From positions 9,751 to 73,750 of the forward strand of contig JBBTUN010000001.1 in the NCBI GenBank assembly GCA_038063735.1: 64,000 nt of DNA, written 5' to 3'. The notes under the pieces were generated by a model, which saw only the letters and a program-made list of their open reading frames with translations, made no database searches and had not been told where the DNA came from. Within the stretch, counting starts at the first letter, position 1; each line of letters starts with the position of its first letter. Origin of the DNA: Patescibacteria group bacterium (GTDB lineage: Bacteria; Patescibacteriota; Microgenomatia; Curtissbacterales; GWA2-41-24). Positions 1 to 64,000 of the stretch are shown here, piece after piece. Position numbers and translations under genes: made by a program.

Positions 1-533
1 GGATCTCTTTTATGTCTATCTAGGGGGAAATTACCCCTTTCGTTGGCAATTTCCAGCATTGCCCTGTACCCAAATTTGGATAGCTTGCCAAAATTTTTAT
101 CTTTTTTAACCTCGAAGTAGACATTGCCATGGGACTCGTACGCCAGTTTTTTAATTAAGAGTTTTTTTATAATGGCGATCATTTTTTCTATGTTGTCTGT
201 TGCTTTGGGGTAATAATCCGGACGAAGTGTGCCCAGTGCATCCATGTTTTTTAAGTGCTTTTCTGTTTCACTTTCTCCAAGTTTTTTCCAGGTTGTACCA
301 ACTGCCTTGGCTCTTATTAAAATATCATCGTCAATATCTGTTACATTTTGTACATAAGTTACATGTGCCCCCAAAAAACGCAGGTAACGAATTAACGCGT
401 CGTAAGTGATAAATGTAAAAGCATGGCCTAGGTGAGTAGTATCGTAGGGCGTAATACCGCATACGTAAATACTTATCTTTTCTCTTAAATTTAACGTCTC
501 CAGTTTTTCAGAGTAAGTATTGTACAGTTTCAT
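1..533 (-). CDS. cysS: cysteine--tRNA ligase, N-terminal ~177 aa; the gene runs off the window start
   Basis: Manual reverse translation from ATG at 533 gives MKLYNTYSEKLETLNLREKISIYVCGITPYDTTHLGHAFTFITYDALIRYLRFLGAHVTYVQNVTDIDDDIL..., which is the CysRS HIGH-region architecture. It is absent from the ORF track because there is no stop codon inside the window. Its ATG overlaps the stop of the upstream PIG-L gene (ATGA). Confidence 0.8.
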   Translation of the reverse strand, partial: MKLYNTYSEKLETLNLREKISIYVCGITPYDTTHLGHAFTFITYDALIRYLRFLGAHVTYVQNVTDIDDDILIRAKAVGTTWKKLGESETEKHLKNMDALGTLRPDYYPKATDNIEKMIAIIKKLLIKKLAYESHGNVYFEVKKDKNFGKLSKFGYRAMLEIANERGNFPLDRHKRD

Positions 534-1201
534 TTATTTAGGATAAGAAAGTACTCCTCCTTGGAGAGGCCTTCGTTTCTTTTTAAAATGGTTTTTGCGT
601 CTTCTTTTTGAGATTTATGTGCGCTGATGGCGCCAATTTTTTGATTCCAAACGTTGCTTATGTCAACGACTTTGTCTACATCTTTTTTTGAATATCCAGG
701 TGGAAAATAGATGAAATAATGTTCCATGTGGGCTGCAGCTTTTTTGTCTATGCAGTAATACATTAAGGTTTTTATAAATTTTAGTTTTTTAAATACGAAT
801 GTTGTGGCTAAAGACACCATTATATGGTCTATGTGGCCGGAAACACCGAGCGGTTCGGCAGTCATGATAACTTCAGGATTTAGTTCTTTAAATTTTTCTT
901 CTATTTTTGCGGTAAGCTTGTGGTACAAATTATTGCAAAGCGTACCATCTTTAAAGCCCAAGAAAAAAACTTTCTTAACTCCTAATACGTTTGCAGATGA
1001 TAAAAGCTCATTTTGACGTACTTGCGCTATCTTTTTGTCTTTTCCGCCTTCTTCACCTTTTGTTGCACACAAAAGATAAATATCATGAGTTTGAGAATAT
1101 AAAGCGATTGTCCCTGCCGGCCCAAAGGCTTCGTCATCCGGATGAGCAAAAACGGCGACCAAAACGGGTCTATTTTTGTTTTTCTGCCTGTTCGATTGCA
1201 T
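530..1201 (-). CDS. PIG-L/LmbE family N-acetylglucosaminyl deacetylase
   Basis: 223 aa with VFAHPDDEAFGPAG, the LmbE/PIG-L signature. Sits between gltX and cysS and overlaps both. Confidence 0.8.
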   Translation of the reverse strand: MQSNRQKNKNRPVLVAVFAHPDDEAFGPAGTIALYSQTHDIYLLCATKGEEGGKDKKIAQVRQNELLSSANVLGVKKVFFLGFKDGTLCNNLYHKLTAKIEEKFKELNPEVIMTAEPLGVSGHIDHIMVSLATTFVFKKLKFIKTLMYYCIDKKAAAHMEHYFIYFPPGYSKKDVDKVVDISNVWNQKIGAISAHKSQKEDAKTILKRNEGLSKEEYFLILNK

Positions 1202-2450
1202 TTTCTAGCTTATCTGAAAGTTTATTACCAATGATGTTTGCCATATCTAGTAGAGGAAGAAAATATTTACGCCCAGAAATTGACCTGCCGATTAATTGAA
1301 TAATTTCCGTCATGGACCAGTTCGAGTAGTCTTCGTCTAGTTTTTTGTAAACGGATCGAATTGTTTCGTCTTTAACAACTTTGAGGTTAGATAGCAGACG
1401 TAGTGCTGATCTTAAAACATCGATTGCATCATCATGGAACATAAGCAAGTTCCTATCAATTTTTGGTTGTTTTATTAAATATTGATAGTCACTGAAATCA
1501 TTTATTTTTTTTACGCGTGTGTACGTTGATTCTATTATCTTGTCAGCCAAAATGTCTGAGAATCCAGTTTTATCCTGAACTAGTTTTTTTAAATGATGGT
1601 TATCCTCTTCGTAAATTTTTCTTATCCACTGCCCATTGAACCAATCGAGTTTTTCCAGATTGAAAACGGGGCTATTTTTATTAATGCGCTCCAGAGAAAA
1701 TTCGCTGCAAAGCTGGTCTAGCGAAAATATTTCCTGGTCACCTTTGGGCGACCAACCTAATAGAACCATGAAATTGATAAGGGCTTCGGGTAGATATCCT
1801 TCGTTTATGTATTCCATGACCGATTTTGCACCATCGCGTTTTGAAAGTTTTTTGTGGTCAGGACCTAAAATGGGAGGCAGATGAGCAAATTCCGGTGCTT
1901 TCCAGTCGAATGCGTCGTAAAGAAGCAAGTGTTTGGGGGTTGAAGAAATCCACTCGTCACCGCGCAGGACATGTGAAATCTCCATTAAATGATCATCAAC
2001 AACCGATGCGAAATGGTATGTTGGAAATCCGTCCGATTTGATGATGATAAAATCTTCCAGTACATTTGTTGGAAATTCTACCTGGCCATGAACAAGATCT
2101 TGCCAGCCAATTTTTGGATCTGATGCGTTGATTTTAAAGCGCCACGCACCATCATCAAGATAAGCCAATTTTTTTTCTTTTAAAATTTCTAAATGTTTTT
2201 GGTAAATATCCAAACGCTTAGATTGATAAATAATTTCCCCGTCATAAAGAAGGCCTAGTAGTTTTAAGCTTTGTTGGATTTTTTCGACTGCCCCAGGGAC
2301 AATGCGGGCTTGATCAGTGTCTTCTATCCTCAGAAAAAATTGGCCATTTTTACTCTTGGCAAAAAGAAAGTTAAAAAGGGCCGTCCTGATATTACCTATA
2401 TGGGGAATGCCCGTAGGTGAGGGGCCATATCTGACTTTTATGTTATCCAT
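1170..2450 (-). CDS. gltX: glutamate--tRNA ligase
   Basis: PSPTGIPHIGNIRTALFNF is the class-I HIGH motif and KLSKRDG is the KMSKS-type motif. Confidence 0.85.
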   Translation of the reverse strand: MDNIKVRYGPSPTGIPHIGNIRTALFNFLFAKSKNGQFFLRIEDTDQARIVPGAVEKIQQSLKLLGLLYDGEIIYQSKRLDIYQKHLEILKEKKLAYLDDGAWRFKINASDPKIGWQDLVHGQVEFPTNVLEDFIIIKSDGFPTYHFASVVDDHLMEISHVLRGDEWISSTPKHLLLYDAFDWKAPEFAHLPPILGPDHKKLSKRDGAKSVMEYINEGYLPEALINFMVLLGWSPKGDQEIFSLDQLCSEFSLERINKNSPVFNLEKLDWFNGQWIRKIYEEDNHHLKKLVQDKTGFSDILADKIIESTYTRVKKINDFSDYQYLIKQPKIDRNLLMFHDDAIDVLRSALRLLSNLKVVKDETIRSVYKKLDEDYSNWSMTEIIQLIGRSISGRKYFLPLLDMANIIGNKLSDKLENAIEQAEKQK

Positions 2451-2522
2451 GCTTTTAATTGACCGGCATAACGCCTCAGGTTAGAATTGTATCAGCTGGA
2501 ATTATTTTACTCAATTTAAAAA

Positions 2523-3554
2523 ATGGCTAACCTGACCCTTACTGCCTTGTACACAAAAAAGTTCTTCTTTGGTTTTTTGTTATTTCTGGGCGGGCTTGTA
2601 GTACTGCTTATATTTTTCAATTTAGGCCAGAGTGCAATGAATATGTTTTTTCCTCCTAAACCTGCCCCAGCACTAGTTGCATTTGGGAAATTGCCGAAGA
2701 TAAATTTAGATGAAGGTATAAAGCCCGCCAGCGATATAACTTATAAAATAGAGACAGTTAGCGGCGGCTTAAAAGAGCTTGGTGCTCAACTTAAGGTTTT
2801 TGCAATTGGTTCGCCTAACGCAAAGTTTGGGGATCTGGAAGGTGCCAACTTTCGCGCAGAAGGCCTACAATTCGATATTCCACCCATTGGGGTAATCGGT
2901 GGTGTTGCAACATATGGCAATAAAAGAGATCGCAGTAAAACTTTGGAGATTGAACTAACAAGTGGGAATACTATTATCAATAGTGACTACCTTAACAATC
3001 AGCAGCTTATAACCTCACAGCCCAAGGATGATGCCAGCTCTTTGCTTCTTACAAAAAAGTTTCTAGATACAGTGGGAATTAAAAATATTGAGTACCCGAG
3101 TAGCAAAGTTGAACATATAAAATACAAAATAGATGATGGAAAATTAACGGAGTCTTTTTCTTTATCGGGCGCAAATCTTGTTCAGGTTAATTTTAACAGG
3201 GCTGATATTGACGGGGTTGGGGTTGTATATTCAAATTACAGAAAACCTAAAATTAGAATTTTAGTTTCTAAGGATTCGGTTGTTGCAGCAAAGGCTAATA
3301 TTACAAAAATACAGGAGTTTAAATTTTCCACCTATCCACTACGGGGCGTACAAAGTGCTTTTTCCGATTTAAAAAATGGCGGGGCAATGTTTAATAAAAA
3401 ATTTGACGGCAAAGAATTCGCTATTCGGGATGTTAAGCTTGCATATTTGGACACCGATAGCACTCAGCAATACCTGCAACCTGTTTATGTGTTTGAAAGC
3501 GATGAAGGACTGGCAGCTTATGTTGTGGCAGTCGATGGTACCTGGTTAAAGTAA
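2523..3554 (+). CDS. hypothetical membrane-anchored protein
   Basis: 343-aa ORF with an N-terminal TM helix (FFFGFLLFLGGLVVLLIFF). I recognise no motif. Confidence 0.5.
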   Translation: MANLTLTALYTKKFFFGFLLFLGGLVVLLIFFNLGQSAMNMFFPPKPAPALVAFGKLPKINLDEGIKPASDITYKIETVSGGLKELGAQLKVFAIGSPNAKFGDLEGANFRAEGLQFDIPPIGVIGGVATYGNKRDRSKTLEIELTSGNTIINSDYLNNQQLITSQPKDDASSLLLTKKFLDTVGIKNIEYPSSKVEHIKYKIDDGKLTESFSLSGANLVQVNFNRADIDGVGVVYSNYRKPKIRILVSKDSVVAAKANITKIQEFKFSTYPLRGVQSAFSDLKNGGAMFNKKFDGKEFAIRDVKLAYLDTDSTQQYLQPVYVFESDEGLAAYVVAVDGTWLK

Positions 3555-3561
3555 CTCTTAA

Positions 3562-4467
3562 TTACTTTGGCCAAACGTAATTTGCAAACGCCCATTCTAT
3601 CAGGCTTTTGGACTCACCAAATCTGTCTTTTGAACCTAAAACGGAAACTATTATTCCGTTTTCACCTCTTACGGTTTTTGTAATAAGTATTTCAAGGGAT
3701 CCGTCCGTTTCGCCGGTTTTAACTCCTTCTAAGCCATCTACAACTCCAAGTAATTTATTTACGTTTTCCAGATAGTAGGTTTTTAGTCCAGTTGTATCGG
3801 TGACCACAGTACTTTTTGTTTTAACGATTTTGGCAATTAGGGGGTTAGCTGTTGCAACGCGCGCTAGTTTTGCCAAATCCATGGAAGTTGAGTATTGAAG
3901 TTCGTTATCAAAACCGGCTGGGTTAACAAAATGGGTTTCGTTCATATCCAGTTCTTGTGCTTTATTGTTCATTTCCGCAATAAAATTTTCGTAACTATCA
4001 CCGCAGTTTTCTGCCAAGGCAAATGCGGAATCGTTTCCAGAATTAATTAGAAGACCATATAATAGATTCTCTGCCGTAATTTCATCTCCCTGACTAAGTC
4101 CCATTTGGCTTCCTATCGTTTCCACCCGTTTTACAGTTAATTTATCATGAGGAGCGCATTTTTCAAGCGCGGCTATTGCTGTCATCAGTTTTGTGGTTGA
4201 CGCCGGCAGATGTCTAAGATGAGGATTTTTTCCGTAGAGCATTGACCCCGTTTTAAAATCCAGGATCACAGCTGATCGTGCGCTTATTACCGGTGCTTCC
4301 GTAAAGGCTGTGCTGCGCTGCGGGGACGCCTGTTCTTTTGAAATAGTTGTTTCCAGTTGATTTGCTTTAGCAATAGGTAAATAGTCGCTTAGGTTGACCC
4401 GCGGCAAGATAACAGCAAGAGCACTCGCAGCGACAATAATTATTGCAATGGTAATTCTGGCTATCAC
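3562..4467 (-). CDS. D-alanyl-D-alanine carboxypeptidase (peptidase S11, PBP5-like)
   Basis: Carries the SxxK (ASTTK), SxN (SGND) and KTG (GVKTGET) motifs, plus an N-terminal TM/signal sequence. Confidence 0.8.
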   Translation of the reverse strand: MIARITIAIIIVAASALAVILPRVNLSDYLPIAKANQLETTISKEQASPQRSTAFTEAPVISARSAVILDFKTGSMLYGKNPHLRHLPASTTKLMTAIAALEKCAPHDKLTVKRVETIGSQMGLSQGDEITAENLLYGLLINSGNDSAFALAENCGDSYENFIAEMNNKAQELDMNETHFVNPAGFDNELQYSTSMDLAKLARVATANPLIAKIVKTKSTVVTDTTGLKTYYLENVNKLLGVVDGLEGVKTGETDGSLEILITKTVRGENGIIVSVLGSKDRFGESKSLIEWAFANYVWPK

Positions 4468-5792
4468 TATTTAATAAGTGTAGATAATCTAACGTCAACG
4501 CGTTCCATGTCCCTTGGAAAAAGAGACGCTTCCCTGACGTTCCCAAGTTCCAAAATATGCATAGTTAATCGTTCCAGACCGAACGAGAAACCACCCTCCG
4601 GAGGCATCCCATATTTAAACGCTTGAAGGTACATTTCAAAGCTTTTAGTGTCCATGCCTTTTGCTTTTATGGCATCCACCAGCTTTTTATAATCGTTAAT
4701 TCTCTGGCTTCCACTTAATACCTCCACGCCACGAAAAAGCAAGTCGTAGCTTAAGCTGTACTGGGGGTTATCGGGATCCGGCATTGTGTAAAAAGGTTTT
4801 GCGGCCATTGGAAACTTTGTGATAGTTACAAAATCACTTTTATACTTGGTAAGTGCCCATTTGCAGATATCAACCTCATCTTGAGGTGCCAAATCTTTTT
4901 CTTTTCTACTGTCCCTTTTAAATTCTTTAAAAATAACTTCCTGGGCTTCGCGAAGTGTCAATCTTGGTATTTTTCCAAAAGCAATCGGTTTTAATTTGTA
5001 ATCTTTAAATACGTCCACACAGCTCTCTTGGACATACTTAAGCATTGTAATTGCAACTTCTTCGAGCATATCGAGTAAGTCTTCAAATGTTGCAAACCCT
5101 ATTTCGCAGTCAAGTTGAGTTGCCTCTGACAAATGACGAGTTGTTACGGAGGGTTCGGCACGGTAAGCGTGAGCAATTGTAAATACTCTTTCAAAAACTG
5201 GTACAAGCATTTGTTTATAAAGTTGTGGACTTTGAGTCATGTAGGCTTTGTGGCCATAATAGTCGACTTTAAAAACCTCTGCCCCGCCTTCTGTTGCGGA
5301 GGCCGCAATAGTTGGCACAAAAATTTCTGTACAATCTAAGTTTTTGGCTGCTTTTCTGAAACCATCGACTATTGCTGCTTGCACTTTAAAGATAGATTTA
5401 ACCTGTGGGTGGCGAAGGGTTAGGGCGCGAAAGTCCAAAAGCGTTGGCAGCTGCAGGTCCAAATCGAGCGCACCCATATCGAAAGGTAACTCCTGCGCCC
5501 TTGACAATATTTCTACAAGACGAGCCTTTATTTCAACTTTGCCTGTTGGTAATTTTTCGTTTACAGTCGGCGTTGGCCTGTTTTGGACATTGCCTTCAAC
5601 TTTTACTACAAATTGCGGTCTTAGCTGGGACAGGTCCTCGCTTTTACCAACAACCTGGATCAGGTCTGTCATATCGTAAATATCAACAAAAGTGATTTTT
5701 CCATGATCACGGACAGTGTGGACCCATCCTTCTATTTGCACTTCTTTGCCGGATAACTGCGCCGTTTCTTTTATTAATGTTCGTTTCATCAA
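4467..5792 (-). CDS. aspS: aspartate--tRNA ligase, archaeal/eukaryal-type class IIb (possibly AsnRS)
   Basis: 441 aa with class II motifs FRGVEVLSGSQR and GMPPEGGFSFGLERL. The size fits the type-2 AspRS. The TTG at 5792 is followed immediately by ATG at 5789, which is the likely start. Confidence 0.75.
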   Translation of the reverse strand: MMKRTLIKETAQLSGKEVQIEGWVHTVRDHGKITFVDIYDMTDLIQVVGKSEDLSQLRPQFVVKVEGNVQNRPTPTVNEKLPTGKVEIKARLVEILSRAQELPFDMGALDLDLQLPTLLDFRALTLRHPQVKSIFKVQAAIVDGFRKAAKNLDCTEIFVPTIAASATEGGAEVFKVDYYGHKAYMTQSPQLYKQMLVPVFERVFTIAHAYRAEPSVTTRHLSEATQLDCEIGFATFEDLLDMLEEVAITMLKYVQESCVDVFKDYKLKPIAFGKIPRLTLREAQEVIFKEFKRDSRKEKDLAPQDEVDICKWALTKYKSDFVTITKFPMAAKPFYTMPDPDNPQYSLSYDLLFRGVEVLSGSQRINDYKKLVDAIKAKGMDTKSFEMYLQAFKYGMPPEGGFSFGLERLTMHILELGNVREASLFPRDMERVDVRLSTLIK

Positions 5793-5796
5793 ATGA

Positions 5797-5826
5797 ATTC
5801 TAACTTAAAAACACTTTGCTTGACAA
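5797..5826 (-). promoter_or_regulatory. candidate sigma70 promoter for aspS (TTGTCA-N18-TAGAAT), predicting a leaderless or near-leaderless mRNA
   Basis: Read on the minus strand: -35 at 5826..5821 and -10 at 5802..5797, with the start codon 7-10 nt downstream. Confidence 0.4.
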
Positions 5827-5849
5827 TTTATTTTTACGAGGAGTAGAAT
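5820..5849 (+). promoter_or_regulatory. candidate sigma70 promoter (TTGACA-N18-TAGAAT) facing away from aspS
   Basis: Consensus -35 TTGACA at 5820-5825 and -10 TAGAAT at 5844-5849. The -35 overlaps, palindromically, the -35 of the divergent aspS promoter. Confidence 0.45.
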
Positions 5850-5855
5850 TTCCGG

Positions 5856-5985
5856 TATGGTTCTCGTGTCAATTTGTATTGATCTCCTACTAGTATGTCT
5901 CTTGCTTGGCAAGAGGTTGGGGGAGGTTATGGCTTAAAATAGGGCCAAATCAAAAAAGGAGCCTCCCAAGCGGGAGGTTTTTTTA
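5856..5985 (+). ncRNA. candidate small RNA or leader (~130 nt) bounded by a consensus promoter and an intrinsic terminator
   Basis: No ORF lies between the promoter and the terminator. An internal hairpin CTCTTGC-ttgg-CAAGAG is present at about 5899-5917. Confidence 0.35.
5957..5985. terminator. bidirectional rho-independent terminator
   Basis: GGAGCCTCCC-aagc-GGGAGG stem followed by T7, and preceded by an A6 run, so it is a hairpin plus U-tract on both strands. Confidence 0.6.
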
Positions 5986-6030
5986 TGCTTTCGACATGGA
6001 GTCTCAGGCTAAAGGAAAAAGGAGTATTAA

Positions 6031-6198
6031 ATGAAGGAAGGTTTTGAGTATTTTAGACAAGAAATAGATAAGAAGCTGGAGCTAGAACGGGATGCAAAGT
6101 TGTTGGTAAGGGGTCAGGGTCAATTATTAAAAAGAGTGGGAGAAATTGTAGAGTTTGAGTGGAGAAAGCGTGAAAGAAAATTGACTGATGTCGTATGA
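6031..6198 (+). CDS. small hypothetical protein (55 aa, charged/helical)
   Basis: ATG at 6031 preceded by AAAGGAG. Sequence MKEGFEYFRQEIDKKLELERDAKLLVRGQGQLLKRVGEIVEFEWRKRERKLTDVV. Below the ORF-track size cut-off. Confidence 0.3.
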   Translation: MKEGFEYFRQEIDKKLELERDAKLLVRGQGQLLKRVGEIVEFEWRKRERKLTDVV

Positions 6199-6208
6199 AG
6201 GGAGTTTT

Positions 6209-7840
6209 TTAGCCACTTGCTTGAATGTCTTGTATCTTAAGTTGCAAGCTGCCATCGCCGGCGTAAGTGTCTTCACTTATTGTATAAACAACGTCTATAC
6301 TATCGCCAGGTCTTAGTGAGTGGCCAAATTCACCCTTGTTAAACCCTATTGCAGAAAACCCATCTAATTGCAGTTTTAGATGCTGATTAGCAGGGCCTAC
6401 TGTACGGATATCTTCTATGACCATATTTCTTGTTAAAAATACGGGTTGGGGGTTACCCATTCCATATGGCTCGAACATTTTTATTATTTTAAAATTATGG
6501 GCATTTATATCATCTGTTTTTAGAACACATTCAATGTTAATGACTGGGGTAAGAATTTCGTCTGTTATTATGGTTTGGGCATAAACATTGATTTTGCTTG
6601 TAAATGCTTCGATATGTTTTGTTTCTATTGTAAAACCAGCGGCCATCGGATGGCCCCCCGCGTCTATCAAAAATTTGCTTGATGCACGGATTGCCTCAAC
6701 TATATTGAAACCAGGAATTGACCGCGCCGAGCCTTTTGAAAAAGTATCCCCAATGGATATGACAATCATTGGCCTGTGGTGCTTTTCTACAAGTCGGGAC
6801 GCGACTAGCCCTATTACACCTTCGTGCCACTGTGAATGCGCGACTACTCCGATTAAATGTTCCCCTTTCACTAGGGATAAAGCTCCTTCTATTGCACCTG
6901 TAGTTAAACCCTGTCTTCTAGTATTTGTCTTTGCAAGAAGTGTTGCCAGTTTATCGGCCTGCTCCTGGTTTTTGGCACATATTAAGCGAAGAGATTCCAG
7001 GCCGTGCTCTATTCTGCCCATGGCATTGATGCGAGGGGCTAGGATGTGGCCAATTTCGTAAGTTCCAACCGGGCCGGTAATTCCCGAGTTTTTAATAAGA
7101 CTTTTGATACCTGGCCGCTTTGTTCTTGAGAGCTGGTCAAGCCCCAGCTTTACAATTGCCCGACAGGCACCGTTTAGGGGTACAAGATCTGCAATCGTAG
7201 CGATTGCTGCCAGTTCCAGTTTTTCTAAAAGATTGTTTTCGTATGATGGCTTGTATTTTTTAACCAGTTCCCAGCAAAACCTCCAGGCAACGCCTGCACC
7301 ACATAAATCGGTTGTGTGCACCAAGGCGCACGCTTTTGGCGTTTCTTTTGGAAGAACGTGATGGTCTGTAATTACAACATCAACACCTAATTTATTGGCG
7401 GCCTCAACTTGTTTTACAGCTGTCACCCCGTGGTCGACTGTAATAATTAGGCTGACGCCACTTTTGGCAAGCCCTTCAATTGCCTCTATTGACAGACCAT
7501 ACCCTTCTTTTATTCTGTGTGGAACATAAGGCATAACATCTGCACCCAAGTCGTATAGGGTTTCCCACATGATTGCCGTTGCGGTTATACCGTCTGCATC
7601 ATAGTCAGAATAGACAACAGTTTTTTCCTTGTTTTTGATTGCCTTAACGACTCTTTTGAGACCTTTATCAAGATCACTAATCTGTGTGTTGATAATTTGA
7701 TCCAGACTAGGGTTCAAATAATCTTCTACGCTTTTTTTTGATGTCAGGCCTCTATTTGCGGTAAGAGTAGTAAGCAACCAATCTTTTTCCCGATAATTGG
7801 GGTTTGTATTTTTTATTCTCCAGATGTTTTGATTTGACAT
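6209..7840 (-). CDS. recJ: single-stranded-DNA-specific exonuclease RecJ
   Basis: DHH and DHHA1 motifs (ITVDHGVTA, VVITDHHV). 543 aa. Confidence 0.85.
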   Translation of the reverse strand: MSNQNIWRIKNTNPNYREKDWLLTTLTANRGLTSKKSVEDYLNPSLDQIINTQISDLDKGLKRVVKAIKNKEKTVVYSDYDADGITATAIMWETLYDLGADVMPYVPHRIKEGYGLSIEAIEGLAKSGVSLIITVDHGVTAVKQVEAANKLGVDVVITDHHVLPKETPKACALVHTTDLCGAGVAWRFCWELVKKYKPSYENNLLEKLELAAIATIADLVPLNGACRAIVKLGLDQLSRTKRPGIKSLIKNSGITGPVGTYEIGHILAPRINAMGRIEHGLESLRLICAKNQEQADKLATLLAKTNTRRQGLTTGAIEGALSLVKGEHLIGVVAHSQWHEGVIGLVASRLVEKHHRPMIVISIGDTFSKGSARSIPGFNIVEAIRASSKFLIDAGGHPMAAGFTIETKHIEAFTSKINVYAQTIITDEILTPVINIECVLKTDDINAHNFKIIKMFEPYGMGNPQPVFLTRNMVIEDIRTVGPANQHLKLQLDGFSAIGFNKGEFGHSLRPGDSIDVVYTISEDTYAGDGSLQLKIQDIQASG

Positions 7841-7874
7841 TCTCCCTATTCTATCAGGAAAGTTTTACTCTACG

Positions 7875-9338
7875 GTGCTTGCTCTACTGCGTGATAGAAA
7901 AATGTTATATCATTTCCATATGGACAAGTCTGTTTTAGGACTATTAGAAAAAATTGAAGGGGCCGGATTTGAGGTCGCATTAGTGGGTGGCGCTGTTCGG
8001 GATATTTTAAGTGGAGAGGAGGCTCACGATTGGGATTTTACAACAAACGCAAAGCCTGAGGAGATTTTGAAGCTCTTTGGTGATGCTTTTTATAACAATG
8101 CCTTTGGAACAGTTGGTGTTCCTATTGGCAAAAAAGTGCTGGAAATTACTACGTATAGGTCCGAAAAGGGTTACTCCGACAGCCGCCATCCTGATGCTGT
8201 TGTGTGGGGAAAAACTTTAGAGGATGATCTAAAAAGACGCGATTTCACGGTCAACGCCATGGGACTTAGGAGAGAGACAAAGGGGCAAAGGGACCCCTCG
8301 AAGAAGCTCCGGGCAAGCAAAGGGACGAGGTACATAAAGGTTGGAAGTGCTGATTGGGAAGTTGTAGATTTGTTTGGTGGGCAGGAGGATTTAAAAAATA
8401 AGATTATTCGGGCTGTTGGCGATGCAGACGAAAGGTTTAGGGAAGACGCTTTAAGAATACTACGGGCAGTAAGATTTTCAACAACATTGGGTTTTGGCAT
8501 AGAAGAGGCGACCGGTCAGGCAATTAAAAAAAATGTCCAACTTCTAGAAAAAATATCTGGTGAAAGAATCCGGGAGGAGTTGTTTAAAATCGTTGCAAGC
8601 GATAATGGTGACCGTGGATTATTCCTGGCAAGGGATACCGGCGTATTAAAAATTATTTTGCCTGAACTGGACAGATGCTTTAGCGTTGAGCAAAAAAGTC
8701 CAAAAAGGCATCACATTTACGACGTTGGAACACACTGCGTTATGAGCATGAAGAATTGCCCGAGCACAAAAAAAATTGTGCGTTTTGCAACGCTTCTTCA
8801 TGACATTGGTAAAGCTGATGTTGCAAACATTACCCAAGAAGGGATAAGAACTTTTTATAATCATGAAGTAAAAGGCGCACACAGCGCAAATAAAATTTCC
8901 GACAGGCTTCATCTTTCAAAAGATGCCAAAACTAAAGTTTTTAAATTGGTAAGGTGGCATCAATTTTCTGTTAGCGAGGACCAGACTGACCGCGCAATAA
9001 GACGCTTTATTAATAATGTTGGCCAAGACAACGTTGAGGACATGATGGATCTTAGAATTGGAGATAGGCTGGGTGGCGGCCTTGAGGAGCCGGAAAGCTG
9101 GCGACTTAAACTCTTTCGAAAAAGGATTAAAGAGGTGCTGACGAAGCCTTTTATGGTTGCTGATCTTAAGATTAACGGACGGGATGTGATGGAAGTTCTT
9201 GGGATAAAACCTGGACCAAAAGTTGGAGAGATTTTAAATATACTTTTTGAAGAGGTTGTGGATGATGAGAATAAGAATGATCGGGAATATTTGACTAAGA
9301 GAGTTAGAGAGCTGGAGAGTAATAGAGAAAAAGAGTGA
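7875..9338 (+). CDS. cca: CCA-adding tRNA nucleotidyltransferase with HD domain
   Basis: GGAVRDIL marks the Pol-beta NTase head and LLHDIGK the HD domain. The true start is probably ATG at 7902 or 7920 (MDKSVLGLL...). There is a ~35-aa basic insertion after NAMGL. Confidence 0.8.
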   Translation: MLALLRDRKMLYHFHMDKSVLGLLEKIEGAGFEVALVGGAVRDILSGEEAHDWDFTTNAKPEEILKLFGDAFYNNAFGTVGVPIGKKVLEITTYRSEKGYSDSRHPDAVVWGKTLEDDLKRRDFTVNAMGLRRETKGQRDPSKKLRASKGTRYIKVGSADWEVVDLFGGQEDLKNKIIRAVGDADERFREDALRILRAVRFSTTLGFGIEEATGQAIKKNVQLLEKISGERIREELFKIVASDNGDRGLFLARDTGVLKIILPELDRCFSVEQKSPKRHHIYDVGTHCVMSMKNCPSTKKIVRFATLLHDIGKADVANITQEGIRTFYNHEVKGAHSANKISDRLHLSKDAKTKVFKLVRWHQFSVSEDQTDRAIRRFINNVGQDNVEDMMDLRIGDRLGGGLEEPESWRLKLFRKRIKEVLTKPFMVADLKINGRDVMEVLGIKPGPKVGEILNILFEEVVDDENKNDREYLTKRVRELESNREKE

Positions 9339-9445
9339 GAGAAATTTTTTTGCTTTTGGGTTGATGGACACGCGATAAGTCTGCTTATAGAAAACTCATT
9401 AAAACAAAACAAACAGGTGTTGATATATTTTTTGTTGACCACAGG

Positions 9446-9967
9446 TTGATTAATATTAATAATCCAGCTGAGAGTATCAAGAAAATCTGTAATGATAGTG
9501 ATTTTAAAAAGGTGTCTGTTGTTGGTCATTCGATAGGGGGCTTTTTTGCTATTAAGTTTGCGGCAAGTTTTCCTGAGTCGGTTGATAGATTATTTCTTAT
9601 AGACTCGGAGGGTGTATACGAGAAGGAAAAGATCGAGAGTTTGTTTATTAACTTTGCACGAACTCACCTTAAACATGGCAAAGCAAAGGCACTTAATAAT
9701 ATTAAGTCGGTTTACAATTTGTTAAAAAATCCCCTTTTTATGATAAGACTAGTGAGACTAGCTCACCTTGGTGATTTGACTGGCGATCTATTTAAAATAA
9801 GCGCAAAGACGACAATTATTTGGGGTCGGGAAGATAGACTTACACCGGTTTGGCAGGGAGAGATAATGAACAAGTTTCTTAGAAATTCTAAGCTAATTGT
9901 TTTAGCTGGAATGGACCACGATTGGATTTTGCACAAACCTCAGTTATTTTGGGAAAATTACAAATAA
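9446..9967 (+). pseudogene. N-terminally truncated alpha/beta hydrolase remnant
   Basis: The nucleophile elbow VVGHSIGG sits only ~30 aa from the start, so the usual ~50-aa N-terminal beta-strands are missing. The upstream frame is closed by TAG at about 9372. Confidence 0.45.
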
Positions 9968-10013
9968 TCTAAAGAGCTATAGGGCTAGAGAGTTAAAGAG
10001 TGGAAAGAATATT

Positions 10014-10919
10014 CTAACTTTTTTTTCTTTTAGTACTTAAATTATGCCAGACAACAAGAAGTGGTGCGGCGTTGAAGATGGATGAGTAGGTTCCGGAGAT
10101 CATGCCAATAAGTAACGCCAGAACAAATGTTTTAATACTTTCTCCGCCAAACAGGAAGAGTGCTATAAGAACAAAGATTGCAGTAAGAGATGTATTTAAG
10201 GACCGCCCTAAGGTTTGCAGCAGAGAGTGATTAACAATTTCCGGGAAATCGTAACCACTATGTTTAAGTAAGTTTTCCCTGATTCTATCGAAAACCACGA
10301 TTGTGTCGTGAACAGAAAACCCGATTACAGTAAGCAGAGCGGTTATAAAGAGTGAATCTATTTCGATGTTGGTAAAATGACCAATAATTGCAAAGATCCC
10401 GACAACAACAATAACGTCGTGCACAAGCGCAACAACTGTGCAAACGCCAAAAGCTATTGAGGACGCCGGCTTAGGAACTTTTCTAAACGAATAAGTAATA
10501 TAGGAAACGATTGCAAGAATTGATATTGCTACCGCGAGTAGTGCTTTTTGAGTTAGCTCCTTTGAAATTGTCGGGCCTACAGTTTCCAGACGTACATCTT
10601 CCACTTGTCCATATTTATCTTTTACCTTACTTTTAACATCGTTCAATTTTGCTTCCTCATTTATTTTTAGTCTCGCCAAAATTGAGTCATCCGAAGTCGT
10701 AGATACGGTTGAAGCCTCTGCACCAATATCATTTAAAAATGCCTGAAAGCTTTGGGTGGTTACGTTTTCTTTTTTTTCAACAAATTTTACCTCCCAAAGA
10801 GTCCCTCCTGTAAAATCTATTCCTAGCTTAAGACCCCATGTAAAAAGCGCTATTACTCCAGGGACAAGAATTATAAGAGAGAGAGCAAAGAAAAGATTAC
10901 GCTTTGCTATTAAATTCAT
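10014..10919 (-). CDS. secF: protein-export membrane protein SecF
   Basis: N-terminal FTWGLKLGIDFTGGTLWEV. 301 aa, polytopic. Confidence 0.85.
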   Translation of the reverse strand: MNLIAKRNLFFALSLIILVPGVIALFTWGLKLGIDFTGGTLWEVKFVEKKENVTTQSFQAFLNDIGAEASTVSTTSDDSILARLKINEEAKLNDVKSKVKDKYGQVEDVRLETVGPTISKELTQKALLAVAISILAIVSYITYSFRKVPKPASSIAFGVCTVVALVHDVIVVVGIFAIIGHFTNIEIDSLFITALLTVIGFSVHDTIVVFDRIRENLLKHSGYDFPEIVNHSLLQTLGRSLNTSLTAIFVLIALFLFGGESIKTFVLALLIGMISGTYSSIFNAAPLLVVWHNLSTKRKKS

Positions 10920-12226
10920 ACTTTACCTACCCAGAAGAATTTTAATAAGTTACGTGTTACGGTTATGGCACTAAACATAGAAATTAAAATACCAACAGCA
11001 AGTGTCAGGGCAAAACCACGGATTGACCCGGTGCCAAAGTTAAAAAGAATAAATGTTGTAATCAGTGATGAGACGTTAGAGTCACGAATAGAAGACCATG
11101 CCCTGTCAAAGCCTGCAAAAAGTGCCTCGTGTTTTGGCTTGCCCCAAGCAAGTTCTTCTTTCATCCGCTCAAAAATCAAAATATTGGCATCCACTGCCAT
11201 GCCGATAGATAAAACAAACCCGGCTATACCGGCAAGCGTTAAGGTGACTGGAACAAGCTTGAAAACAGAAAATACCAGAACGGTGTAGACGGAGAGAGCA
11301 ACTACCGCGAAAACACCCAATAGGCGGTAGTAAACAATCATAAACACTGCAACCGAAAGAAGCCCGATTGCGGTTGCTATGATGCTTTTTTCTATGGCAA
11401 CTGCGCCAATTGTTGGCCCCACCCTGTTTTGGCTTTCTATCTTAAGTGGAACAGGAAGCGCACCCGCGTTAAGCTGAATTGTAAGTTCTTTTGCACTATT
11501 GGAGTTGAAATTCCCACTAATTTGTGCACTACCATCAGAAATTACTGCCCTTATGGTTGGTGGAGGCCATGATATTGGTTGTTCATCCAAAAACATTCCC
11601 ATGGGTTCGTTTAGGTTGTTTTTTGTTATCTCTTCCAGTTTTTTGGCTCCATCCCCATTGAACTCCAAATTTACGACATAACCGGGGGTATTAGGATCAC
11701 GACTGGGAGCAGCAACTGCCCGTTTTAAGTCTTTGCCGGTAAGGCCGGTGCTTTCGTAGTTTTCTAGCTTTGCAGATTCGGTAGCATTCCCCCTGGCTGC
11801 AGGTGTTAAAGTTTTAAATTCTAAATGTGCTGTAGTTCTTACAGTCGCAAGAGCCTGCTCGACATCTGTAATTCCCGGTATTTCTATGATTAACCTGTAC
11901 TGACCTTGAGTTTTGGCTGTTTGTATTATTGGTTCAGAAACTCCTAATGAGTTAATTCTGTTTTCTATAACATTTTTTGCAGATTCCAGCGCGCTATCCC
12001 TATCTTCTTCTGAAACATTTTGCATGTCTGCACTCATTGTAAGCTGAACCCCTCCCGCCAGATCTAGGCCAAGTTTGGGTTCCAAATCTCTTGTGAAAAA
12101 ACTCGTGGCAATTTTTGGGTGAGATATAACGTGCCCTAAGACGGTAACCTTTGGCAAGTTGATATATACGGCCACAATTGTCAGAATTAATATAAATAGG
12201 ATGCTTAAACGGGGTTTTTTGTACAT
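10916..12226 (-). CDS. secD: protein-export membrane protein SecD
   Basis: LGLDLAGGVQLTM motif. Overlaps secF by 4 nt. Confidence 0.85.
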   Translation of the reverse strand: MYKKPRLSILFILILTIVAVYINLPKVTVLGHVISHPKIATSFFTRDLEPKLGLDLAGGVQLTMSADMQNVSEEDRDSALESAKNVIENRINSLGVSEPIIQTAKTQGQYRLIIEIPGITDVEQALATVRTTAHLEFKTLTPAARGNATESAKLENYESTGLTGKDLKRAVAAPSRDPNTPGYVVNLEFNGDGAKKLEEITKNNLNEPMGMFLDEQPISWPPPTIRAVISDGSAQISGNFNSNSAKELTIQLNAGALPVPLKIESQNRVGPTIGAVAIEKSIIATAIGLLSVAVFMIVYYRLLGVFAVVALSVYTVLVFSVFKLVPVTLTLAGIAGFVLSIGMAVDANILIFERMKEELAWGKPKHEALFAGFDRAWSSIRDSNVSSLITTFILFNFGTGSIRGFALTLAVGILISMFSAITVTRNLLKFFWVGKV

Positions 12227-12235
12227 GAGGGCATT

Positions 12236-12814
12236 TTAGAGTTTAACCATTTCTTCTTCGTCGCCAATTAGCATAACACGCGGTCGTGCCAGAATTCCAA
12301 GAACAAACGGGTCTCGTCTACTCTTCCTGAAATTAAATTCCTCTTCAGTCATAGGAGTAAAGTTTATTTCCCTGTTTCTTCTTGCCTCTTCGTCTTTAAT
12401 AATTGCAGACAGCTCCGGGAGAACAATTGTGCCGACAACAAAAAGGTCAACTTCGTTTTGCGTATATGGCTTTCCCCGCACAAACGAGCCAGAAAGCATC
12501 GCGTAATTAATTTTGCCAAGTTTTGCTTTGTTTTTGATGATTGCTCCTCCTAAGCCAACACTTTTATTAACCATGGATAAAAATTCCGAAAAAAACATGT
12601 AGTCTTTTTTAACACCGTAATATCTTCTATTTGCCCTCCATTCGCTGGCTAAAAAGCCGGTTTTTTCAAGTCTGGCCAGCTCTCTTCTTACTGCGTTTAT
12701 TTCCTCTTCTACACGTCTGACTATTTCCCGAACGTGATACATCTGTCCGGGGTTTCCCAAAAAGAGCTCAAATATTTTTACTCTTACTTTTGAAATTAAA
12801 ATATCTACAATCAT
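12236..12814 (-). CDS. winged-helix DNA-binding domain fused to a Pol-beta-type nucleotidyltransferase domain
   Basis: The N-terminus is ArsR-like HTH (VKIFELFLGNPGQMYHVREIVRRV). The C-terminus carries the GSxxRG...DxD NTase motif (LSGSFVRGKPYTQNEVDLFVV). Confidence 0.6.
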   Translation of the reverse strand: MIVDILISKVRVKIFELFLGNPGQMYHVREIVRRVEEEINAVRRELARLEKTGFLASEWRANRRYYGVKKDYMFFSEFLSMVNKSVGLGGAIIKNKAKLGKINYAMLSGSFVRGKPYTQNEVDLFVVGTIVLPELSAIIKDEEARRNREINFTPMTEEEFNFRKSRRDPFVLGILARPRVMLIGDEEEMVKL

Positions 12815-12926
12815 GCTTCCACCTAATTTTTAGGGCACTAAAACTTAGGCATTCCTTTTTTTAAATTTTTATTTGGCAGATAATCTTTAGCAGGCGGGCC
12901 CTTTTTGCTAATGCCCCAAAAGGACG

Positions 12927-14054
12927 TTAGTATTCTACAACATTCCCTATAGGAATTGTTTGTACCCAAATTTGACCTCTATTTAATTCTATTTCTTTTC
13001 CCTTGGCATCGGTCCATTTTGTTCTCGCTGTGCGGTTTGCTTTATTCCATTTACCTTCTGTGACTTTTCCATCCATGAAGACAATTGCTTTACCCGAACC
13101 GGTGGTGGTGTACAAAAGATGGCCTTCTTCGTCATTCAGGAATCTTTCCGAGGCGAGTTGAATAATTATATTTTTTGCACTTAATTGCTCATTTGATATT
13201 TTATCAATTTGAGCTGTTTCACCATGAAATCTTTTATAGGTATTTGACTCCTTGTCGTACTTCCATATTACAGCGTAGTCTGGTGCGTTTGGCCTAAAAG
13301 GAACCGTTATCGGGGTTTGATCACTCCTTTGGTCTAAAGGTGCTTCGACTTTAAATTTCCACTGAGTAAAGTTTGCATCCCAGCGTACGCCTTTATCGTC
13401 TTTTACTCCAAATCCCCTTTCTTGAGCTTCTTCCCAAAGTTTTTTTGTGGTGGAGTGGACATTGTGCGGTGCCAGTTTGTCTGTACCTCTCCAATATGTG
13501 GGAAAGCCTATTCCAAATTGATCCATATCTTTAATGCCATAATCTCTAATCTGCCCTAGAGCGTTTGCGGGGCCAGCCCTGTTGGCACCACCTACGTGGG
13601 AGTAAGCGGCATCATATTCGCTAAGCCAGTCGATAAAATATGTACGTGCACTTCTAATTGGAGCTATATCTCCGGCATCTTGACACAAATACATCGCTAA
13701 ATATCTTGTTATTCCACTTTCGGCGATGGCTTCGTAGACCACGTCGCTTCTTGAAAGGCCCAGTACTGGCCGTGCGTCTACATGGTTTTCTACCATTACC
13801 CCTAGTGGCCTTCTATTGTCCCATGCGTCTTTTCTATTTTTGGTATACATAACTCCATTAAGTGGGCAAGGCTGGTCTTTGGTACCTTCTTCGTTGCCAG
13901 AGGTGGGATCTGAAAGATTTCCAAAAGGTGTAACTATATTAATAGGCGTCTTTAGAAAAAGGCTAAATGCAACATATGACACGCCGGTTGAAACTGCATA
14001 CAGTAAAATGCCGGCCATGACAATTTGTAATTTTTTATTAGGCAGAAAGTTCAT
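12927..14054 (-). CDS. DUF3048 domain lipoprotein-like protein (YerB family)
   Basis: RPLGVMVENHVDARPVLGLSRSDVVYEAIAESGITRYLAMY matches the DUF3048 core as I remember it. N-terminal TM/signal sequence. Confidence 0.65.
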   Translation of the reverse strand: MNFLPNKKLQIVMAGILLYAVSTGVSYVAFSLFLKTPINIVTPFGNLSDPTSGNEEGTKDQPCPLNGVMYTKNRKDAWDNRRPLGVMVENHVDARPVLGLSRSDVVYEAIAESGITRYLAMYLCQDAGDIAPIRSARTYFIDWLSEYDAAYSHVGGANRAGPANALGQIRDYGIKDMDQFGIGFPTYWRGTDKLAPHNVHSTTKKLWEEAQERGFGVKDDKGVRWDANFTQWKFKVEAPLDQRSDQTPITVPFRPNAPDYAVIWKYDKESNTYKRFHGETAQIDKISNEQLSAKNIIIQLASERFLNDEEGHLLYTTTGSGKAIVFMDGKVTEGKWNKANRTARTKWTDAKGKEIELNRGQIWVQTIPIGNVVEY

Positions 14055-14076
14055 TAGATTTTATTTTAACCTAATT

Positions 14077-14556
14077 TCAAATATTTTTCTTCTTTAGGGC
14101 TTTTTCAACCGCTTCTTTTTCTTCTTTTGTAAATGCGTGAACTTGAGGTTTACCAGCCATTACTCCTTTTGTGTAAACTCTTGTGCCGCTCCTTGAGTGC
14201 AGTGATGAGATTACGATCCCATTTCCACGCCCGTCAAGCAGCGCAACAACAAAACTTTGGTCGCCCCCTGCATCTTCAAATGGGTTAAAACGGACAAGCG
14301 CATATTTTTGAAAATATTCCCTCGACTTTTCTTCCTGAGTAACCTGGTGCGCACTTAAATCTGATAGGTGGGCAGCATGCGAGTTTTGCTTGTTAATGAT
14401 CGTTTCTAGAATTTTATCCAAACTTTGGTTATTTACTCCCCGCGTCAGCTTTTTATAGTGATTGACTACCCTTATTAAGTATAATCCCAATAAAATTACC
14501 GCTATTGTTAAAAGGAGCAAGATTAGATATATAAAATTTAGTTGCTCCCACCACAT
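14077..14556 (-). CDS. hypothetical single-pass membrane protein
   Basis: 159 aa with an N-terminal TM helix. No recognisable motif. Confidence 0.45.
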   Translation of the reverse strand: MWWEQLNFIYLILLLLTIAVILLGLYLIRVVNHYKKLTRGVNNQSLDKILETIINKQNSHAAHLSDLSAHQVTQEEKSREYFQKYALVRFNPFEDAGGDQSFVVALLDGRGNGIVISSLHSRSGTRVYTKGVMAGKPQVHAFTKEEKEAVEKALKKKNI

Positions 14557-14652
14557 TTTTGGATAAATTAATTACTCCAACCTTTTACCATGTCGCTTCT
14601 TTGGTTGTCAACGATTTTTGACTGCCTTTGTGATATTATATGAAAAATTGTT

Positions 14653-14925
14653 ATGCCTTTTAAAACAAAGCGCAGGAAAATTGCAGCTAAAAATAGAATT
14701 GTCTTTACAGAGTCTGGAGTTATTTCTTACAAAGTGGCTGACCACGATGAGCAAGTTACCGTCTTGGGGCATTCTGATGCGCACAAGAACGTTGCAAATA
14801 GATTGACAAGTGAGATTGACTATAAAAAACTTCAAAGCGAACTTACCCGAATAATTTTGCTTGCGTTGTTCATTATAGGGCTACAGCTAGCCTTAAAATT
14901 TTCTAATATCCCTTTATTTAAATAG
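14653..14925 (+). CDS. hypothetical small protein with C-terminal TM
   Basis: 90-aa ORF with a basic N-terminus and a hydrophobic C-terminus. Weak support. Confidence 0.3.
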   Translation: MPFKTKRRKIAAKNRIVFTESGVISYKVADHDEQVTVLGHSDAHKNVANRLTSEIDYKKLQSELTRIILLALFIIGLQLALKFSNIPLFK

Positions 14926-15079
14926 CCCATATAATTCTAGTAAATTTAGCTTCAAATTGATTTTCTTGACTAGGCTGCTGAGGCTATGCTATGGTTGAGT
15001 CTATCTGAAGCTAACTAGCCTCAATTAAATATTGGACTAAGGCTAAAGAAAATTACTGTCTAAAGGAGGTGATTTATAA

Positions 15080-15220
15080 ATGGCAACAATGTATTGTGTT
15101 AAATGCCGAGAAAAGAGAGATGACCCTAACGCACAAAAGGTAACCATGAAAAACGGTAAACCAGCTCTTAAGGGTAAGTGCCCAGTTTGTGGTACATCAA
15201 TGTTTAAAATCGGCGGTTAG
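15080..15220 (+). CDS. DUF5679-like small zinc-ribbon protein (46 aa)
   Basis: MATMYCVKCREKRDDPNAQKVTMKNGKPALKGKCPVCGTSMFKIGG, with CxxC...CxxC. An AAAGGAGG RBS lies 8 nt upstream and a terminator follows. Confidence 0.6.
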   Translation: MATMYCVKCREKRDDPNAQKVTMKNGKPALKGKCPVCGTSMFKIGG

Positions 15221-15223
15221 TTC

Positions 15224-15262
15224 AAGAGGGCAAGCCGAGCTTGGCTCGATTGCTTTTTTTCA
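15224..15262 (+). terminator. rho-independent terminator
   Basis: GCAAGCCGAGC-ttg-GCTCGATTGC followed by T8. Confidence 0.55.
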
Positions 15263-15325
15263 AAAAAGAAAAACCCCACAGGACAAATGTTTTCTGTCAT
15301 ATGGGGTTTTTTCTCCGCTTGAAGT

Positions 15326-15943
15326 TTAGGTTGAAAATGCTTCTAAAATAATCCGCTGCACTTTGTACAAACCTTTAAGAATTGGCTCTGGATAGCTGTA
15401 GATTTTGTTATAAAGATCCTCGTTCCTGCCTGTCAAAAACTCCTTATTAAATTCCCAAATTACTTTTGTTACTTGCCCTGTTTCTGGTTTAGTCGTAAAG
15501 TCTATTTTATTGTAATGTGCTTCGGTGTTTGACTCTGTATTCATCCTTTTGGGGTCAACAATTGAAATAATTGTTTGCTTGTCAGCAATAACTGCCGGAA
15601 GGACTTTGTTGAACACGCTGGGATCTCCCCCATCCATCTCCAGAACCATATTTACTTTGTCCACTTTTTGGGAGAAGGCTGTATCATGGGTTAGCTTTAC
15701 CTTTATTATCTCCCCTTCTTTTGTTTCCATTTCCCATATGTAAATTGTCTTATCGAAGCTTTTTGTTTCAGGAGGGATTACGCTTGGTATTCTTACAAGT
15801 GGTTGAATTTGGTCTTTTACGGCGAAATTAATTTTATCGGTTGTTTGCTTAACAACTTTAAAGCTGATAACGACAGTCACTATAAAAGTTATTATTCCAA
15901 GAGCCAAAAGCACTGTTGCCGTAACCATTAAGACTTTCTTCAC
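15326..15943 (-). CDS. hypothetical membrane-anchored protein
   Basis: 205 aa with an N-terminal TM helix. A hairpin plus T-run lies downstream at about 15271-15320. Confidence 0.45.
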   Translation of the reverse strand: MKKVLMVTATVLLALGIITFIVTVVISFKVVKQTTDKINFAVKDQIQPLVRIPSVIPPETKSFDKTIYIWEMETKEGEIIKVKLTHDTAFSQKVDKVNMVLEMDGGDPSVFNKVLPAVIADKQTIISIVDPKRMNTESNTEAHYNKIDFTTKPETGQVTKVIWEFNKEFLTGRNEDLYNKIYSYPEPILKGLYKVQRIILEAFST

Positions 15944-15983
15944 ACTTTAATATTAACAGAAAATTAATTACTTTTTATAATTG

Positions 15984-17504
15984 TCAGGCGTCTGTTGTTG
16001 GTCGATATTGCAGTGCTTCTGCAACATGATTTGTTTTTATTTTGAGTGAGTTTTCGAGATCAGCGATTGTACGTGCGATTTTAACAACACGGTGGAAAGA
16101 TCGGGCGGAAAGGTTAAGTTTTGAAATCGCTTGTTTTAATAGAGTAATCGATGGTTGATCGAGATTGCAGAATTGTTTCATGGTTTTACTGGACATTTCG
16201 GCATTTGAGGTGATCGATAATTTAGAAAATCGTTTTTCCTGGATATCGCGGGCTTTTTGGACACGGGCTTTGATAATTTTTGATCCTTCAGAATTTGCTG
16301 CTGTTGTTAATTTTTCTACTTTTACCGCTGGTACTGTTACATGAATATCAATTCTGTCCAAAATTGGACCGGAAATCCTTTTTTGGTAGCGGGTAATTGC
16401 TGAAGGTGTACAAACACAGTTTCTGTTTTGGTCTCCTAAAAATCCGCAAGGGCAGGGGTTTGCGGCTGCCACCAAACTAAACCGGCAGGGAAATTTTACT
16501 GACCCGGATGCACGGGAAATAGTCACAAATCCATCTTCCATAGGCTGGCGCAACGCTTCTAAAACTTGTCTTGAAAATTCCGGAAACTCATCCAAAAATA
16601 GTACTCCCCTGTGTGCCAAAGAAATTTCTCCCGGCCGAGGTATGGTGCTACCGCCAATCAAGCCAATATGGCTAGTTGTATGATGAGGGCTTCTGAACGG
16701 CCGGGAAGTAATTATTGGGTTCTCGCGGTTTAGCAAATTTGCAACAGAATAAATTTTAGTCACCTCAAGGCTTTCTTCAAAAGTAAGCTTGGGTAGAATA
16801 GTTGCATAAGAACGGGCCATTAAGGTTTTGCCGGCGCCCGGTGGTCCTTTCATAAGAATATTGTGGCTACCCGCAGAAGCTATTTCCAGTGCTCTTTTGG
16901 CGCTTTCCTGACCTCTAATATTTTCAAAATCGTATTCGTCACTTACTTGTGATTTAAAAAATTGTTTTTTTGTTTTTGCCGGTACCATCAATTTATTTTG
17001 GGCAAAGTGGTCAAAAAGCTGGCGAAGATTTGTTAAGTTGTAAACTGAAATTTTATCTATTATGGCTGCTTCGTCTAAGTTATCTTCAGGAATGAAAATG
17101 TTTTTATAACTTTTATCCCTGGCCATAATCGCACAGGGTAAGACTCCCCATATTCTTCTTAATGACCCATCCAAGGAAAGCTCACCAACGAAAATACTGC
17201 CCGTTGTGTCAGCTCTTAGTTGTTCTGAGGCAATTAAAATTCCGAGTGCGATTGGTAAATCGTATGCGGGGCCTTCTTTTGGTAAATCGGCTGGCGCCAG
17301 GTTTACAGTAATTTTTTTGGCCGGAAAATCGGCCCCACTGTTTTTTATTGCTGCGCGGACCCGTTCTTTACTTTCTTCGACCGCTTTGTCCGGCAAGCCC
17401 ACAATTGTAAAAGACGGAAGTCCTTGGGCCGCTATGTCTACTTCCACCGTTATTGGTACGGCATCCAAACCCACGACTGCAGCAGATATAACTTTGGCTA
17501 GCAC
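15984..17504 (-). CDS. comM: YifB/ComM family Mg-chelatase-like AAA+ ATPase
   Basis: N-terminal MLAKVISAAVVGLDAVPITVEVD...GLPSFTIVGLPD and a Walker A GPPGAGKT. 506 aa. Confidence 0.85.
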   Translation of the reverse strand: MLAKVISAAVVGLDAVPITVEVDIAAQGLPSFTIVGLPDKAVEESKERVRAAIKNSGADFPAKKITVNLAPADLPKEGPAYDLPIALGILIASEQLRADTTGSIFVGELSLDGSLRRIWGVLPCAIMARDKSYKNIFIPEDNLDEAAIIDKISVYNLTNLRQLFDHFAQNKLMVPAKTKKQFFKSQVSDEYDFENIRGQESAKRALEIASAGSHNILMKGPPGAGKTLMARSYATILPKLTFEESLEVTKIYSVANLLNRENPIITSRPFRSPHHTTSHIGLIGGSTIPRPGEISLAHRGVLFLDEFPEFSRQVLEALRQPMEDGFVTISRASGSVKFPCRFSLVAAANPCPCGFLGDQNRNCVCTPSAITRYQKRISGPILDRIDIHVTVPAVKVEKLTTAANSEGSKIIKARVQKARDIQEKRFSKLSITSNAEMSSKTMKQFCNLDQPSITLLKQAISKLNLSARSFHRVVKIARTIADLENSLKIKTNHVAEALQYRPTTDA

Positions 17505-17521
17505 TAATTGGATTATATAAC

Positions 17522-18445
17522 GTGGGCTATTTTGTTAAAATCTTTAATATGAAGAAGTTTACATATTTGTTTGTAGTTTTTTTGACTATTGGTGTTCTCT
17601 TTGTAAACCGGGACAAGTACTCGGAGTTTTTCCAATCCTTAAATCCTTGCGACAGGCCTATTACTTACAGGGTTGATTTTGTCGACAAGAGGTTTAATTT
17701 AACTCAAGCGCAATTTCTGGCCGATGTGAAAGAGGCTGCGAGTATTTGGAACTCAAAACGAGGCAAAGACGTGTTTGTTTATGACGAACAGGGTAAAGTT
17801 TCTGTAAATTTAATTTTTGATTCCAGACAACAAGAGAGTAATCAAATAAATAGTTTGGATAATCAGTTAGATAAACAAAAAGGGCAATTAGATGCGGAAA
17901 CCCGCGCCTACAAAAACCAGGTTGAGGATTTTAAAAAGAGGCTGGAAGTACATAATGAGTTGGTGCAAAGTTGGAATAATCAAGGTGGCGCTCCACCGGA
18001 CGAGTTTGAGAAGCTTGCGCGCGAGCAACAAGATTTACAATCGGAAGCGAATAAGTTGAATGAAAAGGCAGGAAGCCTGAATTTGTCGTCGGAAAACTAC
18101 AATTTGCAAGTTGGAAAGCTTAATAGTGCCATTGAAGATTTTAATACAGATCTTTCTAAAAAGCCGGAAGAAGGAATTTTTATGGGGGATAAAATGAGGA
18201 TTGAAATTTATTTCAACAATAATAAGCAGGAACTTGTTCATACTTTGGCACATGAACTTGGACACTCACTAGGAGTGAATCATAATAATAACCCTAAATC
18301 TATAATGTATCCTTACACTACAAAAACTGTTTTACTGTCTGCAGCAGATGTGGAATCGCTTGATAGCGTATGCAGAGAGATAAGTGTCTTTGAAGCGTTT
18401 AGTGGCTGGATTGACGCTTTGCGGTCGCAATGGAAATCGAATTAG
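17522..18445 (+). CDS. secreted metzincin zinc metalloprotease (matrixin-like)
   Basis: HELGHSLGVNH is the HExxHxxGxxH motif and SIMYP is a Met-turn. N-terminal TM/signal sequence and a central Q/E/K-rich coiled coil. Confidence 0.7.
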   Translation: MGYFVKIFNMKKFTYLFVVFLTIGVLFVNRDKYSEFFQSLNPCDRPITYRVDFVDKRFNLTQAQFLADVKEAASIWNSKRGKDVFVYDEQGKVSVNLIFDSRQQESNQINSLDNQLDKQKGQLDAETRAYKNQVEDFKKRLEVHNELVQSWNNQGGAPPDEFEKLAREQQDLQSEANKLNEKAGSLNLSSENYNLQVGKLNSAIEDFNTDLSKKPEEGIFMGDKMRIEIYFNNNKQELVHTLAHELGHSLGVNHNNNPKSIMYPYTTKTVLLSAADVESLDSVCREISVFEAFSGWIDALRSQWKSN

Positions 18446-18675
18446 GTTTTAGATTTTCTAAATCCATCTCTTTTGGCTTCATCTTCTGTGCAAAACCATT
18501 TTTCGCCTTTTGACTGGTCTACTGCGGTTTTTTGATAATATTTTTGACCGATCATGTGATAAATTTTTTCACCGGAGGATGACACATTGCCCTTTATGCT
18601 GCAGTCATTTGGCCCTGTCTCGATGGTATTAGTAGACTCGTTAAGATTTTGCTTCCCGGCTGGCATGCGGACCAC
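18442..18675 (-). pseudogene. Cys-containing C-terminal module in a -1 frame overlapping the nuclease gene; probable frameshifted 3' part of the same gene
   Basis: CSIKGNVSSSGEKIYHMIGQKYY...WFCTEDEAKRDGFRKSK resembles a small domain I recall as a C-terminal appendage of SNase-family nucleases. It overlaps the nuclease ORF by 82 nt. Confidence 0.4.
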
Positions 18676-19220
18676 AGGCCTCTATCGCCCTGACGAGCTT
18701 CAAGTTCCGCTTCTTTAAATTCTTCCTGATGAGCAACATCCGGTGGATAAGACGAAGAATAAGCATACCCTTGGCGAACTAGAAAATCGTTAACCATGAT
18801 GTCGCCAATATATACATATCGAAGCAATCTTCCATACTTGTCTGTTTCGGATACATCTTTTGTAAGTGTGACGCTTTTCCCTTCTACCAATTCTTTATTT
18901 TTCTCTGAGGCCTCTTTACCAAAGCACTGCACTACTTTTTGCGGATGGACTGTTTCCGGCGTGTCGATACCGATATACCTAACTCTTTGCCCTCCTTCAA
19001 TCTCTATTGTGTCACCGTCAACAACTCGGATAACTTTGATACCAGCTTGAGATATTGTTGAGGATGAAGAAGCTTCAGGGGCGGAATTGGAATTCTTAAT
19101 GCCATATATCCTGTTTTCCTTTTTTTCTAAAATACGGGTATTAATTAAAATTTTGTTAAAACTGAAAAAGATTATAAATGTACCGAGGGTGATTGTCGTA
19201 ATTATTAACAGTTTTTTCAT
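18594..19220 (-). CDS. thermonuclease (SNase-like) family nuclease, membrane-anchored
   Basis: VVDGDTIEI...RYIGIDTPE...GRLLRYVY matches the SNase catalytic core. Confidence 0.75.
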   Translation of the reverse strand: MKKLLIITTITLGTFIIFFSFNKILINTRILEKKENRIYGIKNSNSAPEASSSSTISQAGIKVIRVVDGDTIEIEGGQRVRYIGIDTPETVHPQKVVQCFGKEASEKNKELVEGKSVTLTKDVSETDKYGRLLRYVYIGDIMVNDFLVRQGYAYSSSYPPDVAHQEEFKEAELEARQGDRGLWSACQPGSKILTSLLIPSRQGQMTAA

Positions 19221-19290
19221 AAAGGGTTTAAATAATTTTAGCTCTATCTCTTGTAAAGTTTAATTTTATGATATTTAATTAAACTGTAAA

Positions 19291-19881
19291 GTGAATTCAC
19301 GCAATTTCTTACTGTCCGTTGTTGCGGCAATATTAACAGCATTTTTTTTGCCTCCTACTTTGCAGGCTAAAGGCGTTGACATTCTTTCTAAATACCCTAC
19401 TTATTATATATATGTTGGTTATACAGCCCTTGCGGTGGTTGGGATGGTTGTTATGTACTATATCGGCAAGAAGTTGGCTATTTTGTGGCAGCTTTCTAAA
19501 TTCGGCTTGGTGGGAGTTTTAAATACGGCTATTGACTTCGGAATTTTAAATTATTTATCAACTTATACAGGGGTAACCGGAGGTTTGCAGCTTATTCCGA
19601 TTAAAGCCGTGTCGTTTTCGGTTGCTCTTGCCAATAGTTATTGGTGGAATAAAAATTGGGTGTTTGAGGGAAAGAAAAAGGCTAACCCATTAACGTTCGT
19701 GGTAGTCTCTACTATTGGGATTTCGGTGAACGTTGGTACTGTTTATATTTTAACAACTCTTATTCCCGCGCCGGCTGGTGTGTCTGCTAAGCTTTGGTTG
19801 AATATTGCTAACATCGGAGCCACATTTTTATCGCTTGTTTGGAACTTTTTGGGTTACAGGCTTGTTGTGTTTAAGAAATAA
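19291..19881 (+). CDS. GtrA family membrane protein
   Basis: KFGLVGVLNTAIDFGILNYL is the GtrA core. About four TM helices. Confidence 0.7.
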   Translation: MNSRNFLLSVVAAILTAFFLPPTLQAKGVDILSKYPTYYIYVGYTALAVVGMVVMYYIGKKLAILWQLSKFGLVGVLNTAIDFGILNYLSTYTGVTGGLQLIPIKAVSFSVALANSYWWNKNWVFEGKKKANPLTFVVVSTIGISVNVGTVYILTTLIPAPAGVSAKLWLNIANIGATFLSLVWNFLGYRLVVFKK

Positions 19882-19892
19882 GTTCTGATGTC

Positions 19893-19927
19893 ATCCTGAA
19901 CTTGATTCAGGATCTAGGTATTTTTTT
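19893..19927 (+). terminator. rho-independent terminator after the GtrA gene
   Basis: ATCCTGAA-cttga-TTCAGGAT followed by T9. Confidence 0.6.
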
Positions 19928-20472
19928 CATTTTGATAGATACAGTGAAAGTTTCTTTAATGCTTTTGCGCGGTGGGAAATTTTGTTTTTAAGTATTGGAT
20001 CTAGTTGGGCATAAGTTTTGTTGTATCCTGTTGGAATAAAAATTCTGTCAAAACCAAAACCGCTTTCTCCCTTGTTGGTTTTGGATAGAGTACCTTTTAC
20101 TACGCCTTTAAAGATTTTTAATTTTTGCCCGTCGTAAGCGCCAATGGCTGCAGTTACCGTTGTGTCTGATGAGTTTTTGCCGATTAGTTTTACTGTGCCT
20201 TCGGTGCCGATTTTCATCAGAAAAAATTTTATGAAAGTTCCCGGCAAGCCATTGAGTGCTTTTATTTCAAAGCTGATATCCTCAACAACCACGGGTTTTT
20301 TGACAATTTCGTAGGCTGCTTTTGCTTTTGCCTTAATTACTTTGTCTATATCTAGTGATTGGATTTCGTCAAGATCTAGTTCTTTAATTTTGATGTCAGG
20401 ACCTAAGATTTGTCTAATTTCCAAAGCTTTATTTTTATTGGAGGTGATGAAAGTAAAGTATTTAAGATTCAT
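19927..20472 (-). CDS. rdgB: RdgB/Ham1 family non-canonical purine NTP pyrophosphatase (dITP/XTP-ase)
   Basis: TSNKNKALEI, FGFDRIFIP and SHRAKAL motifs. Its start overlaps the RT stop by 4 nt (ATGA). Confidence 0.85.
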   Translation of the reverse strand: MNLKYFTFITSNKNKALEIRQILGPDIKIKELDLDEIQSLDIDKVIKAKAKAAYEIVKKPVVVEDISFEIKALNGLPGTFIKFFLMKIGTEGTVKLIGKNSSDTTVTAAIGAYDGQKLKIFKGVVKGTLSKTNKGESGFGFDRIFIPTGYNKTYAQLDPILKNKISHRAKALKKLSLYLSK

Positions 20473-21497
20473 GATTTTAAATAATAACTGTTTTTCAAGC
20501 TTTGTTGCAATTTAAAACTTTTTGCATGAGAAAAATAACCAAGATATGACTGTAGCGACTGATTCTCAATATACCTTTCTGCAACTTTCTTAAGAATTCT
20601 TCTTTTAGTTTTTGTCCTTGGCAAAGTATGATGAGGCAGGACAATATAGCCGCAAAAGTCGATTCCCCATTTTAACTTTCTCAAAGAGATTTTGTTCGGA
20701 TGAAGCTCCAGTTTTAACTGATCCTTTAAAAAATCGACAATTGAAACCAAATAACTATTTAGTTTTCCAACATCCGTATTAATAATAGTAAAGTCATCAG
20801 CGTAGCGCAGGTAATATTTGATTTTCAGATCGCGTTTGATAAACTGATCAAGTTCGTTCAAATAGATATTGGCAAAAATTTGGCTTGTTAAATTGCCAAG
20901 AGGAATACCTTTTCCAGAGCCTGCTTCTGAATGAAAACTATCTATAACTTCATCAATAAGGTTACTAATATTCTGGTCTTTTACTTTTTTGTACAGCAGG
21001 TTTTTTAAAATGTTATGGTCGATGGAATCGAAAAACTTTTTAATGTCTAGCTTCAAAGCCCAACATTCTCTTGTGTAATTATGGCTAACAATTCTTGCAA
21101 ACGTCTCCAGGCGCCTGACTGCTTTATGCGTCCCTTTTCCAGTTCTGCAAGAGTAAGAATCGCAGATGAACGTTTTATCATATATCTGGTAAAGATGTTT
21201 ATACAATAAATGGTGAAGAACCCTATCTGTCGCATTCGATTTATGGATATGCCTTCTTTTAGGGTCATTTACATAAAAATCTTTGTACGTGCCGTGTCTG
21301 TAAGTTTTATTTTTTAACCTATGGTGCAGGTCAAAAATATTATCTTCAAGATGAAGTTCGAGAATTTGTATATCATGCTTGCCATGTTTTCCCTTTTTAA
21401 ATTCTTCCCATGCTTGAAAAAGGTTTTCAATTGATATTAAACTGGAGTAAGTCATAACTTTTGAATTTTGCGTTTTGACATTTGAACTACTAAACAT
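20469..21497 (-). CDS. diversity-generating retroelement (DGR) reverse transcriptase
   Basis: RT motifs including YADDF. PLGNLTSQIFANIYL carries the DGR-typical [ILV]GxxxSQ in place of QGxxxSP. 342 aa. A cognate TR/VR pair lies nearby. Confidence 0.8.
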   Translation of the reverse strand: MFSSSNVKTQNSKVMTYSSLISIENLFQAWEEFKKGKHGKHDIQILELHLEDNIFDLHHRLKNKTYRHGTYKDFYVNDPKRRHIHKSNATDRVLHHLLYKHLYQIYDKTFICDSYSCRTGKGTHKAVRRLETFARIVSHNYTRECWALKLDIKKFFDSIDHNILKNLLYKKVKDQNISNLIDEVIDSFHSEAGSGKGIPLGNLTSQIFANIYLNELDQFIKRDLKIKYYLRYADDFTIINTDVGKLNSYLVSIVDFLKDQLKLELHPNKISLRKLKWGIDFCGYIVLPHHTLPRTKTKRRILKKVAERYIENQSLQSYLGYFSHAKSFKLQQSLKNSYYLKS

Positions 21498-21859
21498 GCC
21501 CCCCCCCCACGGACTTTGCGCCTGATATCCCCATATTTTCCAAACTTTACGACTTTTACAAAAATCTAAGTGGGGAAATTGAAAAATTCCCCAAGACTAA
21601 ACGTTATGGTCTGGGAGCAAAGCTTGATCAGATCGCGCTTGAGCTAATTGAGCTTATCGTGCGGGCAAGCTACTTGCAGCGCGAGCAGAAATTGCCTGTT
21701 CTGGAAAAATCTGTTATATCTGCCGATATTCTTAAGATACTATTAAGACTTGCTAAAGATACCAAAGCGATTGACAATAAAAAATACTTACAGCTAGAAA
21801 GTAATCTTCAGGAAATCGGCCGCATGATTGGCGGCTGGAAACGCTCAATAACAAAGTAA
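21496..21859 (+). CDS. avd: Avd (DGR accessory variability determinant, four-helix-bundle protein); reading frame interrupted by a C10 homopolymer
   Basis: The frame from 21500 to 21859 encodes ...YDFYKNLSGEIEKFPKTKRYGLGAKLDQIALELIELIV...LQEIGRMIGGWKRSITK, which is bAvd-like (compare ...EVGRILGSWIAR). ATG at 21496 is in frame only if the run is C9. As assembled (C10) the ATG frame stops at 21525, and the first in-frame start is GTG at 21659. Confidence 0.55.
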
Positions 21860-21917
21860 AGTTAAGGGAGATACTACAAACAGATCGCAATACCTCCCTT
21901 AAAATACAATTGCAAAA

Positions 21918-22038
21918 TACTCCCGAGGAACGTCCACCAAGATTCGAATTGTGATTGTCAGCGTTCAGATTCGAATTGACGTTCAAGTTGCCGTCACTGT
22001 TGAAGTTCGCATTGATCATGCGACCGTCGTTACGGGAA
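21918..22038 (-). repeat. DGR template repeat (TR), 121 bp, sense on the minus strand
   Basis: Identical to 22414-22534 except at 24 positions, and at every one of them the TR has A on the minus strand. Rich in AAC codons (the spurious ORF 21753..22046). Confidence 0.85.
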
Positions 22039-22401
22039 CCGACCACTAAATTTGCTTTGTGCCATCAGTAGTCACTGCGCCTTCACTTAGATTAGCCAAG
22101 TGTTACCGCTGTATTTTATTTGGAAGCAGCCCTTTGAGTGAACGAAGAACATCTTCACAAGCACAAAACAAGGAGTTTCTTGCTTCTCTATTGCAACGCT
22201 CTAAGCATCCGTGAATGCTTAGATTCTGGCAACTATTTTGAAAATCAAGGATTTTGGTGACCTAAAACCGTAGTTTCAGATGCATTAACCTAATCTCGGA
22301 GTTAGTATAAAAGAGAACTTATTTTCTCACAAGCTCGAAAATTAAAAAAAATTCGAAAAGAACAAAGTTTAAAGAATAAAAAAGTATAAAGGGTCAAAGG
22401 C

Positions 22402-23163
22402 TTAAGCTTTCTTTACTCCCGAGGAACGCCCACCAAGAAGCGAATGGTGATTGTCAGCGCGCAGACCCGAAGCGACGCGCAAGCTGCCGTCACCGCCGAA
22501 GCCCGCAACGACCATGCGACCGCCGCCACGGGAAGCAAGTCGAACCCATGTGCTTACTTCATCTAAATATTTTCCTGTAAATAGCTTACTGTCCTGGCCA
22601 GCAACAATGTATTGGTTAAGATTAAGTATTGTTCTGCCGTCCTTTTTTATTCTTTCCATGAGCTCCTTTTCTTTAGTGTCAAGGTAAGGTGCGTCAATTG
22701 CAGCTTCGTAATCAAAATAGCCCGATGGGTTTTCGTCATTAGTTACAGAATTGCCTTCTTGGACACTGTGACTTTGCATTTTTGGAAACATTTCGCCCAA
22801 AAGATGACGAGTTTCTTGAGTTGCTACTGCTTGTGGAAGAACACCAACTCTGATATTTCTCTTCTCACGTTCTTTCAATTCTTTTTCACTGAGAGGACAC
22901 TGAGCAATATCGAAAGTTACACCAATAAGTTTGCCTCGAGCTTCCCAAATTCGACCAAATGTGTTGGTAACTGCATCTGGAGTATCTAGTTTAAATTCCG
23001 TGACCCCTTCCGCTTTGGGTACAGAAGTTCTTTGGCCATTGTCAAAATGTTCAGGTGCGCCAAGTTGTCTTGCAAGCTGCGCGTTTGCATTAAGGAAGGC
23101 ACGGAGGTGCTTAAATTGATCTCCTTTGAATTCTCCGGCTAATTTTTCTATGTCTGCTGACAT
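22402..23163 (-). CDS. DGR target (variable) protein, 253 aa, VR-encoded C-terminus
   Basis: The C-terminal ...WVRLASRGGGRMVVAGFGGDGSLRVASGLRADNHHSLLGGRSSGVKKA is encoded by the VR. No obvious signal peptide. Noticeably GC-richer than its surroundings. Confidence 0.75.
   Translation of the reverse strand: MSADIEKLAGEFKGDQFKHLRAFLNANAQLARQLGAPEHFDNGQRTSVPKAEGVTEFKLDTPDAVTNTFGRIWEARGKLIGVTFDIAQCPLSEKELKEREKRNIRVGVLPQAVATQETRHLLGEMFPKMQSHSVQEGNSVTNDENPSGYFDYEAAIDAPYLDTKEKELMERIKKDGRTILNLNQYIVAGQDSKLFTGKYLDEVSTWVRLASRGGGRMVVAGFGGDGSLRVASGLRADNHHSLLGGRSSGVKKA
22414..22534 (-). repeat. DGR variable repeat (VR) at the 3' end of the target gene
   Basis: Counterpart of the TR. All 24 differences fall at TR adenines. 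Ends 12 nt before the target gene stop. Confidence 0.85.
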
Positions 23164-23219
23164 GATAAGAGCGAATTATACAGTGCTATAGGTCTTTTGT
23201 CAAGCATGAAATGCGCTTT

Positions 23220-24761
23220 TTACTCATACTCAATAGTTGCCGGAGGTTTTTGGGTGATGTCGTAAAGGACGCGATTGACGCCACGTACTTCGTTGACAAT
23301 CCGACTTGATACTTTTTCCAAAAAAGCGGGTGGGAATTTGGTCCAATCTGCTGTCATAAAGTCGGTAGTGTCGACCGACCTGAGACTGACAATGTACGAA
23401 TAAGTACGCGCGTCGCCCATGACGCCGACAGACTTTATGGGAAGAAGTGCAGCAAAGGCTTGGCCGACTTTATTATATAAACCGCTTGATTTCAGTTCGG
23501 AAATAAAGATATCGTCAACTTCGCGAAGAATTGCCAAGCGTTCTTCCGTCACCTCTCCAAGTATTCTTATGGCAAGTGCCGGCCCGGGGAAAGGGTGTCT
23601 TTGGATAAACTTCTGAGGGATTTTCAAAAGTAAACCGATTTTCCTGACTTCATCTTTATAAAGGTCTGCGAGCGGTTCGATAAGTTTTAATTTTAGAGAA
23701 TCTGGTAAGGTTACGTTGTGGTGACTTTTTATTTTATCCGCGTGCTTATTAGGCTGAGCAGATTCGATGCGGTCTGGATAAATTGTTCCTTGTCCTAAAA
23801 ACTTGACCTGCCTGCCGGCAGGCGAGGCGTCCTTGATTTTTTCGGCCTCATTTTCAAAAACTTTAAAATATTCCCGAGCAATTACTTTTCTCTTTTCTTC
23901 CGGGTCTACGATGTCGCTTAATGCTTTTAGAAATATTTTTGAGGCGTTTATCGTGGTGAAGTTTTTAAAGCCACCGCAATTAATTATTTTTTTAACTTCT
24001 TCAACTTCATTTTTGCGCATCAAGCCAGTGTCGATAAAAATCAGATGGAGATTGTTGGGTGCGGCAATTTTGATTAAAGTTGCTGCAACAAGCGAGTCAA
24101 CTCCACCGGAAACGGCCATAATTGAATTTTGGCGGCCGACTTTTTGTCGAATTTCTTTAATTATCGAGTCTTTAACTTGTCCAAGATCCCAATCCTTTTT
24201 TACTTTTGAGATATCAAAGAGGAAGTTCTTTAAAACTGTTGTGCCTTTTTGGGTATGGGTAACCTCCGGATGAAATTGAATTCCAAAGATTTTTCTTGAC
24301 AGGTTTTGCTGGCCTGCGAGTTTAGCTGACTTTGTGGAGGCAATACACTCAAAACCTGCAGGAAGTGTGTTGACCTGGTCTCCATGGGAAAACCAAACTA
24401 TTTCTTTTTTCGATAATCCTTTAAAAAGCGGTGACTTGCCTATTTCCAGACTTTCTTTTCCAAATTGTTTTGTTTTTCCGGGAGATACTTTCCCGTTTAG
24501 TTGATGGGCAATTAGCTGGTGGCCATAGCAAATGCCTAAAATCGGGATGTTAAGACCGTAGATTTTTGTATCTGGATGCGGGGCATTTTTTTCATAGACG
24601 GAAAATGGGCTTCCGGAAAAAATTATAGCTGTGGGAGAGAGCTTTTTGAGATCTTCTATCTTAATTTCAGGGTTTACCAGTTCGCTTTTTACCCCGAGTT
24701 CCCTTACGCGTCTTGCAATAAGATGTGCGTATTGTCCACCAAAGTTAATTACCGCAACCAT
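23220..24761 (-). CDS. guaA: GMP synthase (glutamine-hydrolysing)
   Basis: GATase N-terminus (VINFGGQYAHLIARRVRELG), a PP-loop (SGGVDS) and the conserved C-terminus. 513 aa. Confidence 0.9.
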   Translation of the reverse strand: MVAVINFGGQYAHLIARRVRELGVKSELVNPEIKIEDLKKLSPTAIIFSGSPFSVYEKNAPHPDTKIYGLNIPILGICYGHQLIAHQLNGKVSPGKTKQFGKESLEIGKSPLFKGLSKKEIVWFSHGDQVNTLPAGFECIASTKSAKLAGQQNLSRKIFGIQFHPEVTHTQKGTTVLKNFLFDISKVKKDWDLGQVKDSIIKEIRQKVGRQNSIMAVSGGVDSLVAATLIKIAAPNNLHLIFIDTGLMRKNEVEEVKKIINCGGFKNFTTINASKIFLKALSDIVDPEEKRKVIAREYFKVFENEAEKIKDASPAGRQVKFLGQGTIYPDRIESAQPNKHADKIKSHHNVTLPDSLKLKLIEPLADLYKDEVRKIGLLLKIPQKFIQRHPFPGPALAIRILGEVTEERLAILREVDDIFISELKSSGLYNKVGQAFAALLPIKSVGVMGDARTYSYIVSLRSVDTTDFMTADWTKFPPAFLEKVSSRIVNEVRGVNRVLYDITQKPPATIEYE

Positions 24762-24791
24762 AGATGATTATATCAAAATTTCCACCCCGGA

Positions 24792-25763
24792 TCAGAGAAG
24801 TTTTTCTAGACTTTCTTTGATTCTTTCTGTGGGAGTTTTGGCGAGATCTATGTCGAAGCTAGTTTTAGTTAATTTTTCAAAAACTTCCATGTAGCGGGTG
24901 GCAATTTTTACTATTAAATCATTGGGCATTAGGGGTGGTTTACCGCGACCGGAATAACCCTCTTTGGCAAACCAAAGCCGCATGAATTCCTTGTCGTAGT
25001 TTTCCGGTTCTTCTCCGGCTTTAACTTTCTGTTTGTATGTTTTTGCAACCCAAAGTCGGCTTGAATCCGGAGTATGGACTTCATCTATCAAAATAAGCTT
25101 TCCTTTTTTATCAAGACCAAATTCATATTTAGTATCGGCAAGAATAAGGCCTGCTTTGGCATAAAGAGCTGTGCCTCTGTTAAAAATCTTGAGCGCCGCA
25201 TCTTCCACTTGTTTCCAAACTTTTTGGCTGACCAATCCTTTTTGGACAATTTCTTTTGCAGTAATCGGTTCATCGTGGCCACCCTTTCCGGTCGCCCTGG
25301 TAGTTGGTGTGATTACGGGTTTTACCAGTTTTTGATTTTTGGAAAGGCCATCCGGAAATCTGATGCCGTAGATCACTCTACTGCCTGCCTGGTAATTTTT
25401 CCAAAGCGAAGTGTCGGTAACGCCGGTAATATACGCACGGACAACTACTTCAACCGGCAGGGCTTGTACTTCGGAAACCAGCATAATATTGGGGTCGATG
25501 ACGCCAATCATGTGGTTTTGGATAATATCCCTAGTATTTTGAAACCAAAATTCGGAAATTTTATTTAAAACAGCGCCACGAAAAGGAATAAGACCAAGGA
25601 CCCTATCAAAAGCCGAAATTCGGTCAGTTGCAACCAAAACTCTGATGCTATTTAGAGAGTACCAGTCCCGGACTTTACCGCTTTGTCTTTTACCGAGGCC
25701 TTTGACTTCTGTGTTTTTGAGGGCAAGCGGTATCCATTTTTCGATTGTTTTAGTAGGAATCAC
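24792..25763 (-). CDS. purC: SAICAR synthetase (long form)
   Basis: LILIDEVHTPDSSRLW and other PurC blocks. Confidence 0.85.
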   Translation of the reverse strand: MIPTKTIEKWIPLALKNTEVKGLGKRQSGKVRDWYSLNSIRVLVATDRISAFDRVLGLIPFRGAVLNKISEFWFQNTRDIIQNHMIGVIDPNIMLVSEVQALPVEVVVRAYITGVTDTSLWKNYQAGSRVIYGIRFPDGLSKNQKLVKPVITPTTRATGKGGHDEPITAKEIVQKGLVSQKVWKQVEDAALKIFNRGTALYAKAGLILADTKYEFGLDKKGKLILIDEVHTPDSSRLWVAKTYKQKVKAGEEPENYDKEFMRLWFAKEGYSGRGKPPLMPNDLIVKIATRYMEVFEKLTKTSFDIDLAKTPTERIKESLEKLL

Positions 25764-26281
25764 TTCTTTTGGTTTTGATATTTTTTATAACCTTCTGTTT
25801 TCAGCTTTTGGGATTTTTCCCACACACTTTTTACCATATTTTTTTTGTATTCTTCAAGTTTTTGCGAGATACCGGGGTTGGAAAGCGCTAAAATTTGCGC
25901 GGCTAAGATGGCAGCATTTTGGGCTCCATTTATACCAACTGTTGCAACAGGAACACCTGGAGGCATTTGAACCATGGAAAGCAAAGAGTCCAATCCTTCT
26001 AAGGATTTTGATTTTATGGGTACACCGATTACGGGCAAGGTTGTAAGAGAAGCAATGGACCCCGGGAGAGCTGCAGCCCCGCCAGCAGCTGCGATTATAA
26101 CTTTTACACCAATGCTCTTGGCTTTTTGGGCAAAGTCTGCAGTTTCTTTTGGTGACCTGTGGGTTGAGAGAATGTCTAGTTCATATGGAATTTGCAACTT
26201 CTCCAGAAATTCGGCAGCATCGGCCATAACTTCCAAATCGGAATCAGATCCCATTATTATGGCTACTTCGGCTTTTTTCAT
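25760..26281 (-). CDS. purE: N5-CAIR mutase / AIR carboxylase catalytic subunit
   Basis: VAIIMGSDSDL and AAGGAAALPG. Confidence 0.85.
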   Translation of the reverse strand: MKKAEVAIIMGSDSDLEVMADAAEFLEKLQIPYELDILSTHRSPKETADFAQKAKSIGVKVIIAAAGGAAALPGSIASLTTLPVIGVPIKSKSLEGLDSLLSMVQMPPGVPVATVGINGAQNAAILAAQILALSNPGISQKLEEYKKNMVKSVWEKSQKLKTEGYKKYQNQKK

Positions 26282-26348
26282 TTTAAAATATTGATCGATA
26301 TTCTATCTTTTTTTAGTAAAAGTACCAAGAGGTAAGTTGTATTACATT

Positions 26349-27734
26349 TCATAAGTTTTGTCTTATTTTCTGGACAGTTTCTGCGGCTTTTTTAGGTGCA
26401 TAGCCTATATGTGTTTTGTAGTTTGATAAATTTTCTATTTCGGTAGCTTTTAGATATTTTAAGATTTTTTTATCCTGTTTTAAATTTTTAAAAAGATTAT
26501 TTTCACCTGTTTTTAGCATTTCGTCATAAACTTTCATAGAATGAAGTCTTAATATTTCGTGCATCTCCTGCCTACTTGCCCCGTTTTTCGTGCTTTTTAA
26601 TAGAATTGCTTCCAGGGCAGAAAATGGTCCAAATTGAGCCAGGTTTTTTTCTATATTTTTATTGTTTATGACTAAGTCTTTGACTATGGAACTGGTGATT
26701 GTAAGGATTTCGTCGAGTGCTAAGAAGCTGTCCGGTATCACAAGACGGCGGGATGCGGAATCGTCAAGCGTTCTTTCTAAAAGAGAGTTTGCTGCATTGT
26801 CCCAAGCGACTCGTGAAAGTGTTGCTATATAGCGGGCAAGGGAGCAAATACGTTCGGAATTTTGCGGGTTTCTTTTGAAAGGCATTGCAGACGACCCAAC
26901 TTGTTTTTCCCCAAAAGGTTCGGCGAGCTCCCCAAAGGGTGAAGATTGTAATATCCGCATGTCAAACGCAAATTTATTTAAGCTTTGGGCAATGGAGGAA
27001 AGAAGCGTCAGGACTAAAAAATCCAGCTTTCTTGGGTAAACCTGGCCAGTGATATCAAACGCTTCAATTCCTAAGTCTGTCAGCACATACTCTTCTAGTT
27101 TTTGTGCTTTTTTACCAAGAAGGGAGACATAACTTGCGCTATTTCCAACTGCTCCTTTCATACCTTTGCCCTTTATTTGTTTTTTTACATAATTTAGAAG
27201 TTCTAAGTCCATCAATAGATCCTGCGCGTAATAACTAAACCGATAACCCAAGGTAGTGGGTTCTGCGGGTTGAAGATGTGTGTAGGCCATGCAAACTAAG
27301 TTTTTGTTGGCATCTATTTTTTTGGCCCAGTTCGACAATAAATTTTTTAATTGTTTTTCTATGATTTCAAGCGCTGCTTTAAAGTTGATTGCGTCTGCAT
27401 TATCTTCAATGTCTTGAGATGTAGCCCCCAAGTGGATTTTTCCTCCTCCTATTTTTGCCTGGGCAGCGTATGTCATAACTTCTGCCATAAGGTCGTGTTT
27501 TAGGTCATGCTCAAATTTGTGGGCTGAATCTATGTCAATATTATTTTGATTTTTTACGATGTCTTCTAATTCGGCTTTGGAAACCAGCCCCATTTGGTTC
27601 TGAGCACGAGCCAAGGCAGCCCAGACTTTTCTCCACGTTTTTCTTTTATTAACTTCGGAAAATATTTGGCGCATTTTTACAGATCCATAGCGCCAGGAAA
27701 AGGGGGATTGATAACTGTCGTAAAAATTACTCAT
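26349..27734 (-). CDS. purB: adenylosuccinate lyase
   Basis: GATSQDIEDNA and SSAMPFKRNP signature. Confidence 0.85.
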   Translation of the reverse strand: MSNFYDSYQSPFSWRYGSVKMRQIFSEVNKRKTWRKVWAALARAQNQMGLVSKAELEDIVKNQNNIDIDSAHKFEHDLKHDLMAEVMTYAAQAKIGGGKIHLGATSQDIEDNADAINFKAALEIIEKQLKNLLSNWAKKIDANKNLVCMAYTHLQPAEPTTLGYRFSYYAQDLLMDLELLNYVKKQIKGKGMKGAVGNSASYVSLLGKKAQKLEEYVLTDLGIEAFDITGQVYPRKLDFLVLTLLSSIAQSLNKFAFDMRILQSSPFGELAEPFGEKQVGSSAMPFKRNPQNSERICSLARYIATLSRVAWDNAANSLLERTLDDSASRRLVIPDSFLALDEILTITSSIVKDLVINNKNIEKNLAQFGPFSALEAILLKSTKNGASRQEMHEILRLHSMKVYDEMLKTGENNLFKNLKQDKKILKYLKATEIENLSNYKTHIGYAPKKAAETVQKIRQNL

Positions 27735-28837
27735 GTTAGTATATCTTTTAACCTATTTGATTTTACTGCTTCTTTGATTTCCATCGCGACTCTCCTGCCC
27801 ATACTTAAAGACTCTCCAAATAAGTATTTGCTGTATGGTGTTGCTGCAATTCCCGGGCTTCCGGGCATTCTGGGTGAAACGTCAAAAACAACTATCTCTT
27901 TTTTTGGCGGGCCAGGTGTTATTACAGATTGTAGGGAAAACGGACCTATTACTCCCGGTGCAAAAAGTTTTTTACAAGCCTTTACAAAATTTTCACCCGC
28001 AGCATGCGCCGGCTCCAGTAAAGATTCCAGCGAGGTGACTGCTATATGACCTGCTTCTTCATATTTAATATTGACTAAATTGTCCTTGAGAACCTTTTGC
28101 TGCAAATTGGAAGATAGTCTTAGAAGCCCGTCCAGATTTGTTTGTCTTCTTGTATCGGTTCCGATTAATTCCAAGCGATTTTTTATGGTTGAGTAAAAAA
28201 AGTTAAAATTTATTTGAACTCCTAAAACAAACTCTTCTATTACCGCGCTCTGAAGCGATTCATTAGTAATTAGACCTAAATTGAGTAGTCTTTGGGATTC
28301 ATGTAAATATCCTACAGGACTGTTTACTAGGAAAAAAGCTCTTTCGAACCCTCTTTCTTTTTCCGGTACCTTAACTATAACCAGCTTATCAATGTCTTTT
28401 GGATTTTTAAAAGCCTTTGGATATTTTATTCCCGCTTCATTCAATATATCGTACTGGTTTGGTTTTACGGTCCGCTCTTCTGAGCGCAGTAATTTTTTGT
28501 TTCCAAACATTGGAACTTTAAAATCATTTTCTATGGCATCGTAATCGTTTATGTAAACTTCGAAAGATCGATGGGGGATAAAGATGGAATTTTTGTTGAG
28601 AAGGATCTTTTGGTTATCGGCGTTGAGCAACTCTTTAAACTTGGATACTTCCAGTACCTCATCTACACATCCGATATCGCCTTGTGATTTGTAATAGTGC
28701 GAGTAAGTTTTGTCGCGACCTGGTTCAACTACTACAAGAGTCTTAAGGCCTTCATCCTTGGCACCGCGGCAAACGTCAAGGGCACTGTGGGACCCCAGGA
28801 CTGCTATTGTGTAATCTTTTATGCTTTTTGCTTTCAT
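27731..28837 (-). CDS. purP: archaeal-type FAICAR synthetase paralog 1 (ATP-grasp, formate-dependent)
   Basis: IAVLGSHSALDVCRGAKDEGL, FIPHRSFEVY, KVPMFGNKKLL and GVIGPFSLQSV align with the archaeal PurP as I remember it. Confidence 0.75.
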   Translation of the reverse strand: MKAKSIKDYTIAVLGSHSALDVCRGAKDEGLKTLVVVEPGRDKTYSHYYKSQGDIGCVDEVLEVSKFKELLNADNQKILLNKNSIFIPHRSFEVYINDYDAIENDFKVPMFGNKKLLRSEERTVKPNQYDILNEAGIKYPKAFKNPKDIDKLVIVKVPEKERGFERAFFLVNSPVGYLHESQRLLNLGLITNESLQSAVIEEFVLGVQINFNFFYSTIKNRLELIGTDTRRQTNLDGLLRLSSNLQQKVLKDNLVNIKYEEAGHIAVTSLESLLEPAHAAGENFVKACKKLFAPGVIGPFSLQSVITPGPPKKEIVVFDVSPRMPGSPGIAATPYSKYLFGESLSMGRRVAMEIKEAVKSNRLKDILT

Positions 28838-30108
28838 TTGTATATTACCTGACCTCTTTTTGGTCCTACCGAAATAAATTTAACAGGTACTCCTGTGTAT
28901 TTCTCTATTGCTTTGAGATAAATTTGTGCGTTTTTAGGTAATTTATCAAAAAATCTAACCGCCGTTATATCTTCTTTCCAACCTTTAAATTCCAGGTAAA
29001 CCGGCTTAATTTTTGCCAGACTTTGGGAATCATGCGGCGAGTATTGCACTTCTTTTGACCCTTGCTTATATTTTATGCAAAGTTTTAAAGATTTAAGACC
29101 GGATAAAACATCAAGTTTAGTGATCGCTAGTCCTGTTAATTTATTTGACTTTGCAGCGACTTTAACCAGAACCAAATCAAGCCAACCGGGGGAGCGCACA
29201 CGCCCTGTTGTCGTACCTACTTCCCTACCAATTTCTATTATTTTTTGGGCAATTTCCCCTTCCATTTTTGTAGGCATTGGTCCCCCTCCTACCCTGGTCG
29301 TGTAAGCTTTGGTTATCCCTATTACCTCTTTGATTTGGGTGGGGTGAATATCAAAACTCCTCCAAACGCCAACTACTCCGGGATTTGACGATGTAACGAA
29401 TGGGTATGTACCGGCATCTATATCTAAAAAATAACCCTGAGCACCTTCGAATAAAACATTTTTGCCGGAGTTTACTGCTTTCTGGACAATCGCAGATGTA
29501 GGGTGAATAAATTTTGAAATTCTTGCGGAGTATTTTTTGTAATCTTGATATACTTTGTCGGCATTTATTTTTAGATTAAAAAAAGCATTTTGGATTTTTA
29601 CCTCATCTGTAATTTTTTGCTTTAAATCTTTTGAACTTAGATCTTCTGCCAATAAACCTACCCTCTCTGTTCTGTCAGCATATGTTGGCCCTACGCCTCT
29701 GCCGGTTGTACCTACTTTGTTCGTGCGAAATTTTTCCCTTATTCCATCACGCATTTTATGCCAGGGCATTGTTAGTGACGCTTGCTCGTCGATTAATAAA
29801 TTTTTGTAAGATACTTTTGCTTTATCTAATTGATCTAATTCCCAGATTAAAGATTCAACATCAACTGCAACATTTCGACCAACAATACAGATTACACTTT
29901 TGTTAAAAATTCCGGACGGGATTATATGGAGCGCAAAATTTCCATACTGATTATTTACGGTGTGGCCCGTGTTTGATCCGCCATTATAGCGGGCAACAAT
30001 GTCGGCACGGTTGGACAGGTCATCAATTAACCGACCTTTGCCGGAGTCACCCCAATCGATACCCATTACAACTGTTGTTCCTTGCCAAGTTTTTAAATTG
30101 TTTTTCAT
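28834..30108 (-). CDS. purA: adenylosuccinate synthetase
   Basis: GIDWGDSGKGRLID and GGSNTGHTV. Confidence 0.9.
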   Translation of the reverse strand: MKNNLKTWQGTTVVMGIDWGDSGKGRLIDDLSNRADIVARYNGGSNTGHTVNNQYGNFALHIIPSGIFNKSVICIVGRNVAVDVESLIWELDQLDKAKVSYKNLLIDEQASLTMPWHKMRDGIREKFRTNKVGTTGRGVGPTYADRTERVGLLAEDLSSKDLKQKITDEVKIQNAFFNLKINADKVYQDYKKYSARISKFIHPTSAIVQKAVNSGKNVLFEGAQGYFLDIDAGTYPFVTSSNPGVVGVWRSFDIHPTQIKEVIGITKAYTTRVGGGPMPTKMEGEIAQKIIEIGREVGTTTGRVRSPGWLDLVLVKVAAKSNKLTGLAITKLDVLSGLKSLKLCIKYKQGSKEVQYSPHDSQSLAKIKPVYLEFKGWKEDITAVRFFDKLPKNAQIYLKAIEKYTGVPVKFISVGPKRGQVIYK

Positions 30109-31124
30109 CAGTCTAATATTTTTTTTAGTTGATTTTTCTTAATTGCTTCTTTAATTTCCATAGCAATCCGTCTGCCGGTTGAAACATCATTATCATAATA
30201 AAGCGAAGCATACGGCGAACCATTGATAAATAAATTTGTACCCGCAACTATCCGACAGGAAATTTCTATAATAGAGAATTTTTGTTCGGGAGTAATAATT
30301 GTTTCTAAACAAAATGGTCCCCAAATTCCCCTGTTATTAATTATCTTTTTGGACGACTCAATTACCCTTTCGCCCATTTCGTAAGCTTGGGCGAGCAGAG
30401 ATTCACGAAGCGCCAAAGGTGAATTACCAACAACTACAAAGCTTGGTTCGATTCCCAGACCCGTTTGGTTTTGGACCGGGATTCTTCCTAACGAATCAAC
30501 ATTTGTTTCGTAACGTTTATCGATAGAAAGTATCTGCAGTTCTTGATTTATTGGTGAATAAAAGTAGTGAATGTATACTGGGACCCCGATAACATATTCT
30601 TGGACAATAAAATTTTTTGGTTTATATTTTTTTATTCTTCTATCAAAGTCGCTTTGGGTTTTAGCAAAGAAGTAGCCATGCCCGCCTGATGCTCCAAAAG
30701 ATTTTACAATAACCGGCCTATCAATTTTATCGCCTTTTTTGAATCTTTTCGGAATTGGAATAGCGGCATCCAGCATCCATTCCCTCTGAAGTTTTCTGTC
30801 CGATTCCCAATCTAAAACAGCCTTGTTGCCAAAATAAGGGACTTTCATTTTCTTATTTTCTTCGAGCCCTAAATAAGCAACAAAAGAACCGTGAGGAATG
30901 ATAATTGCGTTTTGATTGATTAAGTCTTTTTCTATATTTGGAAACTGTGCGTGATTTTTTATTTCTATGATTTTGTCTATGAATTTAAAACGCCTATAAA
31001 GCGCTATTTTATCTGGAGTGCAAATAAGGATTGCTTCGAAGCCTTCGTCGCGAGCGCCTTTTAAAATTTGAAGAGCAGAGTGCGAGCAAAGAGTAGCGAT
31101 CTTATACTTTTTTAGTGCCGCCAT
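30108..31124 (-). CDS. purP: archaeal-type FAICAR synthetase paralog 2
   Basis: IATLCSHSALQILKGARDEGF, IPHGSFVAYLG, VPYFGNKAVLDWESDRKL and ILSIDKRYETNVDSLGRIP. Very close to the archaeal PurP consensus. Confidence 0.8.
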   Translation of the reverse strand: MAALKKYKIATLCSHSALQILKGARDEGFEAILICTPDKIALYRRFKFIDKIIEIKNHAQFPNIEKDLINQNAIIIPHGSFVAYLGLEENKKMKVPYFGNKAVLDWESDRKLQREWMLDAAIPIPKRFKKGDKIDRPVIVKSFGASGGHGYFFAKTQSDFDRRIKKYKPKNFIVQEYVIGVPVYIHYFYSPINQELQILSIDKRYETNVDSLGRIPVQNQTGLGIEPSFVVVGNSPLALRESLLAQAYEMGERVIESSKKIINNRGIWGPFCLETIITPEQKFSIIEISCRIVAGTNLFINGSPYASLYYDNDVSTGRRIAMEIKEAIKKNQLKKILD

Positions 31125-31206
31125 CCGTGAATTATATAGGAATTGTGGCTAAAATGCAAAAAGGCGAACTTGGTCCTTGATTTTAAGGTGGCTATAATGT
31201 AGTCTA

Positions 31207-31710
31207 ATGCACAAAGTTGCAATGGCAGTTAAAAGAAAACTAACAAAAATCGAGGATAAAAGCGTAAAAGCAACTGCCCAAACAAGCAAGCCAATACTCC
31301 TGGCGGTTTCGTCTATAAGAATGACGATCGCAAAGATCGCATCTTTTCAGATGGTATCCCAATTATTATCAACAGTATTTTATATTATATGGATTTTGGT
31401 TGGAATATTTTTTCTTTGGTTTATAGTTGCAAATTTCAGAGTGGGTGCATTTGATCAATTGATATCAAGACCGCAGCCCGTTAGTCAAACACCAGATCAA
31501 TCTCAAACTCCAGCAGAAACTGCAGTACCGGGTATTGGTAAAGTAAATGTAGCGTGTGTGCAAAAAAACTTAAGCGAGGAATCGATTGTAAAAATGGTTC
31601 AGGAAAAAAGTGATAAGAGTTTATCTGACGATGAAAAGAAAAAACTTGCAGAGTGTGTACTAGAGAAGGCTTCTCCAGTGACACAAGCTTCACCGTCACC
31701 AAAGCAGTAA
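31207..31710 (+). CDS. hypothetical membrane protein inserted antisense in the pur operon
   Basis: 167-aa ORF with one TM helix and a Pro/Ser/Thr-rich segment. Confidence 0.4.
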   Translation: MHKVAMAVKRKLTKIEDKSVKATAQTSKPILLAVSSIRMTIAKIASFQMVSQLLSTVFYIIWILVGIFFLWFIVANFRVGAFDQLISRPQPVSQTPDQSQTPAETAVPGIGKVNVACVQKNLSEESIVKMVQEKSDKSLSDDEKKKLAECVLEKASPVTQASPSPKQ

Positions 31711-31721
31711 CTGTTAGCTCC

Positions 31722-32819
31722 TTATCTCAAATCCAGAGTTTGCGCAGAAAAAGTAATGTTTTTGGGTTTAATAATAACTTGTCTTTCGCCTTTTTCGATA
31801 AAGCCGGCATCAAGTGGTAAAAATTTATTTTTTGAAATGATATTCATTGTTTTTTCTACGTCATTTTTACCAACGAACAGTGCGTAGTCCTGGCCCATGT
31901 TATATGTATCGTAAATTTCCGGATCTGTTAAACTCGCCTGCTCTTGAATAAAAACGAAGATTTCCTGTGGTGTAAATATTTTTTCGATAACATATGTAAA
32001 GTTTCCTCTTGCTCTCATAACTTTTCTAAGTCCATGGCCTGTGATGTTAGAAATATAGTGAATGTTTATATTCGAATCAAGAAGTTCTTGAATTAGGTGC
32101 GCGTATATATTAGTCTTTGTTAAAATCTCTTCTCCGTAAATTTTCCCGCTGGGTAGTTTTGTCCCGTAACCTTTTTTTAATTTTTTGGAAACTGCCCGTG
32201 CCAGAGACAGTCCGTTTGCGTTGATTCCATTGGATTTTATAAAAATTATTCTATCGCCAGCTTTTAATTTATCGTCCGTGATTAAATATTTCTTATTCTT
32301 TATAAGCCCGATTGCGCTACCACCAAGATCTATCGTATTCTTTTCCACTATACCTTTAAGAGTTGGTGTTTCTCCGCCACCCCATGTTGCACCGGAAATT
32401 CGACACGCACTCGCCCACCCTAAAATTAAATCTGACATCCTTTTTTCGTCTAACAACCAGGCGTTGTCTTCTATTGCCCAGTACGCATGCAGGACAAGAG
32501 GCTTTGCACCAACAGAAATTAAATCGTTAATAATTGATGCAACCGTATCGTGGCCAATGATATCGTAATAAGTTTTTCCAGTAATTTTTCTTGTTTCGTC
32601 TGCAACCAAATTTTTTGTTCCTAAGCCTTCAACCACCGATGCCAGCAGTTGTTTTCCAACTTGCCATACAAAAGCGGATTCCCCACGGGATTTAGTAATT
32701 TCACTAAAATTGGCATTTTCGATTTTTGTTTCTCGGGCTGCAACTTGCGCCAGTTTTTTAATGGGATCTTTTGTATCGTAGTTGTCTCCCACCTTGGAGT
32801 AAGTTATTTTTTTATTCAT
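31722..32819 (-). CDS. purM: AIR synthetase (phosphoribosylformylglycinamidine cyclo-ligase)
   Basis: EGLGTKNLVA. The start is trimmed to the internal ATG (MNKKITYSKVGDNYD...), which gives an ATGA overlap with purQ. The ORF track extends to 32900. Confidence 0.8.
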   Translation of the reverse strand: MNKKITYSKVGDNYDTKDPIKKLAQVAARETKIENANFSEITKSRGESAFVWQVGKQLLASVVEGLGTKNLVADETRKITGKTYYDIIGHDTVASIINDLISVGAKPLVLHAYWAIEDNAWLLDEKRMSDLILGWASACRISGATWGGGETPTLKGIVEKNTIDLGGSAIGLIKNKKYLITDDKLKAGDRIIFIKSNGINANGLSLARAVSKKLKKGYGTKLPSGKIYGEEILTKTNIYAHLIQELLDSNINIHYISNITGHGLRKVMRARGNFTYVIEKIFTPQEIFVFIQEQASLTDPEIYDTYNMGQDYALFVGKNDVEKTMNIISKNKFLPLDAGFIEKGERQVIIKPKNITFSAQTLDLR

Positions 32820-33604
32820 GAGTGACTTGCAAATTTTACCAAATTGTCGAAAATATACTTTCCGGTTAAATTTATTTCTGATTTTTGAAATCTTCGCCAA
32901 TTTGGATGTTGCGTAACATCCACAAGTTTCTCCGGATGAGGCATCATACCAAAAATTCTCCCGGTTGGGTCACAAAGTCCTGCTATTGCTTTGATGGAAC
33001 CACTTGGGTTGTATGGATAATTTTGAGTCTGGTTACCGTTTCGGTCAATATATCGGGCTACTACCAAATTATCTTTTTCTATTTTGTTAATAATTTTATT
33101 TGGTGCCAGTAATTTGCCTTCGCCATGATTAACTGCTATGTCCAGTCCATCTTTGGGTAGGCTAACCTTGTTGAGAAAAATGCACTTACTCTCTTCCAGC
33201 TTAATTTTGACCCACCTGCATTCAAAATGTCCACTTTCGTTTTGGGCGAGCGTAACATTCATTTTGCCTATTTTGTTGTATGGTAATAAACCCGTCCGGA
33301 CTAATGTTTGGAAACCGTTACATATGCCGAGAATTAAGCCTCTTTGGTTAATAAACTCTTCTAGCTGATTTTTTAAAAAAGAAATTAATTCGATAGCAAG
33401 AATTTTGCCACTAGCTAAATCGTCTCCGTATGAGAATCCTCCCGGCAGAGCAAGTATTTGGAAGTCCTTTAATTTCTTTGATTTATCCCTTAATTCATTT
33501 ACTTGAACAAACTTGGGATTACCTCCAAATTTTTCAAAAGCGTAATAAAGCTCTTGGTCACAATTGGTTCCATCGCTTCTTAATATGCAAACTTTAGGCT
33601 TCAT
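32816..33604 (-). CDS. purQ: FGAM synthase, glutaminase subunit
   Basis: MKPKVCILRSDGTNCD...LALPGGFSYGDD. The start is trimmed to 33604, giving an ATGA overlap with purL. The ORF track extends to 33637. Confidence 0.85.
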   Translation of the reverse strand: MKPKVCILRSDGTNCDQELYYAFEKFGGNPKFVQVNELRDKSKKLKDFQILALPGGFSYGDDLASGKILAIELISFLKNQLEEFINQRGLILGICNGFQTLVRTGLLPYNKIGKMNVTLAQNESGHFECRWVKIKLEESKCIFLNKVSLPKDGLDIAVNHGEGKLLAPNKIINKIEKDNLVVARYIDRNGNQTQNYPYNPSGSIKAIAGLCDPTGRIFGMMPHPEKLVDVTQHPNWRRFQKSEINLTGKYIFDNLVKFASHS

Positions 33605-36435
33605 GAATGGAATATCTCCTTCATGGGTTTTTGCCATACCTGCTTTAGCTTATCAACTGATATGCTTACAATTTGTTTCTTACCGGATTTAATCTTGATA
33701 GTTTTTTCTTTTTGAGTCTTTCCAATTATTTTGTGTGGAATTTTGGAAAACAAACTTTTTGTCGCTTTTTCATCTTTTACCTCTAACAAAAATGTTCCCG
33801 GTGTTTCTGAAAACAAGATAAATTCACTTCTTGTTTTCTTGTCTATTTGTGATAGGTCAATTGAAGCACCACAGGCTCCTCCAAAACACATTTCCGAAAT
33901 GGCAGATATTAAACCGCCTTCAGAAATGTCGTGTATAGATAATATCTTGCCGGACTTTGCCGAAGCAGTTATTGTCGATAGGACTTTTGGTAACAATTTA
34001 AGGTCTACTTGGGGAATTTTTGCTGATTTTGACCCAGTGATGTCAAAATAAATTGTGCCTCCTAAGTTTTTGAGATCACTTTTTCCTACCAAAACAACTA
34101 TAGAGTTTGTGGATTTAAAATCTGAGGAAATTGTTTTTGATACATCGGGGATTTTCCCAAAAACGGATATTAAAAGAACCGGTGGAATTTTTAAAGTTTT
34201 TCCATCTGGGTAACGATATGTTGATGATAGGCTATCTTTACCGGAGACAAAAGGCATTTTTAGTAAATTTGCGAAATCCACACACGCATCAACAGATTTA
34301 TCCAGATCGGCTAAAGACTCCTCGTCCGGAAATGGCCAAATAAAATTATCTATTAAGGCTGCGTCTTTTAAATCTCCGCCTATGGCCACATAATTTGAAA
34401 CTGCTTCCGTTAGCGCCCAGATACTGCCCCAATAAATATCTATATTGTTAAGAACAGGATTTAAGCCGTGAGTTGTTATTACCCCGTAAGGTTTGGACAA
34501 CATTGGCTTGATTGCCACACCATCGTTTGGAGCATCAAGATCTGCTCCAGAAAATGGATAAAGGGCTGTTGTTCCTTGAACATTATGGTCGTACATCCTG
34601 ACAATTGGTTCTTTAGATGCAATATTTGGATGAGAAATTATTTTTTTAATGATTGATTCGTAGTCTTTAATTTTTTTTGGCAATTCTTCATTTATCTTTA
34701 TTGATTTTGACCTTCCAACCATATGCCTCTGGGGAAGACCATTGTGTAAAAATTGCATTGACAAATTTGCAACCATCTCCTTTTTGTAATTTATTATTAG
34801 TTTATTTGAGTTGGTAATTTTGCCGATTTGGGCAAAAGGAACGTTGTACAAGTCACAAATTTTTTCTACATTTTTTAAATTCTTTCCTGATATTGCTATA
34901 ACCATTCTTTCTTGTGATTCAGATAAAAATATTTCCCATGGAGCAAGGTTTGGATATTTTAATGGTACCTTTGCAAGTTGAATTTCTGCTCCAGTTTTCT
35001 TGGCCATTTCTCCTACCGCCGATGAAAAACCGCCTGCTCCACAATCCGTAATTGATGAGATCAAGTTTTGATTTTCCATTATTAAAATTGCATCAATCAC
35101 CCTTTTTTCCTCAATCGCATTCCCAATTTGCACCGCGCTTCCGGATATATTCATTGTTTTGTCCGACATTTCTGCCGATGAAAATGTCGCTCCATGTATG
35201 CCATCCCTTCCGGTTGCCCCACCCATAGTTATGATTAAATCTCCAATTTGTGGTTCTTTTTTAGTAGCACTCTTTTTGGGCAATACTCCATATGATCCAA
35301 CGGCGACGGTTGGTTTTGCCCTAAAATCATTATGAAAATGAATAGACCCATTGTTTGTCGGGATGCCTACCCTGTTTCCATAGTCCCTAACTCCTGCAAC
35401 AACTCTTCTTAAAAGGTAGGCCGGGGGTAAACAGCCTGGAGGAGTGTTTATGGAGTCCATGTCCGGATTTGCAAAGCAAAATATATCGGTCGAAATTATG
35501 GGTTTTGCCCCTTGACCTGTTCCTAAAATATCCCGGAAAACCCCGCCGGAACCGGTCATTGCGCCACCATATGGTTCAATTGCCGATGGGCTATTGTGTG
35601 TTTCCACTTTTCCGTTTATCGCATACCCATCATAAAAATCAATAACGCCTGAGTTGTCGACAAAAGCGCTTATAATTATTTTCTTATTGTTTTTAGCGGT
35701 TGATTTTATTCTTTCAAACAACGGCTTTTTTAGCTTACCGTCAATTGTTAATTTTGCGTTAAATGTCTTATGGACACAGTGTTCGCTCCAAGTTTGTGCA
35801 AGAATTTCTATTTCACAATCTGTTGGATCCCTATTAATTTTTTGAAAATATGCTCTTATTATTTTCATTTCTTCAAGGTTTAAAAATAACTTGTCTTTTG
35901 AAAGTTGCATAAGTTTTAGATCGTTAAGTTTTCTTATCGGAATTATTTTTGTTTTTTGAGGTTCTCCGCCGATTACTAGAGTTTTTGGTGGGGTTTTGAC
36001 TATATGTTCAACAGTTTTATTTACCAGTAATTTGTTTATTATTTCACTAATTAGATTTTCATTTACTTTTCCAAAAAAAGCATATTCGTAAGAAGAATCG
36101 GCTGCGAGTAATTTTATGCCAAGGTCGCTAGCCGCTTTAGTAATTGATGCAACCTCTGGATTCATAACACCCGGTTTATAGGCAACCTCTACAGTTTTAT
36201 TAGCTTTGTAAATAGGTTTTCTGTAGGATATTATTTGATCGATTGGTTCGTAAAGGGCTTTTTCTGCTAACTTTTTAACATCTCTTTGAGAAATTCCCTC
36301 AAGCCTGTAAACTTTTGAGGTTTTGATACTTGTTATCGAATTATTTTTGAATGTTCTTTTTATTTCCGCGAGAAGTTCTTGTCCTTTTGAATCTGTCTTA
36401 CCGCTTGAGGCTATTCTAATGGTTGCGATCATCAA
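33601..36435 (-). CDS. purL: FGAM synthase II with an N-terminal PurS-like domain (purS-purL fusion)
   Basis: 944 aa. The first ~85 aa are PurS-like and the rest is PurL (two AIRS-like repeats). Confidence 0.8.
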   Translation of the reverse strand: MMIATIRIASSGKTDSKGQELLAEIKRTFKNNSITSIKTSKVYRLEGISQRDVKKLAEKALYEPIDQIISYRKPIYKANKTVEVAYKPGVMNPEVASITKAASDLGIKLLAADSSYEYAFFGKVNENLISEIINKLLVNKTVEHIVKTPPKTLVIGGEPQKTKIIPIRKLNDLKLMQLSKDKLFLNLEEMKIIRAYFQKINRDPTDCEIEILAQTWSEHCVHKTFNAKLTIDGKLKKPLFERIKSTAKNNKKIIISAFVDNSGVIDFYDGYAINGKVETHNSPSAIEPYGGAMTGSGGVFRDILGTGQGAKPIISTDIFCFANPDMDSINTPPGCLPPAYLLRRVVAGVRDYGNRVGIPTNNGSIHFHNDFRAKPTVAVGSYGVLPKKSATKKEPQIGDLIITMGGATGRDGIHGATFSSAEMSDKTMNISGSAVQIGNAIEEKRVIDAILIMENQNLISSITDCGAGGFSSAVGEMAKKTGAEIQLAKVPLKYPNLAPWEIFLSESQERMVIAISGKNLKNVEKICDLYNVPFAQIGKITNSNKLIINYKKEMVANLSMQFLHNGLPQRHMVGRSKSIKINEELPKKIKDYESIIKKIISHPNIASKEPIVRMYDHNVQGTTALYPFSGADLDAPNDGVAIKPMLSKPYGVITTHGLNPVLNNIDIYWGSIWALTEAVSNYVAIGGDLKDAALIDNFIWPFPDEESLADLDKSVDACVDFANLLKMPFVSGKDSLSSTYRYPDGKTLKIPPVLLISVFGKIPDVSKTISSDFKSTNSIVVLVGKSDLKNLGGTIYFDITGSKSAKIPQVDLKLLPKVLSTITASAKSGKILSIHDISEGGLISAISEMCFGGACGASIDLSQIDKKTRSEFILFSETPGTFLLEVKDEKATKSLFSKIPHKIIGKTQKEKTIKIKSGKKQIVSISVDKLKQVWQKPMKEIFHS

Positions 36436-36479
36436 GCAAGATTTTTCCTTATAATTAGATAATACATAGTGTTTTTACT

Positions 36480-38372
36480 CTAAGATCTGTTAAGGTCATG
36501 GTATCCAATGTCTTTGCGGTAGTGCAATAGACCATGGCCTATTTTTATTTTAGAAAGCGCATTATAGGCTATTTTCCGTGCTTGCGCAACATCTTTGCCT
36601 TCTCCAAGTATATAAAGCAGCCTACCTCCTGCTGCAACCCAGTTATCATTTGATTTTTTTATGCCGGCACCATAAATTCTGATTTTTTCTGATAAAAGTT
36701 TTTTTAGTCCAACAATTTCCCTACCTAAGACTTTTGAATAATCACCTGGATAGCCTTTTGAAGTTGCAGCAACAACGACACGGTATAGGTCGTCCCTTTT
36801 TATTTTTGATATTTTTCCTTTTTGCGCCTTATCAATGAGCTTAAAGTAGTCATTTCTAATTGACGGAAGAAGCACTTGTGCTTCCGGATCACCCCACCTA
36901 GCATTAAATTCGATAATCCAGACTTTTTGATTTTCATCAACCATTCCACCCAAATATAAAATCCCCGTGTACGGTCTTTTTAGATAATACAGACCTTCAA
37001 CTGTTTTTTTGATGATCACTTTGACCTGAAACTTAACTTTATCGGTTACGACTTGGGGTGGCGAAGAACAACCCATACCGCCGGTATTTCCCCCCTTGTT
37101 GTTATCAAAAACTGTTTTGTGGTCTTGGGCATAACCGATGATTTCAAACTTTTTTCCGGAAACAACCGCAAATGCCGAAAACTCTTCCCCTTCTAGGCAC
37201 TCTTCTATTAAATAAGTTTTACCGGAAGTACCAAATTTTCTCATTGTTTTGATAGCTTGTTGAGCTGCCTTGTTATTTTTTGCGAAAATTGCCCCTTTGC
37301 CGGCTGCCAAACCCGACGCTTTTATGTACCATTTAGAATCTTTTTGATTTTTTATAAATGCCAGCCCTTCACCGGTGGATTTGCAGACTTTATATTTTGG
37401 ATTTGGAAGGTGTAATTTTTCCATGAAATTTCTGCTCCAGGCTTTATCCCATTCAATTTGTCCCGATTTTTTTGTGGACCCAAAAACATTAAAACCTGAT
37501 GCTTTTAATGCGTCAGTAAGGCCGGCAGCTACAGCATCATCCTGGGCGACATCAACAAGATCGACTTTCTGTTCTGTGGCTATCTTTACGATATTTTTAA
37601 TATCTGTTGTTTTTACGTCTGGATATGTTTCTATGCCTTGAACAAACTTCATAAAATCGTTACCCGGAATAGCAAGCACTTTACCGACCTGATCACTCTG
37701 TAAATATTTTTCGCAGAGCACGGATCCCCTTCCTCCGCCATCTACAACCATGACAGTTTTTCCCCTTAACGGTTTGTTCGTTAGGCCTTGAAGAGCTTCA
37801 ATATATATCTGGTGCTCATTGTCTTTAAGTCTTGCGTAAAGAGTTTCTACAGTATCGTTTTTCTCAATTTTTACAAAGGTTCTTGCTAAAACCGGCCCGA
37901 AGTCGAATTCTTTAGTTAGAAAATGAATTGAGGAACCGGCATATGTTGATTTTTTGTCTAAGAAATTGTGGATGGCTTTTTTAGTCAACAGTCCTTTATT
38001 CCATAGGGCTTGAGTACCGTCGGGCGCAAGAACATTGGATGTTAGTGAGTCTGGGATTAAGCCGGGATGGAGATTAAGGATCTGGTCCGGATAAGATTCA
38101 ATTACCTGGTCTAAAATTATTTGTTTCCAGCCGGCAAGCGCTATAAAATCCGGCCTTATTTTCTGAAGTACTTCGAGCAAGTCTTGTTTATTTGCACAAA
38201 TTTTAATTGGAATTTTACTTTTTCTTGCATATTTTAATCCGTGCGCACGTTTTGTATCGCTAACTACTGCGACAATTTTTGCATTAATTTTTTTTGAATT
38301 TACTGCGCCAATTATCGCTCGTAAATTTGAACCTTTGCCAACATCGGAAATTAAAACAGCTAAACGCTTCAT
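36480..38372 (-). CDS. purND: bifunctional GAR formyltransferase / GAR synthetase (purN-purD fusion)
   Basis: The N-terminal ~190 aa are PurN (MKRLAVLISDVGKGSNLRAII...NLHPGLIP). The C-terminal ~430 aa are PurD ATP-grasp. Confidence 0.8.
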   Translation of the reverse strand: MKRLAVLISDVGKGSNLRAIIGAVNSKKINAKIVAVVSDTKRAHGLKYARKSKIPIKICANKQDLLEVLQKIRPDFIALAGWKQIILDQVIESYPDQILNLHPGLIPDSLTSNVLAPDGTQALWNKGLLTKKAIHNFLDKKSTYAGSSIHFLTKEFDFGPVLARTFVKIEKNDTVETLYARLKDNEHQIYIEALQGLTNKPLRGKTVMVVDGGGRGSVLCEKYLQSDQVGKVLAIPGNDFMKFVQGIETYPDVKTTDIKNIVKIATEQKVDLVDVAQDDAVAAGLTDALKASGFNVFGSTKKSGQIEWDKAWSRNFMEKLHLPNPKYKVCKSTGEGLAFIKNQKDSKWYIKASGLAAGKGAIFAKNNKAAQQAIKTMRKFGTSGKTYLIEECLEGEEFSAFAVVSGKKFEIIGYAQDHKTVFDNNKGGNTGGMGCSSPPQVVTDKVKFQVKVIIKKTVEGLYYLKRPYTGILYLGGMVDENQKVWIIEFNARWGDPEAQVLLPSIRNDYFKLIDKAQKGKISKIKRDDLYRVVVAATSKGYPGDYSKVLGREIVGLKKLLSEKIRIYGAGIKKSNDNWVAAGGRLLYILGEGKDVAQARKIAYNALSKIKIGHGLLHYRKDIGYHDLNRS

Positions 38373-38432
38373 CTAGTGCTAACGAGGCAGAATTGTTCTT
38401 AAGTATAACAGGAAAGAGGAAAGTCTGAGAAC

Positions 38433-38633
38433 CTACTTTTCGTCTTTTAAGTAGAGGCCAAGAATCCCAAGGACTCCGGCAACTAAAAATAGTTGTGTTG
38501 GAGCAAGTGTTGTGTAATCTTGGTTAGTGACTGCCTGAATAGCAGCAATGACTATAACTACAAGAGTCAGAGCAATTAGAGCTTGTGAGATTGGTGTTCC
38601 TTTAGACTTTTTGATTACCGCTCTTTTGGCCAT
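38433..38633 (-). CDS. small hypothetical membrane protein (66 aa, two TM helices)
   Basis: ORF only. Confidence 0.35.
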   Translation of the reverse strand: MAKRAVIKKSKGTPISQALIALTLVVIVIAAIQAVTNQDYTTLAPTQLFLVAGVLGILGLYLKDEK

Positions 38634-38690
38634 ACAATATTATATTTACACCTTTTGTAGTTATAGTCAAATATTGTACAGTCAAATATT

Positions 38691-38718
38691 TTGAAAATGA
38701 GCGTAAATTTGGTATAAT
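38691..38718 (+). promoter_or_regulatory. sigma70 promoter TTGAAA-N16-TATAAT for RNase P RNA
   Basis: -35 at 38691-96 and -10 at 38713-18. The mature 5' end is predicted about 7 nt downstream. Confidence 0.55.
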
Positions 38719-38721
38719 TCG

Positions 38722-39137
38722 TTCGTCTTTTGGGAAGAAGAACGATTGCCCTCCGTCGCATAAAGCTATGGAGGGAGGAAAGTCCAGACAGCAGGAAACA
38801 GGAGGCGGGGTGTTATGCTCCGAACCGCAAGGTCTAGTTACAAAATCGGGAAACCGGTTATGTACAGGTTTTGAATTAACAAAATCCGAGAGCCACAGAG
38901 ACGAGTTAGGTTCTAAGTCTTTGATATGAACTTAAAGTGAAACGTTGGCAATCCTCTCTGCTGCAACCCAGAATTTCGTCCATAGGACGACCAGCCTTTG
39001 GCTGGGAACCGTTATTACTATGTTTCCGGAAGGTTCAAAGTAGGGGCATCCCGTCTAAAACGGGACTAGATGTAATTTTGTCATTTAGAGATAGATAATC
39101 GTTAAAACAGAATCTGGCTTACTCTCTTCCCAAAAGT
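38722..39137 (+). ncRNA. rnpB: RNase P RNA
   Basis: GGGAGGAAAGTCCAGAC matches the universal GAGGAAAGUCC motif and AACAGAATCTGGCTTAC matches ACAGAAnCCGGCUUA. The 5' CTTTTGGGAAGAAG pairs with the 3' CTCTTCCCAAAAG to form P1. Confidence 0.75.
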
Positions 39138-39139
39138 CT

Positions 39140-40168
39140 TTATTGCTCCTGCAAAGATTCGTCTAAATGTTCGTCTTCGTTTAAAATTTCGCTAACAATT
39201 ATTTTGATTATAATGAGCGTTGGCGGTGCTAGAAAAACGCCACCCACTCCGGCAATTTTTGCTCCTATTAACAGAGCAACTATGATTATAGGTGGTTGAA
39301 GGCCAATCACTTTTGACATAATCGTCGGAACAATTAAGTGGTTTTCAAATTGTTGCACAAGAAGAAACAATGCACCTGTCGCAAGTGCCATTATTGGGCT
39401 AATTGTAAGCGCTACGAGAATTGCGGGGATGGATGATAAAATTGGCCCTATTATTGGAACTATCTCTAAAATGCCGGCAATAAGTGCAAGCGGCAAAGCA
39501 TAAGGGATACCTAAAACTTGCAGGCCAACAAACGTTAACGTACCAACTATAAAAGATAAGGCTAGCTGCCCTCGCAACCATCGGCCCAGTCCCTTTTCGA
39601 TCTTGGATATCACGTTAATTACTCTTTTTTCTTGCTTTCCTGAAAATGGGGACGCTGTGAGCCTAATAAATTTATTCCAGTCCAAAAGTAAATAAAAAGT
39701 TAAAACAAAAATTGTGAGAACTAACAGAATGCTTGATAAAATTGTTGATGAGATTGCTACAATGTTTCCGACAAACTGTTGAAGCTGCTTTGAAGCAATT
39801 ATTGACAAATCTTCAACAGGAATTTTTGCAAATATAAAAAAATCGTTAACGCTAGCTATTATTTGGGGTAGTTTTGTAGATAAGGCCGTAGTTTGGTCAA
39901 TTAGAGGCGGTACAATTATTCCTATTGCAAAGGCAATTAACACAACTACCCCTAAGTAAACGATAACGACAGACATAACCCTGGGGATTTTTTTGTTTGT
40001 TAACCATTCAACGGGTTTAAGGAGGGCAGCAACTAAAATCACCGATAAAAAAACAAGTATTATTATTTCTTTTATTTGAATAATGAACCAAATACTAATT
40101 AAAAAAGCAGTTGCAAAGAAGATGGTTTTTCTCGAAATTTCAACTTTTACTAAATCGTTATTTGCCAT
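39140..40168 (-). CDS. AI-2E family transporter (PerM/UPF0118 permease)
   Basis: Polytopic membrane protein with the AI-2E layout. The start is trimmed to the internal ATG (MANNDLVK...) to avoid running through the miaA 3' end. The ORF track extends to 40237. Confidence 0.7.
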   Translation of the reverse strand: MANNDLVKVEISRKTIFFATAFLISIWFIIQIKEIIILVFLSVILVAALLKPVEWLTNKKIPRVMSVVIVYLGVVVLIAFAIGIIVPPLIDQTTALSTKLPQIIASVNDFFIFAKIPVEDLSIIASKQLQQFVGNIVAISSTILSSILLVLTIFVLTFYLLLDWNKFIRLTASPFSGKQEKRVINVISKIEKGLGRWLRGQLALSFIVGTLTFVGLQVLGIPYALPLALIAGILEIVPIIGPILSSIPAILVALTISPIMALATGALFLLVQQFENHLIVPTIMSKVIGLQPPIIIVALLIGAKIAGVGGVFLAPPTLIIIKIIVSEILNEDEHLDESLQEQ

Positions 40169-41105
40169 TTTTTTGAGTATACCAAAGGTGAAGACTATTT
40201 TCGAATTCTTTTTTAAAATCCTTTTTAGTAATGTCAAATATAAGGGCTTGCGGGAATTGGTTAATAAAGGTTTTTTGTCGTCTTATGAGGTCGTGTATGT
40301 CTCCTCTTAAATTTGTAAGTGCCTCTTTCTTAGGAATTTTTCCCAATATGTAGCGAGTAAGCCAACGATACTCTAAACCGAGAGAGTCGAACCACTCGGG
40401 ATTATTGTATTTTTCTAACAGACTTTTTACTTCCGCGATCATACCTAAAGTTAGGCGAATATCAAGCCACTCGTCTGCTCTTTTGTATAAAAAGTCGTTT
40501 GGTGCTGTTAGGCATACAATTAATTTTTTTGAATTCTTATCTGGCTTAACAAGGTTTGCTCTGGTGGAACTTTTACTTGTAGCTACCTCTATTGAACGAA
40601 TCAGGCGTCTTGGATTTTTGCGGTCTGAGCTATTAAGGGCGAGCGCTCTTTTAGAGTCGAGGCTGAGAAGCTCTTTGTACAGAGCTTCTACTGATAAACT
40701 GTTCAGTTCTTTTCTTAACTTTTCGTTTCCAGGGATGCCAAATGTATCAAAACCAAAAAGCGCAGATTTTATGTAAAAACCGGACCCACCCACCAAGATT
40801 GGCATTTTCGCTGATTTTTCCAGCTTTGTGATGACCTTATATGTATACCTAGAAAAGTCGGCACTGGAGAAATTTTTTAAGGGATCTGAGATATCAAAAC
40901 CATTTATTTTTATTCTGTTAACAATCCAATAGCCATTTTTCTTTATAACCTTTGCGCCTGGGCTTGCCTTTCCAGAACCTATGTCTAGGTGTCTATAAAT
41001 CTGTCTTGAATCCGCGGAAATAACTTCTGCTTTGTAGCTTCTTGCAACGTTTATGGCAAGATCTGTTTTACCTGTTACTGTCGGTCCAAAGATTACGAGC
41101 ATCAT
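40158..41105 (-). CDS. miaA: tRNA dimethylallyltransferase
   Basis: VIFGPTVTGKTDLAI...ISADSRQIYR. Confidence 0.85.
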   Translation of the reverse strand: MMLVIFGPTVTGKTDLAINVARSYKAEVISADSRQIYRHLDIGSGKASPGAKVIKKNGYWIVNRIKINGFDISDPLKNFSSADFSRYTYKVITKLEKSAKMPILVGGSGFYIKSALFGFDTFGIPGNEKLRKELNSLSVEALYKELLSLDSKRALALNSSDRKNPRRLIRSIEVATSKSSTRANLVKPDKNSKKLIVCLTAPNDFLYKRADEWLDIRLTLGMIAEVKSLLEKYNNPEWFDSLGLEYRWLTRYILGKIPKKEALTNLRGDIHDLIRRQKTFINQFPQALIFDITKKDFKKEFENSLHLWYTQKNGK

Positions 41106-42717
41106 AAAGCAGCCATCCGTTCCCTATATTTATAGTAGGAAATTTACTTAAATAGTTCTCGTTAATTTTAAAGTCGGTTTTTTCTTGGGGGCCAAATGTT
41201 ATATAGCTAATTGTATTTTTTTTAATGATGTTGTCAGCTTCTTGTGAACCTATATATATTTCCTTTATTTCATTTTCTCGCTGGGAATAATTTACCCCAT
41301 GACTCCACAACCAACCAGGGTAACCGACGTAAGTTGATCTACCAGTTAAGGTCGGGATTGGATTATTATGGTTTTGAGCGTTGACAAAAATCGCGTCCTT
41401 TGCGGTTAGCAGTTTAATTGACTCTGCAGCCTCTAGGTCTGTTTTTGAGAATATTTGATATGAAGTAACTGGAGTAAAAGTTCTAAAAATATCAACAGTC
41501 CCTGACAAAATCATAAAAAATATTAGGATTCCTCCCAGGATTTTAATAACGACGTTTTTCTTAAATATATAATCGTAAAAAAAGTAGGCAACGATAATAC
41601 AGGATGCAAAATACCAGTAAATTAAAAGTTTACTATTATCAAATTCCCACGGCTGAAACACCCAAATATTGGAAACGATGAATAAGACTAAAAAGGGTAA
41701 GTATAGTATAAATATCTCTTTTTTCTTATAAAGCCATACTAACGCGGCAACTAAGATTGGCAGGAATAGCCCTAAGTTTTTAAACCAAAACCATAACAAG
41801 TTTTCTTTGCTAGTCCAACCCGGAGCAAACCTTATAAATTTAACAGGGCTGGCGACCGAAGATATTGCATTTAGTATAGGGAGTGCGACTATGACAGTTA
41901 AGATTCCAAATATTAACCAATTTTTAATTGTTGCGATTTTATCTCTCGAAAACACAACGCTTAGAGGGGCGTAAAGAGCAGTTAAAATAAAAAGTACAAA
42001 TAAACTGTGTGCTTGCACCAAAGATAAGGAGCCTGTAAGTAAACCGGCTAAAACGAAATAGATAGTCTTTTGCTTTTTGTATCCTGTGTACAAAATAAGT
42101 AAAACTAAAATGGTTATTGGGAAAGCAAAAAGAAAGGCTCTTTGGGGAAGAAAATATGCGAGATAAGAATTAATCCACCAATATCCTAAATCTTTTAAAT
42201 CTGTATATTCTCTCGGCAGTGAAAACAAAAAGTCGAAAATTGATTTCTGAGAAAGTGAATAATCTTTTAATAGGTAGTAAAAACCAAATCCACCATTTAC
42301 AAAAAAAAACAGTAGCGTTAAGAAGACAACTTTTTCGTTTTTTACAAAATGGTTAATAAATGATTTTGCTACATAAATTGTAATAAGGCCGACAATAAAA
42401 GTTGTTATAAAAAGCGCAAAATCGACACTGGTGTACTTTGCGACGATAGCCGTTACAAGGTCTGCAAATATTGGATAGTTTACTTTATCTTGCGCATAAA
42501 TTGGATTATCTATCATTATTTTATTGGCCACCAAGTATTTGTTGATAAGGCTTAAGTGGAAAACCAGGTCCCCATACAAATTTACTTGCCCAACGAACCA
42601 ACCATTGTTTTTGACCTGAAGCATTTCTTTTGCAAAATGCCAAAACAAAAACCCGAAAAGGCCATAAGTTAGGGCAGATGTTTTAGTGATGGGGGCAAAC
42701 TTTTTCATAAATTTCAT
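41068..42717 (-). CDS. polytopic membrane protein, putative GT-C fold glycosyltransferase
   Basis: 549 aa with more than 10 TM helices and a soluble C-terminal domain. No firm motif. Confidence 0.5.
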   Translation of the reverse strand: MKFMKKFAPITKTSALTYGLFGFLFWHFAKEMLQVKNNGWFVGQVNLYGDLVFHLSLINKYLVANKIMIDNPIYAQDKVNYPIFADLVTAIVAKYTSVDFALFITTFIVGLITIYVAKSFINHFVKNEKVVFLTLLFFFVNGGFGFYYLLKDYSLSQKSIFDFLFSLPREYTDLKDLGYWWINSYLAYFLPQRAFLFAFPITILVLLILYTGYKKQKTIYFVLAGLLTGSLSLVQAHSLFVLFILTALYAPLSVVFSRDKIATIKNWLIFGILTVIVALPILNAISSVASPVKFIRFAPGWTSKENLLWFWFKNLGLFLPILVAALVWLYKKKEIFILYLPFLVLFIVSNIWVFQPWEFDNSKLLIYWYFASCIIVAYFFYDYIFKKNVVIKILGGILIFFMILSGTVDIFRTFTPVTSYQIFSKTDLEAAESIKLLTAKDAIFVNAQNHNNPIPTLTGRSTYVGYPGWLWSHGVNYSQRENEIKEIYIGSQEADNIIKKNTISYITFGPQEKTDFKINENYLSKFPTINIGNGWLLYDARNLWTDSNR

Positions 42718-42755
42718 CTAAAACCTGATTGATTGTACAATAACTTCATTATATA

Positions 42756-44042
42756 TTGTTACTAATGAGCGCCAAAAAGTTTTCGTTTATTTTTATTCTG
42801 GCTCTGACCATTTTTTCTTTTGTTCTTAGGCTTTATCGATTTGAAGAGCCTAACAGGTATTACTTTGACGAGGTATACCATGCCGTTACTGCAAAAGCGT
42901 ATGCCGACAATAATCCCGCTGCTTATGACCCGTTTGCGCCTGCGCCAAAGGAGGGTACTGCTTACGATTGGCTTCACCCACCTCTTGCAAAACTTATTCA
43001 GGCAGGATCAATAAAAATTTTTGGCGACAATCCGCTTGGCTGGAGACTTCCTGGCGCAATCTTTGGGACGGCAATAATTCCGGCAACATTTGTTTTAGCT
43101 TTTTTGCTTTTTGGGCCAGTTGCTGCTGTTTTTGCATCCACTGTTATTGCATTTGAAAACTTAACATTTGTAATGAGCAGAATAACAATGAATGATGTCT
43201 TCCTTACTTTTTTCGTGATTGGGGCCTATATTTTTACCGCGCTATACGCAAAAAGCTTTAAATTTATTCACTTGGCCGGTGCTTCAATATTTCTTGGACT
43301 TTCCCTTTCCAGCAAATGGCCCGGATTATATGCAATCGGTTCAATATTTTTGTATGTTCTTTTTTTGCAATTCAAAAATAAGACACTAAACTTCTGGCCG
43401 GTTTTACTGATTGTTATACCAATTATTTTTTACGTATCATCTTATGGTCAGTTTTGGGCACAGGGTCACACAATTACAGAGTTTCGCGATTTACATAAAC
43501 AGATATGGTGGTATCAAAACAGACATGATCTTGAGCACTCGTATGGGACTACACCGCTATATTGCGTTCCTCAAGGATTAAATGGTCCGAAAACTTGGTG
43601 CCCCTGGATATTTGATATTAGAGGAGTATATTTTTCGTATGAAGATTATGGGAGTGATATGGCAGGGTATATTTATGCACTTGGTAACCCTTTAATTTTT
43701 TGGGTCGGGATAATGTCTGTTTCTTTTTTGCTTGGAAAAGTAATTGAAGACAAGGACAGAAAGATTGCTTTAGTACTTTTAGGTTATTTTATTTTTTGGG
43801 TACCCTGGATTTTTTCACCCAGAATATTATTTCTATACCATTATTTACCGTCCCTGCCTTTTCTTGCAGTTTCTTTAGGACTTGTTTTATCAATTATTTA
43901 CAAAACAAGGTTTAAATATATTTCTATCGTCATAGTACTCGTTTTTATTGTAGTTTTTTTCTACCTTTATCCAATAAGTTCCGGACTTCCTCTTAAAATT
44001 AGTGATATAGACAAGTTTATGTGGCTAAAAACCTGGAGATAA
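42756..44042 (+). CDS. GT39/PMT-family phospholipid-carrier-dependent glycosyltransferase
   Basis: YFDEVYHAVTAKAY...WLHPPLAKL is the PMT/ArnT-type DE motif region. Polytopic. Confidence 0.75.
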   Translation: MLLMSAKKFSFIFILALTIFSFVLRLYRFEEPNRYYFDEVYHAVTAKAYADNNPAAYDPFAPAPKEGTAYDWLHPPLAKLIQAGSIKIFGDNPLGWRLPGAIFGTAIIPATFVLAFLLFGPVAAVFASTVIAFENLTFVMSRITMNDVFLTFFVIGAYIFTALYAKSFKFIHLAGASIFLGLSLSSKWPGLYAIGSIFLYVLFLQFKNKTLNFWPVLLIVIPIIFYVSSYGQFWAQGHTITEFRDLHKQIWWYQNRHDLEHSYGTTPLYCVPQGLNGPKTWCPWIFDIRGVYFSYEDYGSDMAGYIYALGNPLIFWVGIMSVSFLLGKVIEDKDRKIALVLLGYFIFWVPWIFSPRILFLYHYLPSLPFLAVSLGLVLSIIYKTRFKYISIVIVLVFIVVFFYLYPISSGLPLKISDIDKFMWLKTWR

Positions 44043-44043
44043 A

Positions 44044-45192
44044 TTAACGAACTGCGGTTCTTTGGGTCCGTTGATTATTAATAAAGAGATTTAATTCTTG
44101 CCATCTTCTTTCCTTTTCTTTATGAGTAATATTATCTTCAAGGGCTTTTGAGGCGGCAGTATTGGGCCTGTTTGAATATTTTGATACGTATGCATATGCA
44201 AAGTTGGCTTTTTTAACCAGCTCTACCGTGCTTGCAAATTGTTTCTCTGTTTCTCCAGGAAACCCCACAATAATATCTGTGGAGATTTGGGCTTCGGGAA
44301 TTCTGGCCCTTATTTTTTTAAGTAATTTTAGATAATCGTGGTTTGTGTACCATCTATTCATTTTTTTTAAAATTTCATCGTCTCCGGATTGAACCGCGAG
44401 GTGCAAATTACGATCGATTTTATTGTTTTTTGCTATTGTGTCTATTAACTCATTGGAGAAATCCCAAGGATTGGAAGATATAAATTTAACAGTATCTATA
44501 CTTTTAATTTTACAAACCTCTTCCAGTAAATATGGAAAGAGGGTTGGAATCCGGTATTTTCCTAAATGTTTTACGATTACAGGTTTTACGACCCTACCAG
44601 AAGAAAGAGTATAACCTTTTGAATTTTTAACCAGATCTGCGCCATATGAATTTACGTTTTGCCCAAGAAGTGTGACAACCTTGCAGCCTTCGCGTGCCAA
44701 TGATTTAATTTCTTCTACTATATCTTCAAAAGGACGGGAAACTTCGCGCCCTCTTGTAAATGGCACGACACAAAACGTACAAAAGTTATTGCAACCATTG
44801 GAGATTGGCACCCATGCATGGCTAACATCATTTCTTAGAGCAGGATAATCAAAACCTACTTCCTCAAGAGGCAGGAACTCGTCTACTTCCGGCATTCTTT
44901 TTCTAAGAGCCTTTATGTATTTTCCAGATTCGTCTCGTGTGGCCATACCAACCATGCATCCGGTAATAACAATTTTGGGTTTATTATTTTCTTTTGCGAT
45001 ATTTTTGACTAAGCCAGTTACTCTATCTTCGGCACTTTGACGTATCATGCAGGTGTTGATAACGACCTCACTGGCTGATTTTATACTTTTGGATTCTTTA
45101 AACCCTCTGGCTTTGTAGTAACTGGCTATTCTTTGGCTATCTGCCATATTTTGCTGACAACCAAAAGTTTTTATAAAGAATGTTGATGGCAT
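44044..45192 (-). CDS. miaB: MiaB-like radical-SAM methylthiotransferase (no clear TRAM domain)
   Basis: IKTFGCQQNMADSQ is the MTTase N domain and CNNFCTFCVVP is the radical SAM CxxxCxxC motif. 382 aa. Confidence 0.8.
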   Translation of the reverse strand: MPSTFFIKTFGCQQNMADSQRIASYYKARGFKESKSIKSASEVVINTCMIRQSAEDRVTGLVKNIAKENNKPKIVITGCMVGMATRDESGKYIKALRKRMPEVDEFLPLEEVGFDYPALRNDVSHAWVPISNGCNNFCTFCVVPFTRGREVSRPFEDIVEEIKSLAREGCKVVTLLGQNVNSYGADLVKNSKGYTLSSGRVVKPVIVKHLGKYRIPTLFPYLLEEVCKIKSIDTVKFISSNPWDFSNELIDTIAKNNKIDRNLHLAVQSGDDEILKKMNRWYTNHDYLKLLKKIRARIPEAQISTDIIVGFPGETEKQFASTVELVKKANFAYAYVSKYSNRPNTAASKALEDNITHKEKERRWQELNLFINNQRTQRTAVR

Positions 45193-45275
45193 AGCTCGTG
45201 AAATTCTAACATAGGCTTATTTGACTTCCAAGGTTAAATAGGGGTATATTCTTCTCGCCCCGGAGAGGGTATTTT

Positions 45276-45614
45276 ATGTCTAGAGGAGAAAAAGTACTAC
45301 TATCAGGACCAGATTTGGAAACATATCAACAAGTTCTTGCAGAGGTAAACGAAAGAGACCTTGGGGAAACGGGTGTAGTTATTTCGACACCTGAGCAAGA
45401 TATTTACGCCCCTAAGTCACCGCTAAGCGGTCTACAAGAACAAAAATCAGATGGTAATGAAATAAATGGGGAAGAATCAACTGGCTCTAAAATGACACAA
45501 GGGACTGCTGAACAAGTCCATATTTTTAGGGTCAGGACCACACTAAGAATTGTAAGGAATCTTCACCCTAAAGATGCAGGAAATGCATTTGATGAGATAA
45601 GAAAAGCTGCTTAA
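45276..45614 (+). CDS. hypothetical protein
   Basis: 112-aa ORF with a GGAGAGGG RBS. A TTGACT-N18-TATATT promoter lies at about 45221-45250. Confidence 0.4.
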   Translation: MSRGEKVLLSGPDLETYQQVLAEVNERDLGETGVVISTPEQDIYAPKSPLSGLQEQKSDGNEINGEESTGSKMTQGTAEQVHIFRVRTTLRIVRNLHPKDAGNAFDEIRKAA

Positions 45615-45626
45615 ATTTTTACTAAA

Positions 45627-45899
45627 TTATTTAATTAATCTTTTTAGGGTTTTGCCTGCAGTAAAACCGGGTAGTTTGTGTCCTGCGATTTTTATTGAGT
45701 TTCCTGTTTGGGGATTTCTTCCTGCCCGTGTTGCTCTTTTTCTTACTTTAAATGTTCCGAAACCTGTTATTACAACTTTGTCGCCTTTTACCATTGCCTC
45801 TTTGATATTTCCAAAGACAGCGTTTACAGCGGTTTCTGCCGTTTTTCTTGTTAGGCCTACTTTTTTAGAAACTTTTTCTACTAGCTCTTTTTTTGTCAT
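45627..45899 (-). CDS. hup: DNA-binding protein HU
   Basis: MTKKELVEKVSKKVGLTRK...GFGTFKVRKRATRAGRNPQTG. Confidence 0.9.
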   Translation of the reverse strand: MTKKELVEKVSKKVGLTRKTAETAVNAVFGNIKEAMVKGDKVVITGFGTFKVRKRATRAGRNPQTGNSIKIAGHKLPGFTAGKTLKRLIK

Positions 45900-45950
45900 T
45901 TATTTATGAACGTTTAGGGATTATATCCTACTGATTTCTCCTGGTCAATC

Positions 45951-47429
45951 TTACTTGGCAATGTCTACTGCCCTGACTTCTCTAATGACAGTTATTGTAA
46001 TCTGGCCCGGATAAGTTAACTCGGTTTCGACTTTTTGTCTAATGTCACGCGCCAGAATAACAGCACCTTCATCGTCGACAATTTTGGGATCTACAATAAC
46101 CCTGACTTCCCTTCCGGCTTGGATTGCATAAGCTTTGTCTACTCCACCGAAGGACATCGCTACCTTTTCTATATTTGTTAATCTTTTTATGTAATCTTCG
46201 ACCGCTTCATGTCTTGCTCCAGGCCTTGCTCCAGAAACCGAATCTGCAATATGAACAATTATTGATTCAATAGAGGAGAATGGTTCATCTTCATGATGTT
46301 GAGCGATACAATTGATTACTTCTTGAGGAAAATTCCATTTTTTAGCAAGTTGAACACCTAACTGTACGTGTGTTCCTTCTTTTTCCATCTCGGTTTTACC
46401 AATGTCATGAAATAGGCCTCCGGTTGCAGCAATTATCGAGTTTGCGCCAACTTCGTCCGCTATCTTTTTGGCAATTTTACCTGTTTCCAAGCAGGCGATA
46501 AGCTGATTTTGCCCATACGAATATCTAAATTTAAGTCTGCCTAAAGTGTCTAGTGCCTCTTGCGGCAAATTGAAAAGGCCGAGTTCATTTGCTGCACGTC
46601 TGCCAGCATCGGACATGTCCGAGGTTATTTGGGCTCTTGCTTTTTCTACCAGTTGCTCAATTCTCGTTGGCTGGATTCTCGCATCTTTAACAAGCCATTC
46701 AAGCGCAGTTCTTGCAATTTCTCTTCTTACAGGATCAAATGACGACAGCCTAACTTCGCCTTCAATATCACTATCGAGTTCAACATCTACGCCTGTTGCC
46801 AATTCGAATGTCCTAATGTTTCTGCCTTCTTTACCAATTATTCTTCCTTTAATATCGTCTGATTCCAGTTTAACTGTTGATACTGTGTACTCTGCTACCC
46901 AATCTGTCGCGCCGGCTATCATTGAATTAACAATAATTTCACGGCTTTTATCTGCGGCTTCTGCTCTTATATTTTCTTCCGCTTGCTTTATTCTTTTGGC
47001 AACTTCTGTTTTTAATTCTTCTTCAAGGTTTTCTAAGATTAATTTTTTTGCTTCGTCACGCGTTAGTGAAGACACTCTAGAAAGCTTATCAATTAGTTCG
47101 TTTCGTGTTTTGGAAAGCTCTTGAGCCTTTTGCTGGTATGCTTGTTTTGCATCCTCGTTTTGATTTTCCAGTTTGGTGATTTGATTTATTTTTAAATCCA
47201 AGGCTTCTTCTTTTTGGGCAATTCTCTTTTCAATTTCTATACTTTCCTGGCGAACTTTTCTTGATTCTTCCTCTGCAGACTTTTTTATTTTGAAGGCTTC
47301 GTCGCGCGCGTCTTGAATGATTTCTCTTGCATCGCGGTTCCCACCAGAATCTGATCTTGGTGTGCCCACAGATACCACAACTTTGCCAGTTTTACTCTGA
47401 TTTTGATTTTGATCGTCGTAATAGCTCAT
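45951..47429 (-). CDS. rny: ribonuclease Y
   Basis: N-terminal coiled coil, KH domain and HD domain (GGLFHDIGK). Confidence 0.85.
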   Translation of the reverse strand: MSYYDDQNQNQSKTGKVVVSVGTPRSDSGGNRDAREIIQDARDEAFKIKKSAEEESRKVRQESIEIEKRIAQKEEALDLKINQITKLENQNEDAKQAYQQKAQELSKTRNELIDKLSRVSSLTRDEAKKLILENLEEELKTEVAKRIKQAEENIRAEAADKSREIIVNSMIAGATDWVAEYTVSTVKLESDDIKGRIIGKEGRNIRTFELATGVDVELDSDIEGEVRLSSFDPVRREIARTALEWLVKDARIQPTRIEQLVEKARAQITSDMSDAGRRAANELGLFNLPQEALDTLGRLKFRYSYGQNQLIACLETGKIAKKIADEVGANSIIAATGGLFHDIGKTEMEKEGTHVQLGVQLAKKWNFPQEVINCIAQHHEDEPFSSIESIIVHIADSVSGARPGARHEAVEDYIKRLTNIEKVAMSFGGVDKAYAIQAGREVRVIVDPKIVDDEGAVILARDIRQKVETELTYPGQITITVIREVRAVDIAK

Positions 47430-47559
47430 AAGTTAATCTATAGGAAATCAAACGAAGAAGCTCGCGACTAGCGGTTAAATATTTGTGCGCTTTTTGTAAA
47501 AATTACTTAGCATATACAAACAAATTTTTACTCCTAAGTGATTACCTTTAGAGGAAATT

Positions 47560-48225
47560 TTATCTCTTTTTGAGATATATTGCAAATGCCTCACTTATAG
47601 TCTCGTAATCAAAGCCTCGGTTGGCTAAAAATGCGTATATTTTCTTTTTTAAGCTGAAACCGTCAAGCTTTTTCCACCTAGATTCTCTTTTTGACAGGGC
47701 AATTAGTGCCAGTTTAACCTCGTCTTGTCCTTTTTCAAACTTTTCCAGAACCTCTCTACTTAATCCTTTTTGTGTTAGTTCCTGCTTTATTAATTTAAAT
47801 CCTTTTTGTTTATTAGCGTTTCGGGATTCTATCCACCATGTTGCAAATTCAAGATCATCAATATAATTGTATTTTTTTAATTTGTTGATTACTTCTTCGA
47901 TTACTTTCGTTTCTTTCGCTTCGCTAAATTTAATTTTTTGCTTTGTAGATATCTTTTTTATTAAATAGTCTTTTATTTCTTTTTCACTTCTGGGCCGGAA
48001 AGAGAGAAAGTTTATTGCACGATCGACGAGATAATTAAAAAATTCCCCTTTTGTTATTTGGATTATTTCATTTTCGCTTAGGATCTTGCCTACAGCTAGT
48101 TTAAATTTGAGCAGATTTTCCTGACCTATGCTAAAAGTATATTTTTCGTTTAGGTAAACGTTAAATCTTTTTTTATCTTTATTTTTTGTAGCTTTTTGAG
48201 GATCTAAGCTTGTTATTTGCAACAC
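47560..48225 (-). CDS. recX: RecX family regulator
   Basis: Size, its position immediately upstream of recA, and a helical repeat composition. Confidence 0.7.
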   Translation of the reverse strand: MLQITSLDPQKATKNKDKKRFNVYLNEKYTFSIGQENLLKFKLAVGKILSENEIIQITKGEFFNYLVDRAINFLSFRPRSEKEIKDYLIKKISTKQKIKFSEAKETKVIEEVINKLKKYNYIDDLEFATWWIESRNANKQKGFKLIKQELTQKGLSREVLEKFEKGQDEVKLALIALSKRESRWKKLDGFSLKKKIYAFLANRGFDYETISEAFAIYLKKR

Positions 48226-48228
48226 AAC

Positions 48229-49305
48229 TTAGGCAGTCGGGATAATTTCTTCCAGGATTTCATCATCGTCCGACTCGTGATTTGTGGTAACTTGCGGTTT
48301 TGTTGGTGTGCCTTTTTTAACTTTTACCCAAATTTCTTTTTCTACTTGGTTATAGTCTTTCTTATGCTCAGCAAAATAGGCTTTTGCACTTTCCCGACCC
48401 TGTCCAATCAATTTAGTCCCCCACCTATAAAATGCACCACTTTTTGAAACCAAACCCATTTCAACGGCAACATCCAAAAGTCCGCCTTCCTTGGAAATCC
48501 CTTCTTCACCGGTAATATCAAACTCTGCAAGCCTGAACGGCGGGGCAACTTTATTTTTAACAACTTTTACCCTGTGTCTCGAGCCAATGACTTTGTCACC
48601 ATCTTTGATATTGTCAATTTTGCGAATATCTAAGCGGACTGAGCAATAAAATTTAAGTGCGCGACCTCCTGGGGTAGTTTCCGGATTTCCAAACATTACG
48701 CCAATTTTTTCTCTAAGTTGATTTGTAAAAATAACTACTGTTTTTGATTTTGAAATAACACCGGTGAGTTTTCGAAGAGCCTGTGACATTAAACGGGCCT
48801 GCACTCCCATCATAGAGTCACCCATTTCTCCTTCAATTTCTGCCCGGGGCACAAGTGCTGCTACAGAGTCTATGACAATTATGTCAACGGCGCCAGAGCG
48901 AATTAGGGTTTCGGTGATTTCCAGTGCTTGTTCTCCCGTGTCCGGTTGCGAGATTAGAAGGTCGTCCAAATTAACTCCGACCTTTTCCGCCCAGACCGGG
49001 TCAAGGGCGTGTTCTGCATCAATTAGAGCTGCATTGCCACCATTTTTTTGGGCTTGAGCAATAGTTGAAAGGGTAAGAGTAGTTTTACCTGACGCCTCGG
49101 GTCCATAAATTTCTATTATTCTTCCTCTTGGCAGACCGCCCACTCCCAAAGCAAGATCCACTGGTACAATTCCTGTTGGTATAACGTCAACTTCGAATTT
49201 GCCAACCTGCTCTCCCATTTTCATTATTGAGCCTTTACCGTAAGCTTTTTCTATTTGAGATATGGCAGTTGCTATGGCTTGTTTTTTAGCGTCGGAGTTA
49301 TTCAT
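48229..49305 (-). CDS. recA: recombinase RecA
   Basis: [10 protein letters not shown] Walker A and the conserved RecA core. 358 aa. Confidence 0.95.
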
Positions 49306-49371
49306 TTGCGAAGGTCAGCATAGTTTTACTATACATTAATATAAAAAACAAGCTCCTTGTCACAAATAGTT

Positions 49372-49380
49372 TGATATAAT
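49372..49380 (+). promoter_or_regulatory. extended -10 promoter (TGaTATAAT) for tRNA-Pro
   Basis: TG at 49372-73 and TATAAT at 49375-80. The tRNA starts 11 nt downstream. Confidence 0.45.
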
Positions 49381-49390
49381 TCGTACGCTG

Positions 49391-49464
49391 CGGGGAGTAG
49401 TATAGTGGTAACACACTGCGCTGGGGGTGCAGTATCGGGAGTTCGATTCTCCCCTCCCCGACCA
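49391..49464 (+). tRNA. tRNA-Pro (anticodon GGG), CCA encoded
   Basis: Acceptor CGGGGAG/CTCCCCG. Anticodon stem CUGCG/UGCAG with loop CUGGGGG. T arm GGGAG-UUCGAUU-CUCCC. Discriminator A followed by CCA. Confidence 0.8.
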
Positions 49465-49508
49465 AATTTTTACTTTACAAAAAGTAATATCTGTGATCTA
49501 ATAATCCT

Positions 49509-49898
49509 ATGATTAAGTTACCGGAGATCCACGTGCCGAAGCTTTTTGGCGGTGGGCAAAAAACCCCGGAAGCGATTGATGGGAATAATGCGGCTTCGGC
49601 GCCATTTTCCCCAAGCGGTCCAGCTCCGGAAATTCCAACAGGTGCGGGTGTTACTCCACCGGTTGGAGAGGTACCTGCACCTGGTAGTGACACAGGGGTG
49701 AATGCAATACCAGAAGCACCAGTTGCCGGTAATGCGTCTGCTGCTGTAGGTGAGCCTCTTACAGGCGTTGCTGCAGTACCAGATGCTGCTGATACACAAG
49801 CTGTTATTAGCGATTTACAGGCTCAAATGTCTAGCGATCCTACTTCGACCACAGCAGGTGCTGAGTCAACAACACAACCTGTTGATAAGGCCGCATAA
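49509..49898 (+). CDS. hypothetical Pro/Ala/Gly-rich low-complexity protein
   Basis: 129-aa ORF in a locally GC-rich patch. Two overlapping antisense ORFs make coding uncertain. Confidence 0.3.
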   Translation: MIKLPEIHVPKLFGGGQKTPEAIDGNNAASAPFSPSGPAPEIPTGAGVTPPVGEVPAPGSDTGVNAIPEAPVAGNASAAVGEPLTGVAAVPDAADTQAVISDLQAQMSSDPTSTTAGAESTTQPVDKAA

Positions 49899-49914
49899 GT
49901 TTTATTGCAGATAT

Positions 49915-50334
49915 TTATCGCTTTGGAGATTGTTTCCCCTTGCGGGCTTTTTGGGCGAGACCATATTTTCTTCTTTCTTTAACCCTTGCGTCTCGCGTTA
50001 GCATCCCGGCTTTTTTTAAGATGGCTCTGTAATTATCCCTGCTTACATTGTTAAGTGCTAAGGACATACCGTGAACTACGGCATCGAGCTGACCTTTTTT
50101 ACCGGATCCGTCTACCTTAATAGTTGCGTAATATTTGCCTTCTGTTTTGGTAAGACGGAATGGTTTTTCAAAAAAAGATTTTTCGGATGCTGAAGGAAAA
50201 TATTCTGCTATTGGTTTGTCATTAACTAAAGTTTGGCCTTTGCCTGCAAAAAGTCGAACTCTGGCAACAGCTTCTTTTCTTCTTCCGTGCGCGTAAGTAT
50301 AACTTTTATTATTGGTCGGTTTTGATTCTTCCAT
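49915..50334 (-). CDS. rpsI: 30S ribosomal protein S9
   Basis: GRRKEAVARVRL. The start is trimmed to the internal ATG. The ORF track extends to 50421. Confidence 0.85.
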   Translation of the reverse strand: MEESKPTNNKSYTYAHGRRKEAVARVRLFAGKGQTLVNDKPIAEYFPSASEKSFFEKPFRLTKTEGKYYATIKVDGSGKKGQLDAVVHGMSLALNNVSRDNYRAILKKAGMLTRDARVKERRKYGLAQKARKGKQSPKR

Positions 50335-50335
50335 T

Positions 50336-50782
50336 TTAGTTTGCCCCCTTTTCCAGTTTATTTGATGTTTCGCCTGTCGAGAATTTATCTTTATAAGGGT
50401 GGGTGGTTCCCGGATACACAAAAAGTTTTTTTAACATTAGTTTGCCCATTTTTGTCTTTGGTAACATTCCAAATACGGAATCTCGTATTAAATCGTTTGG
50501 TTTTTGAGATCTCGTCTGGCTCGCTGTTTTCATATAAAGACCACCCGGGTATCCTGAATGTCTGTAGTAGATTTTCTGATTTTCTTTTTTCCCGGAAAGA
50601 ACTATTTTTTCAGAATTAATAACTACAACACTGTCACCGGTATCCAGGTTTGGGGAATAGTACACTTTGTTTTTACCCATAAGATGCATCGCTATTTCCG
50701 TTGAAACTCGTCCTAAGATCTTATTTTTGGCGTCTACAAGGCGCCAATTTTTTTCAATTTGTTTTTTCTTTATACTTTTCAT
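50336..50782 (-). CDS. rplM: 50S ribosomal protein L13
   Basis: WRLVDAKNKILGRVSTEIA. Confidence 0.9.
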   Translation of the reverse strand: MKSIKKKQIEKNWRLVDAKNKILGRVSTEIAMHLMGKNKVYYSPNLDTGDSVVVINSEKIVLSGKKENQKIYYRHSGYPGGLYMKTASQTRSQKPNDLIRDSVFGMLPKTKMGKLMLKKLFVYPGTTHPYKDKFSTGETSNKLEKGAN

Positions 50783-51261
50783 TTTTTATTAATTTTCTTG
50801 CCAGGTGCTGTTTTTTTAACTGCAGGTTTTTTTGGCGTTGCTGCGGTTTTTTTATTTTTTGCCCTTTTGGCTTTTACTTTAGGTTCTTGTTTTTTGATTT
50901 TTGTTTTATCCCAGGCAACAAGTTCCAGTTTTGCCATAGGCGCATTGTCTCCTTTTCTTGGAGCAATTTTTAGTATCCTTGTATAGCCACTGGTTCTTTG
51001 CTCAAAACCGGGGGCGATTTCGTTTATCAGCCTTAAAAAGGCACGGCTTGAGAGTGTAGATGCTATCTTTCTTTTTCCTCTAAGCTTAGTCTTTTTTGCA
51101 CTTGTTATGGTTTTTTCAACATAACTTCGTGCAAACTTTGCCTTAGCAAGAGTGGTTGTTATTTGGCCGTGCAAAAACAGTGAGTTTGCCAAATTATTAA
51201 GCAGAGCTTTTCTGGAATTTGTATCTCTACTTAATTTTCTGCCTGATACTCTGTGTTTCAC
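50779..51261 (-). CDS. rplQ: 50S ribosomal protein L17 (Lys-rich C-terminal tail)
   Basis: MKHRVSGRKLSRDTNSRKALLNNLANSL. Confidence 0.9.
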   Translation of the reverse strand: MKHRVSGRKLSRDTNSRKALLNNLANSLFLHGQITTTLAKAKFARSYVEKTITSAKKTKLRGKRKIASTLSSRAFLRLINEIAPGFEQRTSGYTRILKIAPRKGDNAPMAKLELVAWDKTKIKKQEPKVKAKRAKNKKTAATPKKPAVKKTAPGKKINKK

Positions 51262-52187
51262 TTTATTTCAATCCCTCTCTCTCTTAATTTCTCTTCAACC
51301 AAAGCTATCGATTTTGGTCCTAAGTTCTTCATTTTCATCAGCTCTTTTTTGTCTCTGTCCATAAAGTCGCCAATCGTTTCAATTTTTCCACTCTTTAAGC
51401 TGTTTGTAAGTCTTACAGGAAGATCCAGTTCTTCGAGTGAAGTTTTTACAATTTCATCTGTTAGGGCTGTTGTTGGTTCAACTACCTCTGACTTTTGTTT
51501 CTTAGGACTTTGTTGTGGTTCATATATTGTTGCGAAGTGATCAACCAATATTTTTGCTGCCTGCTTTAGAGCATCTGATGGTTTAACTGTTCCATCGGTT
51601 GTGATCTCTATTGTCAACTTATCAAAGTTGGTGACTCTTCCAACACGTGTTGCTTCAACGTGATAGTTAGCCTTGCTAACAGGTGAAAAATTAGCATCTA
51701 CCGGAATTAATCCGATTTCACCAGTTTTTCTTTCGTCAGCCAAGGAGTAACCACTTCCGTTTTCTGCAATAATACTTGCTGTTAACTTAGCTTTTGCGTC
51801 TGCCAGACGTGCCAAGGTAAGATCTCCGTTTACAATTTCTGCACCGGCACTTGGAGTTAAATCTTTTGCTTTAACTTCTTTTGGTCCTTTAACGTCTAGT
51901 GTAAGTTTTACAGGTTTGTCCGAAGAAATTTTTAGACGGAGCTTTTTAAGGTTCAAAATAAATTCTACTATGTCTTCTGACATACCATTAACTGCAGTAA
52001 ATTGGTGTCTTACACCAGAAATTTTTACCTGCGTTACTGCTGCACCAGACAAAGAAGTCAAAAGTACGCGTCGCAGAGAATTTCCAATAGTATGACCATA
52101 TCCTTGATCTAAAGGTTCGATTACAAATTTACCAAAATCTTCTGTTTCTTTTTCTGTTTCTGTTATTATTTGAGATAAATCTAACAC
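51258..52187 (-). CDS. rpoA: DNA-directed RNA polymerase subunit alpha
   Basis: GHTIGNSLRRVLLTSL and the C-terminal CTD. Confidence 0.9.
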   Translation of the reverse strand: MLDLSQIITETEKETEDFGKFVIEPLDQGYGHTIGNSLRRVLLTSLSGAAVTQVKISGVRHQFTAVNGMSEDIVEFILNLKKLRLKISSDKPVKLTLDVKGPKEVKAKDLTPSAGAEIVNGDLTLARLADAKAKLTASIIAENGSGYSLADERKTGEIGLIPVDANFSPVSKANYHVEATRVGRVTNFDKLTIEITTDGTVKPSDALKQAAKILVDHFATIYEPQQSPKKQKSEVVEPTTALTDEIVKTSLEELDLPVRLTNSLKSGKIETIGDFMDRDKKELMKMKNLGPKSIALVEEKLRERGIEIK

Positions 52188-52261
52188 TCTTCTTTCACCT
52201 CCTTTAATATTTTGTTTATAAATTTCATATGTATATTATGGTTCCCTAACGGGAGAGCTCG

Positions 52262-52870
52262 CTAACGTGAGTAGAACTCAACAATTAGCTTCTCATTTAT
52301 TTCTGCGTCAATATCTTCTCTTTTTGGAAGAGATTTAATTTTGCCTACTGTTATTTTTCTTTCTAGCCAAGCAGGTAAATTTACACCTTTAGTATCTTCC
52401 AGCAATTTTTTTATAAAGTCCCAATTTGAAGCTTTTTCCGAAAGAGTTACAATGTCGCCAATTTTAACATTATAAGAGGGAATAGTCACCCTTTTTCCGT
52501 TTACAGACACATGGCCATGAGACACAAGCTGGCGTGCCTGATACCTCGTCCTTGAAAGGTTTAGACGGTAAATAACGTTATCCAGTCTGGTTTCCAGAAT
52601 GTTTAAAAGCGCGTCTCCTGTTGCAGTTTTTTTCCTGGAGGCAATGTTAAAGTATTTTTCAAATTGTCGCTCCAGTACTCCATACATTCTTTTCACTTTT
52701 TGTTTTTCTCTAAGTTGGATACCATATTCGGACAATTTTCGATGACCCTTTTGCCCGTGTTGACCGGGAGGGCCTGCATTTTTTCTGATAACCGGGCATG
52801 TTGGAAGGCCACAAATTGCTGCACCTTCTGCGCGACATAGCCTATGCTTAGGACCGGTGTATCTTGCCAT
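52262..52870 (-). CDS. rpsD: 30S ribosomal protein S4
   Basis: MARYTGPKHRLCRAEG. Confidence 0.9.
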   Translation of the reverse strand: MARYTGPKHRLCRAEGAAICGLPTCPVIRKNAGPPGQHGQKGHRKLSEYGIQLREKQKVKRMYGVLERQFEKYFNIASRKKTATGDALLNILETRLDNVIYRLNLSRTRYQARQLVSHGHVSVNGKRVTIPSYNVKIGDIVTLSEKASNWDFIKKLLEDTKGVNLPAWLERKITVGKIKSLPKREDIDAEINEKLIVEFYSR

Positions 52871-53260
52871 TTAAACTCTCCTCCTCTTCGTTGCTCTGGG
52901 GCCGTTGTGAGGAATAGGTGTTACATCGGATATCATTGTTATGTTAAGTCCTGCTGCCTTAAAGGCCCTAATTGAGCTATCGCGACCAGGGCCTGGGCCT
53001 TTTACATAAATTTCTATAGTAGAAACTCCCATCTCTTTAGCTTTTTTTGCTATGTTTTCTACAACGGTTGTAGCTGCGTATGGGGTAGACTTACGAGCTC
53101 CTTTAAAATTTGAGGCGCCGGCAGAACCCCAAACTAACGTGTCACCATTACCATCCGTTAATGTGACAAGCGTGTTATTGAATGTGGCAGTAACATAGGC
53201 TTTTGCGTGGCTGATTTTCCTATCTGTTGGTTTTTTATTTTTTTTAATTTCTTTTGCCAT
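52871..53260 (-). CDS. rpsK: 30S ribosomal protein S11
   Basis: Conserved S11 core. Confidence 0.9.
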   Translation of the reverse strand: MAKEIKKNKKPTDRKISHAKAYVTATFNNTLVTLTDGNGDTLVWGSAGASNFKGARKSTPYAATTVVENIAKKAKEMGVSTIEIYVKGPGPGRDSSIRAFKAAGLNITMISDVTPIPHNGPRATKRRRV

Positions 53261-53263
53261 GAT

Positions 53264-53659
53264 TTATTTTGTTGGAGCTATTTTTGCGACAACATCTTTT
53301 CTAACTGTTCCAATTGTTAACTTTTTACCTCTTTTCGTCCTGGCGTTAACTCTTGTTCTCTGGCCGCGTACAGGAAGGTTTTTAGAGTGTCTTGTTCCCC
53401 TGTAGGAACCTATTTCTTGCAACCTTTTAATATTACTTTGAATTTCGCGTCTCAGGTCACCTTCAACCTTGTATTTTTCTATTTCCTTTTGAAGTTTATT
53501 AACTTCATCTTCCGTTAAACTTTTTGTTCGCTGATTTAAATCAAGCTTACAATCTCGTATTATTTTCCTGGCAAGCGTAGGCCCAATACCATAGATATAG
53601 GGAAGGGCTGCTTCGAGCCTTTTGTCGTTTGGTAAATCTACTCCTGCAATTCTTGCCAT
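53264..53659 (-). CDS. rpsM: 30S ribosomal protein S13
   Basis: [14 protein letters not shown]. The start is trimmed to this ATG. The ORF track extends to 53707. Confidence 0.9.
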
Positions 53660-53667
53660 TTTTAATT

Positions 53668-53784
53668 TTATCCCTGTCGTTGTTTGTGCCTTGGGTTTGT
53701 GGCACAAATTACGTAAAGACGTCCTTTCCGCTTAACTATTTTGCAATTAACACACCTTTTTTTTACACTTGCCTGAACTTTCAT
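53668..53784 (-). CDS. rpmJ: 50S ribosomal protein L36 (zinc ribbon)
   Basis: Manual translation [38 protein letters not shown], 38 aa. Below the ORF-track size cut-off. Confidence 0.85.
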
Positions 53785-53794
53785 ATAACTTTTA

Positions 53795-54034
53795 TTAATT
53801 CCTGTAGGTTATTCTACCTTTGGTTAAGTCGTAGGGCGTTACTTCTATTTTTACCCTATCACCCGGCAAAATTCTTACGTAATGAATTCTCATTTTACCG
53901 GAAAGGTGACAAAGAACAATTCTTTCTTCATTTATATTTGGCAGCTGACCTACAGGAACTCTTACCCTAAACATTGTATTGGGTAGAGCTTCAGTTACTT
54001 CTCCTTCAATTTCTAACACTCCAGATTTAGCCAT
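53795..54034 (-). CDS. infA: translation initiation factor IF-1
   Basis: 79 aa with the S1-like fold. Confidence 0.9.
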
Positions 54035-54061
54035 AATTTCCGATCAATCATTGTACCTAAT

Positions 54062-54817
54062 TTATAGGTACGGCGTCAATACTATAGGGCCGGATTTTTG
54101 AATTGCTACCGTCTGTTCAAAGAGTCCTCCAAGCGACCCGTCTGTCGATGAAATTGTCCAACTATCCTTTTCCACACCTACTTCTCCGGAACCTTGGGTA
54201 TAAATAACCTCAATGGCAAGAGTCATATTCTCTTGAATTTTAGGTCCTGTTCCATTTTTGCCAAATCCGGGTATCATCGGTTCTTCGTGCAGCTGCCTAC
54301 CAACTCCGTGGCCGGTTAAGTTTTTAACAATAGAGTAGCCTGCTCCCTCGATACCTTTTTGAATCACGCTGGAAATATCTCCTATGTGATTTCCCGGTTT
54401 TGCAGCAAGAAGCGCAGCTTTCAGCGTATTTTTCCCGGCTTCCAAAAATTCTTGTTTATCTTTAGAAACATTGCCCACAGGTACGCTTATTGCAAGATCA
54501 CTGTGGTAACCATTGTAAAGTGCTCCTATGTCTATACCTAAAATGTCACCATCCTCCAGTTTTCTACCAGTAGGTATTCCATGCACCACCTGTTCATTTA
54601 TTGTTGTGCAGATGGTGTGCTGGTAACCATCAACTGTCATAAACGACGGGCTTGCACCCTTTTTTTCTATTTCTTGCCGGGCAATAATATCCAGTTGCCG
54701 GCACGTGACTCCAGGTTTTACGTTTTCTAAAACTTTCTTTAGCGCCTGGGCACAAATCTTGCCTGAAACTTTCATGAGTTCTAGTTCCTTTTTAGTTTTT
54801 ACAGTTGTTTTGCTCAT
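54062..54817 (-). CDS. map: methionine aminopeptidase type I
   Basis: 251 aa with pita-bread fold metal ligands. Confidence 0.9.
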   Translation of the reverse strand: MSKTTVKTKKELELMKVSGKICAQALKKVLENVKPGVTCRQLDIIARQEIEKKGASPSFMTVDGYQHTICTTINEQVVHGIPTGRKLEDGDILGIDIGALYNGYHSDLAISVPVGNVSKDKQEFLEAGKNTLKAALLAAKPGNHIGDISSVIQKGIEGAGYSIVKNLTGHGVGRQLHEEPMIPGFGKNGTGPKIQENMTLAIEVIYTQGSGEVGVEKDSWTISSTDGSLGGLFEQTVAIQKSGPIVLTPYL

Positions 54818-55344
54818 TTACTAAATTTTTTTACTAGCTCGTTGTTAATAACTTCAATAGGCCTTTCGCCATTTATTTCATCCAGTATCCCTTTTTCTCT
54901 AAAATAAGAAAGCAGTGGCTCGGTTTTTTCGTGATAAATTTCCAGTCGTCTTTTTAATGCTTCATCGGTATCATCGTGTCTTCCTCTGGCTGCCAAGCGT
55001 TTAATAGCTTCTACATCACTTACTTTTACGTAAAAAACTCTGTCAACTTCCGTTTTTAATCCATCAAGCTGAGCTTGATTTCTTGGATATCCATCTAAAA
55101 TGAAACCATTTTTATACTCTGGCTGCTTTATTTTTTCATCCAGTGCATTTATCGCAATACTATCCGGGACAAGTTCTCCTTTATCCAGTGACGCTTTTAT
55201 TTTCCTGCCTACCTCCGAATTTTCTTGCGCAAAGTCTCTAAAAATTTGTCCCATTTCGATATATGATAAATTTAACTGTTCTGCCAGCAATTTAGCTTGT
55301 GTGGACTTGCCTGAACCTTGGGGACCTAAAAAAATTATTTTCAT
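54814..55344 (-). CDS. adk: adenylate kinase (short form without LID insertion)
   Basis: IFLGPQGSGKSTQA P-loop. 176 aa. Confidence 0.85.
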   Translation of the reverse strand: MKIIFLGPQGSGKSTQAKLLAEQLNLSYIEMGQIFRDFAQENSEVGRKIKASLDKGELVPDSIAINALDEKIKQPEYKNGFILDGYPRNQAQLDGLKTEVDRVFYVKVSDVEAIKRLAARGRHDDTDEALKRRLEIYHEKTEPLLSYFREKGILDEINGERPIEVINNELVKKFSK

Positions 55345-55345
55345 A

Positions 55346-56647
55346 TTAAAATCCTCGCTTTCCGGTTCCAGTCAAAAAAGTGTCATAATCGCTCATCACC
55401 ATTTGAGATTCTATCTGTTTAGTTGTTTCTAAAATTACGGACACAACGATAAGCAGGCCAGTTCCACCAATCATTAGAGATTGAATTCCAGTAAGGCTTT
55501 GCCCTATGGATGGGAGCACGGCAACTATTCCTAAAAACAGCGCGCCAAATAAAGTAATTCTCAGTGAGATGTAATCTAAATATTTTTTTGTGGGGACTCC
55601 CGGTCTAATTCCCGGCATAAAACTGCCCTGTTTCATAAGCATTTCGGAGATTTGTTTCGTATTAAAGGCAACGGTTGTATAGAAATATGTAAATAAAACT
55701 ACAAGTGCAAAGTAGGAAATATTGTAAACTATGCCACCGGGATTGAAGGCTCTTTGTAAATTTTGTGCAAAATTAGCTATAAGAATATTTGGTGATTGTT
55801 CAAAGAAACTGGCAAAAGTGGTTGGCAACAAAATTAAAGACACAGCAAAAATTATTGGTATCACCCCAGCCTGATTTAATCTAAGTGGAATGAAGCTGGA
55901 TGTACTAGATGCCGCCCCTCCTTGTCCTCTTCTTGAGTATTGTACTTTTATTGGTCTTCGTGCTTCTGTAACAATAACAATCGATACAACAACCAAAAGC
56001 GCCATGACTATAAAAATAATGAGGTTCTTAAATTGAGAGGGATCAAAAACTGATGCCTGCTGAAAAAGACTTATAGGTAACCTTCCCACAATGCCCGCAA
56101 AAATGATCATGGAAATTCCATTGCCAACACCCTTTTCCGAAATTAATTCTCCGAGCCACATTAAAAAAATTGTGCCTGCAGTTATTGTACAAATTAATGA
56201 CAATAATGTTAGTGGACTTACGGCCGTTAGGATTTTTGAATTTTGAAGAAGAATATAAATCCCAAATGCTTGAACGGTTGCAAGAGGAACTGTTAAGTAT
56301 CTTGTATACTGATTTATTTTTTCTCTTCCTGCTTCGCCCTCTTTTGCAAGTTCTTCAAGTTTTGGGAAAACCATCTGCAGAAGTTGGATGATTATACTGG
56401 CGTTAATATATGGGTTAAGCCCCAAAGACAAAACTGAAAAGTTTGCAAGCGTTCCTCCTGAGAAAATATCTAGAAGTGATAAAAATTGACTCTGTTCAAA
56501 TATTCTTTTTAAGGAACCGACATCAACACCTGGTACAGGTACTTGAGCAAAAACCCTGAAAATAAAAAAGATAAATGCAGTAAAAAGTAATTTTTTTCTT
56601 AAATCTTTAACTTTAAATATTTTTAGTATATACTCTAGGTAATTCAC
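55346..56647 (-). CDS. secY: preprotein translocase SecY
   Basis: 433 aa, 10 TM helices, SecY signature. Confidence 0.9.
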
Positions 56648-56655
56648 TTTAGATT

Positions 56656-57120
56656 TTATTTATCATCATTTTTATGGGTGAAAATTTTTCCTTGTGATTT
56701 TGTTGTTTTTTCCTGCGCTCTTTTTGAAATCGGCACAGTTATTGTTAGCGCGACTTTAAGGTTTCCTTTGCCTAGTACTTTAACGCCAAACTTTTTAGCA
56801 TCCTTAGCTTTAACGATTCCATTTTTTATTAAAAATTCAAGATCTACGACTTGATTTGCTTTTAGATTGTTTAGGGAATCAAGATTAACAATAATTGGTT
56901 TACTGGAAATTTTTGAGTTACCTTTCCCTCTCATATAAGGTAATCTTTTTATTAAAGGTCTCTGACCGCCTTCAAAGTGGGAGTGGGTGAGCGTTAAACG
57001 GCCTCGCGCATTCTGACCTTTTGTGCCGCGTCCGGATGTTTTTCCTTTTCCAGATCCCGGGCCACGGCCAATTCTTTTTGCACCTTTGTTAGTAACTTTT
57101 GGTAATAGATCTTTTTTCAT
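56656..57120 (-). CDS. rplO: 50S ribosomal protein L15
   Basis: [15 protein letters not shown]. Confidence 0.9.
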
Positions 57121-57575
57121 TTTGATATAAAACTGTTTAGCGCTTCCAGTGTCGCGTATATGTTTGAAGCCTGATTTTTGGTTCCTAAAACCTTGCTTGA
57201 AATGTTGCTTATGCCTGCAGCTTCCACAACCGATCTAACTGCTCCACCTGCAATTACACCAGTGCCTTCCGGCGCCGGCTTTAAGAGAATTTTGGCAGCT
57301 CCTCTTTTTATGTATATGTCGTGCGGTATTGTGCCGTTTATAATTGGTACGTTAATTAAGTGTTTTTTTCCAAGACTTATGGCTTTTCTGATTGCCGATG
57401 CGACATCTTTTGATTTGCCAAGTCCAACACCTACCCTGCCCTTTCTATCTCCAACCACGACAAGCACAGAAAATCTCATTTGATTTCCACCTTTGGTTTT
57501 TTTGGATACCCTATTTACTGAGATAACTTTCTCTTCGAACTCCCTATTTTCCTGATAATAGTCTGGCCTTGCCAT
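57117..57575 (-). CDS. rpsE: 30S ribosomal protein S5
   Basis: S5 dsRBD and C-terminal domain. It directly abuts rplO, with no L30 gene between them. Confidence 0.9.
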
Positions 57576-57910
57576 TAAAAAGTCAGCCCTCCTTCTCTGG
57601 CACCATCTGCAAGAGCTTTAACTCTGCCGTGATACTTGTAACCTGCTCTATCAAAAACAACATTTTTTACGTCTTTTTTTACACCGATTTTTGCAATATC
57701 AAGACCAGTTTCTTTGGCTTTTTGTAAGTTACTTTTCTTTTCAATCTTGGTGTCTGATGTTGCTGCAATTGTTTTTGAAGCATTGTCATCTATTATTTGA
57801 GCATAAATATGTTTATTTGACCTGAACACCACTAGCCTTGGATAAGTTTTCTTAAGGTGACTTTTGACTCTTTGGTGTCTTATTTGTCTCTGAGTTTTTT
57901 TATTTTTCAT
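57575..57910 (-). CDS. rplR: 50S ribosomal protein L18
   Basis: L18 core. Confidence 0.9.
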
Positions 57911-58458
57911 TACGCAGTACCTCCTGCTTTTACAGCCTTACCTGCTTTTCTTCTTATAAATTCACCCATATACTTTATGCCTTTTCCTTTATAGGGCTCC
58001 GGTGGTCTTACTCTTCGGATTTTTGCTGCAGTTTCTCCAACTAAGACTTTATCCGCGCCGGAAACTATTATTTTATTCTCTTTTGTATCAATTTGAATTC
58101 CAGGTATTTGCGCTATAACAACTGGATGTGAATAGCCCACGTTTAATACTAAACTTTCACCTTGCTTTAGCGCCCTGTATCCAACGCCTACCAATTCAAG
58201 TGTTTTTTCATGACCGTTTGACACACCAGTTACCATATTAGCAATGACACTTCTTGTCAGACCATGCAAAGATTTTGCAAGCTTAGTTTCCGAATTTCTG
58301 GTCACCTTAATTTCGTTATCGGTAATAGCCACCTTTATTTCCGGCCTAAGCTGAAAATTTAATGTGCCCTTAGGGCCAGTTATTCCAATTTCGTGATCGA
58401 TAACTGCTGCACTTACTCCAAGTGGTATTGTTATTGGCATTTTTCCTATCTTTGACAT
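57910..58458 (-). CDS. rplF: 50S ribosomal protein L6
   Basis: L6 tandem domains. Confidence 0.9.
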
Positions 58459-58471
58459 AAATTATTGTCCT

Positions 58472-58849
58472 TTACCATACAAGGCAAATGACTTCCCCTC
58501 CTAAGTTTTTCTTTTTTGCATTTTCTGATGTCATGACCCCATATGGCGTTGAAATTATATAAGTTCCACGGCCACCTTTTAGACTGGCTATTTTTTTACT
58601 TTTTGTATAAACACGTAGTCCAGATTTTGAAACTCTTTTAATTTCATTTATCCTGGATTTGTTTTCTCTATAAATTAAACTTATAGAAAGTTTTAATTCG
58701 TTTTTCTGAACTTTTCCGATATATCCACCGCTTTCCAATGCTTTTGCTACCTCTTGTCTAAATTTAGAATAGGGAACAGTGACCGTTTCTTTTTTGGCCA
58801 TATACCCGTTTTTAATTGTAGTAATCATGTTTGCAATCGGATCCATCAA
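58472..58849 (-). CDS. rpsH: 30S ribosomal protein S8
   Basis: S8 core. Confidence 0.9.
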   Translation of the reverse strand: MMDPIANMITTIKNGYMAKKETVTVPYSKFRQEVAKALESGGYIGKVQKNELKLSISLIYRENKSRINEIKRVSKSGLRVYTKSKKIASLKGGRGTYIISTPYGVMTSENAKKKNLGGEVICLVW

Positions 58850-58874
58850 ATTTTCCTTTCTGTTTTCTTAATCT

Positions 58875-59060
58875 TTACCATGATGATTTTTTAACTCCCG
58901 GTATTTCTCCCCTATGTGCTAAATCGCGAAAACAAAGTCTGCAAATTTGAAACTTGCCTATGAAACCCCTAGGCCTTCCACACAAGCGACATCTGTTTCT
59001 GTGCCTTATTTCAAATTTTTGTTTTTTATCGTTTTTTACTATTTTCGATTTTTTTGCCAT
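58875..59060 (-). CDS. rpsZ: 30S ribosomal protein S14 type Z (zinc-binding)
   Basis: 61 aa with CRLCGRPRG...CRLC. Confidence 0.9.
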
Positions 59061-59061
59061 T

Positions 59062-59601
59062 TTATTTTTTAAAAGGTAATCCTAGTAATTCCAAAAGCCT
59101 TTTAGATTTTTGCGGGTCACCATTTTTAATAACAATTGTTATAACCAGTCCCCTGGTTTTATCAATTTTTGAGTATTCCAGTTGAGGAAATAAAAATTGT
59201 TCTGTCATTCCAAAACTATAGTTGCCTTTCGTGTCAAACTTATCTTCCGAGAATCCTCTAAAATCTCTAATTCTAGGTGCTACTATTTTTGCCAGTTTTT
59301 CTAAAAAATCCCATGCTTTCTTACTGCGAAGCGTAACCATAACGCCGATAGGATCTTTTTCCTTTAATTTAAAGGTCGATATGGATTTTTTTGCTAAGGT
59401 AATCCTTGGCTGTTGACCGGTAATAATCGCTAACTGCTCTTTAATTTTATCCAGGACATCTTTACTTGTTAATGCTTCTGACGCGCCCACATTTACAACT
59501 ATCTTTACAACTTTAGGCAATGCCATATTGTTCGTGGCCTTAAACTCTTCTTTTAGTTTAGGTATAACATCATTTTGATAAACAGTTAATAAATTGTTCA
59601 T
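59062..59601 (-). CDS. rplE: 50S ribosomal protein L5
   Basis: L5 core. Confidence 0.9.
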
Positions 59602-59924
59602 TTAGATTCCTTTTTATTTGTTATTATTCCTTTACATTTTTTACATACTCTCACTTTATTTTTTCCTTCTTCTTTAAAATTGACTTTAGTTTGCTTACCA
59701 CACTTAGGACAGATTAGTGCAACATTGGAAATTGGAAGTGGGCGAGTGACTTCGAATATTCCCGCTGCCTGGGTTTTTGTCGCTTTTTTGTGTCTTTTAT
59801 ATATGTTTATTCCACCCACTACAATTTTATTTTCGCGAGTTATAACTTTTTCTATCTTTCCTTTTTTGCCCTTATTTCCACCGCTAGTTACGAAAATTTC
59901 ATCTCCAACTTTTAATTTAAACAT
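59598..59924 (-). CDS. rplX: 50S ribosomal protein L24 (KOW) with an unusual Cys4 C-terminal segment
   Basis: KOW motif GDEIFVTSGGNKGKKGKI. The C-terminal region reads CPKCGKQ...CKKCKG. Confidence 0.85.
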   Translation of the reverse strand: MFKLKVGDEIFVTSGGNKGKKGKIEKVITRENKIVVGGINIYKRHKKATKTQAAGIFEVTRPLPISNVALICPKCGKQTKVNFKEEGKNKVRVCKKCKGIITNKKESK

Positions 59925-59925
59925 T

Positions 59926-60294
59926 TTAAATAACCTCCTTGGCTAGCGAAGCAATTTTTGCAAAGCCTTTTTTCTTTATCTCGCTGGCAATGGGTCCAAA
60001 AACGCGTGTCGCTCTTGGTAGGTTGTTGTTATCTATAACAACTGCTGCATTATCCGAAAATCTGATATATGAACCGTCTTTTCTTCTGGTTTCTTTTCTT
60101 GTTCGTACAATTACGGCCTTTACAATTTCATGGTCTTTAACTTGAGTATTTGGTATTGCACCACGGACAGTACAAGTGACAATATCGCCAATTCTTGCAA
60201 AACGCTTACCACAGCCTTTGCCCAAGCCAATTACTACCAAGTTTTTGGCTCCGCTGTTGTCCGCTGCTTTAAGAAATGATCTTGGCATTAACAT
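59926..60294 (-). CDS. rplN: 50S ribosomal protein L14
   Basis: L14 core. Confidence 0.9.
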   Translation of the reverse strand: MLMPRSFLKAADNSGAKNLVVIGLGKGCGKRFARIGDIVTCTVRGAIPNTQVKDHEIVKAVIVRTRKETRRKDGSYIRFSDNAAVVIDNNNLPRATRVFGPIASEIKKKGFAKIASLAKEVI

Positions 60295-60522
60295 TTATTT
60301 AACTACCTCCGTTGTTTTAAAGTGGACAGTTTTAGAAATTGGTTTTGTTTCGATTATTTTTACTTTATCTCCAACTTGAACTCCCAATTCGTCATGCGCT
60401 TTTATGTTTTTAGATTTAGTTATCAACTTTTTGTAAAGAGGGTGCTTTACTTTTGAAACTATTTTAACGACGACAGTTTTTTCCATTTTATTGGATGTTA
60501 CTATCCCTGTTTTAATCTTCAT
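60295..60522 (-). CDS. rpsQ: 30S ribosomal protein S17
   Basis: S17 OB fold. Confidence 0.9.
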   Translation of the reverse strand: MKIKTGIVTSNKMEKTVVVKIVSKVKHPLYKKLITKSKNIKAHDELGVQVGDKVKIIETKPISKTVHFKTTEVVK

Positions 60523-60760
60523 TTTCTTTCTCCTTATCCTTTACATCATTTTTCACAATATTTGCTTTTGAAGTTACTCTAAGAAATGTCATAATTCTCG
60601 CTATGTCTTTCCTTTTGCTATTTGCAAGATGAACATTTTTTACTTGTCCCATTTTTGATTGCACTCGCGTCTCGGTTAACCCATGACGAGCGTCTGTTTC
60701 TTTCTTTTTAAGGTCCAGATAATTTTTTGTCCTTAAATCTTTTAAATCTTTCTTTTTCAT
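60512..60760 (-). CDS. rpmC: 50S ribosomal protein L29 (acidic C-terminal tail)
   Basis: Position between rplP and rpsQ, and an L29-like helical N-terminus. Confidence 0.75.
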   Translation of the reverse strand: MKKKDLKDLRTKNYLDLKKKETDARHGLTETRVQSKMGQVKNVHLANSKRKDIARIMTFLRVTSKANIVKNDVKDKEKENED

Positions 60761-60762
60761 TT

Positions 60763-61167
60763 TTATCTAATTATTAATTTTGTTTTAATAGGCAGTTTGT
60801 GGGCAGCAAGTCGCATTGCTTCCTGGGCGATTTTATCCTCGACTGAACCCATTTCGAAAAGGATCGTGCCTGGCTTAACTACGGCTACATAGTGATCTAC
60901 GTCTCCCTTACCCGAGCCCATCCGGGTTTCTGCGGGTTTTTTAGTAACTGGTTTATCAGGGAAAATTCTAATCCAGATTCTTCCACCTCTTTTTGTGTAA
61001 TGCGTCATTGCCCGACGGGCGGCTTCAATCTGTCTGGCAGTAATCCAAGCACATTCCTGACTTTTTAGGCCATGAGACCCAAATGCCAACATGCTTCCTC
61101 GGGTTGCGACACCACCTCTTCTATTTCTAAACTGTTTTCTATACTTTGCTCTTTTAGGCGCGAGCAT
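60763..61167 (-). CDS. rplP: 50S ribosomal protein L16
   Basis: [19 protein letters not shown]. Confidence 0.9.
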
Positions 61168-61233
61168 ATAACCTCCTTTGAAGGAATTTAAAATTTATAG
61201 TTTCTAATTCTGTATATTTCATTTATTTACTTT

Positions 61234-61878
61234 TTAGAGAATTCCCTCTCCTTTATATATCCAAACTTTAATCCCTACTATTCCGGCTTTTGGTACTTTG
61301 GCATGAACCTTTGCAAAGTCAATTTGTGCTCTTAATGTCTGCAGTGGTATTGCCCCATCTTTTACGGTTTCGCGCCTTGCGATTTCAGATCCACCAAGTC
61401 TGCCGGCAAGAGAAATTTTTGCTCCTTTTGCACCAGATCTTTTAACTCTTTCCAGTGACTGGTTTATTACCCTACGGAAAGGGATTCTTCTCATAAGCTG
61501 ATCTGAGACATTGATCGCAACCAGATATGCATCCAAATCCGGGTATTTTACCTCTTCAAATTTTATTTCTAATTTTCCCGGATCCTTGATTTTAAATTCT
61601 TTTAGCAAACTTGATTTTAGCTGCTCTGCACCGGCACCTCCCCTACCGATTGCGACACCTGGACGAGAAACGTGAATACTTATTGTTCGTTTATCAAAAA
61701 ATCTTTCAATTTCAACCTTAGATATTCCGGCATTTTTAAGGTTATACATTAAAAATTTTCTAATTTTTTGATCCTCCAGCAGGTTTTCTCCAAAAACACC
61801 CTTTTTTGCAAACCATCTGGAAGACCAGGTATAAATACCACCCATTCTAAAACCTATCGGATTAACTTTTTGTCCCAC
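61234..61878 (-). CDS. rpsC: 30S ribosomal protein S3
   Basis: GQKVNPIGFRMG. The start is trimmed to GTG at 61878. The ORF track extends to 61956, through rplV. Confidence 0.85.
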   Translation of the reverse strand: MGQKVNPIGFRMGGIYTWSSRWFAKKGVFGENLLEDQKIRKFLMYNLKNAGISKVEIERFFDKRTISIHVSRPGVAIGRGGAGAEQLKSSLLKEFKIKDPGKLEIKFEEVKYPDLDAYLVAINVSDQLMRRIPFRRVINQSLERVKRSGAKGAKISLAGRLGGSEIARRETVKDGAIPLQTLRAQIDFAKVHAKVPKAGIVGIKVWIYKGEGIL

Positions 61879-62269
61879 CGGAAACCTCCTTTTGATTTTC
61901 TTTTTTATCTTCCAGGGGATTTGTCTCTTTTTTCTGTTTTTCGCCCGAAAGTACAATTCTTATATTGCTTGTTTGTTTTTTTATCGAGTGGGCTCTTCCC
62001 CTGGAAACCGGCCTATATCTTTTAAAAACAATGCCCTTTGTTACATTTATTTCTTGGAAGGTTAAGCTGTTTTCATCCAGTTCAAAATTATTTTTTGCAT
62101 TGGCAATAGCCGACATAATAGCTTTTTTCAACGGCATTGAGGGCTTGTTTGGCACAAAATCCAAGATCTCAATCGCTTTTGCAGGCTTCATTTTTTTAAT
62201 TTGCGCCACAACAAGTCTAATCTTTTGAGGAGATATTCTAATATTTTTCGCAATTGCTACTGCTTCCAT
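61862..62269 (-). CDS. rplV: 50S ribosomal protein L22 (basic/acidic C-terminal extension)
   Basis: L22 core SPQKIRLVVAQIKK. Confidence 0.85.
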   Translation of the reverse strand: MEAVAIAKNIRISPQKIRLVVAQIKKMKPAKAIEILDFVPNKPSMPLKKAIMSAIANAKNNFELDENSLTFQEINVTKGIVFKRYRPVSRGRAHSIKKQTSNIRIVLSGEKQKKETNPLEDKKENQKEVSGGTKS

Positions 62270-62271
62270 AA

Positions 62272-62556
62272 TTATTTTTTGGCTGTTGCCTTTTCTGTTA
62301 TTTTTCCATGACCTCTAAACGTCCTTGTTGGAGAAAATTCTCCGAGTCTGTGCCCAACCATGGGCTCCGAAACAAAAACGTTAATAAACGTTCGGCCATT
62401 GTGCACAGAAAAAGTGTGGTTTACAAATTCCGGTGCAATTTGGCAGTGTCTCGCCCAGGTTTTAATTGCCGCCTTTTGACCGCTTTCTTTTTGACTCATT
62501 ACTTTTTTTAATAATTTTGGGTCTACGTATGGACCTTTTTTACTTGATCTTGCCAT
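62272..62556 (-). CDS. rpsS: 30S ribosomal protein S19
   Basis: [12 protein letters not shown]. Confidence 0.9.
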
Positions 62557-63377
62557 TATTTGTTTCTCCTCGACAAAATAAATTTGCCTGACGGTTTCTT
62601 TTTGCTTCTTGTTTTTCCAGCAGCAGGTTTACCTTGTCTTGTTTTAGGATGCATACCAACACCGCTCTTACCTTCTCCTCCACCATGTGGATGAGAATTT
62701 GGATCCATTGCAACTCCTCGTACCTTAGGTCTTCTGCCCATATGGCGGGATTTTCCTGCTTTGCCAAGTGATGTATTTTTCCAATCAATATTGCCTATCT
62801 GGCCGATGGTTGCAAAACAAGATGCATTTACTTTTCTTACTTCTTTTGAAGGAAGTTTGAGATGAACATATTTGCCTTCTTTTGCGGCAACTATTGCTGC
62901 TGCACCCGCGCTTCTAACAATTTGTCCTCCACAACCCGGCATTAATTCAATGTTATGTACAAATGTCCCAATCGGCATATTAATAAGGGGCATTGCATTG
63001 CCAGCTTTAATGGGAGTTTTGGCGGCTGCCGATATTTTATCGCCGATTTTTAAATCAAGAGGTGCCAGTATATACCTTTTCTCCCCATCTTTATAATGAA
63101 TCAGCGCAATGTTTGCCGTTCTGTTCGGATCGTATTCAACAGATGCAACAGTTCCCTCAATTTCTCTTTTGTTTCTTTTAAAGTCAATTTCGCGGAAATT
63201 TCTTTTATGGCCACCGCCCTTACCTCTTACTGTAATGGTGCCATTTGATCTTCCTGCGGTTTTATTGAGACTACTTATTAAGGTTCTTTCCGGCTTTGTT
63301 TTTGTAATTTCGGTAAAGCCAAGACCAGTCTTAAATCTTTGGCCGGGGCTTGTTCCTTTGTAAACTCTTAGTGACAT
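62556..63377 (-). CDS. rplB: 50S ribosomal protein L2
   Basis: L2 core with GGGHKR. Confidence 0.9.
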
Positions 63378-63400
63378 TTTATTGGTAAAGTAACGTTAGG

Positions 63401-63832
63401 TTACTCGCTTTCCTCCTTTTTATTTTCTTGCTTGTTTTCTTGTTTTGGCTTGCCTATTCGTGACAGGAGACCCTTTTTCTCCTTGCTGCCCTTTAATGAT
63501 TCTTTTGCTTTTGACACTTTTGATGTTTTCTTCTCTGCCTCTTTTTTGGGTGAGAGCAAGGCTATACTTTGTCCGGACATTAAGTAAACAAGCGCTTTCT
63601 TACGAACACCTGTTGAAACCTGCTTTCTGGTTCCACTGATTTTCTTTTTCTTTCCAGACATGGTCAGTACGTTTACTTTTTTCACTTTCACCGAAAATTG
63701 TTTTTCTACAGCTTTTTTAATTTCGTACTTAGTTGCAGTCTTGTTTACAAAAAAGCTGTAAATTCCTGATTCCATAAATGAATAAGCTTTTTCGGAAAGC
63801 AGGGCTTTTTTAATTACATAACTTGTTTTCAT
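63401..63832 (-). CDS. rplW: 50S ribosomal protein L23 (Lys-rich C-terminal extension)
   Basis: L23 core, 143 aa. Confidence 0.85.
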   Translation of the reverse strand: MKTSYVIKKALLSEKAYSFMESGIYSFFVNKTATKYEIKKAVEKQFSVKVKKVNVLTMSGKKKKISGTRKQVSTGVRKKALVYLMSGQSIALLSPKKEAEKKTSKVSKAKESLKGSKEKKGLLSRIGKPKQENKQENKKEESE

Positions 63833-64000
63833 ACAAATTTCTCCAAAGCATCTTTTGAAAAAATAATGCTATTATTGTTCCAAACCAGATACGCATTTAA
63901 GTTTGCGGGTGTTTCAACAAACGTGTTTGGGATATTTCTGGAAGCGAGGCTTACGTTTTTGCTTTTTTCGCCGACTACAAGTAGTACATGTTTTTTGGCA
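63829..64000 (-). CDS. rplD: 50S ribosomal protein L4, C-terminal part; the gene continues beyond the window end
   Basis: Manual translation ...AKKHVLLVVGEKSKNVSLASRNIPNTFVETPANLNAYLVWNNNSIIFSKDALEKFV. Its stop overlaps the rplW start (ATGA). Confidence 0.8.
   Translation of the reverse strand, partial: AKKHVLLVVGEKSKNVSLASRNIPNTFVETPANLNAYLVWNNNSIIFSKDALEKFV

What the first reader, a model, noticed from the sequence alone, without database searches (positions are those of the whole stretch)
20469..23163. Complete diversity-generating retroelement: target(VR)–TR–avd–RT
An exact 121-bp repeat pair is present: TR at 21918-22038 and VR at 22414-22534. They differ at 24 positions, and at every one the TR carries an adenine on the minus (sense) strand, while 10 TR adenines are unchanged. 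No non-adenine mismatch exists. The VR encodes the C-terminus of a 253-aa protein. The TR lies in non-coding DNA and is full of AAC codons. A 342-aa reverse transcriptase with the DGR-specific [ILV]GxxxSQ motif (PLGNLTSQ) and YADD lies 400 bp further along the same strand. This is the signature of adenine-directed mutagenic retrohoming, and the 24 of 34 substituted adenines suggest the element has recently been active.
Basis: partly seen in the sequence, partly recalled or inferred. Interest (0 to 1): 0.85.

Follow-up and report, generated by a model that had tools for sequence, protein, structure and literature searches.

The report
Active DGR with repeat-switched accessory gene
This is a real and recently active diversity-generating retroelement in a Patescibacteria (CPR) genome. 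Its essential helper gene avd sits on the opposite strand behind a slippery C10 repeat that knocks its start codon out of frame, which points to a built-in on/off switch for the mutagenesis.

Summary
TR 21918-22038 and VR 22414-22534 (minus strand) are 121 nt long and differ at 24 positions. All 24 are TR adenines, and 10 adenines are unchanged.

- **RT:** it groups with the Bordetella DGR RT, not with group II intron or retron RTs.
- **Target:** the 253-aa protein models as a C-type-lectin/FGE fold.
- **Recent activity:** a sibling assembly is 100% identical over about 3.1 kb except at 18 VR positions, all of them TR adenines.

- avd lies on the plus strand, opposite to RT, TR and VR.
- The avd ATG is followed by a C10 tract and is out of frame. 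C9 or C12 would restore the frame.

Across 62 related CPR loci, 54 carry a simple repeat at this same spot: poly-C, (CA)n, (CT)n, or 4- and 5-nt units. Forty-two are out of frame and 11 in frame, while 59 of 61 avd bodies are intact. Two loci differ only by one CA unit. I infer a phase-variable, or slippage-dependent, Avd.

A conserved, covarying RNA of about 260 nt lies upstream of the TR and pairs with the TR 3' end.

Verdict: a known kind of element in a new variant.

The parts
23175..23203 (-). Candidate promoter of the target gene (TTGACA-17-TATAAT, 12/12 match), 12 nt upstream of the start codon
   Evidence: This is a consensus match only and was not tested.
22402..23163 (-). Target (variable protein) gene, 253 aa. 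Soluble, with no hydrophobic segment. Residues ~60-250 form a C-type-lectin/FGE-like fold.
22414..22534 (-). VR (variable repeat), covering the last ~40 codons of the target
   Evidence: It differs from the sibling strain L001 at 18 positions, all TR adenines.
22040..22305 (-). Conserved structured RNA directly 5' of the TR. It has eight helices, including hairpins 22281-22260 and 22223-22200, the long helix 22171-22160 with 22063-22052, and hairpin 22109-22077.
   Evidence: RNAalifold gives 59 pairs, 45 of them with compensatory changes. 92.1% of cells are paired, against 75.1% in shuffles (0 of 500 as high) and 42-47% when partners are slid. nhmmer finds one copy per locus, always between VR and TR on the TR strand.
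22172..22183 (-). Upstream strand (GCAAGAAACTCC) of a long-range helix that closes the TR
   Evidence: The near-invariant ACU core appears in the 48-sequence alignment. The strand covaries with the TR 3' end. Native duplexes average -13.0 kcal/mol against -8.4 for non-native pairings, p=1.4e-10.
21918..22038 (-). TR (template repeat), 34 adenines. It is identical in all assemblies of this strain.
21912..21923 (-). Downstream strand (GGAGTATTTTGC) of the closing helix. It spans the last 6 nt of the TR plus 6 nt of TR-specific flank.
   Evidence: In the window the helix is 6+6 bp with one A.A mismatch.
21862..21902 (.). Hairpin between the convergent TR and avd. It looks like a terminator on the minus strand. 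Many relatives have a G+C-rich hairpin at the same place.
21496..21859 (+). avd (accessory variability determinant), on the strand opposite to RT, TR and VR. The ATG at 21496-21498 is out of frame. The Avd frame runs 21509-21856 with its stop at 21857-21859.
   Evidence: Pfam bAvd PF22296 at 62.6 bits (cut-off 40). NCBIfam DGR Avd NF033474 at 78.4 bits (cut-off 80). Frames; tblastn. NCBI annotates a 108-aa 'four helix bundle protein' whose length and first residue imply a non-canonical start.
21499..21508 (+). C10 homopolymer directly after the avd ATG. C9 or C12 would give M-PPP(P)-T-DFAPDIPIF...
   Evidence: It is the only G/C run of 7 or more in the 64-kb window. Simple repeats occupy this position in 54 of 62 related loci.
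21414..21443 (+). Candidate avd promoter (TTGAAA-18-TAAACT), inside the 5' end of the RT coding region
   Evidence: A 9/12 consensus match only.
20469..21455 (-). DGR reverse transcriptase, 328 aa from Met at 21455. The ORF stays open up to 21497, whose ATG shares the palindrome CATG with the avd ATG.
   Evidence: RVT_1 at 80.7 bits. Best PDB hit 8ub7 at 134 bits. LGNLTSQ and YADD motifs. Public gene calls give 328 aa.

Best explanation
A chromosomal diversity-generating retroelement of a Patescibacteria (CPR) bacterium.

Shown directly: the TR (21918-22038) is a copy of the VR (22414-22534) that differs only at adenines. The VR has been rewritten at TR-adenine positions between otherwise identical strains.

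Inferred from the known DGR mechanism: a minus-strand RNA carries a ~260-nt structured leader, the TR, and a 3' flank that pairs back onto the leader. The DGR-type RT, together with Avd, reverse-transcribes this RNA and misincorporates opposite template adenines. The cDNA then replaces the VR. This diversifies the ligand-binding face of a soluble C-type-lectin-fold protein.

New and inferred: in this lineage avd is inverted, and its 5' coding end holds a hypermutable simple repeat, C10 in this window. Repeat length decides whether the ATG is in frame with Avd. Here it is out of frame, so the element is 'OFF', one C away from ON. Slipped-strand changes in the tract (C9 or C12) would switch Avd on and off heritably and reversibly, and with it mutagenic retrohoming. 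RNA-polymerase or ribosome slippage might instead supply a trickle of Avd.

My confidence by component:
- That this is an active DGR: about 0.97.
- That the repeat gates Avd expression: about 0.65.
- That the leader RNA is part of the DGR RNA and closes on the TR 3' end: about 0.7.
For: DGR:
- The A-only TR/VR pattern is exact.
- The RT is nearest to the 8ub7 RT.
- Avd matches the Pfam and NCBIfam DGR-Avd models.
- The target has a CLec/FGE fold.
- The sibling assembly is 100% identical except at 18 VR positions, all TR adenines.
- Fifty-four held loci, relatives plus further assemblies of this strain, show the same VR-spacer-TR layout with A-only pairs; avd, where detected, lies antisense between TR and RT.
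- The substitution spectrum over 49 unique TR/VR pairs is A>G 59%, A>T 23%, A>C 18%. This matches the C-misincorporation bias of bRT measured in cells (59.3%, PMC12875486).

Switch:
- The avd ATG is out of frame and no alternative canonical start exists.
- Of 62 non-redundant related loci, 54 have a simple repeat at the avd 5' end: 29 poly-C, 20 (CA)n, and also (CT)7, (AATC)19 and two pentanucleotide (CAGGA) arrays. The clear repeats have unit sizes of 1, 2, 4 or 5, never 3 or 6; one weak (AAAT)3 is also counted. Of the 54, 11 are in frame, 42 out of frame and 1 has no start.
- Repeat density at this spot is 8.7 per kb, against 0.074 per kb elsewhere in the same loci. C10 is the only G/C run of 7 or more in the window.
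- L044 and L046 are identical over 1650 nt apart from (CA)7 versus (CA)6.
- In-frame relatives read M-PPP-T-DF... exactly as this locus would with C9.
- The protein database holds 22 Avd homologues with PPP N-termini, 32 with HT-repeat N-termini, and 9 truncated ones.
- 59 of 61 avd bodies have no internal stop. Synonymous codon differences exceed non-synonymous ones, 38 to 16 and 39 to 13. These genes are therefore not pseudogenes.
- Relatives without a repeat have an ordinary in-frame ATG 2-13 codons before the conserved DIPIF motif.
- In 8 distant viral DGRs avd is co-oriented with the RT, has an in-frame ATG and has no repeat.

RNA.
Against: - There is no read-level or experimental evidence of switching.
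- All assemblies of this strain show C10: window, L001, L037 and L038. No C9 or C12 allele of this strain appeared among the protein-database hits.
- The in-frame fraction, 11 of 53, is below the one-third expected if frame were random (p=0.03). In-frame alleles alone therefore do not prove the repeat is translated. The excess of OFF alleles could instead mean constant slippage-dependent expression.
- NCBI annotates a 108-aa Avd whose length implies an Ile-codon start.
- On the RT strand the repeat lies in the RT leader, so it could affect the RT instead of Avd, or as well as Avd.
- In the window the closing RNA helix has an A.A mismatch.
- No promoter or transcript has been mapped.
- No hairpin or cruciform follows the VR, unlike in BPP-1.
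Confidence: 0.68

Rival explanations
1. An ordinary, constitutively expressed DGR. Avd is translated from a non-canonical start downstream of the tract, for example the conserved Ile codons of DIPIF as the NCBI annotation implies. The repeat would be a neutral or leader-sequence feature with no effect on Avd.
For: NCBI calls a 108-aa Avd starting MFSKLY.... All assemblies of this strain have C10, yet the VR has diversified. The in-frame fraction is no higher than chance.
Against: Relatives without a repeat use a normal ATG just upstream of DIPIF. In 11 loci the ATG abuts the poly-C tract. The repeat type changes (C, CA, CT, AATC, CAGGA) while its position is kept, and unit sizes are never a multiple of 3. 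No GGAGG-type Shine-Dalgarno sequence precedes the Ile codons in the window (sequence).
Confidence: 0.12
2. Expression by slippage rather than heritable switching. The out-of-frame tract is the working state, and RNA-polymerase slippage or ribosomal frameshifting on the repeat yields a small constant amount of Avd. This keeps DGR activity low.
For: Out-of-frame alleles predominate, 42 to 11, below the random expectation for in-frame. C10 is the commonest poly-C length, usually one C more than the in-frame length. The strain with C10 has nevertheless diversified its VR.
Against: The correction needed is +1 in some loci and -1 or +2 in others, even at the same tract length. I know of no frameshift-prone role for (CA)n or for 4- and 5-nt repeats (own knowledge). 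Repeat number does differ between otherwise identical loci, and in-frame alleles are common in databases.
Confidence: 0.18
3. A decaying element. avd is a frameshifted pseudogene, and the VR/TR differences are relics of past activity.
For: The start codon is out of frame. L003 and L095 have an internal stop in avd.
Against: Eighteen VR changes, confined to TR adenines, separate two assemblies with zero other differences in about 3.1 kb. 59 of 61 avd bodies are intact and show an excess of synonymous changes. RT, TR and leader RNA are intact and conserved.
Confidence: 0.03

Closest known systems
Bordetella phage BPP-1 DGR (mtd-avd-TR-brt)
   Same: It shares the adenine-specific TR-to-VR information flow, with the VR at the 3' end of a C-type-lectin-fold gene. 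The RT is of the same clade (8ub7 is the best PDB hit) and an Avd four-helix-bundle accessory protein is present. The A>G-dominated spectrum matches bRT in cells.
   Different: The gene order here is target-[structured RNA]-TR-avd(inverted)-RT. avd carries a 5' simple repeat and an out-of-frame ATG. The conserved RNA structure lies 5' of the TR, whereas in BPP-1 the RT-10/spacer element lies between TR and RT (PMC5737381). No stem-loop follows the VR. The element is chromosomal, between guaA and a Ham1-family gene, not in a phage.
DGRs of CPR/DPANN organisms (Paul et al. 2017, Nat Microbiol; cited from my own knowledge and via PMC6602519, paper not readable here)
   Same: The host group is the same (Patescibacteria, with Curtissbacteria, Levybacteria, Shapirobacteria and Daviesbacteria among the relatives). 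They are chromosomal DGRs with CLec-type targets.
   Different: I found no description of a repeat-interrupted avd or of the leader RNA in the searchable library. I could not read the 2017 paper to confirm this.
Simple-sequence-repeat contingency loci (Neisseria, Haemophilus, Campylobacter; phage examples in PMC12633550)
   Same: A repeat with a unit size not divisible by 3 sits just after the start codon. Alleles are in and out of frame, repeat number varies between near-identical sequences, and the downstream ORF is intact.
   Different: The gated gene is not a surface, restriction-modification or receptor gene. It is the accessory factor of a targeted mutagenesis machine. Switching has not been observed within a population.
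RT-11 / RT-16 RNA motifs (Rfam RF03106, RF03019; Weinberg et al. 2017, PMC5737381)
   Same: They share the block AUAAAAUACAG-stem-CAGUG (window 22119-22074) and the association with RT genes.
   Different: Scores are far below gathering: 20.8 against 50 and 11.3 against 143.5. No related locus reaches gathering. The element here is larger, about 260 nt with eight helices.
Retron msr-msd RNA
   Same: Topology only. A structured RNA lies 5' of the template, and a helix joins a site in it to the 3' end of the template. This is like the a1/a2 pairing of retrons (own knowledge).
   Different: The RT is not a retron RT (27-59 bits). No msd or multicopy DNA is implied, and the priming site is unknown.
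TvpA (Treponema denticola) and Mtd variable proteins
   Different: There is no detectable sequence similarity: no Pfam hit and no PDB sequence hit. The protein has no signal peptide or membrane segment. The same domain occurs without a nearby DGR at the N-terminus of ~450-aa actinobacterial proteins.

Membership tests
Diversity-generating retroelement (DGR) | TR/VR repeat pair whose mismatches are confined to adenines of the TR | tested here: met
   24 of 24 mismatches at TR adenines and 87 of 87 non-A positions identical
Diversity-generating retroelement (DGR) | RT of the DGR clade ([ILV]GxxxSQ in motif 4, YxDD), distinct from group II and retron RTs | tested here: met
   LGNLTSQ and YADD. 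134 bits to the 8ub7 RT, against at most 76 bits for group II and at most 27 bits for retron RTs in PDB. Below the NCBIfam cut-offs for group II (143.8 vs 300) and retron (58.8 vs 235). No dedicated DGR-RT profile was available, and no phylogeny was built.
Diversity-generating retroelement (DGR) | Accessory protein Avd (or an alternative) encoded next to the TR and RT | tested here: met
   PF22296 at 62.6 bits, above the cut-off of 40. NF033474 at 78.4 bits, just under the cut-off of 80. Caveat: the gene is on the opposite strand and its ATG is out of frame.
Diversity-generating retroelement (DGR) | VR at the 3' end of a target gene whose protein displays it on a C-type-lectin (or Ig-like) scaffold | tested here: met
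Diversity-generating retroelement (DGR) | Ongoing mutagenic retrohoming (VR varies at TR-A positions among clonal relatives) | tested here: met
   L001, L002 and L039 differ from the window and L037 at 18 VR positions, all TR adenines. Flanks and TR are 100% identical. Read-level heterogeneity could not be tested.
Diversity-generating retroelement (DGR) | IMH with a G+C-rich element and a stem-loop just 3' of the VR (BPP-1 type) | tested here: not met
   The last 15 nt (CGTTCCTCGGGAGTA) are invariant and shared by TR and VR. The 100 nt after the VR have no stable hairpin (dG -2.2, z +1.9). This feature defines the BPP-1 subtype, not DGRs in general.
SSR-mediated phase-variable (contingency) gene | Simple repeat, unit size not divisible by 3, inside the 5' coding region between the start codon and the conserved protein body | tested here: met
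   ATG-C10 in the window. 54 of 62 relatives have a repeat there, with unit sizes of 1, 2, 4 and 5. The enrichment is about 118-fold.
SSR-mediated phase-variable (contingency) gene | Both in-frame and out-of-frame alleles among relatives, with the ORF body intact | tested here: met
   11 ON, 42 OFF, 1 with no start. 59 of 61 bodies intact and synonymous changes exceed non-synonymous. Translated repeats (PPP, HTHT) occur in database proteins.
SSR-mediated phase-variable (contingency) gene | Repeat number varies between otherwise identical genomes or within a population | tested here: inconclusive
   L044 and L046 differ only by one CA unit over 1650 nt. All assemblies of the window strain show C10. 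No reads were available.
SSR-mediated phase-variable (contingency) gene | Expression of the gene product switches with repeat length | not testable with these tools
   This needs reporter fusions or proteomics.
Rfam RT-16 (RF03019) / RT-11 (RF03106) RNA motifs | Score at or above the family's gathering threshold | tested here: not met
   20.8 vs 50 bits and 11.3 vs 143.5 bits. None of 20 related loci reaches gathering.
Retron | Retron-type RT with an msr/msd ncRNA | tested here: not met
   Retron RT models and structures score 27-59 bits, far below cut-offs and below the DGR RT match. Only the RNA topology resembles a retron.

The most novel reading that the evidence does not exclude
A whole clade of CPR DGRs places targeted hypermutation under a second, stochastic genetic switch. 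A hypermutable repeat in the 5' coding end of an inverted avd turns the accessory protein on and off heritably, so most cells carry a silent DGR and rare slippage variants diversify the target. The same clade uses a permuted, retron-like DGR RNA. Its structured (possibly priming) domain lies upstream of the TR and clamps onto the TR 3' end.
Probability: 0.5. Interest if true: 0.8.

Novelty: new variant of a known kind. Interest (0 to 1): 0.64.

Why it matters
How DGR activity is regulated in nature is an acknowledged open question. A 2026 paper calls it 'an exciting frontier' (PMC12875486).

If the avd repeat is a phase switch, it would be a natural on/off control on a DGR, and I found no description of one in the searchable literature. 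It is a mutator whose activity is set by a second mutable site. It could be tested directly by counting tract lengths and VR diversity in existing groundwater metagenome reads.

The leader RNA and its pairing to the TR 3' end give a concrete, mutable model of how a non-Bordetella DGR RNA is organised. They also tie two orphan Rfam 'RT' motifs loosely to DGRs.

Even without these extras, the locus is a clean example of recent DGR activity in a CPR genome. Its target family is uncharacterised, adopts a lectin fold and is apparently cytoplasmic.

Tried and rejected
- **Other VRs:** a scan of both strands of the 64-kb window for further matches to the TR at non-A positions found none.
- **Second avd or RT in the window:** none.
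- **Target family assignment:** Pfam and NCBIfam gave no hit. The PDB sequence search with the family profile gave nothing meaningful.
- **Avd against PDB sequences:** only spurious troponin hits from helical bias.
- **BPP-1-like hairpin after the VR:** not present.
- **Rfam:** nothing at gathering in the window or in 20 relatives. There were only weak RT-16 and RT-11 similarities.
- **Homopolymer assembly error:** rejected as the main explanation. Several assemblies agree on C10. The (CA)n, 4-nt and 5-nt repeats show the same behaviour. One near-identical pair differs by exactly one CA unit.
- **A single programmed ribosomal frameshift:** unlikely, because the required shift direction differs among loci.
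- **Actinobacterial homologues of the target:** these ~450-aa proteins have no RT, Avd or A-only repeat within 5 kb, and their neighbours were uninformative.
- **Viral contigs:** only distant RT relatives, at most 41% identity. They were used as an outgroup.
- **Literature:** searches for DGR with phase variation, SSR, homopolymer or opposite strand found nothing relevant. Paul et al. 2017 could not be read.
- **A covariance model of the leader RNA:** not built.


Full report
**1. The observation**

The window holds one long direct repeat, 21918-22038 and 22414-22534, 121 nt at 80% identity. Read on the minus strand, the two copies differ at 24 positions. In every case the copy at 21918-22038 has an adenine (17 A>G, 5 A>C, 2 A>T). 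Ten adenines of that copy are unchanged, and all 87 non-adenine positions are identical. Twenty-three of the 24 changes fall on first or second codon positions of the ORF that contains the other copy. The probability that 24 differences all fall on the 34 adenines by chance is about 1e-17. No further VR-like copy exists in the 64 kb.

**2. The parts**

*Reverse transcriptase.* The ORF 20469-21497(-) matches RVT_1 and carries LGNLTSQ and YADD. Its best relative among solved structures is the 328-aa reverse transcriptase of 8ub7, at 134 bits and E=1e-37. I take this to be Bordetella phage bRT. That identification is from my own knowledge, but the alignment shows IGSLTSQ and YMDD. Group II intron RTs reach at most 76 bits and retron RTs at most 27 bits. 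NCBIfam models for group II, retron and defence RTs are all far below their cut-offs. Relatives and public gene calls start the protein at Met15 (21455), giving 328 aa.

*Avd.* It is present but on the plus strand (21496-21859), opposite to everything else. It matches Pfam bAvd at 62.6 bits (cut-off 40) and the NCBIfam DGR-Avd model at 78.4 bits (cut-off 80).

*Host and setting.* The host is a Patescibacteria MAG. The element sits among housekeeping genes: guaA, purC and purE on one side, and a Ham1-family gene, a GtrA-like gene and a nuclease on the other.

**3. Activity**

Another assembly (L001, GCA_964362505.1, and the ENA contig L002) aligns to the window over about 3.1 kb without a single difference outside the VR. 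The TR, avd and RT are identical. Inside the VR it differs at 18 positions, all of them TR adenines. A third contig (L037) has the window's VR. This is direct evidence that the VR has been rewritten from the TR very recently.

The same layout recurs in 54 held loci, which are relatives plus further assemblies of this strain. Each has a VR, a spacer of about 240-440 nt and a TR with perfect A-only pairs. Where avd was detected it lies antisense between TR and RT. Over 49 unique TR/VR pairs, 60% of TR adenines are substituted. The spectrum is A>G 59%, A>T 23%, A>C 18%. This agrees with the C-misincorporation bias of bRT measured in cells (59.3%; PMC12875486).

**4. The unexpected feature: the avd start**

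On the plus strand the sequence reads ...AACATG-CCCCCCCCCC-ACGGACTTTGCGCCTGATATCCCC... With ten C's the ATG frame hits a stop after nine codons. The Avd frame has no ATG, GTG or TTG between the preceding stop and codon 55. C9 or C12 would give M-PPP(P)-T-DFAPDIPIF... The C10 run is the only G/C run of 7 or more in the 64 kb. It is C10 in every assembly of this strain that covers it.

I collected relatives through the target (34 genome loci) and the RT (80 metagenome loci). In nearly all of them avd is divergent from the RT. Of 62 non-redundant loci, 54 have a simple repeat at exactly this place, between an upstream ATG and the conserved (D/E)IPIF start of the Avd helix bundle. The repeat type differs between loci:
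- poly-C of 7-12 in 29 loci;
- (CA)5-20 in 20 loci;
- (CT)7 in one, (AATC)19 in one, pentanucleotide (CAGGA) arrays in two, and one weak (AAAT)3.

Database proteins add (GA)n-like and (CAGA)n-like footprints. No unit size is a multiple of three. Repeat density in this 102-nt zone is 8.7 per kb, against 0.074 per kb in the rest of the same loci.

In 11 loci the ATG is in frame through the repeat. For example, L042 has ATG-C9-ACGGACTTT, the window's sequence minus one C, and L113 has C12. In 42 loci the ATG is out of frame, and one locus has no candidate start. The eight loci without a repeat have an ordinary in-frame ATG 2-13 codons before the motif.

L044 and L046 are identical over 1650 nt except for (CA)7 versus (CA)6. 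Among the 120 best Avd homologues in the protein database, 22 begin with a PPP stretch, 32 carry HT repeats at the N-terminus (translated (CA)n), and 9 are truncated ORFs.

The avd bodies are not decaying. Fifty-nine of 61 have no internal stop. Against two relatives, synonymous codon differences outnumber non-synonymous ones, 38:16 and 39:13.

In eight distant viral DGRs used as an outgroup, avd is co-oriented with the RT, starts at an in-frame ATG and has no repeat.

**5. Interpretation of the repeat**

The pattern has five elements:
- a hypermutable repeat with a non-triplet unit just after the start codon;
- turnover of repeat type with the position conserved;
- a mix of in-frame and out-of-frame alleles;
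- length polymorphism between otherwise identical sequences;
- an intact, selected ORF body.

This is the classical signature of a contingency (phase-variable) gene, from my own knowledge of Neisseria, Haemophilus and Campylobacter loci.

Avd is required for cDNA synthesis and retrohoming in the studied DGR (as summarised in PMC6602519 and PMC10053308). The likely consequence is a heritable, reversible on/off switch on mutagenesis, with this window in the OFF configuration.

Caveats:
- No reads were available.
- This strain is C10 everywhere it was seen.
- The in-frame fraction (11 of 53) is below the one-third expected at random (p=0.03). That is compatible with selection for OFF, but also with slippage-dependent low expression.
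- NCBI's annotation implies a non-canonical start.
- On the RT strand the repeat lies in the RT leader, so an effect on the RT cannot be excluded.

A single programmed frameshift is unlikely, because the correction needed differs in direction among loci with the same tract length.

I found no paper linking DGRs or Avd to simple repeats or phase variation. A 2026 paper states that natural regulation of DGRs is an open frontier.

**6. The VR-TR spacer is a structured RNA**

The 375-nt spacer is conserved in blocks across the lineage. RNAalifold on 12 sequences predicts eight helices with 59 pairs, 45 of which show compensatory changes. On the named structure:
- 92.1% of cells pair, against 75.1% in column shuffles (0 of 500 as high) and 42-47% when partners are slid;
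- the covariation score is 0.586, against 0.27 in shuffles and 0.13-0.17 when slid.

Frequent G-U pairs place the RNA on the TR strand. A sequence profile finds one copy per locus, always on the RT/TR strand and between VR and TR wherever these are mapped (31 of 31). It finds a single copy in the window, at 22305-22043.

Nothing in Rfam reaches gathering, in the window or in 20 relatives. The block AUAAAAUACAG-stem-CAGUG (22119-22074) resembles RT-16 (20.8 vs 50 bits) and RT-11 (11.3 vs 143.5 bits). These are two of the 'RT motifs' of Weinberg et al. 2017, who showed that RT-10 lies between TR and RT in BPP-1 and speculated that other RT motifs serve other DGRs (PMC5737381).

A near-invariant segment, GCAAGACACUCC (window 22183-22172, GCAAGAAACTCC), is complementary to the last bases of the TR plus its TR-specific 3' flank (window 21923-21912, GGAGTATTTTGC). 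The two covary, for example CAAGA/TCTTG, CTAGA/TCTAG, CCGGA/TCTGG and TGAGA/TCTCA. Native duplexes average -13.0 kcal/mol against -8.4 for mismatched locus pairs (p=1.4e-10).

The TR is thus closed by a helix between an upstream structured domain and its own 3' end. This topology recalls the retron msr/msd arrangement and is the reverse of BPP-1, where the structured spacer follows the TR. I infer that this RNA is the lineage's DGR RNA scaffold, and possibly its priming element. That inference is untested.

A hairpin at 21902-21862 separates the convergent TR and avd. No hairpin follows the VR.

**7. Comparison and verdict**

Membership in the DGR family is met on every general criterion tested: the A-only TR/VR pair, the DGR-type RT, Avd, the CLec target and recent VR turnover. 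Only the BPP-1-specific stem-loop after the VR is absent.

The element differs from described DGRs in three ways: avd is inverted, avd is gated by a repeat, and the leader RNA sits upstream of the TR. The genome is public, and the target and Avd are annotated only as 'hypothetical protein' and 'four helix bundle protein'.

I rate the element as a new variant of a known kind. The DGR itself is ordinary for CPR genomes. The repeat switch and the RNA topology carry the interest, and both are inferences that existing metagenome reads and simple reporter experiments could confirm or refute.

Noticed in passing
window 23175-23203 (-): A perfect 12/12 sigma-70 consensus (TTGACA-17-TATAAT) lies 12 nt upstream of the target gene start, in the short gap after guaA. 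This suggests strong independent transcription of the variable protein.
   Followed up: no
L013-L029, L032, L036 (e.g. L016:4947-6317, L013:5004-6350): The target's lectin-fold domain (37-49% identity, including the VR-equivalent region) forms the N-terminal half of the two actinobacterial ORFs examined, which are about 450 aa long. The domain occurs in Pseudonocardia, Dactylosporangium, Amycolatopsis and Ilumatobacteraceae, often with several paralogues per genome. No RT, Avd or A-only repeat lies within 5 kb. The C-terminal halves and neighbouring genes gave no functional clue.
   Followed up: partly
window 21494-21497: The avd ATG (plus strand) and the first ATG of the open RT frame (minus strand, 21497) share the palindrome CATG. 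In (CA)n relatives the two start codons overlap in CATATG, or the genes overlap head to head by about 24 nt. Each gene's promoter must therefore lie inside the other gene.
   Followed up: partly
L003 (avd codon 51) and L095 (avd codon 12): Two relatives have an in-frame stop inside avd. In L003 a TAG replaces the CAG of the window. These may be true pseudogenes or sequence variants.
   Followed up: no
L003, L005, L008, L033, L034 (record titles): Several contigs carrying this CPR-type DGR are titled 'uncultured Gammaproteobacteria bacterium' (TPA assemblies). Their genes are closest to Curtissbacteria and Levybacteria loci, so the labels look wrong.
   Followed up: no
window 21456-21495 and equivalent regions of relatives: The segment between the avd ATG and the RT start contains reiterated A/T-rich motifs (TTCAAA / AAAGTCAAAA type) that recur in many relatives. 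They could be promoter or leader elements shared by the divergent genes.
   Followed up: no
window 21933 / 22429 (repeat position 105): The 3'-most variable adenine lies only 15 nt from the end of the repeat, at a third codon position. It is G in the window's VR but A in the sibling strain. The invariant IMH-like end is therefore at most 15 nt (CGTTCCTCGGGAGTA), and TR and VR are identical over it.
   Followed up: partly
window 8001-10000: There is a GC-skew and AT-skew outlier here (+0.27, +0.09). It coincides with a plus-strand CCA-adding-enzyme-like gene among mostly minus-strand genes (recJ-like and secF-like neighbours). Nothing unusual was seen.
   Followed up: yes
L094:4809-4891 vs TR 2846-2928: One relative has a second A-only VR downstream of the RT as well as the usual upstream one. 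Some members of the lineage therefore diversify two targets.
   Followed up: no

What the first reader, a model, noticed from the sequence alone, without database searches (positions are those of the whole stretch)
21480..21530. avd on the opposite strand, start codon shared with the RT in a CATG, and a C10/G10 tract that frameshifts avd
The Avd-like frame (bAvd-like C-terminus ...EIGRMIGGWKRS) runs on the plus strand, antisense to the RT/TR/VR. The avd ATG (21496-21498) and the RT ATG (21497-21495) interlock in a single CATG. Immediately after it comes a run of 10 C. On the RT side this is a G10 occupying the Shine-Dalgarno position. With C10 the avd ATG frame ends after 9 codons; with C9 it reads straight into the 121-aa Avd. 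So either the homopolymer is a sequencing error, or it is a slipped-strand contingency tract that switches the DGR accessory protein on and off (and may tune the RT RBS). The latter would make diversification itself phase-variable. A programmed ribosomal frameshift on CCC.CCC.CCC.C is a third option.
Basis: seen in the sequence. Interest (0 to 1): 0.65.

Follow-up and report, generated by a model that had tools for sequence, protein, structure and literature searches.

The report
Slippery C-tract switch on DGR avd
A run of ten C's at the very start of the helper gene (avd) of a targeted-hypermutation element puts that gene out of frame, and related groundwater bacteria show the same run (or a CA repeat) changing length between samples, so the mutation machine itself appears to be switched on and off by a slippery repeat.

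Summary
CATG sits at 21495-21498 and C10 at 21499-21508, the only G/C run longer than 6 in 64 kb. The avd ATG frame stops after 9 codons. With C9 it gives a 120-aa Avd (reader: 121) next to an intact DGR: RT, and TR/VR with 24/24 mismatches at TR adenines.

Relatives decide the reading. In 152 of 160 related Patescibacteria loci, avd and RT lie head to head. In 61 loci a simple repeat (C7-C12, (CA)n, once (AG)12) sits between the avd ATG and the conserved DIPIF. That is about 90-fold above the flanking density. Unique loci split 20 in frame, 17 at +1 and 19 at +2. Repeat-free relatives almost always have an in-frame ATG (96/99).

Contigs with identical RT proteins from different samples carry C8/C9/C10, C9/C10, C10/C11 or CA tracts differing by one unit, often as the only difference in about 1.45 kb. 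The only other contig of this lineage has C11. Out-of-frame avd bodies stay intact (dN/dS 0.03-0.06).

Best reading: a contingency-type switch on Avd, caught OFF here. The shared CATG and G10-as-RBS ideas are not conserved. No paper found describes this.

The parts
21499..21508 (+). C10 homopolymer (G10 on the RT strand). Simple-sequence repeat between the avd start codon and the conserved Avd body.
   Evidence: The same site carries C7-C12 or (CA)n in 61 related loci. The length is polymorphic within lineages.
21496..21525 (+). avd start codon and the 9-codon out-of-frame product (MPPPHGLCA, stop) of the C10 allele.
   Evidence: An ATG directly abutting the C run is conserved in at least 12 sister lineages.
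21509..21859 (+). Avd body, in the frame reached from the ATG only with C9 or C12. Four-helix-bundle accessory variability determinant. The stop is at 21857-21859.
   Evidence: Homologues start MPPP[TA]DF..DIPIF.
20469..21497 (-). DGR reverse transcriptase ORF (342 aa from the CATG). The likely true start is Met15, at ATG 21455..21453 (328 aa).
   Evidence: RVT_1 at 1.5e-22. The YADD and LGNLTSQ motifs are read in the translation. Most homologues start at the Met15 equivalent.
21456..21495 (.). 40-nt stretch between the divergent avd ATG and RT Met15. It contains TTTTGA-type repeats conserved at the DNA level in poly-C relatives. It is presumed to be a shared 5' control region.
   Evidence: sequence comparison. 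Its function is inferred.
21862..21902 (-). 18-pair hairpin between the avd stop and the 3' end of TR. It could be a bidirectional terminator or a structured spacer of the DGR RNA.
   Evidence: Its function is inferred.
21918..22038 (-). Template repeat (TR).
   Evidence: It is 121 nt, with 24 mismatches to VR, all at TR adenines.
22414..22534 (-). Variable repeat (VR) at the 3' end of the target gene.
22402..23163 (-). DGR target gene (253 aa, no Pfam or NCBIfam hit), with VR in its C-terminal part.

Best explanation
The C tract is a slipped-strand (contingency-type) switch built into the 5' end of avd in a Patescibacteria DGR.

How it works:
- avd translation starts at ATG 21496.
- The ribosome reaches the functional four-helix Avd body only through the tract, which in the ON state encodes Pro-Pro-Pro.
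- C9 or C12 is ON. C10 (this window) and C11 (the only other contig of this lineage) are OFF.
- Replication slippage changes the tract length at high frequency. Each population therefore holds a mix of Avd-ON and Avd-OFF cells.
- Avd is required with the RT for cDNA synthesis and retrohoming. The tract therefore gates adenine mutagenesis of the target VR.

Shown here:
- The anatomy of the locus.
- The conserved placement of a repeat at this site.
- Length polymorphism between otherwise identical contigs.
- Equal use of the three frames.
- Purifying selection on OFF-state avd bodies.

Inferred:
- That the length changes arise by reversible slippage within clones.
- That OFF alleles make no (or very little) Avd.
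- That DGR activity follows the avd state.
For: (1) Anatomy. The tract lies between the ATG and the conserved body. The C9 product matches Avd models and the N-termini of homologues.

(2) The DGR is otherwise intact. The RT ORF is complete, and all 24 TR/VR mismatches fall at TR adenines.

(3) Family pattern. In 152 of 160 related loci, RT and avd lie head to head. In 61 loci the 113 nt 5' of DIPIF hold poly-C, (CA)n or (AG)n. That is 3.4 repeats per kb against 0.037 per kb elsewhere in 757 kb.

(4) Frame state. Of the 61 repeat-bearing loci, 21 are ON and 40 OFF. The 56 unique ones split 20/17/19 across the three frames (chi-square p = 0.88). Of 99 repeat-free loci, 96 have an in-frame ATG, usually M-x-x-x-DIPIF.

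(5) Within-lineage polymorphism, in contigs that encode an identical RT protein:
- P0231: C9 x4 (avd called as 119 aa), C10 x5.
- P0180: C8 x2, C9 x4, C10 x2.
- P0192: C9 x2, C10 x3.
- P0198: C10 x8, C11 x2.
- P0219: CA tract of 15 nt x3, 13 nt x2.
- Window C10 against L001 C11.
In three of these groups the repeat indel is the only variable column in about 1,450 nt.

(6) OFF-state avd bodies contain no stops. dN/dS between pairs of OFF loci is 0.06 and 0.03.

(7) The repeat types are interleaved on an Avd tree, with at least 32 state changes. This suggests repeated gain or conversion.

(8) Avd is needed for DGR function (PMC6182149 abstract; PMC12875486).
Against: - No reads were available, so heterogeneity within a single sample is not shown. 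Differences between assemblies could partly reflect consensus errors at homopolymers. L001 has only 3x coverage.
- In this lineage only OFF lengths (10 and 11) were seen. Three sister lineages were OFF in every contig (P0198, P0214, P0219). This is also what slow decay would give.
- A run of CCC codons is intrinsically prone to ribosomal or RNA-polymerase slippage, so OFF may mean low rather than zero expression.
- No Shine-Dalgarno or clear promoter for avd was found.
- The link between avd state and VR diversification was not tested.
Confidence: 0.7

Rival explanations
1. Sequencing or assembly error. The true tract in this organism is C9, and the extra C is a homopolymer consensus error. 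avd is then simply an ordinary intact gene.
For: Homopolymers of 10 or more are error-prone. L001 has only 3x coverage. The C9 form is the conserved protein. Some sister assemblies do show C9.
Against: Two independent contigs of this lineage give 10 and 11, never 9. Out-of-frame lengths recur in dozens of independent assemblies. They are equally frequent at (CA)n and (GA)n repeats, which are not prone to homopolymer errors. The 1:1:1 frame distribution is not what occasional errors on an in-frame gene would give.
Confidence: 0.1
2. Recoding. Full-length Avd is made from the C10 allele by a +1 ribosomal slip on CCC-C during poly-proline stalling, or by RNA-polymerase slippage on the C run. The tract would then set the expression level rather than act as a heritable switch.
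For: ATG-CCC-CCC-CCC-C allows perfect re-pairing of tRNA-Pro after a +1 slip and would give exactly MPPPTDF. It is established knowledge, from my own memory, that CCC-C sites are prone to +1 shifts and that long homopolymers allow transcriptional slippage.
Against: Relatives show no preferred offset: 17 loci at +1 against 19 at +2, and 20 in frame. The same position is occupied by (CA)n or (AG)n, where such slips are not expected. Tract length varies at the DNA level within lineages. This mechanism may coexist with the switch as leakiness.
Confidence: 0.1
3. Decay. The repeat is a mutational weak spot and this DGR, like many others, is a dying element whose avd is a fresh pseudogene. Alternatively, a truncated product from ATA 21533 (as annotated in GenBank, P0002) or from GTG 21659 is what is actually used.
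For: Surveys report many inactivated DGRs (PMC5758913). Three sister lineages were OFF in all contigs. A uniform frame distribution is also expected without selection on frame.
Against: All OFF avd bodies are free of stops, and dN/dS is 0.03-0.06 between OFF loci. The repeats are pure, long and conserved in position across Avd identities from 100% down to about 42%. ON and OFF alleles coexist within one RT-identical lineage. No ATG, GTG or TTG lies between the repeat and DIPIF in most OFF loci. A 66-aa product would lack the first two helices covered by the Avd profile.
Confidence: 0.08

Closest known systems
Bordetella phage BPP-1 DGR (avd-TR-brt operon)
   Same: It has the same parts: an Avd four-helix-bundle protein, an RT with a YxDD motif, a TR/VR pair with adenine-specific changes, and VR at the C-terminus of the target. 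Avd is required together with the RT (PMC6182149, PMC12875486).
   Different: Here avd lies between TR and RT on the opposite strand, head to head with RT, and it carries a slippery repeat after its start codon. No such repeat or switch is described for BPP-1. Known DGR regulation is transcriptional (bioRxiv 10.1101/2024.11.15.621889).
CPR/Patescibacteria DGRs (clade 2 of Roux et al. 2021; 'B3' architecture of Wu et al. 2018)
   Same: The taxon, the cassette type, and a small target with no recognisable domain all match.
   Different: Those surveys do not mention repeats in avd or RT. One of them discarded elements with premature stops as inactive, which would have hidden this pattern.
Simple-sequence contingency loci of Haemophilus, Neisseria, Campylobacter and Helicobacter (poly-G/C or short repeats in the 5' coding region; own knowledge, see also PMC3315296 and PMC3025981)
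   Same: A pure repeat sits just after the start codon. Its length is polymorphic between otherwise identical sequences. There are three frame states, with ON in about one third. The repeat is strongly over-represented relative to the genome background.
   Different: The classical cases switch surface structures or restriction-modification genes in host-adapted pathogens. Here the switched gene is a component of a targeted hypermutation machine, in free-living or episymbiotic groundwater CPR bacteria.
Repeat-mediated mutator switches (tandem-repeat indels in mutL/mutS) and phase-variable methyltransferase 'phasevarions' (own knowledge, not checked here)
   Same: The concept is the same: a hypermutable repeat toggles a gene that itself controls variation.
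   Different: Those switches change genome-wide mutation or methylation. This one would gate mutagenesis confined to a single variable repeat.

Membership tests
Diversity-generating retroelement (DGR) | TR/VR repeat pair whose differences fall at adenines of TR | tested here: met
   121-nt repeat with 24 mismatches, all at TR adenines (24 of 34 adenines).
Diversity-generating retroelement (DGR) | Adjacent reverse transcriptase of the DGR type | tested here: met
   RVT_1 at 1.5e-22. The YADD and LGNLTSQ motifs are visible in the ORF. Thousands of Patescibacteria RT homologues sit next to avd.
Diversity-generating retroelement (DGR) | VR at the 3' end of a target ORF | tested here: met
   VR 22414-22534 lies at the C-terminus of ORF 22402..23163(-).
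Avd (bAvd / DivGenRetAVD) | Sequence match to the Avd four-helix-bundle profile over its full length | tested here: met
   Pfam PF22296 at 62.3 bits (cut-off 40), covering 6-106 of 107. NCBIfam NF033474 at 78.2 bits (cut-off 80, marginally below), covering 2-103 of 104.
Avd (bAvd / DivGenRetAVD) | Intact ORF with a start codon in frame | tested here: not met
   With C10 the ATG frame stops after 9 codons, and the Avd frame has no ATG, GTG or TTG before residue 55. The frame is restored by C9 or C12.
Simple-sequence contingency (phase-variable) locus | Pure repeat inside the 5' coding region, over-represented relative to background | tested here: met
   C10 is the only G/C run longer than 6 in 64 kb. 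Enrichment at this site across 757 kb of related loci is about 90-fold.
Simple-sequence contingency (phase-variable) locus | Repeat length differs between otherwise identical sequences and changes the frame | tested here: met
   Window C10 against L001 C11 is the only difference in the aligned region. Five sister lineages are polymorphic, including ON and OFF alleles with an identical RT.
Simple-sequence contingency (phase-variable) locus | High-frequency, reversible switching within a clonal population | not testable with these tools
   This needs read-level tract-length distributions or cultures. No reads were available.
Simple-sequence contingency (phase-variable) locus | Expression or phenotype follows the tract state | not testable with these tools
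   This needs reporters, proteomics, or the correlation of VR diversity with the ON fraction.
Programmed ribosomal frameshift site | One conserved frame relationship (always +1 or always -1) among homologues | tested here: not met
   The 56 unique repeat-bearing loci split 20 in frame, 17 at +1 and 19 at +2.
Programmed ribosomal frameshift site | Stimulatory element (upstream SD-like or downstream structure) conserved next to the slip site | not tested
   No search for such elements was made.
CPR-type DGR cassette ('B3' of Wu et al. 2018) | avd and TR order or orientation different from the Bordetella type | tested here: inconclusive
   The head-to-head avd/RT arrangement, with TR beyond avd, is present here and in 152 of 160 relatives. 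I could read only the text saying that B subtypes differ in avd/TR order and orientation and that B3 makes up 90% of CPR DGRs. I could not read the figure that defines B3.

The most novel reading that the evidence does not exclude
Simple-sequence repeats are a selected and so far undescribed control layer of Patescibacteria DGRs. A slippery poly-C or (CA)n tract at the start of avd occurs in about 38% of related loci. In sister lineages a (GA)n or poly-G tract sits inside the RT at about residue 190, in about 15% of loci. These tracts would make targeted hypermutation itself phase-variable: most cells keep the DGR OFF and a shifting minority diversify the target. The many 'frameshifted, inactive' DGRs discarded by earlier surveys would then be switched-off elements, not dead ones.
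Probability: 0.5. Interest if true: 0.85.

Novelty: new variant of a known kind. Interest (0 to 1): 0.72.

Why it matters
DGRs are the only known natural system of targeted protein hypermutation in prokaryotes. How bacterial hosts restrain them is an open question. So far only transcriptional control has been reported.

A heritable, stochastic repeat switch on Avd, and on RT in sister lineages, would be a simple answer for the CPR bacteria. These bacteria are among the lineages most enriched in DGRs.

It would also change how such elements are counted. Frameshifted avd or RT genes have been treated as inactivated elements. The GenBank record behind P0002 instead starts the protein at an ATA codon.

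The idea is directly testable with existing time-series groundwater metagenomes: tract-length distribution can be compared with VR diversity.

Tried and rejected
Look-ups that found nothing:
- Exact-protein look-ups of the 66-aa GTG ORF and of P0002.
- Paul et al. 2017 could not be read.

Ideas considered and rejected:
- The CATG 'interlock' as a conserved feature. L002 and L082 have no CATG. In L138, L042, L092 and the P0231 group the RT frame closes before it.
- G10 as the RT Shine-Dalgarno. Most RTs start at the Met15 equivalent, 40 nt away.
- A start at ATC 21527 or ATA 21533. These Ile codons are conserved as Ile in all relatives, including those with a normal upstream ATG, and nothing marks them as starts.
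- The C tract as the GC-rich element next to IMH. It is not adjacent to TR or VR.

Weak or failed analyses:
- The simple promoter scan gave no convincing avd or RT promoter around the tract.
- Ungapped dN/dS gave unusable values for several distant pairs, through saturation or misregister. Only the two close pairs are cited.

Literature: searches combining DGR with phase variation, homopolymer, simple sequence repeat, slipped-strand or contingency terms found nothing relevant.

Full report
**1. The observation**

The sequence is as described.
- CATG lies at 21495-21498 and is followed by exactly ten C (21499-21508).
- On the + strand, ATG 21496 reads MPPPHGLCA and then stops at 21523-21525.
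- The neighbouring frame is open from 21494 to the stop at 21857-21859. It has no ATG, GTG or TTG until GTG 21659, which starts the 66-aa ORF.
- Deleting one C joins the ATG to this frame and gives a 120-aa protein.
- That protein matches Pfam bAvd (6.9e-17, above the gathering score) and NCBIfam DivGenRetAVD (4.9e-22, 78.2 bits against a cut-off of 80) over essentially the whole profile.
- C10 is the only G or C run longer than 6 in the 64-kb window. From the 38.6% G+C content I expect about 0.007 such runs.

**2. The surrounding element**

On the - strand, in order:
- A 253-aa target ORF (22402..23163) with no domain hit.
- Its C-terminal VR (22414-22534).
- The TR (21918-22038).
- An 18-pair hairpin (21862-21902).
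- avd in antisense.
- The RT ORF (20469..21497), which hits RVT_1 at 1.5e-22 and shows the YADD and LGNLTSQ motifs.

TR and VR are 121 nt long and differ at 24 positions. All 24 are TR adenines. Apart from the avd frame, this is a complete DGR that has been active in the past.

**3. What the relatives show**

*N-termini of Avd homologues.* A protein search with the C9-joined Avd found 158 relatives, named as Patescibacteria (Levy-, Curtiss-, Beckwithbacteria and others) wherever a source gave a name. Several begin MPPP[TA]DF..DIPIF, so the C9 reading is the conserved one. Others begin with HTHTHT-type stretches, which are (CA)n in the DNA.

*Architecture.* I fetched 160 related loci from genome and metagenome collections. 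In 152 of them the RT lies immediately upstream of avd on the opposite strand. The head-to-head arrangement is therefore the family architecture. This agrees with the report that one cassette subtype, which differs in avd/TR order and orientation, accounts for 90% of CPR DGRs (PMC5758913).

*A repeat at the avd start.* The key result concerns the 113 nt 5' of the conserved DIPIF of Avd.
- 61 loci carry a simple repeat there: C7 to C12, (CA)4 to (CA)20, and once (AG)12.
- Across 757 kb of these loci the repeat density at this site is 3.4 per kb. Elsewhere it is 0.037 per kb.
- Every repeat-bearing locus has an ATG upstream whose frame stays open into the repeat.
- That ATG is in frame with Avd in 21 loci and out of frame in 40.
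- After removing duplicates, the 56 unique loci split 20 in frame, 17 at +1 and 19 at +2 (chi-square p = 0.88).
- Relatives without a repeat have an in-frame ATG in 96 of 99 cases, typically only four codons before DIPIF.

The N-terminal extension therefore exists only where a repeat exists. It acts as a linker between the start codon and the body of the gene.

**4. Polymorphism within lineages**

I used RT proteins as handles and retrieved contigs from different samples that encode exactly the same RT. The tract lengths were as follows.

| RT lineage | Tract lengths seen | Note |
|---|---|---|
| P0231 (same ATG-Cn-ACGGAC context as the window) | C9 x4, C10 x5, plus one C8AC variant | avd called as 119 aa in the C9 contigs; avd not called or truncated in the C10 contigs |
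| P0180 | C8 x2, C9 x4, C10 x2 | |
| P0192 | C9 x2, C10 x3 | |
| P0198 | C10 x8, C11 x2 | all OFF |
| P0214 | C8 x6 | all OFF |
| P0219 | CA tract of 15 nt x3, 13 nt x2 | both lengths OFF |
| Window lineage | C10 (window), C11 (L001, ENA ERZ1292623, 3x coverage) | both OFF |

In the window/L001, P0198 and P0219 groups, the repeat indel is the only variable column in about 1,450 aligned nucleotides.

**5. Not decay**

All 40 OFF loci keep an Avd body without stops. dN/dS between pairs of OFF loci is 0.06 (window against L082) and 0.03 (L029 against L035). The repeat types are interleaved on a rough Avd tree, with at least 32 state changes over 146 sequences. This suggests repeated origin or conversion.

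**6. Mechanism**

The best-supported reading is a contingency-type switch.
- Slipped-strand mispairing changes the tract length.
- Only lengths that are multiples of three, in this context, connect the ATG to Avd.
- The window carries an OFF allele.
- In the Bordetella system Avd and RT together are necessary for cDNA synthesis, and loss of Avd abolishes retrohoming (PMC6182149; PMC12875486). The tract should therefore gate diversification of the 253-aa target.

Shown: the anatomy, the site-specific enrichment, the polymorphism, the frame statistics and the selection on the gene body.

Inferred: reversibility within clones, the absence of Avd from OFF alleles, and the coupling to VR mutagenesis.

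**7. Rivals**

- *Assembly error.* It cannot be excluded for this single contig. It does not explain out-of-frame (CA)n and (GA)n tracts or the 1:1:1 frame distribution.
- *Programmed +1 slippage on CCC-C, or transcriptional slippage.* This is chemically plausible and may make OFF leaky. However, relatives show no preferred offset, and dinucleotide repeats occupy the same site.
- *Pseudogenisation.* The intact, constrained bodies and the ON/OFF alleles within RT-identical lineages argue against it.
- *A start at ATA 21533.* GenBank uses this start for P0002, a 108-aa product 99% identical to the query and evidently the annotated product of this locus. It has no supporting signal, because these Ile codons are conserved as Ile throughout the family.

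**8. The RT start and the CATG**

- Most RT homologues begin M[DTN]YSxLISIENLFQAW, which is the equivalent of window Met15 (ATG 21455..21453).
- In the P0231, L138, L042 and L092 lineages the RT frame closes before the CATG. L002 and L082 have no CATG.
- A window-like extension (SKVKTQKSK) occurs in P0126 and P0150. In P0150 the Met15 equivalent is Ile.
- The interlocked start is therefore possible in this sub-lineage, but it is not a family feature. G10 acting as the RT ribosome-binding site is unsupported.

**9. A second switch site**

In 24 loci whose avd has no repeat, a (GA)n tract (5 to 35 units) or G9-G10 lies inside the RT at about residue 190. The RT frame is kept in 8 of these loci and broken in 16. 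The two repeat sites did not co-occur. Together they affect about half of the 160 loci.

**10. Novelty**

Searches of the held literature found no description of this. They combined DGR or Avd with phase variation, homopolymer, simple sequence repeat, slipped-strand or contingency terms. Checks of the main surveys and reviews also found none. [quoted passage not shown]

Paul et al. 2017, the main CPR DGR paper, could not be read. Prior mention therefore cannot be excluded.

I rate this as a new variant of known kinds: an SSR phase-variation switch applied to a DGR. Interest is 0.72.

Noticed in passing
Related loci, e.g. L054 (GA x35), L047, L052, L060, L115, L145, L066 (G10); about 570-660 nt from the avd anchor, inside the RT ORF at window-RT residue ~188-195: There is a second repeat hot spot. 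In 24 loci whose avd has no repeat, a (GA)n or poly-G tract lies inside the RT. The RT frame is kept in 8 of them and broken in 16. This looks like an alternative switch on the RT itself.
   Followed up: partly
window 21862-21902 (- strand): An 18-pair hairpin lies between the avd stop codon and the 3' end of TR. It could be a bidirectional terminator for the convergent avd mRNA and TR RNA, or the structured spacer that recruits RT-Avd.
   Followed up: no
window 21456-21495 and the same region of L002, L003, L009, L138 and the P0231/P0198 loci: Repeated TTTTGA-like motifs are conserved at the DNA level between the divergent avd and RT starts. On the RT strand they read as SKVKTQKSK, which gene callers include in some RT proteins. 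This may be a shared control region.
   Followed up: no
window 21533 (ATA); protein P0002: P0002 (108 aa, 99% identical, from a 103,588-nt Patescibacteria MAG contig) is evidently the GenBank product of this locus. It starts at the ATA codon 21533, which hides the frameshift.
   Followed up: partly
RT proteins P0127, P0131, P0152, P0188: Some called RT ORFs read through the G run (..GGGG..). Some also lack Met at the usual start position. In L092 (P0131) the real start is an ATG downstream of the run, so these look like over-extended gene calls. An overlap of both ORFs on the repeat was not excluded for every lineage.
   Followed up: partly
L086 (Ga0209541_10001211, 51.8-kb contig): This locus has an avd with an ATG-C10 start and the usual upstream motifs. 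No RT hit was found within 3 kb on either side. It may be an orphan avd or a rearranged DGR.
   Followed up: no
whole window: There is a strong strand asymmetry of homopolymers: 236 T runs of 6 or more against 59 A runs. (AG)5 at 10876-10885 and (CT)5 at 51275-51284 are the only other short repeats picked up.
   Followed up: no

Follow-up and report, generated by a model that had tools for sequence, protein, structure and literature searches.

The window analysed here is a 64,000-nucleotide stretch of DNA from a Patescibacteria group bacterium. RecA, RecX, RNase Y, an RpoA with its alpha-CTD and a bacterial S10/spc operon are all encoded within it, and the host is a bacterium, specifically a Curtissbacteria-like groundwater member of the CPR. 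The window carries the following purine biosynthesis (pur) genes and associated features, listed from high to low coordinate.

36480..38372, minus strand: purN-purD fusion, folate-dependent GAR formyltransferase plus GAR synthetase (Formyl_trans_N and GARS_N/A/C)
33601..36435, minus strand: purL with an N-terminal PurS-like extension (AIRS, AIRS_C, FGAR-AT linker; weak PurS match)
32816..33637, minus strand: purQ (GATase_5, E 3e-79; TIGR01737, 193 bits, cut-off 178)
31722..32900, minus strand: purM (AIRS/AIRS_C; TIGR00878, 183 bits, under the cut-off)
31207..31710, plus strand: divergent small membrane-like ORF of 167 aa, between purM and purP_A (no Pfam match)
31131..31160, minus strand: sigma-70-like promoter match, TTTGCA-18-TATAAT, just upstream of purP_A (consensus match only)
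30108..31124, minus strand: purP_A, PurP cluster Ib ("PurP II"-type) ATP-grasp protein, 338 aa (Pfam DUF1246 and DUF1297)
28834..30108, minus strand: purA, adenylosuccinate synthetase of bacterial type, 424 aa (PF00709, E 1e-149; NF002223, 477 bits, cut-off 402)
27731..28837, minus strand: purP_B, PurP cluster II ("PurP III"-type) protein, 368 aa (Pfam DUF1246 and DUF1297)
26349..27734, minus strand: purB, adenylosuccinate lyase, SAICAR to AICAR (TIGR00928, 390 bits, cut-off 326)
25760..26281, minus strand: purE, class I-like, with the 70s loop GGAAALPG (TIGR01162, 212 bits)
24792..25763, minus strand: purC, SAICAR synthetase (NF009251, 392 bits, cut-off 371)
23220..24761, minus strand: guaA, fused bacterial-type GMP synthase (NF000848, 687 bits)

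Neighbours in the run purP_A-purA-purP_B-purB are joined by stop/start overlaps. purA, which passes two NCBIfam equivalog cut-offs, sits between the two purP genes; its start overlaps the purP_A stop (TGATG) and its stop overlaps the purP_B start (ATGA), while purB is translationally coupled to purP_B through a further ATGA. Copy B (purP_B) lies 1.3 kb downstream of copy A (purP_A) on the same strand. The promoter match is a possible start for a purP_A-to-guaA transcription unit; sigma-70-like sites show no excess in the region as a whole. No riboswitch was found upstream of the operon; RNase P accounts for the structured RNA in that region.

A preliminary description of this DNA had recognised two PurP-family ORFs, one on each side of purA, within a bacterial pur operon; Pfam, the structure matches and the bacterial marker genes bear this out. 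Both ORFs match DUF1246 and DUF1297 over their full length, with scores well clear of the gathering thresholds (E-values from 1e-41 to 1e-68; 142 and 228 bits for copy A, 141 and 207 for copy B, against cut-offs of 25 and 23.8). Among the solved PurP structures, copy A matches 2r84 (PF1517) with 374 bits (E 4e-111) and 2r7k (Mj0136) with 293 bits (E 2e-86); copy B matches 2r7k with 225 bits (E 1e-65) and 2r84 with E 8e-49. Neither reaches any of the NCBIfam equivalog cut-offs (PRK13278.x), the best scores being 405 bits against 580 for copy A and 275 against 590 for copy B. The motifs cited in the preliminary description hold in part. VP(Y/M)FGN is present in both copies; copy B lacks IPHGSF and DKRYE(S/T)N, and copy A matches GSHSAL and GPF(C/S)LQ only inexactly. 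Copy A reads CSHSAL, IPHGSF, VPYFGN, DKRYETN and GPFCLE, and copy B reads GSHSAL, IPHRSF, VPMFGN, DTRRQTN and GPFSLQ. A protein 100% identical to copy A is already present in NCBI (P0121), and each copy has hundreds of conserved orthologues.

Two genes of one family, 1.3 kb apart and with the same orientation, might at first sight be taken for a recent local duplication in which one copy is drifting or decaying. However, the copies are only 31% identical to one another, while each is 45 to 60% identical to its own archaeal cluster (for copy A and P. furiosus PF1517 the figure is about 60%). In 30 of 30 bootstraps, a neighbour-joining tree (distance only, not maximum likelihood) separated A-type from B-type sequences; PF1517 and Mj0136 fell with the A type, copy B among the archaeal cluster II sequences, and neither copy in cluster Ia. 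Moreover, the conserved residues peculiar to copy B are common to archaea, and the orthologues of each copy number in the hundreds. Together the tree and the residue patterns refute a local duplication, which we regard as next to impossible. The earlier suggestion that these were duplicated paralogs that may have diverged in function must therefore give way: on the evidence of alignment and tree, they are an ancient archaeal cluster I/cluster II pair inherited as a unit, and not a lineage-specific duplication.

Residues are numbered here as in Mj0136, and their roles are taken from Brown et al. (2011), who described two diagnostic features of cluster II: position 258 is always His in place of Asn, and the P-loop is two residues longer and lacks glycines. 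Asn258 and the GG loop occur in all A-type sequences aligned, whereas His258 is found in 33 of 33 CPR and 22 of 22 archaeal B-type sequences. Since these published features are present, and since the wider residue patterns and the neighbour-joining split agree with them, copy A is a PurP of cluster Ib (PurP II) and copy B one of cluster II (PurP III). The comparisons that the preliminary description had called for, of phylogeny and of active sites, thus both separate the two genes clearly.

In the alignment, copy A keeps every Mj0136 residue that contacts formate, AICAR or phosphate, including His27, Ser94, Asn258, Ser266, Glu310 and Arg314. Its P-loop is GASGGHG. Relative to the (K/R)GG(K/R)G pattern (KGGKG in archaeal cluster Ib), the SGGHG of copy A retains the glycines and has lost both basic residues. 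This loss, which counts against the enzyme activity proposed below, is shared by close homologues; SGGHG or AGGHG occurs in 84 of the 120 closest copy A homologues, and the fourth residue is nonbasic in 108 of them. Copy A otherwise resembles cluster Ib PF1517 (PDB 2r84-2r87) in its domain pair, Asn258, GG loop scaffold, His27 and Arg314, and, like copy A, archaeal cluster Ib proteins always have a cluster II partner. The two differ in host (an archaeon against a CPR bacterium) and in setting, copy A being part of a bacterial-type operon in which purN-purD and guaA are fused and purA is of bacterial type.

Copy B carries His at position 258 (as AGH), Arg93 and Asp310, and its loop, PEKERGFERAFF, compares with GARGG--RGYF in Mj0136, being two residues longer and without the GG. 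It keeps His27, Arg228, Glu265, Ser266 and Arg314, as well as features of ATP-grasp nucleotide binding: the Lys of VIVK, the EEF hinge and, at position 310, an acidic residue. The residues peculiar to the B type are themselves invariant or nearly so: Arg93 in 54 of 55 sequences (with a single Lys), His258, Asp310 and the ER(A)FF loop. Both formyl-contacting residues, His27 and Arg314, are present in the two copies and in all 98 aligned homologues. Judged from such alignments, both copies are under constraint. In its His258, its longer glycine-free loop, Arg93 and Asp310, copy B is like the archaeal cluster II sequences compared (the PF0421 type), and it differs from them in its bacterial host. 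A derived B-type subsignature (Arg229, Gln230 and Ser318-Pro319-Gly320) is common to CPR, DPANN and some Thermoplasmatota, and position 264 is Leu, Pro or Val in core Microgenomates instead of Arg or Lys.

The two genes keep company well beyond this genome. In almost all of the CPR and DPANN loci that we fetched, A and B are adjacent or one to two genes apart, often with junctions of -4, -1 or 0 nt. The pair occurs in the pur operons of Curtiss-, Davies-, Levy-, Roizman- and Gottesmanbacteria, as well as in Peregrinibacteria and Gracilibacteria. Within the CPR pur operons fetched it stands near-universally beside purB, and the purP_B-purB adjacency is kept in most Microgenomates loci (a purP-purB adjacency was also noted for Sulfolobales by Brown et al. 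2011). The near-complete pur operon, which the preliminary description found striking for a reduced genome, is common across Microgenomates loci and so is not notable by itself. In archaea, according to a 2019 survey (PMC6486802), all genomes with PurP II also carry PurP III. The CPR pair is nested amid sequences from DPANN and other archaea, and the two groups appear to have exchanged it by inter-domain transfer; we picture it as an ancient two-gene module, probably always paired, that would have come to be shared between CPR and DPANN or other archaea in this way. The same survey, covering 1,403 complete genomes, reports PurP in none of the bacteria. A bacterial PurP contradicts that count, yet it is already visible in database annotations; we found no report in the literature of PurP in CPR or Curtissbacteria.

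What, then, of the bacterial enzyme for these steps? As the preliminary description had it, purH is missing from the window. Neither Pfam (applied to nearly all ORFs of at least 100 aa) nor tblastn with CPR PurH, PurF and PurK found any of these three in the 64 kb, and none lies in a further 10 kb on either side (about 84 kb of contig covered). It was likewise correct that no PurO-like cyclohydrolase is at hand; among the window ORFs scanned with Pfam there was no match to the PurO family (PF07826) or to an MGS-only gene, and none was seen in the annotated flanks. Among the fetched loci, purA is placed between the purP genes only in the Curtissbacteria-type loci and in L008 and L021. The latter two have the order purP_A-purH-purA-purP_B, and the window, L001-L004, L010, L022 and L085 have purP_A-purA-purP_B, with purH missing from within 10 kb of those loci as well. 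Close homologues of the pair lie on 16 contigs of at least 100 kb, three of which are about 1 Mb long; of these 16, a single one recurs among the contigs that bear the listed homologues of PurH, a listing that extends to 47% identity. This cross-match suggests that purH is absent genome-wide from the Curtissbacteria-type lineage.

In many sister CPR lineages, however, a full-length purH adjoins the purP pair or separates its two genes. We had considered that the IMPCH domain of the co-occurring Microgenomates PurH might be degenerate, but dropped the idea, as the alignment shows Lys66, Tyr104, Asp125, Lys137 and the KH motif all present; PurH in the sister lineages seems intact and bifunctional. 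Since an apparently intact PurH shares its operon in those lineages, the pair cannot simply be a PurH replacement. The preliminary description had proposed that purH alongside, together with degraded ATP-grasp motifs, would speak against it; purH does occur alongside in relatives while the motifs are not degraded, so this either/or fails.

Published work on the archaeal proteins sets the frame for any functional reading. In two reports (PMC6486802, PMC3261824), FAICAR synthetase activity is demonstrated only for cluster Ia (Mj0136), and the P. furiosus orthologues of PurP II and PurP III are inactive in vitro, the passages concerned making no mention of a joint assay. Nevertheless, 37 archaeal genomes have PurP II and PurP III without PurH, PurJ, PurO or PurV, and extracts of S. 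solfataricus convert ZMP to IMP with formate (Brown et al. 2011). The archaeal formate- and ATP-dependent route of the preliminary description is accordingly sound as to family and an extrapolation as to FAICAR synthetase activity, given that no equivalog cut-off is reached.

The reading to which we lean, by a little more than even chances, is that copies A and B, the CPR orthologues of archaeal PurP II and PurP III, are obligate partners in a formate- and ATP-dependent AICAR-formylating enzyme. The partners would probably form a putative hetero-oligomer of two ATP-grasp paralogues, folate-independent and acting on AICAR supplied by the adjacent purB. Copy A may make the formyl phosphate and FAICAR. 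Copy B would be required for activity, its contacts to the nucleotide phosphate and the formyl group kept and its site retooled (His258, Arg93, Asp310 and the nonglycine loop). In the Curtissbacteria-type lineage, a purH between purP_A and purA would have been lost, and if it is indeed gone, the pair would be the route from AICAR towards IMP. The final ring closure might take place at the altered site of copy B or be carried out by an unlinked cyclohydrolase; that it occurs at copy B's site, whether alone or in complex with copy A, we put forward only tentatively. Bacterial PurH (AICARFT plus IMPCH) occupies the same pathway position, steps 9 and 10, with an unrelated fold, and uses 10-formyl-THF, not formate and ATP. 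The M. jannaschii PurP (MJ0136; cluster Ia, EC 6.3.4.23) shares the ATP-grasp family and fold, and copy A keeps its named ligand contacts; there, however, a single gene product works alongside PurO, while the present locus has two paralogues and no PurO in sight.

An idea raised by Brown et al. would divide the labour differently: copy A alone would be the formate-dependent FAICAR synthetase (step 9) and copy B a new type of IMP cyclohydrolase (step 10) built on an ATP-grasp scaffold, both halves of PurH being replaced. Position 258, the contact to the AICAR carboxamide, is after all invariantly His in cluster II, and His258 is a plausible general base, with the carboxamide nitrogen attacking a formyl group held by the retained His27 and Arg314. 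The glycine-rich ATP loop is lost in cluster II, FAICAR kept at 60 C for 30 min shows no spontaneous cyclisation, and many archaea (and apparently the Curtissbacteria-type CPR) have the pair without a known cyclohydrolase. Nevertheless, copy B retains the VIVK Lys, the EEF hinge and the acidic residue at 310, for which a cyclohydrolase would have no need, and the P. furiosus PurP II was reported inactive on its own. Moreover, the presence of PurH, PurJ or PurO never goes with a loss of copy B, and its variable active-site positions do not differ between loci with and without PurH. A copy B that is never lost and whose site is unchanged in the presence of PurH fits an obligate partner of copy A better than a redundant downstream enzyme, and we consider the two-enzyme scheme rather unlikely. 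The broader possibility that copy B, alone or in complex with copy A, is the cyclohydrolase has somewhat better odds, though still below even. It would then be the missing enzyme of the Crenarchaeota, Thaumarchaeota, Pyrococcus and Curtissbacteria-type CPR that have only PurP II and PurP III, and the pair would be a self-sufficient, folate-independent AICAR-to-IMP machine of two ATP-grasp paralogues, with His258 as the base for ring closure.

It is also conceivable that the pair acts in neither step but, for example, in a different ATP-dependent ligation whose substrate is an aminoimidazole or related nucleotide, or in the handling of AICAR/ZMP, with IMP coming from purH or purV/purJ/purO elsewhere or from salvage. 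An intact PurH shares the operon in Daviesbacteria-, Levybacteria- and L008/L021-type loci, the Peregrinibacteria loci have the pair outside their pur clusters, and K. cryptofilum carries the pair without a de novo pathway (Brown et al. 2011). The inactivity of the P. furiosus orthologues would fit as well. Furthermore, purK is within the operon in some close relatives and missing in others, which tells us that pur genes do move or vanish. Set against this are the complete set of Mj0136 contacts to formate, AICAR and phosphate in copy A, the near-universal position of the pair next to purB in CPR pur operons, and the lack of a vertically related PurH, among the matches listed, on 15 of the 16 large contigs with close homologues of the pair. 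We think a role outside steps 9 and 10 improbable.

The literature has regarded PurP as a hallmark of archaea, and the PurP II/PurP III pair had hitherto been reported only from that domain; here, many CPR lineages carry both genes, cluster I and cluster II, as a regular component of their pur operons. The function of PurP II and PurP III and the "missing" IMP cyclohydrolase have been standing questions since 2008-2011. The CPR offer a series of operons with and without purH, genomes of about 1 Mb and proteins from mesophiles, which make complementation of E. coli purH and assays at 30-37 C feasible; the PurP proteins of hyperthermophiles do not allow such tests.

Several other candidates were considered along the way. 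A divergent M24-fold ORF of about 296 aa (c22), found in purH-less pur operons, might have served as a cyclohydrolase, but it is missing from the window, L001, L002 and L085 and so cannot explain the present locus. Copy B as a substitute for PurK (N5-CAIR synthetase) was rejected, a genuine purK sharing the operon in L001, L014, L016, L017, L021 and L026, and copy B as a PurT-like GAR formyltransferase is unlikely, since the window and most related loci encode PurN. As to the upstream genes, purM probably starts near 32819, overlapping the purQ stop; its orthologue in L085 is 365 aa long. The divergent 167-aa ORF between purM and purP_A is kept in relatives: L001 has an ORF of 55% identity in the corresponding position, and in L085 a 163-aa gene is called there.

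Two PurP-family genes, copy A (purP_A) and copy B (purP_B), lie within a purine cluster whose gene order is as follows.

36480-38372, minus strand, purN-purD fusion, start of the listed order
33601-36435, minus strand, purL, with a PurS-like N terminus
32816-33637, minus strand, purQ
31722-32900, minus strand, purM
31207-31710, plus strand, small divergent ORF between purM and copy A
30108-31124, minus strand, copy A, PurP family (Pfam DUF1246 and DUF1297)
28834-30108, minus strand, purA, between the two PurP ORFs
27731-28837, minus strand, copy B, PurP family (Pfam DUF1246 and DUF1297)
after copy B in cluster order, minus strand, purB, purE, purC and guaA

Here the junctions overlap (TGATG at purP_A/purA; ATGA at both purA/purP_B and purP_B/purB), so that these genes are translationally coupled. 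Both copies score far over threshold for both Pfam domains and align end to end with solved PurP structures. The host is a bacterium, carrying RecA, RecX, RNase Y, RpoA with an alpha-CTD and a bacterial ribosomal-protein operon; its nearest named relatives are Candidatus Curtissbacteria, the sample came from the 0.1-μm fraction of Hainich groundwater, and a MAG at NCBI titled “Patescibacteria group bacterium” encodes a protein with 100% identity to copy A. The preliminary description, which placed two PurP-family ORFs in a bacterial pur operon without purH or a PurO-like gene in the window, is thus borne out: neither the window nor the 10 kb past either end holds a match to purH, purF, purK or the PurO family.

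Published accounts (PMC6486802, PMC3261824) divide archaeal PurP into PurP I (cluster Ia; Mj0136), the sole PurP with demonstrated FAICAR synthetase activity, PurP II (cluster Ib; PF1517), PurP III (cluster II; PF0421) and PurP IV (the T. kodakarensis protein of PDB entry 2pbz), and report that a single PurP III accompanies PurP II in every archaeon that carries the latter. We took residue roles as given by Brown et al. (PMC3261824; Mj0136 numbering): the AICAR carboxamide is touched by Asn258, a position that cluster II invariably fills with His; cluster II also extends the (K/R)GG(K/R)G P-loop by 2 residues, with loss of its glycines; and His27 and Arg314, the formyl-group contacts, are universal. 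In our alignment, copy A (374 bits against PF1517) has Asn258, the GG loop, His27, Ser94, Ser266 and Arg314, and copy B has His258 and the loop PEKERGFERAFF, 2 residues longer and without GG, while retaining His27, Ser266 and Arg314. The hallmark motifs initially ascribed to both ORFs were partly right, failing for copy B at IPHRSF and DTRRQTN and for copy A at CSHSAL and GPFCLE.

The same description suggested duplicated paralogs that may have diverged in function. The alignment and neighbor-joining (distance) trees, the only kind built, covered 100 sequences: the window copies, Mj0136 and PF1517 (transcribed from printed alignments to the window copies) and homologues from 57 of 80 fetched loci, PF0421 not being among them. 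The A and B types separated in 30/30 bootstraps, Mj0136 and PF1517 falling in the A half, and both window copies grouped with archaeal clusters. Together with the 31% identity between the copies, this split and the cluster-diagnostic residues that each carries identify the two genes as the ancient archaeal pair and rule out duplication in place. Further positions are conserved within cluster II alone, in CPR and archaea alike: Arg93 for Gly (54/55 sequences, the remaining one Lys), Asp310 for Glu (55/55) and, as a loop motif, ER(A)FF. These indicate that the copy B site is constrained and re-tooled rather than decaying.

Copy B was used as the query against GTDB species genomes, which returned the 80 loci (L-numbers denote fetched loci). 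Bacterial loci came from core Microgenomates (Curtiss-, Davies-, Levy- and Roizmanbacteria), Gottesmanbacteria, Peregrinibacteria, Peribacteria and Gracilibacteria; archaeal ones came from Thermoplasmatota, Micrarchaeota, Woesearchaeota, Methanofastidiosia, Bathyarchaeota and Thaumarchaeota. On the A and B sides of the tree alike, CPR sequences branch among those of DPANN and other archaea, with mirrored topologies, and a derived copy B signature (Arg229, Gln230, Ser318-Pro319-Gly320) is common to CPR, DPANN and some Thermoplasmatota. This fits one or more transfers of the pair between domains as one unit, in either direction. In most loci purP_A directly adjoins purP_B, often with junctions of -4 to +4 nt, and adjacency of purP_B to purB, which encodes the enzyme releasing AICAR, is widely conserved. 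In five loci from Peregrinibacteria, Peribacteria and Gracilibacteria (L035, L037, L038, L040 and L041), purP_A-purP_B lies outside any pur cluster and adjoins nucleotidyltransferase and glycosyltransferase genes; L038 and L041 also have a canonical purH, 3-10 kb upstream. Typical Microgenomates pur operons also stand in public records under the titles “uncultured Gammaproteobacteria” (L002, L006, L007, L015, L017, L018, L020, L031, L033, L049), “Limnocylindrales” (L014) and “Lysobacterales” (L026), and an operon that looks bacterial and includes a fused guaA stands under “Nanoarchaeota archaeon” (L025); taxonomic mislabeling or misbinning probably explains these titles.

When ORFs left unassigned in the fetched loci were clustered, a full-length PurH (MGS + AICARFT_IMPCHas, ca. 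510 aa) emerged, encoded within the pur cluster in 14 loci from CPR. The gene orders are as follows.

Daviesbacteria type: purP_A-purP_B-purH-purB
L014 and L016 (complete Levybacteria chromosome): purP_A-purH-(histidine phosphatase)-purP_B
L008 and L021: purP_A-purH-purA-purP_B
Curtissbacteria type (window, L001-L004, L010, L022, L085): purP_A-purA-purP_B
Roizmanbacteria and Gottesmanbacteria types: purP_A-purP_B, purH absent from the locus

The co-occurring PurH proteins look functional, since their alignment retains Lys66, Tyr104, Asp125, Lys137 and the KH motif, and the pair is therefore more than a mere PurH substitute. The same co-occurrence is known from archaea, 10 of which are reported with PurP II, PurP III and PurH (PMC6486802). 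Close homologues of the window's pair are borne by 16 contigs of at least 100 kb, three of them ca. 1 Mb; just one (739,645 bp) recurs in a listing of contigs with PurH homologues that reaches down to 47% identity and includes the contigs of L014, L016 and L021, already known to bear purH. On this indirect evidence, purH looks to have been lost in the window's lineage, although a highly diverged purH, a stand-alone purJ or a purO may lie elsewhere in the genome. Microgenomates PurH (L005-L009, L011-L014, L016, L021, L049; e.g., L008:6104-7615) reads GRMKT(I/L)SFQIESGIL where the canonical IMPCH stretch, GRVKTLHPxxHGGIL, would stand; Peregrinibacteria and Methanoperedens PurH are canonical there.

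Constraint on copies A and B is the same with or without PurH in the locus. We propose that they would form an obligate two-subunit, formate- and ATP-dependent enzyme acting on AICAR; a II/III heterohexamer was a speculation of Cruz et al. (PMC6486802). The copies could instead be two independent enzymes. We prefer partnership because copy B never occurs without copy A and persists wherever a cyclohydrolase is present, because copy B keeps its nucleotide-binding ATP-grasp residues, and because the P. furiosus PurP II and III proteins were reported inactive (PMC6486802, PMC3261824). Counting against the proposed activity, both basic P-loop residues are missing in copy A and its close homologues, and neither copy reaches an NCBIfam equivalog cut-off. 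As of 2019, the published account still listed the cyclohydrolase of archaea with only PurP II and III as unidentified, and spontaneous FAICAR cyclization was reported not to occur at 60°C; we found no later literature report of this cyclohydrolase. One possibility, less likely than not, is that ring closure to IMP takes place at the altered copy B site, where His258 would sit beside His27 and Arg314.

The PurP II and III pair is a known system from archaea, and finding it in bacteria runs counter to the published confinement of PurP to Archaea (PMC6486802). Its bacterial occurrence is already visible in NCBI names (“formate--phosphoribosylaminoimidazolecarboxamide ligase” for the copy A type, “DUF1297 domain-containing protein” for the copy B type); we found no literature discussion of the pair in bacteria. 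Its value in CPR is mainly that an old open question becomes easy to test.

Several further features of the pur operons were seen. PurE (25760-26281) is class I-like, with GGAAALPG as its 70s loop, which is GGAAHLPG in class I. purK lies between purB and purE in L001, L014, L016, L017, L021 and L026, and is found in neither the window nor L085. An ORF of ca. 296 aa with a divergent M24 (“pita-bread”) fold, missing from the window, lies between purQ or purD and purM in six CPR loci (L003:4122-5015; L004; L026:4996-5880; L027:6849-7739; L031; L036), with purH in view in none. FolD (L020:4026-4871; L042) and, in Gottesmanbacteria-type operons (L027, L031, L034, L036), SHMT accompany PurN, so folate-dependent C1 metabolism coexists with the formate-type pair.

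A diversity-generating retroelement (20469-23163, minus strand) lies between guaA and ham1.

20469-21497, minus strand, RVT_1 reverse transcriptase
21918-22038, minus strand, template repeat, adjoining the reverse transcriptase
22414-22534, minus strand, variable repeat, C-terminal end of the target ORF
22402-23163, minus strand, target ORF, 253 aa, no Pfam match

All 24 mismatches of the 121-nt repeat pair fall on template-copy adenines (A>G, 17; A>C, 5; A>T, 2), and a sigma-70-like promoter match (12/12) is predicted at 23203-23175. The element is a recent insertion, as guaA and ham1 are adjacent in L001, L003, L004 and L085.

The ribosomal-protein operon runs from S5 to L15 without an L30 gene (window 56656-57575; L083:16258-17177), a known CPR trait. 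Finally, a divergent bacterial class A RNase P RNA lies at 38730-39137 (plus strand); it matches the full model (1-367) at 77.6 bits (E = 1.4e-23), under the gathering score of 100, and was missed in the default Rfam scan. A promoter-like TTGAAA-16-TATAAT with TG is predicted near it, at 38691-38718.
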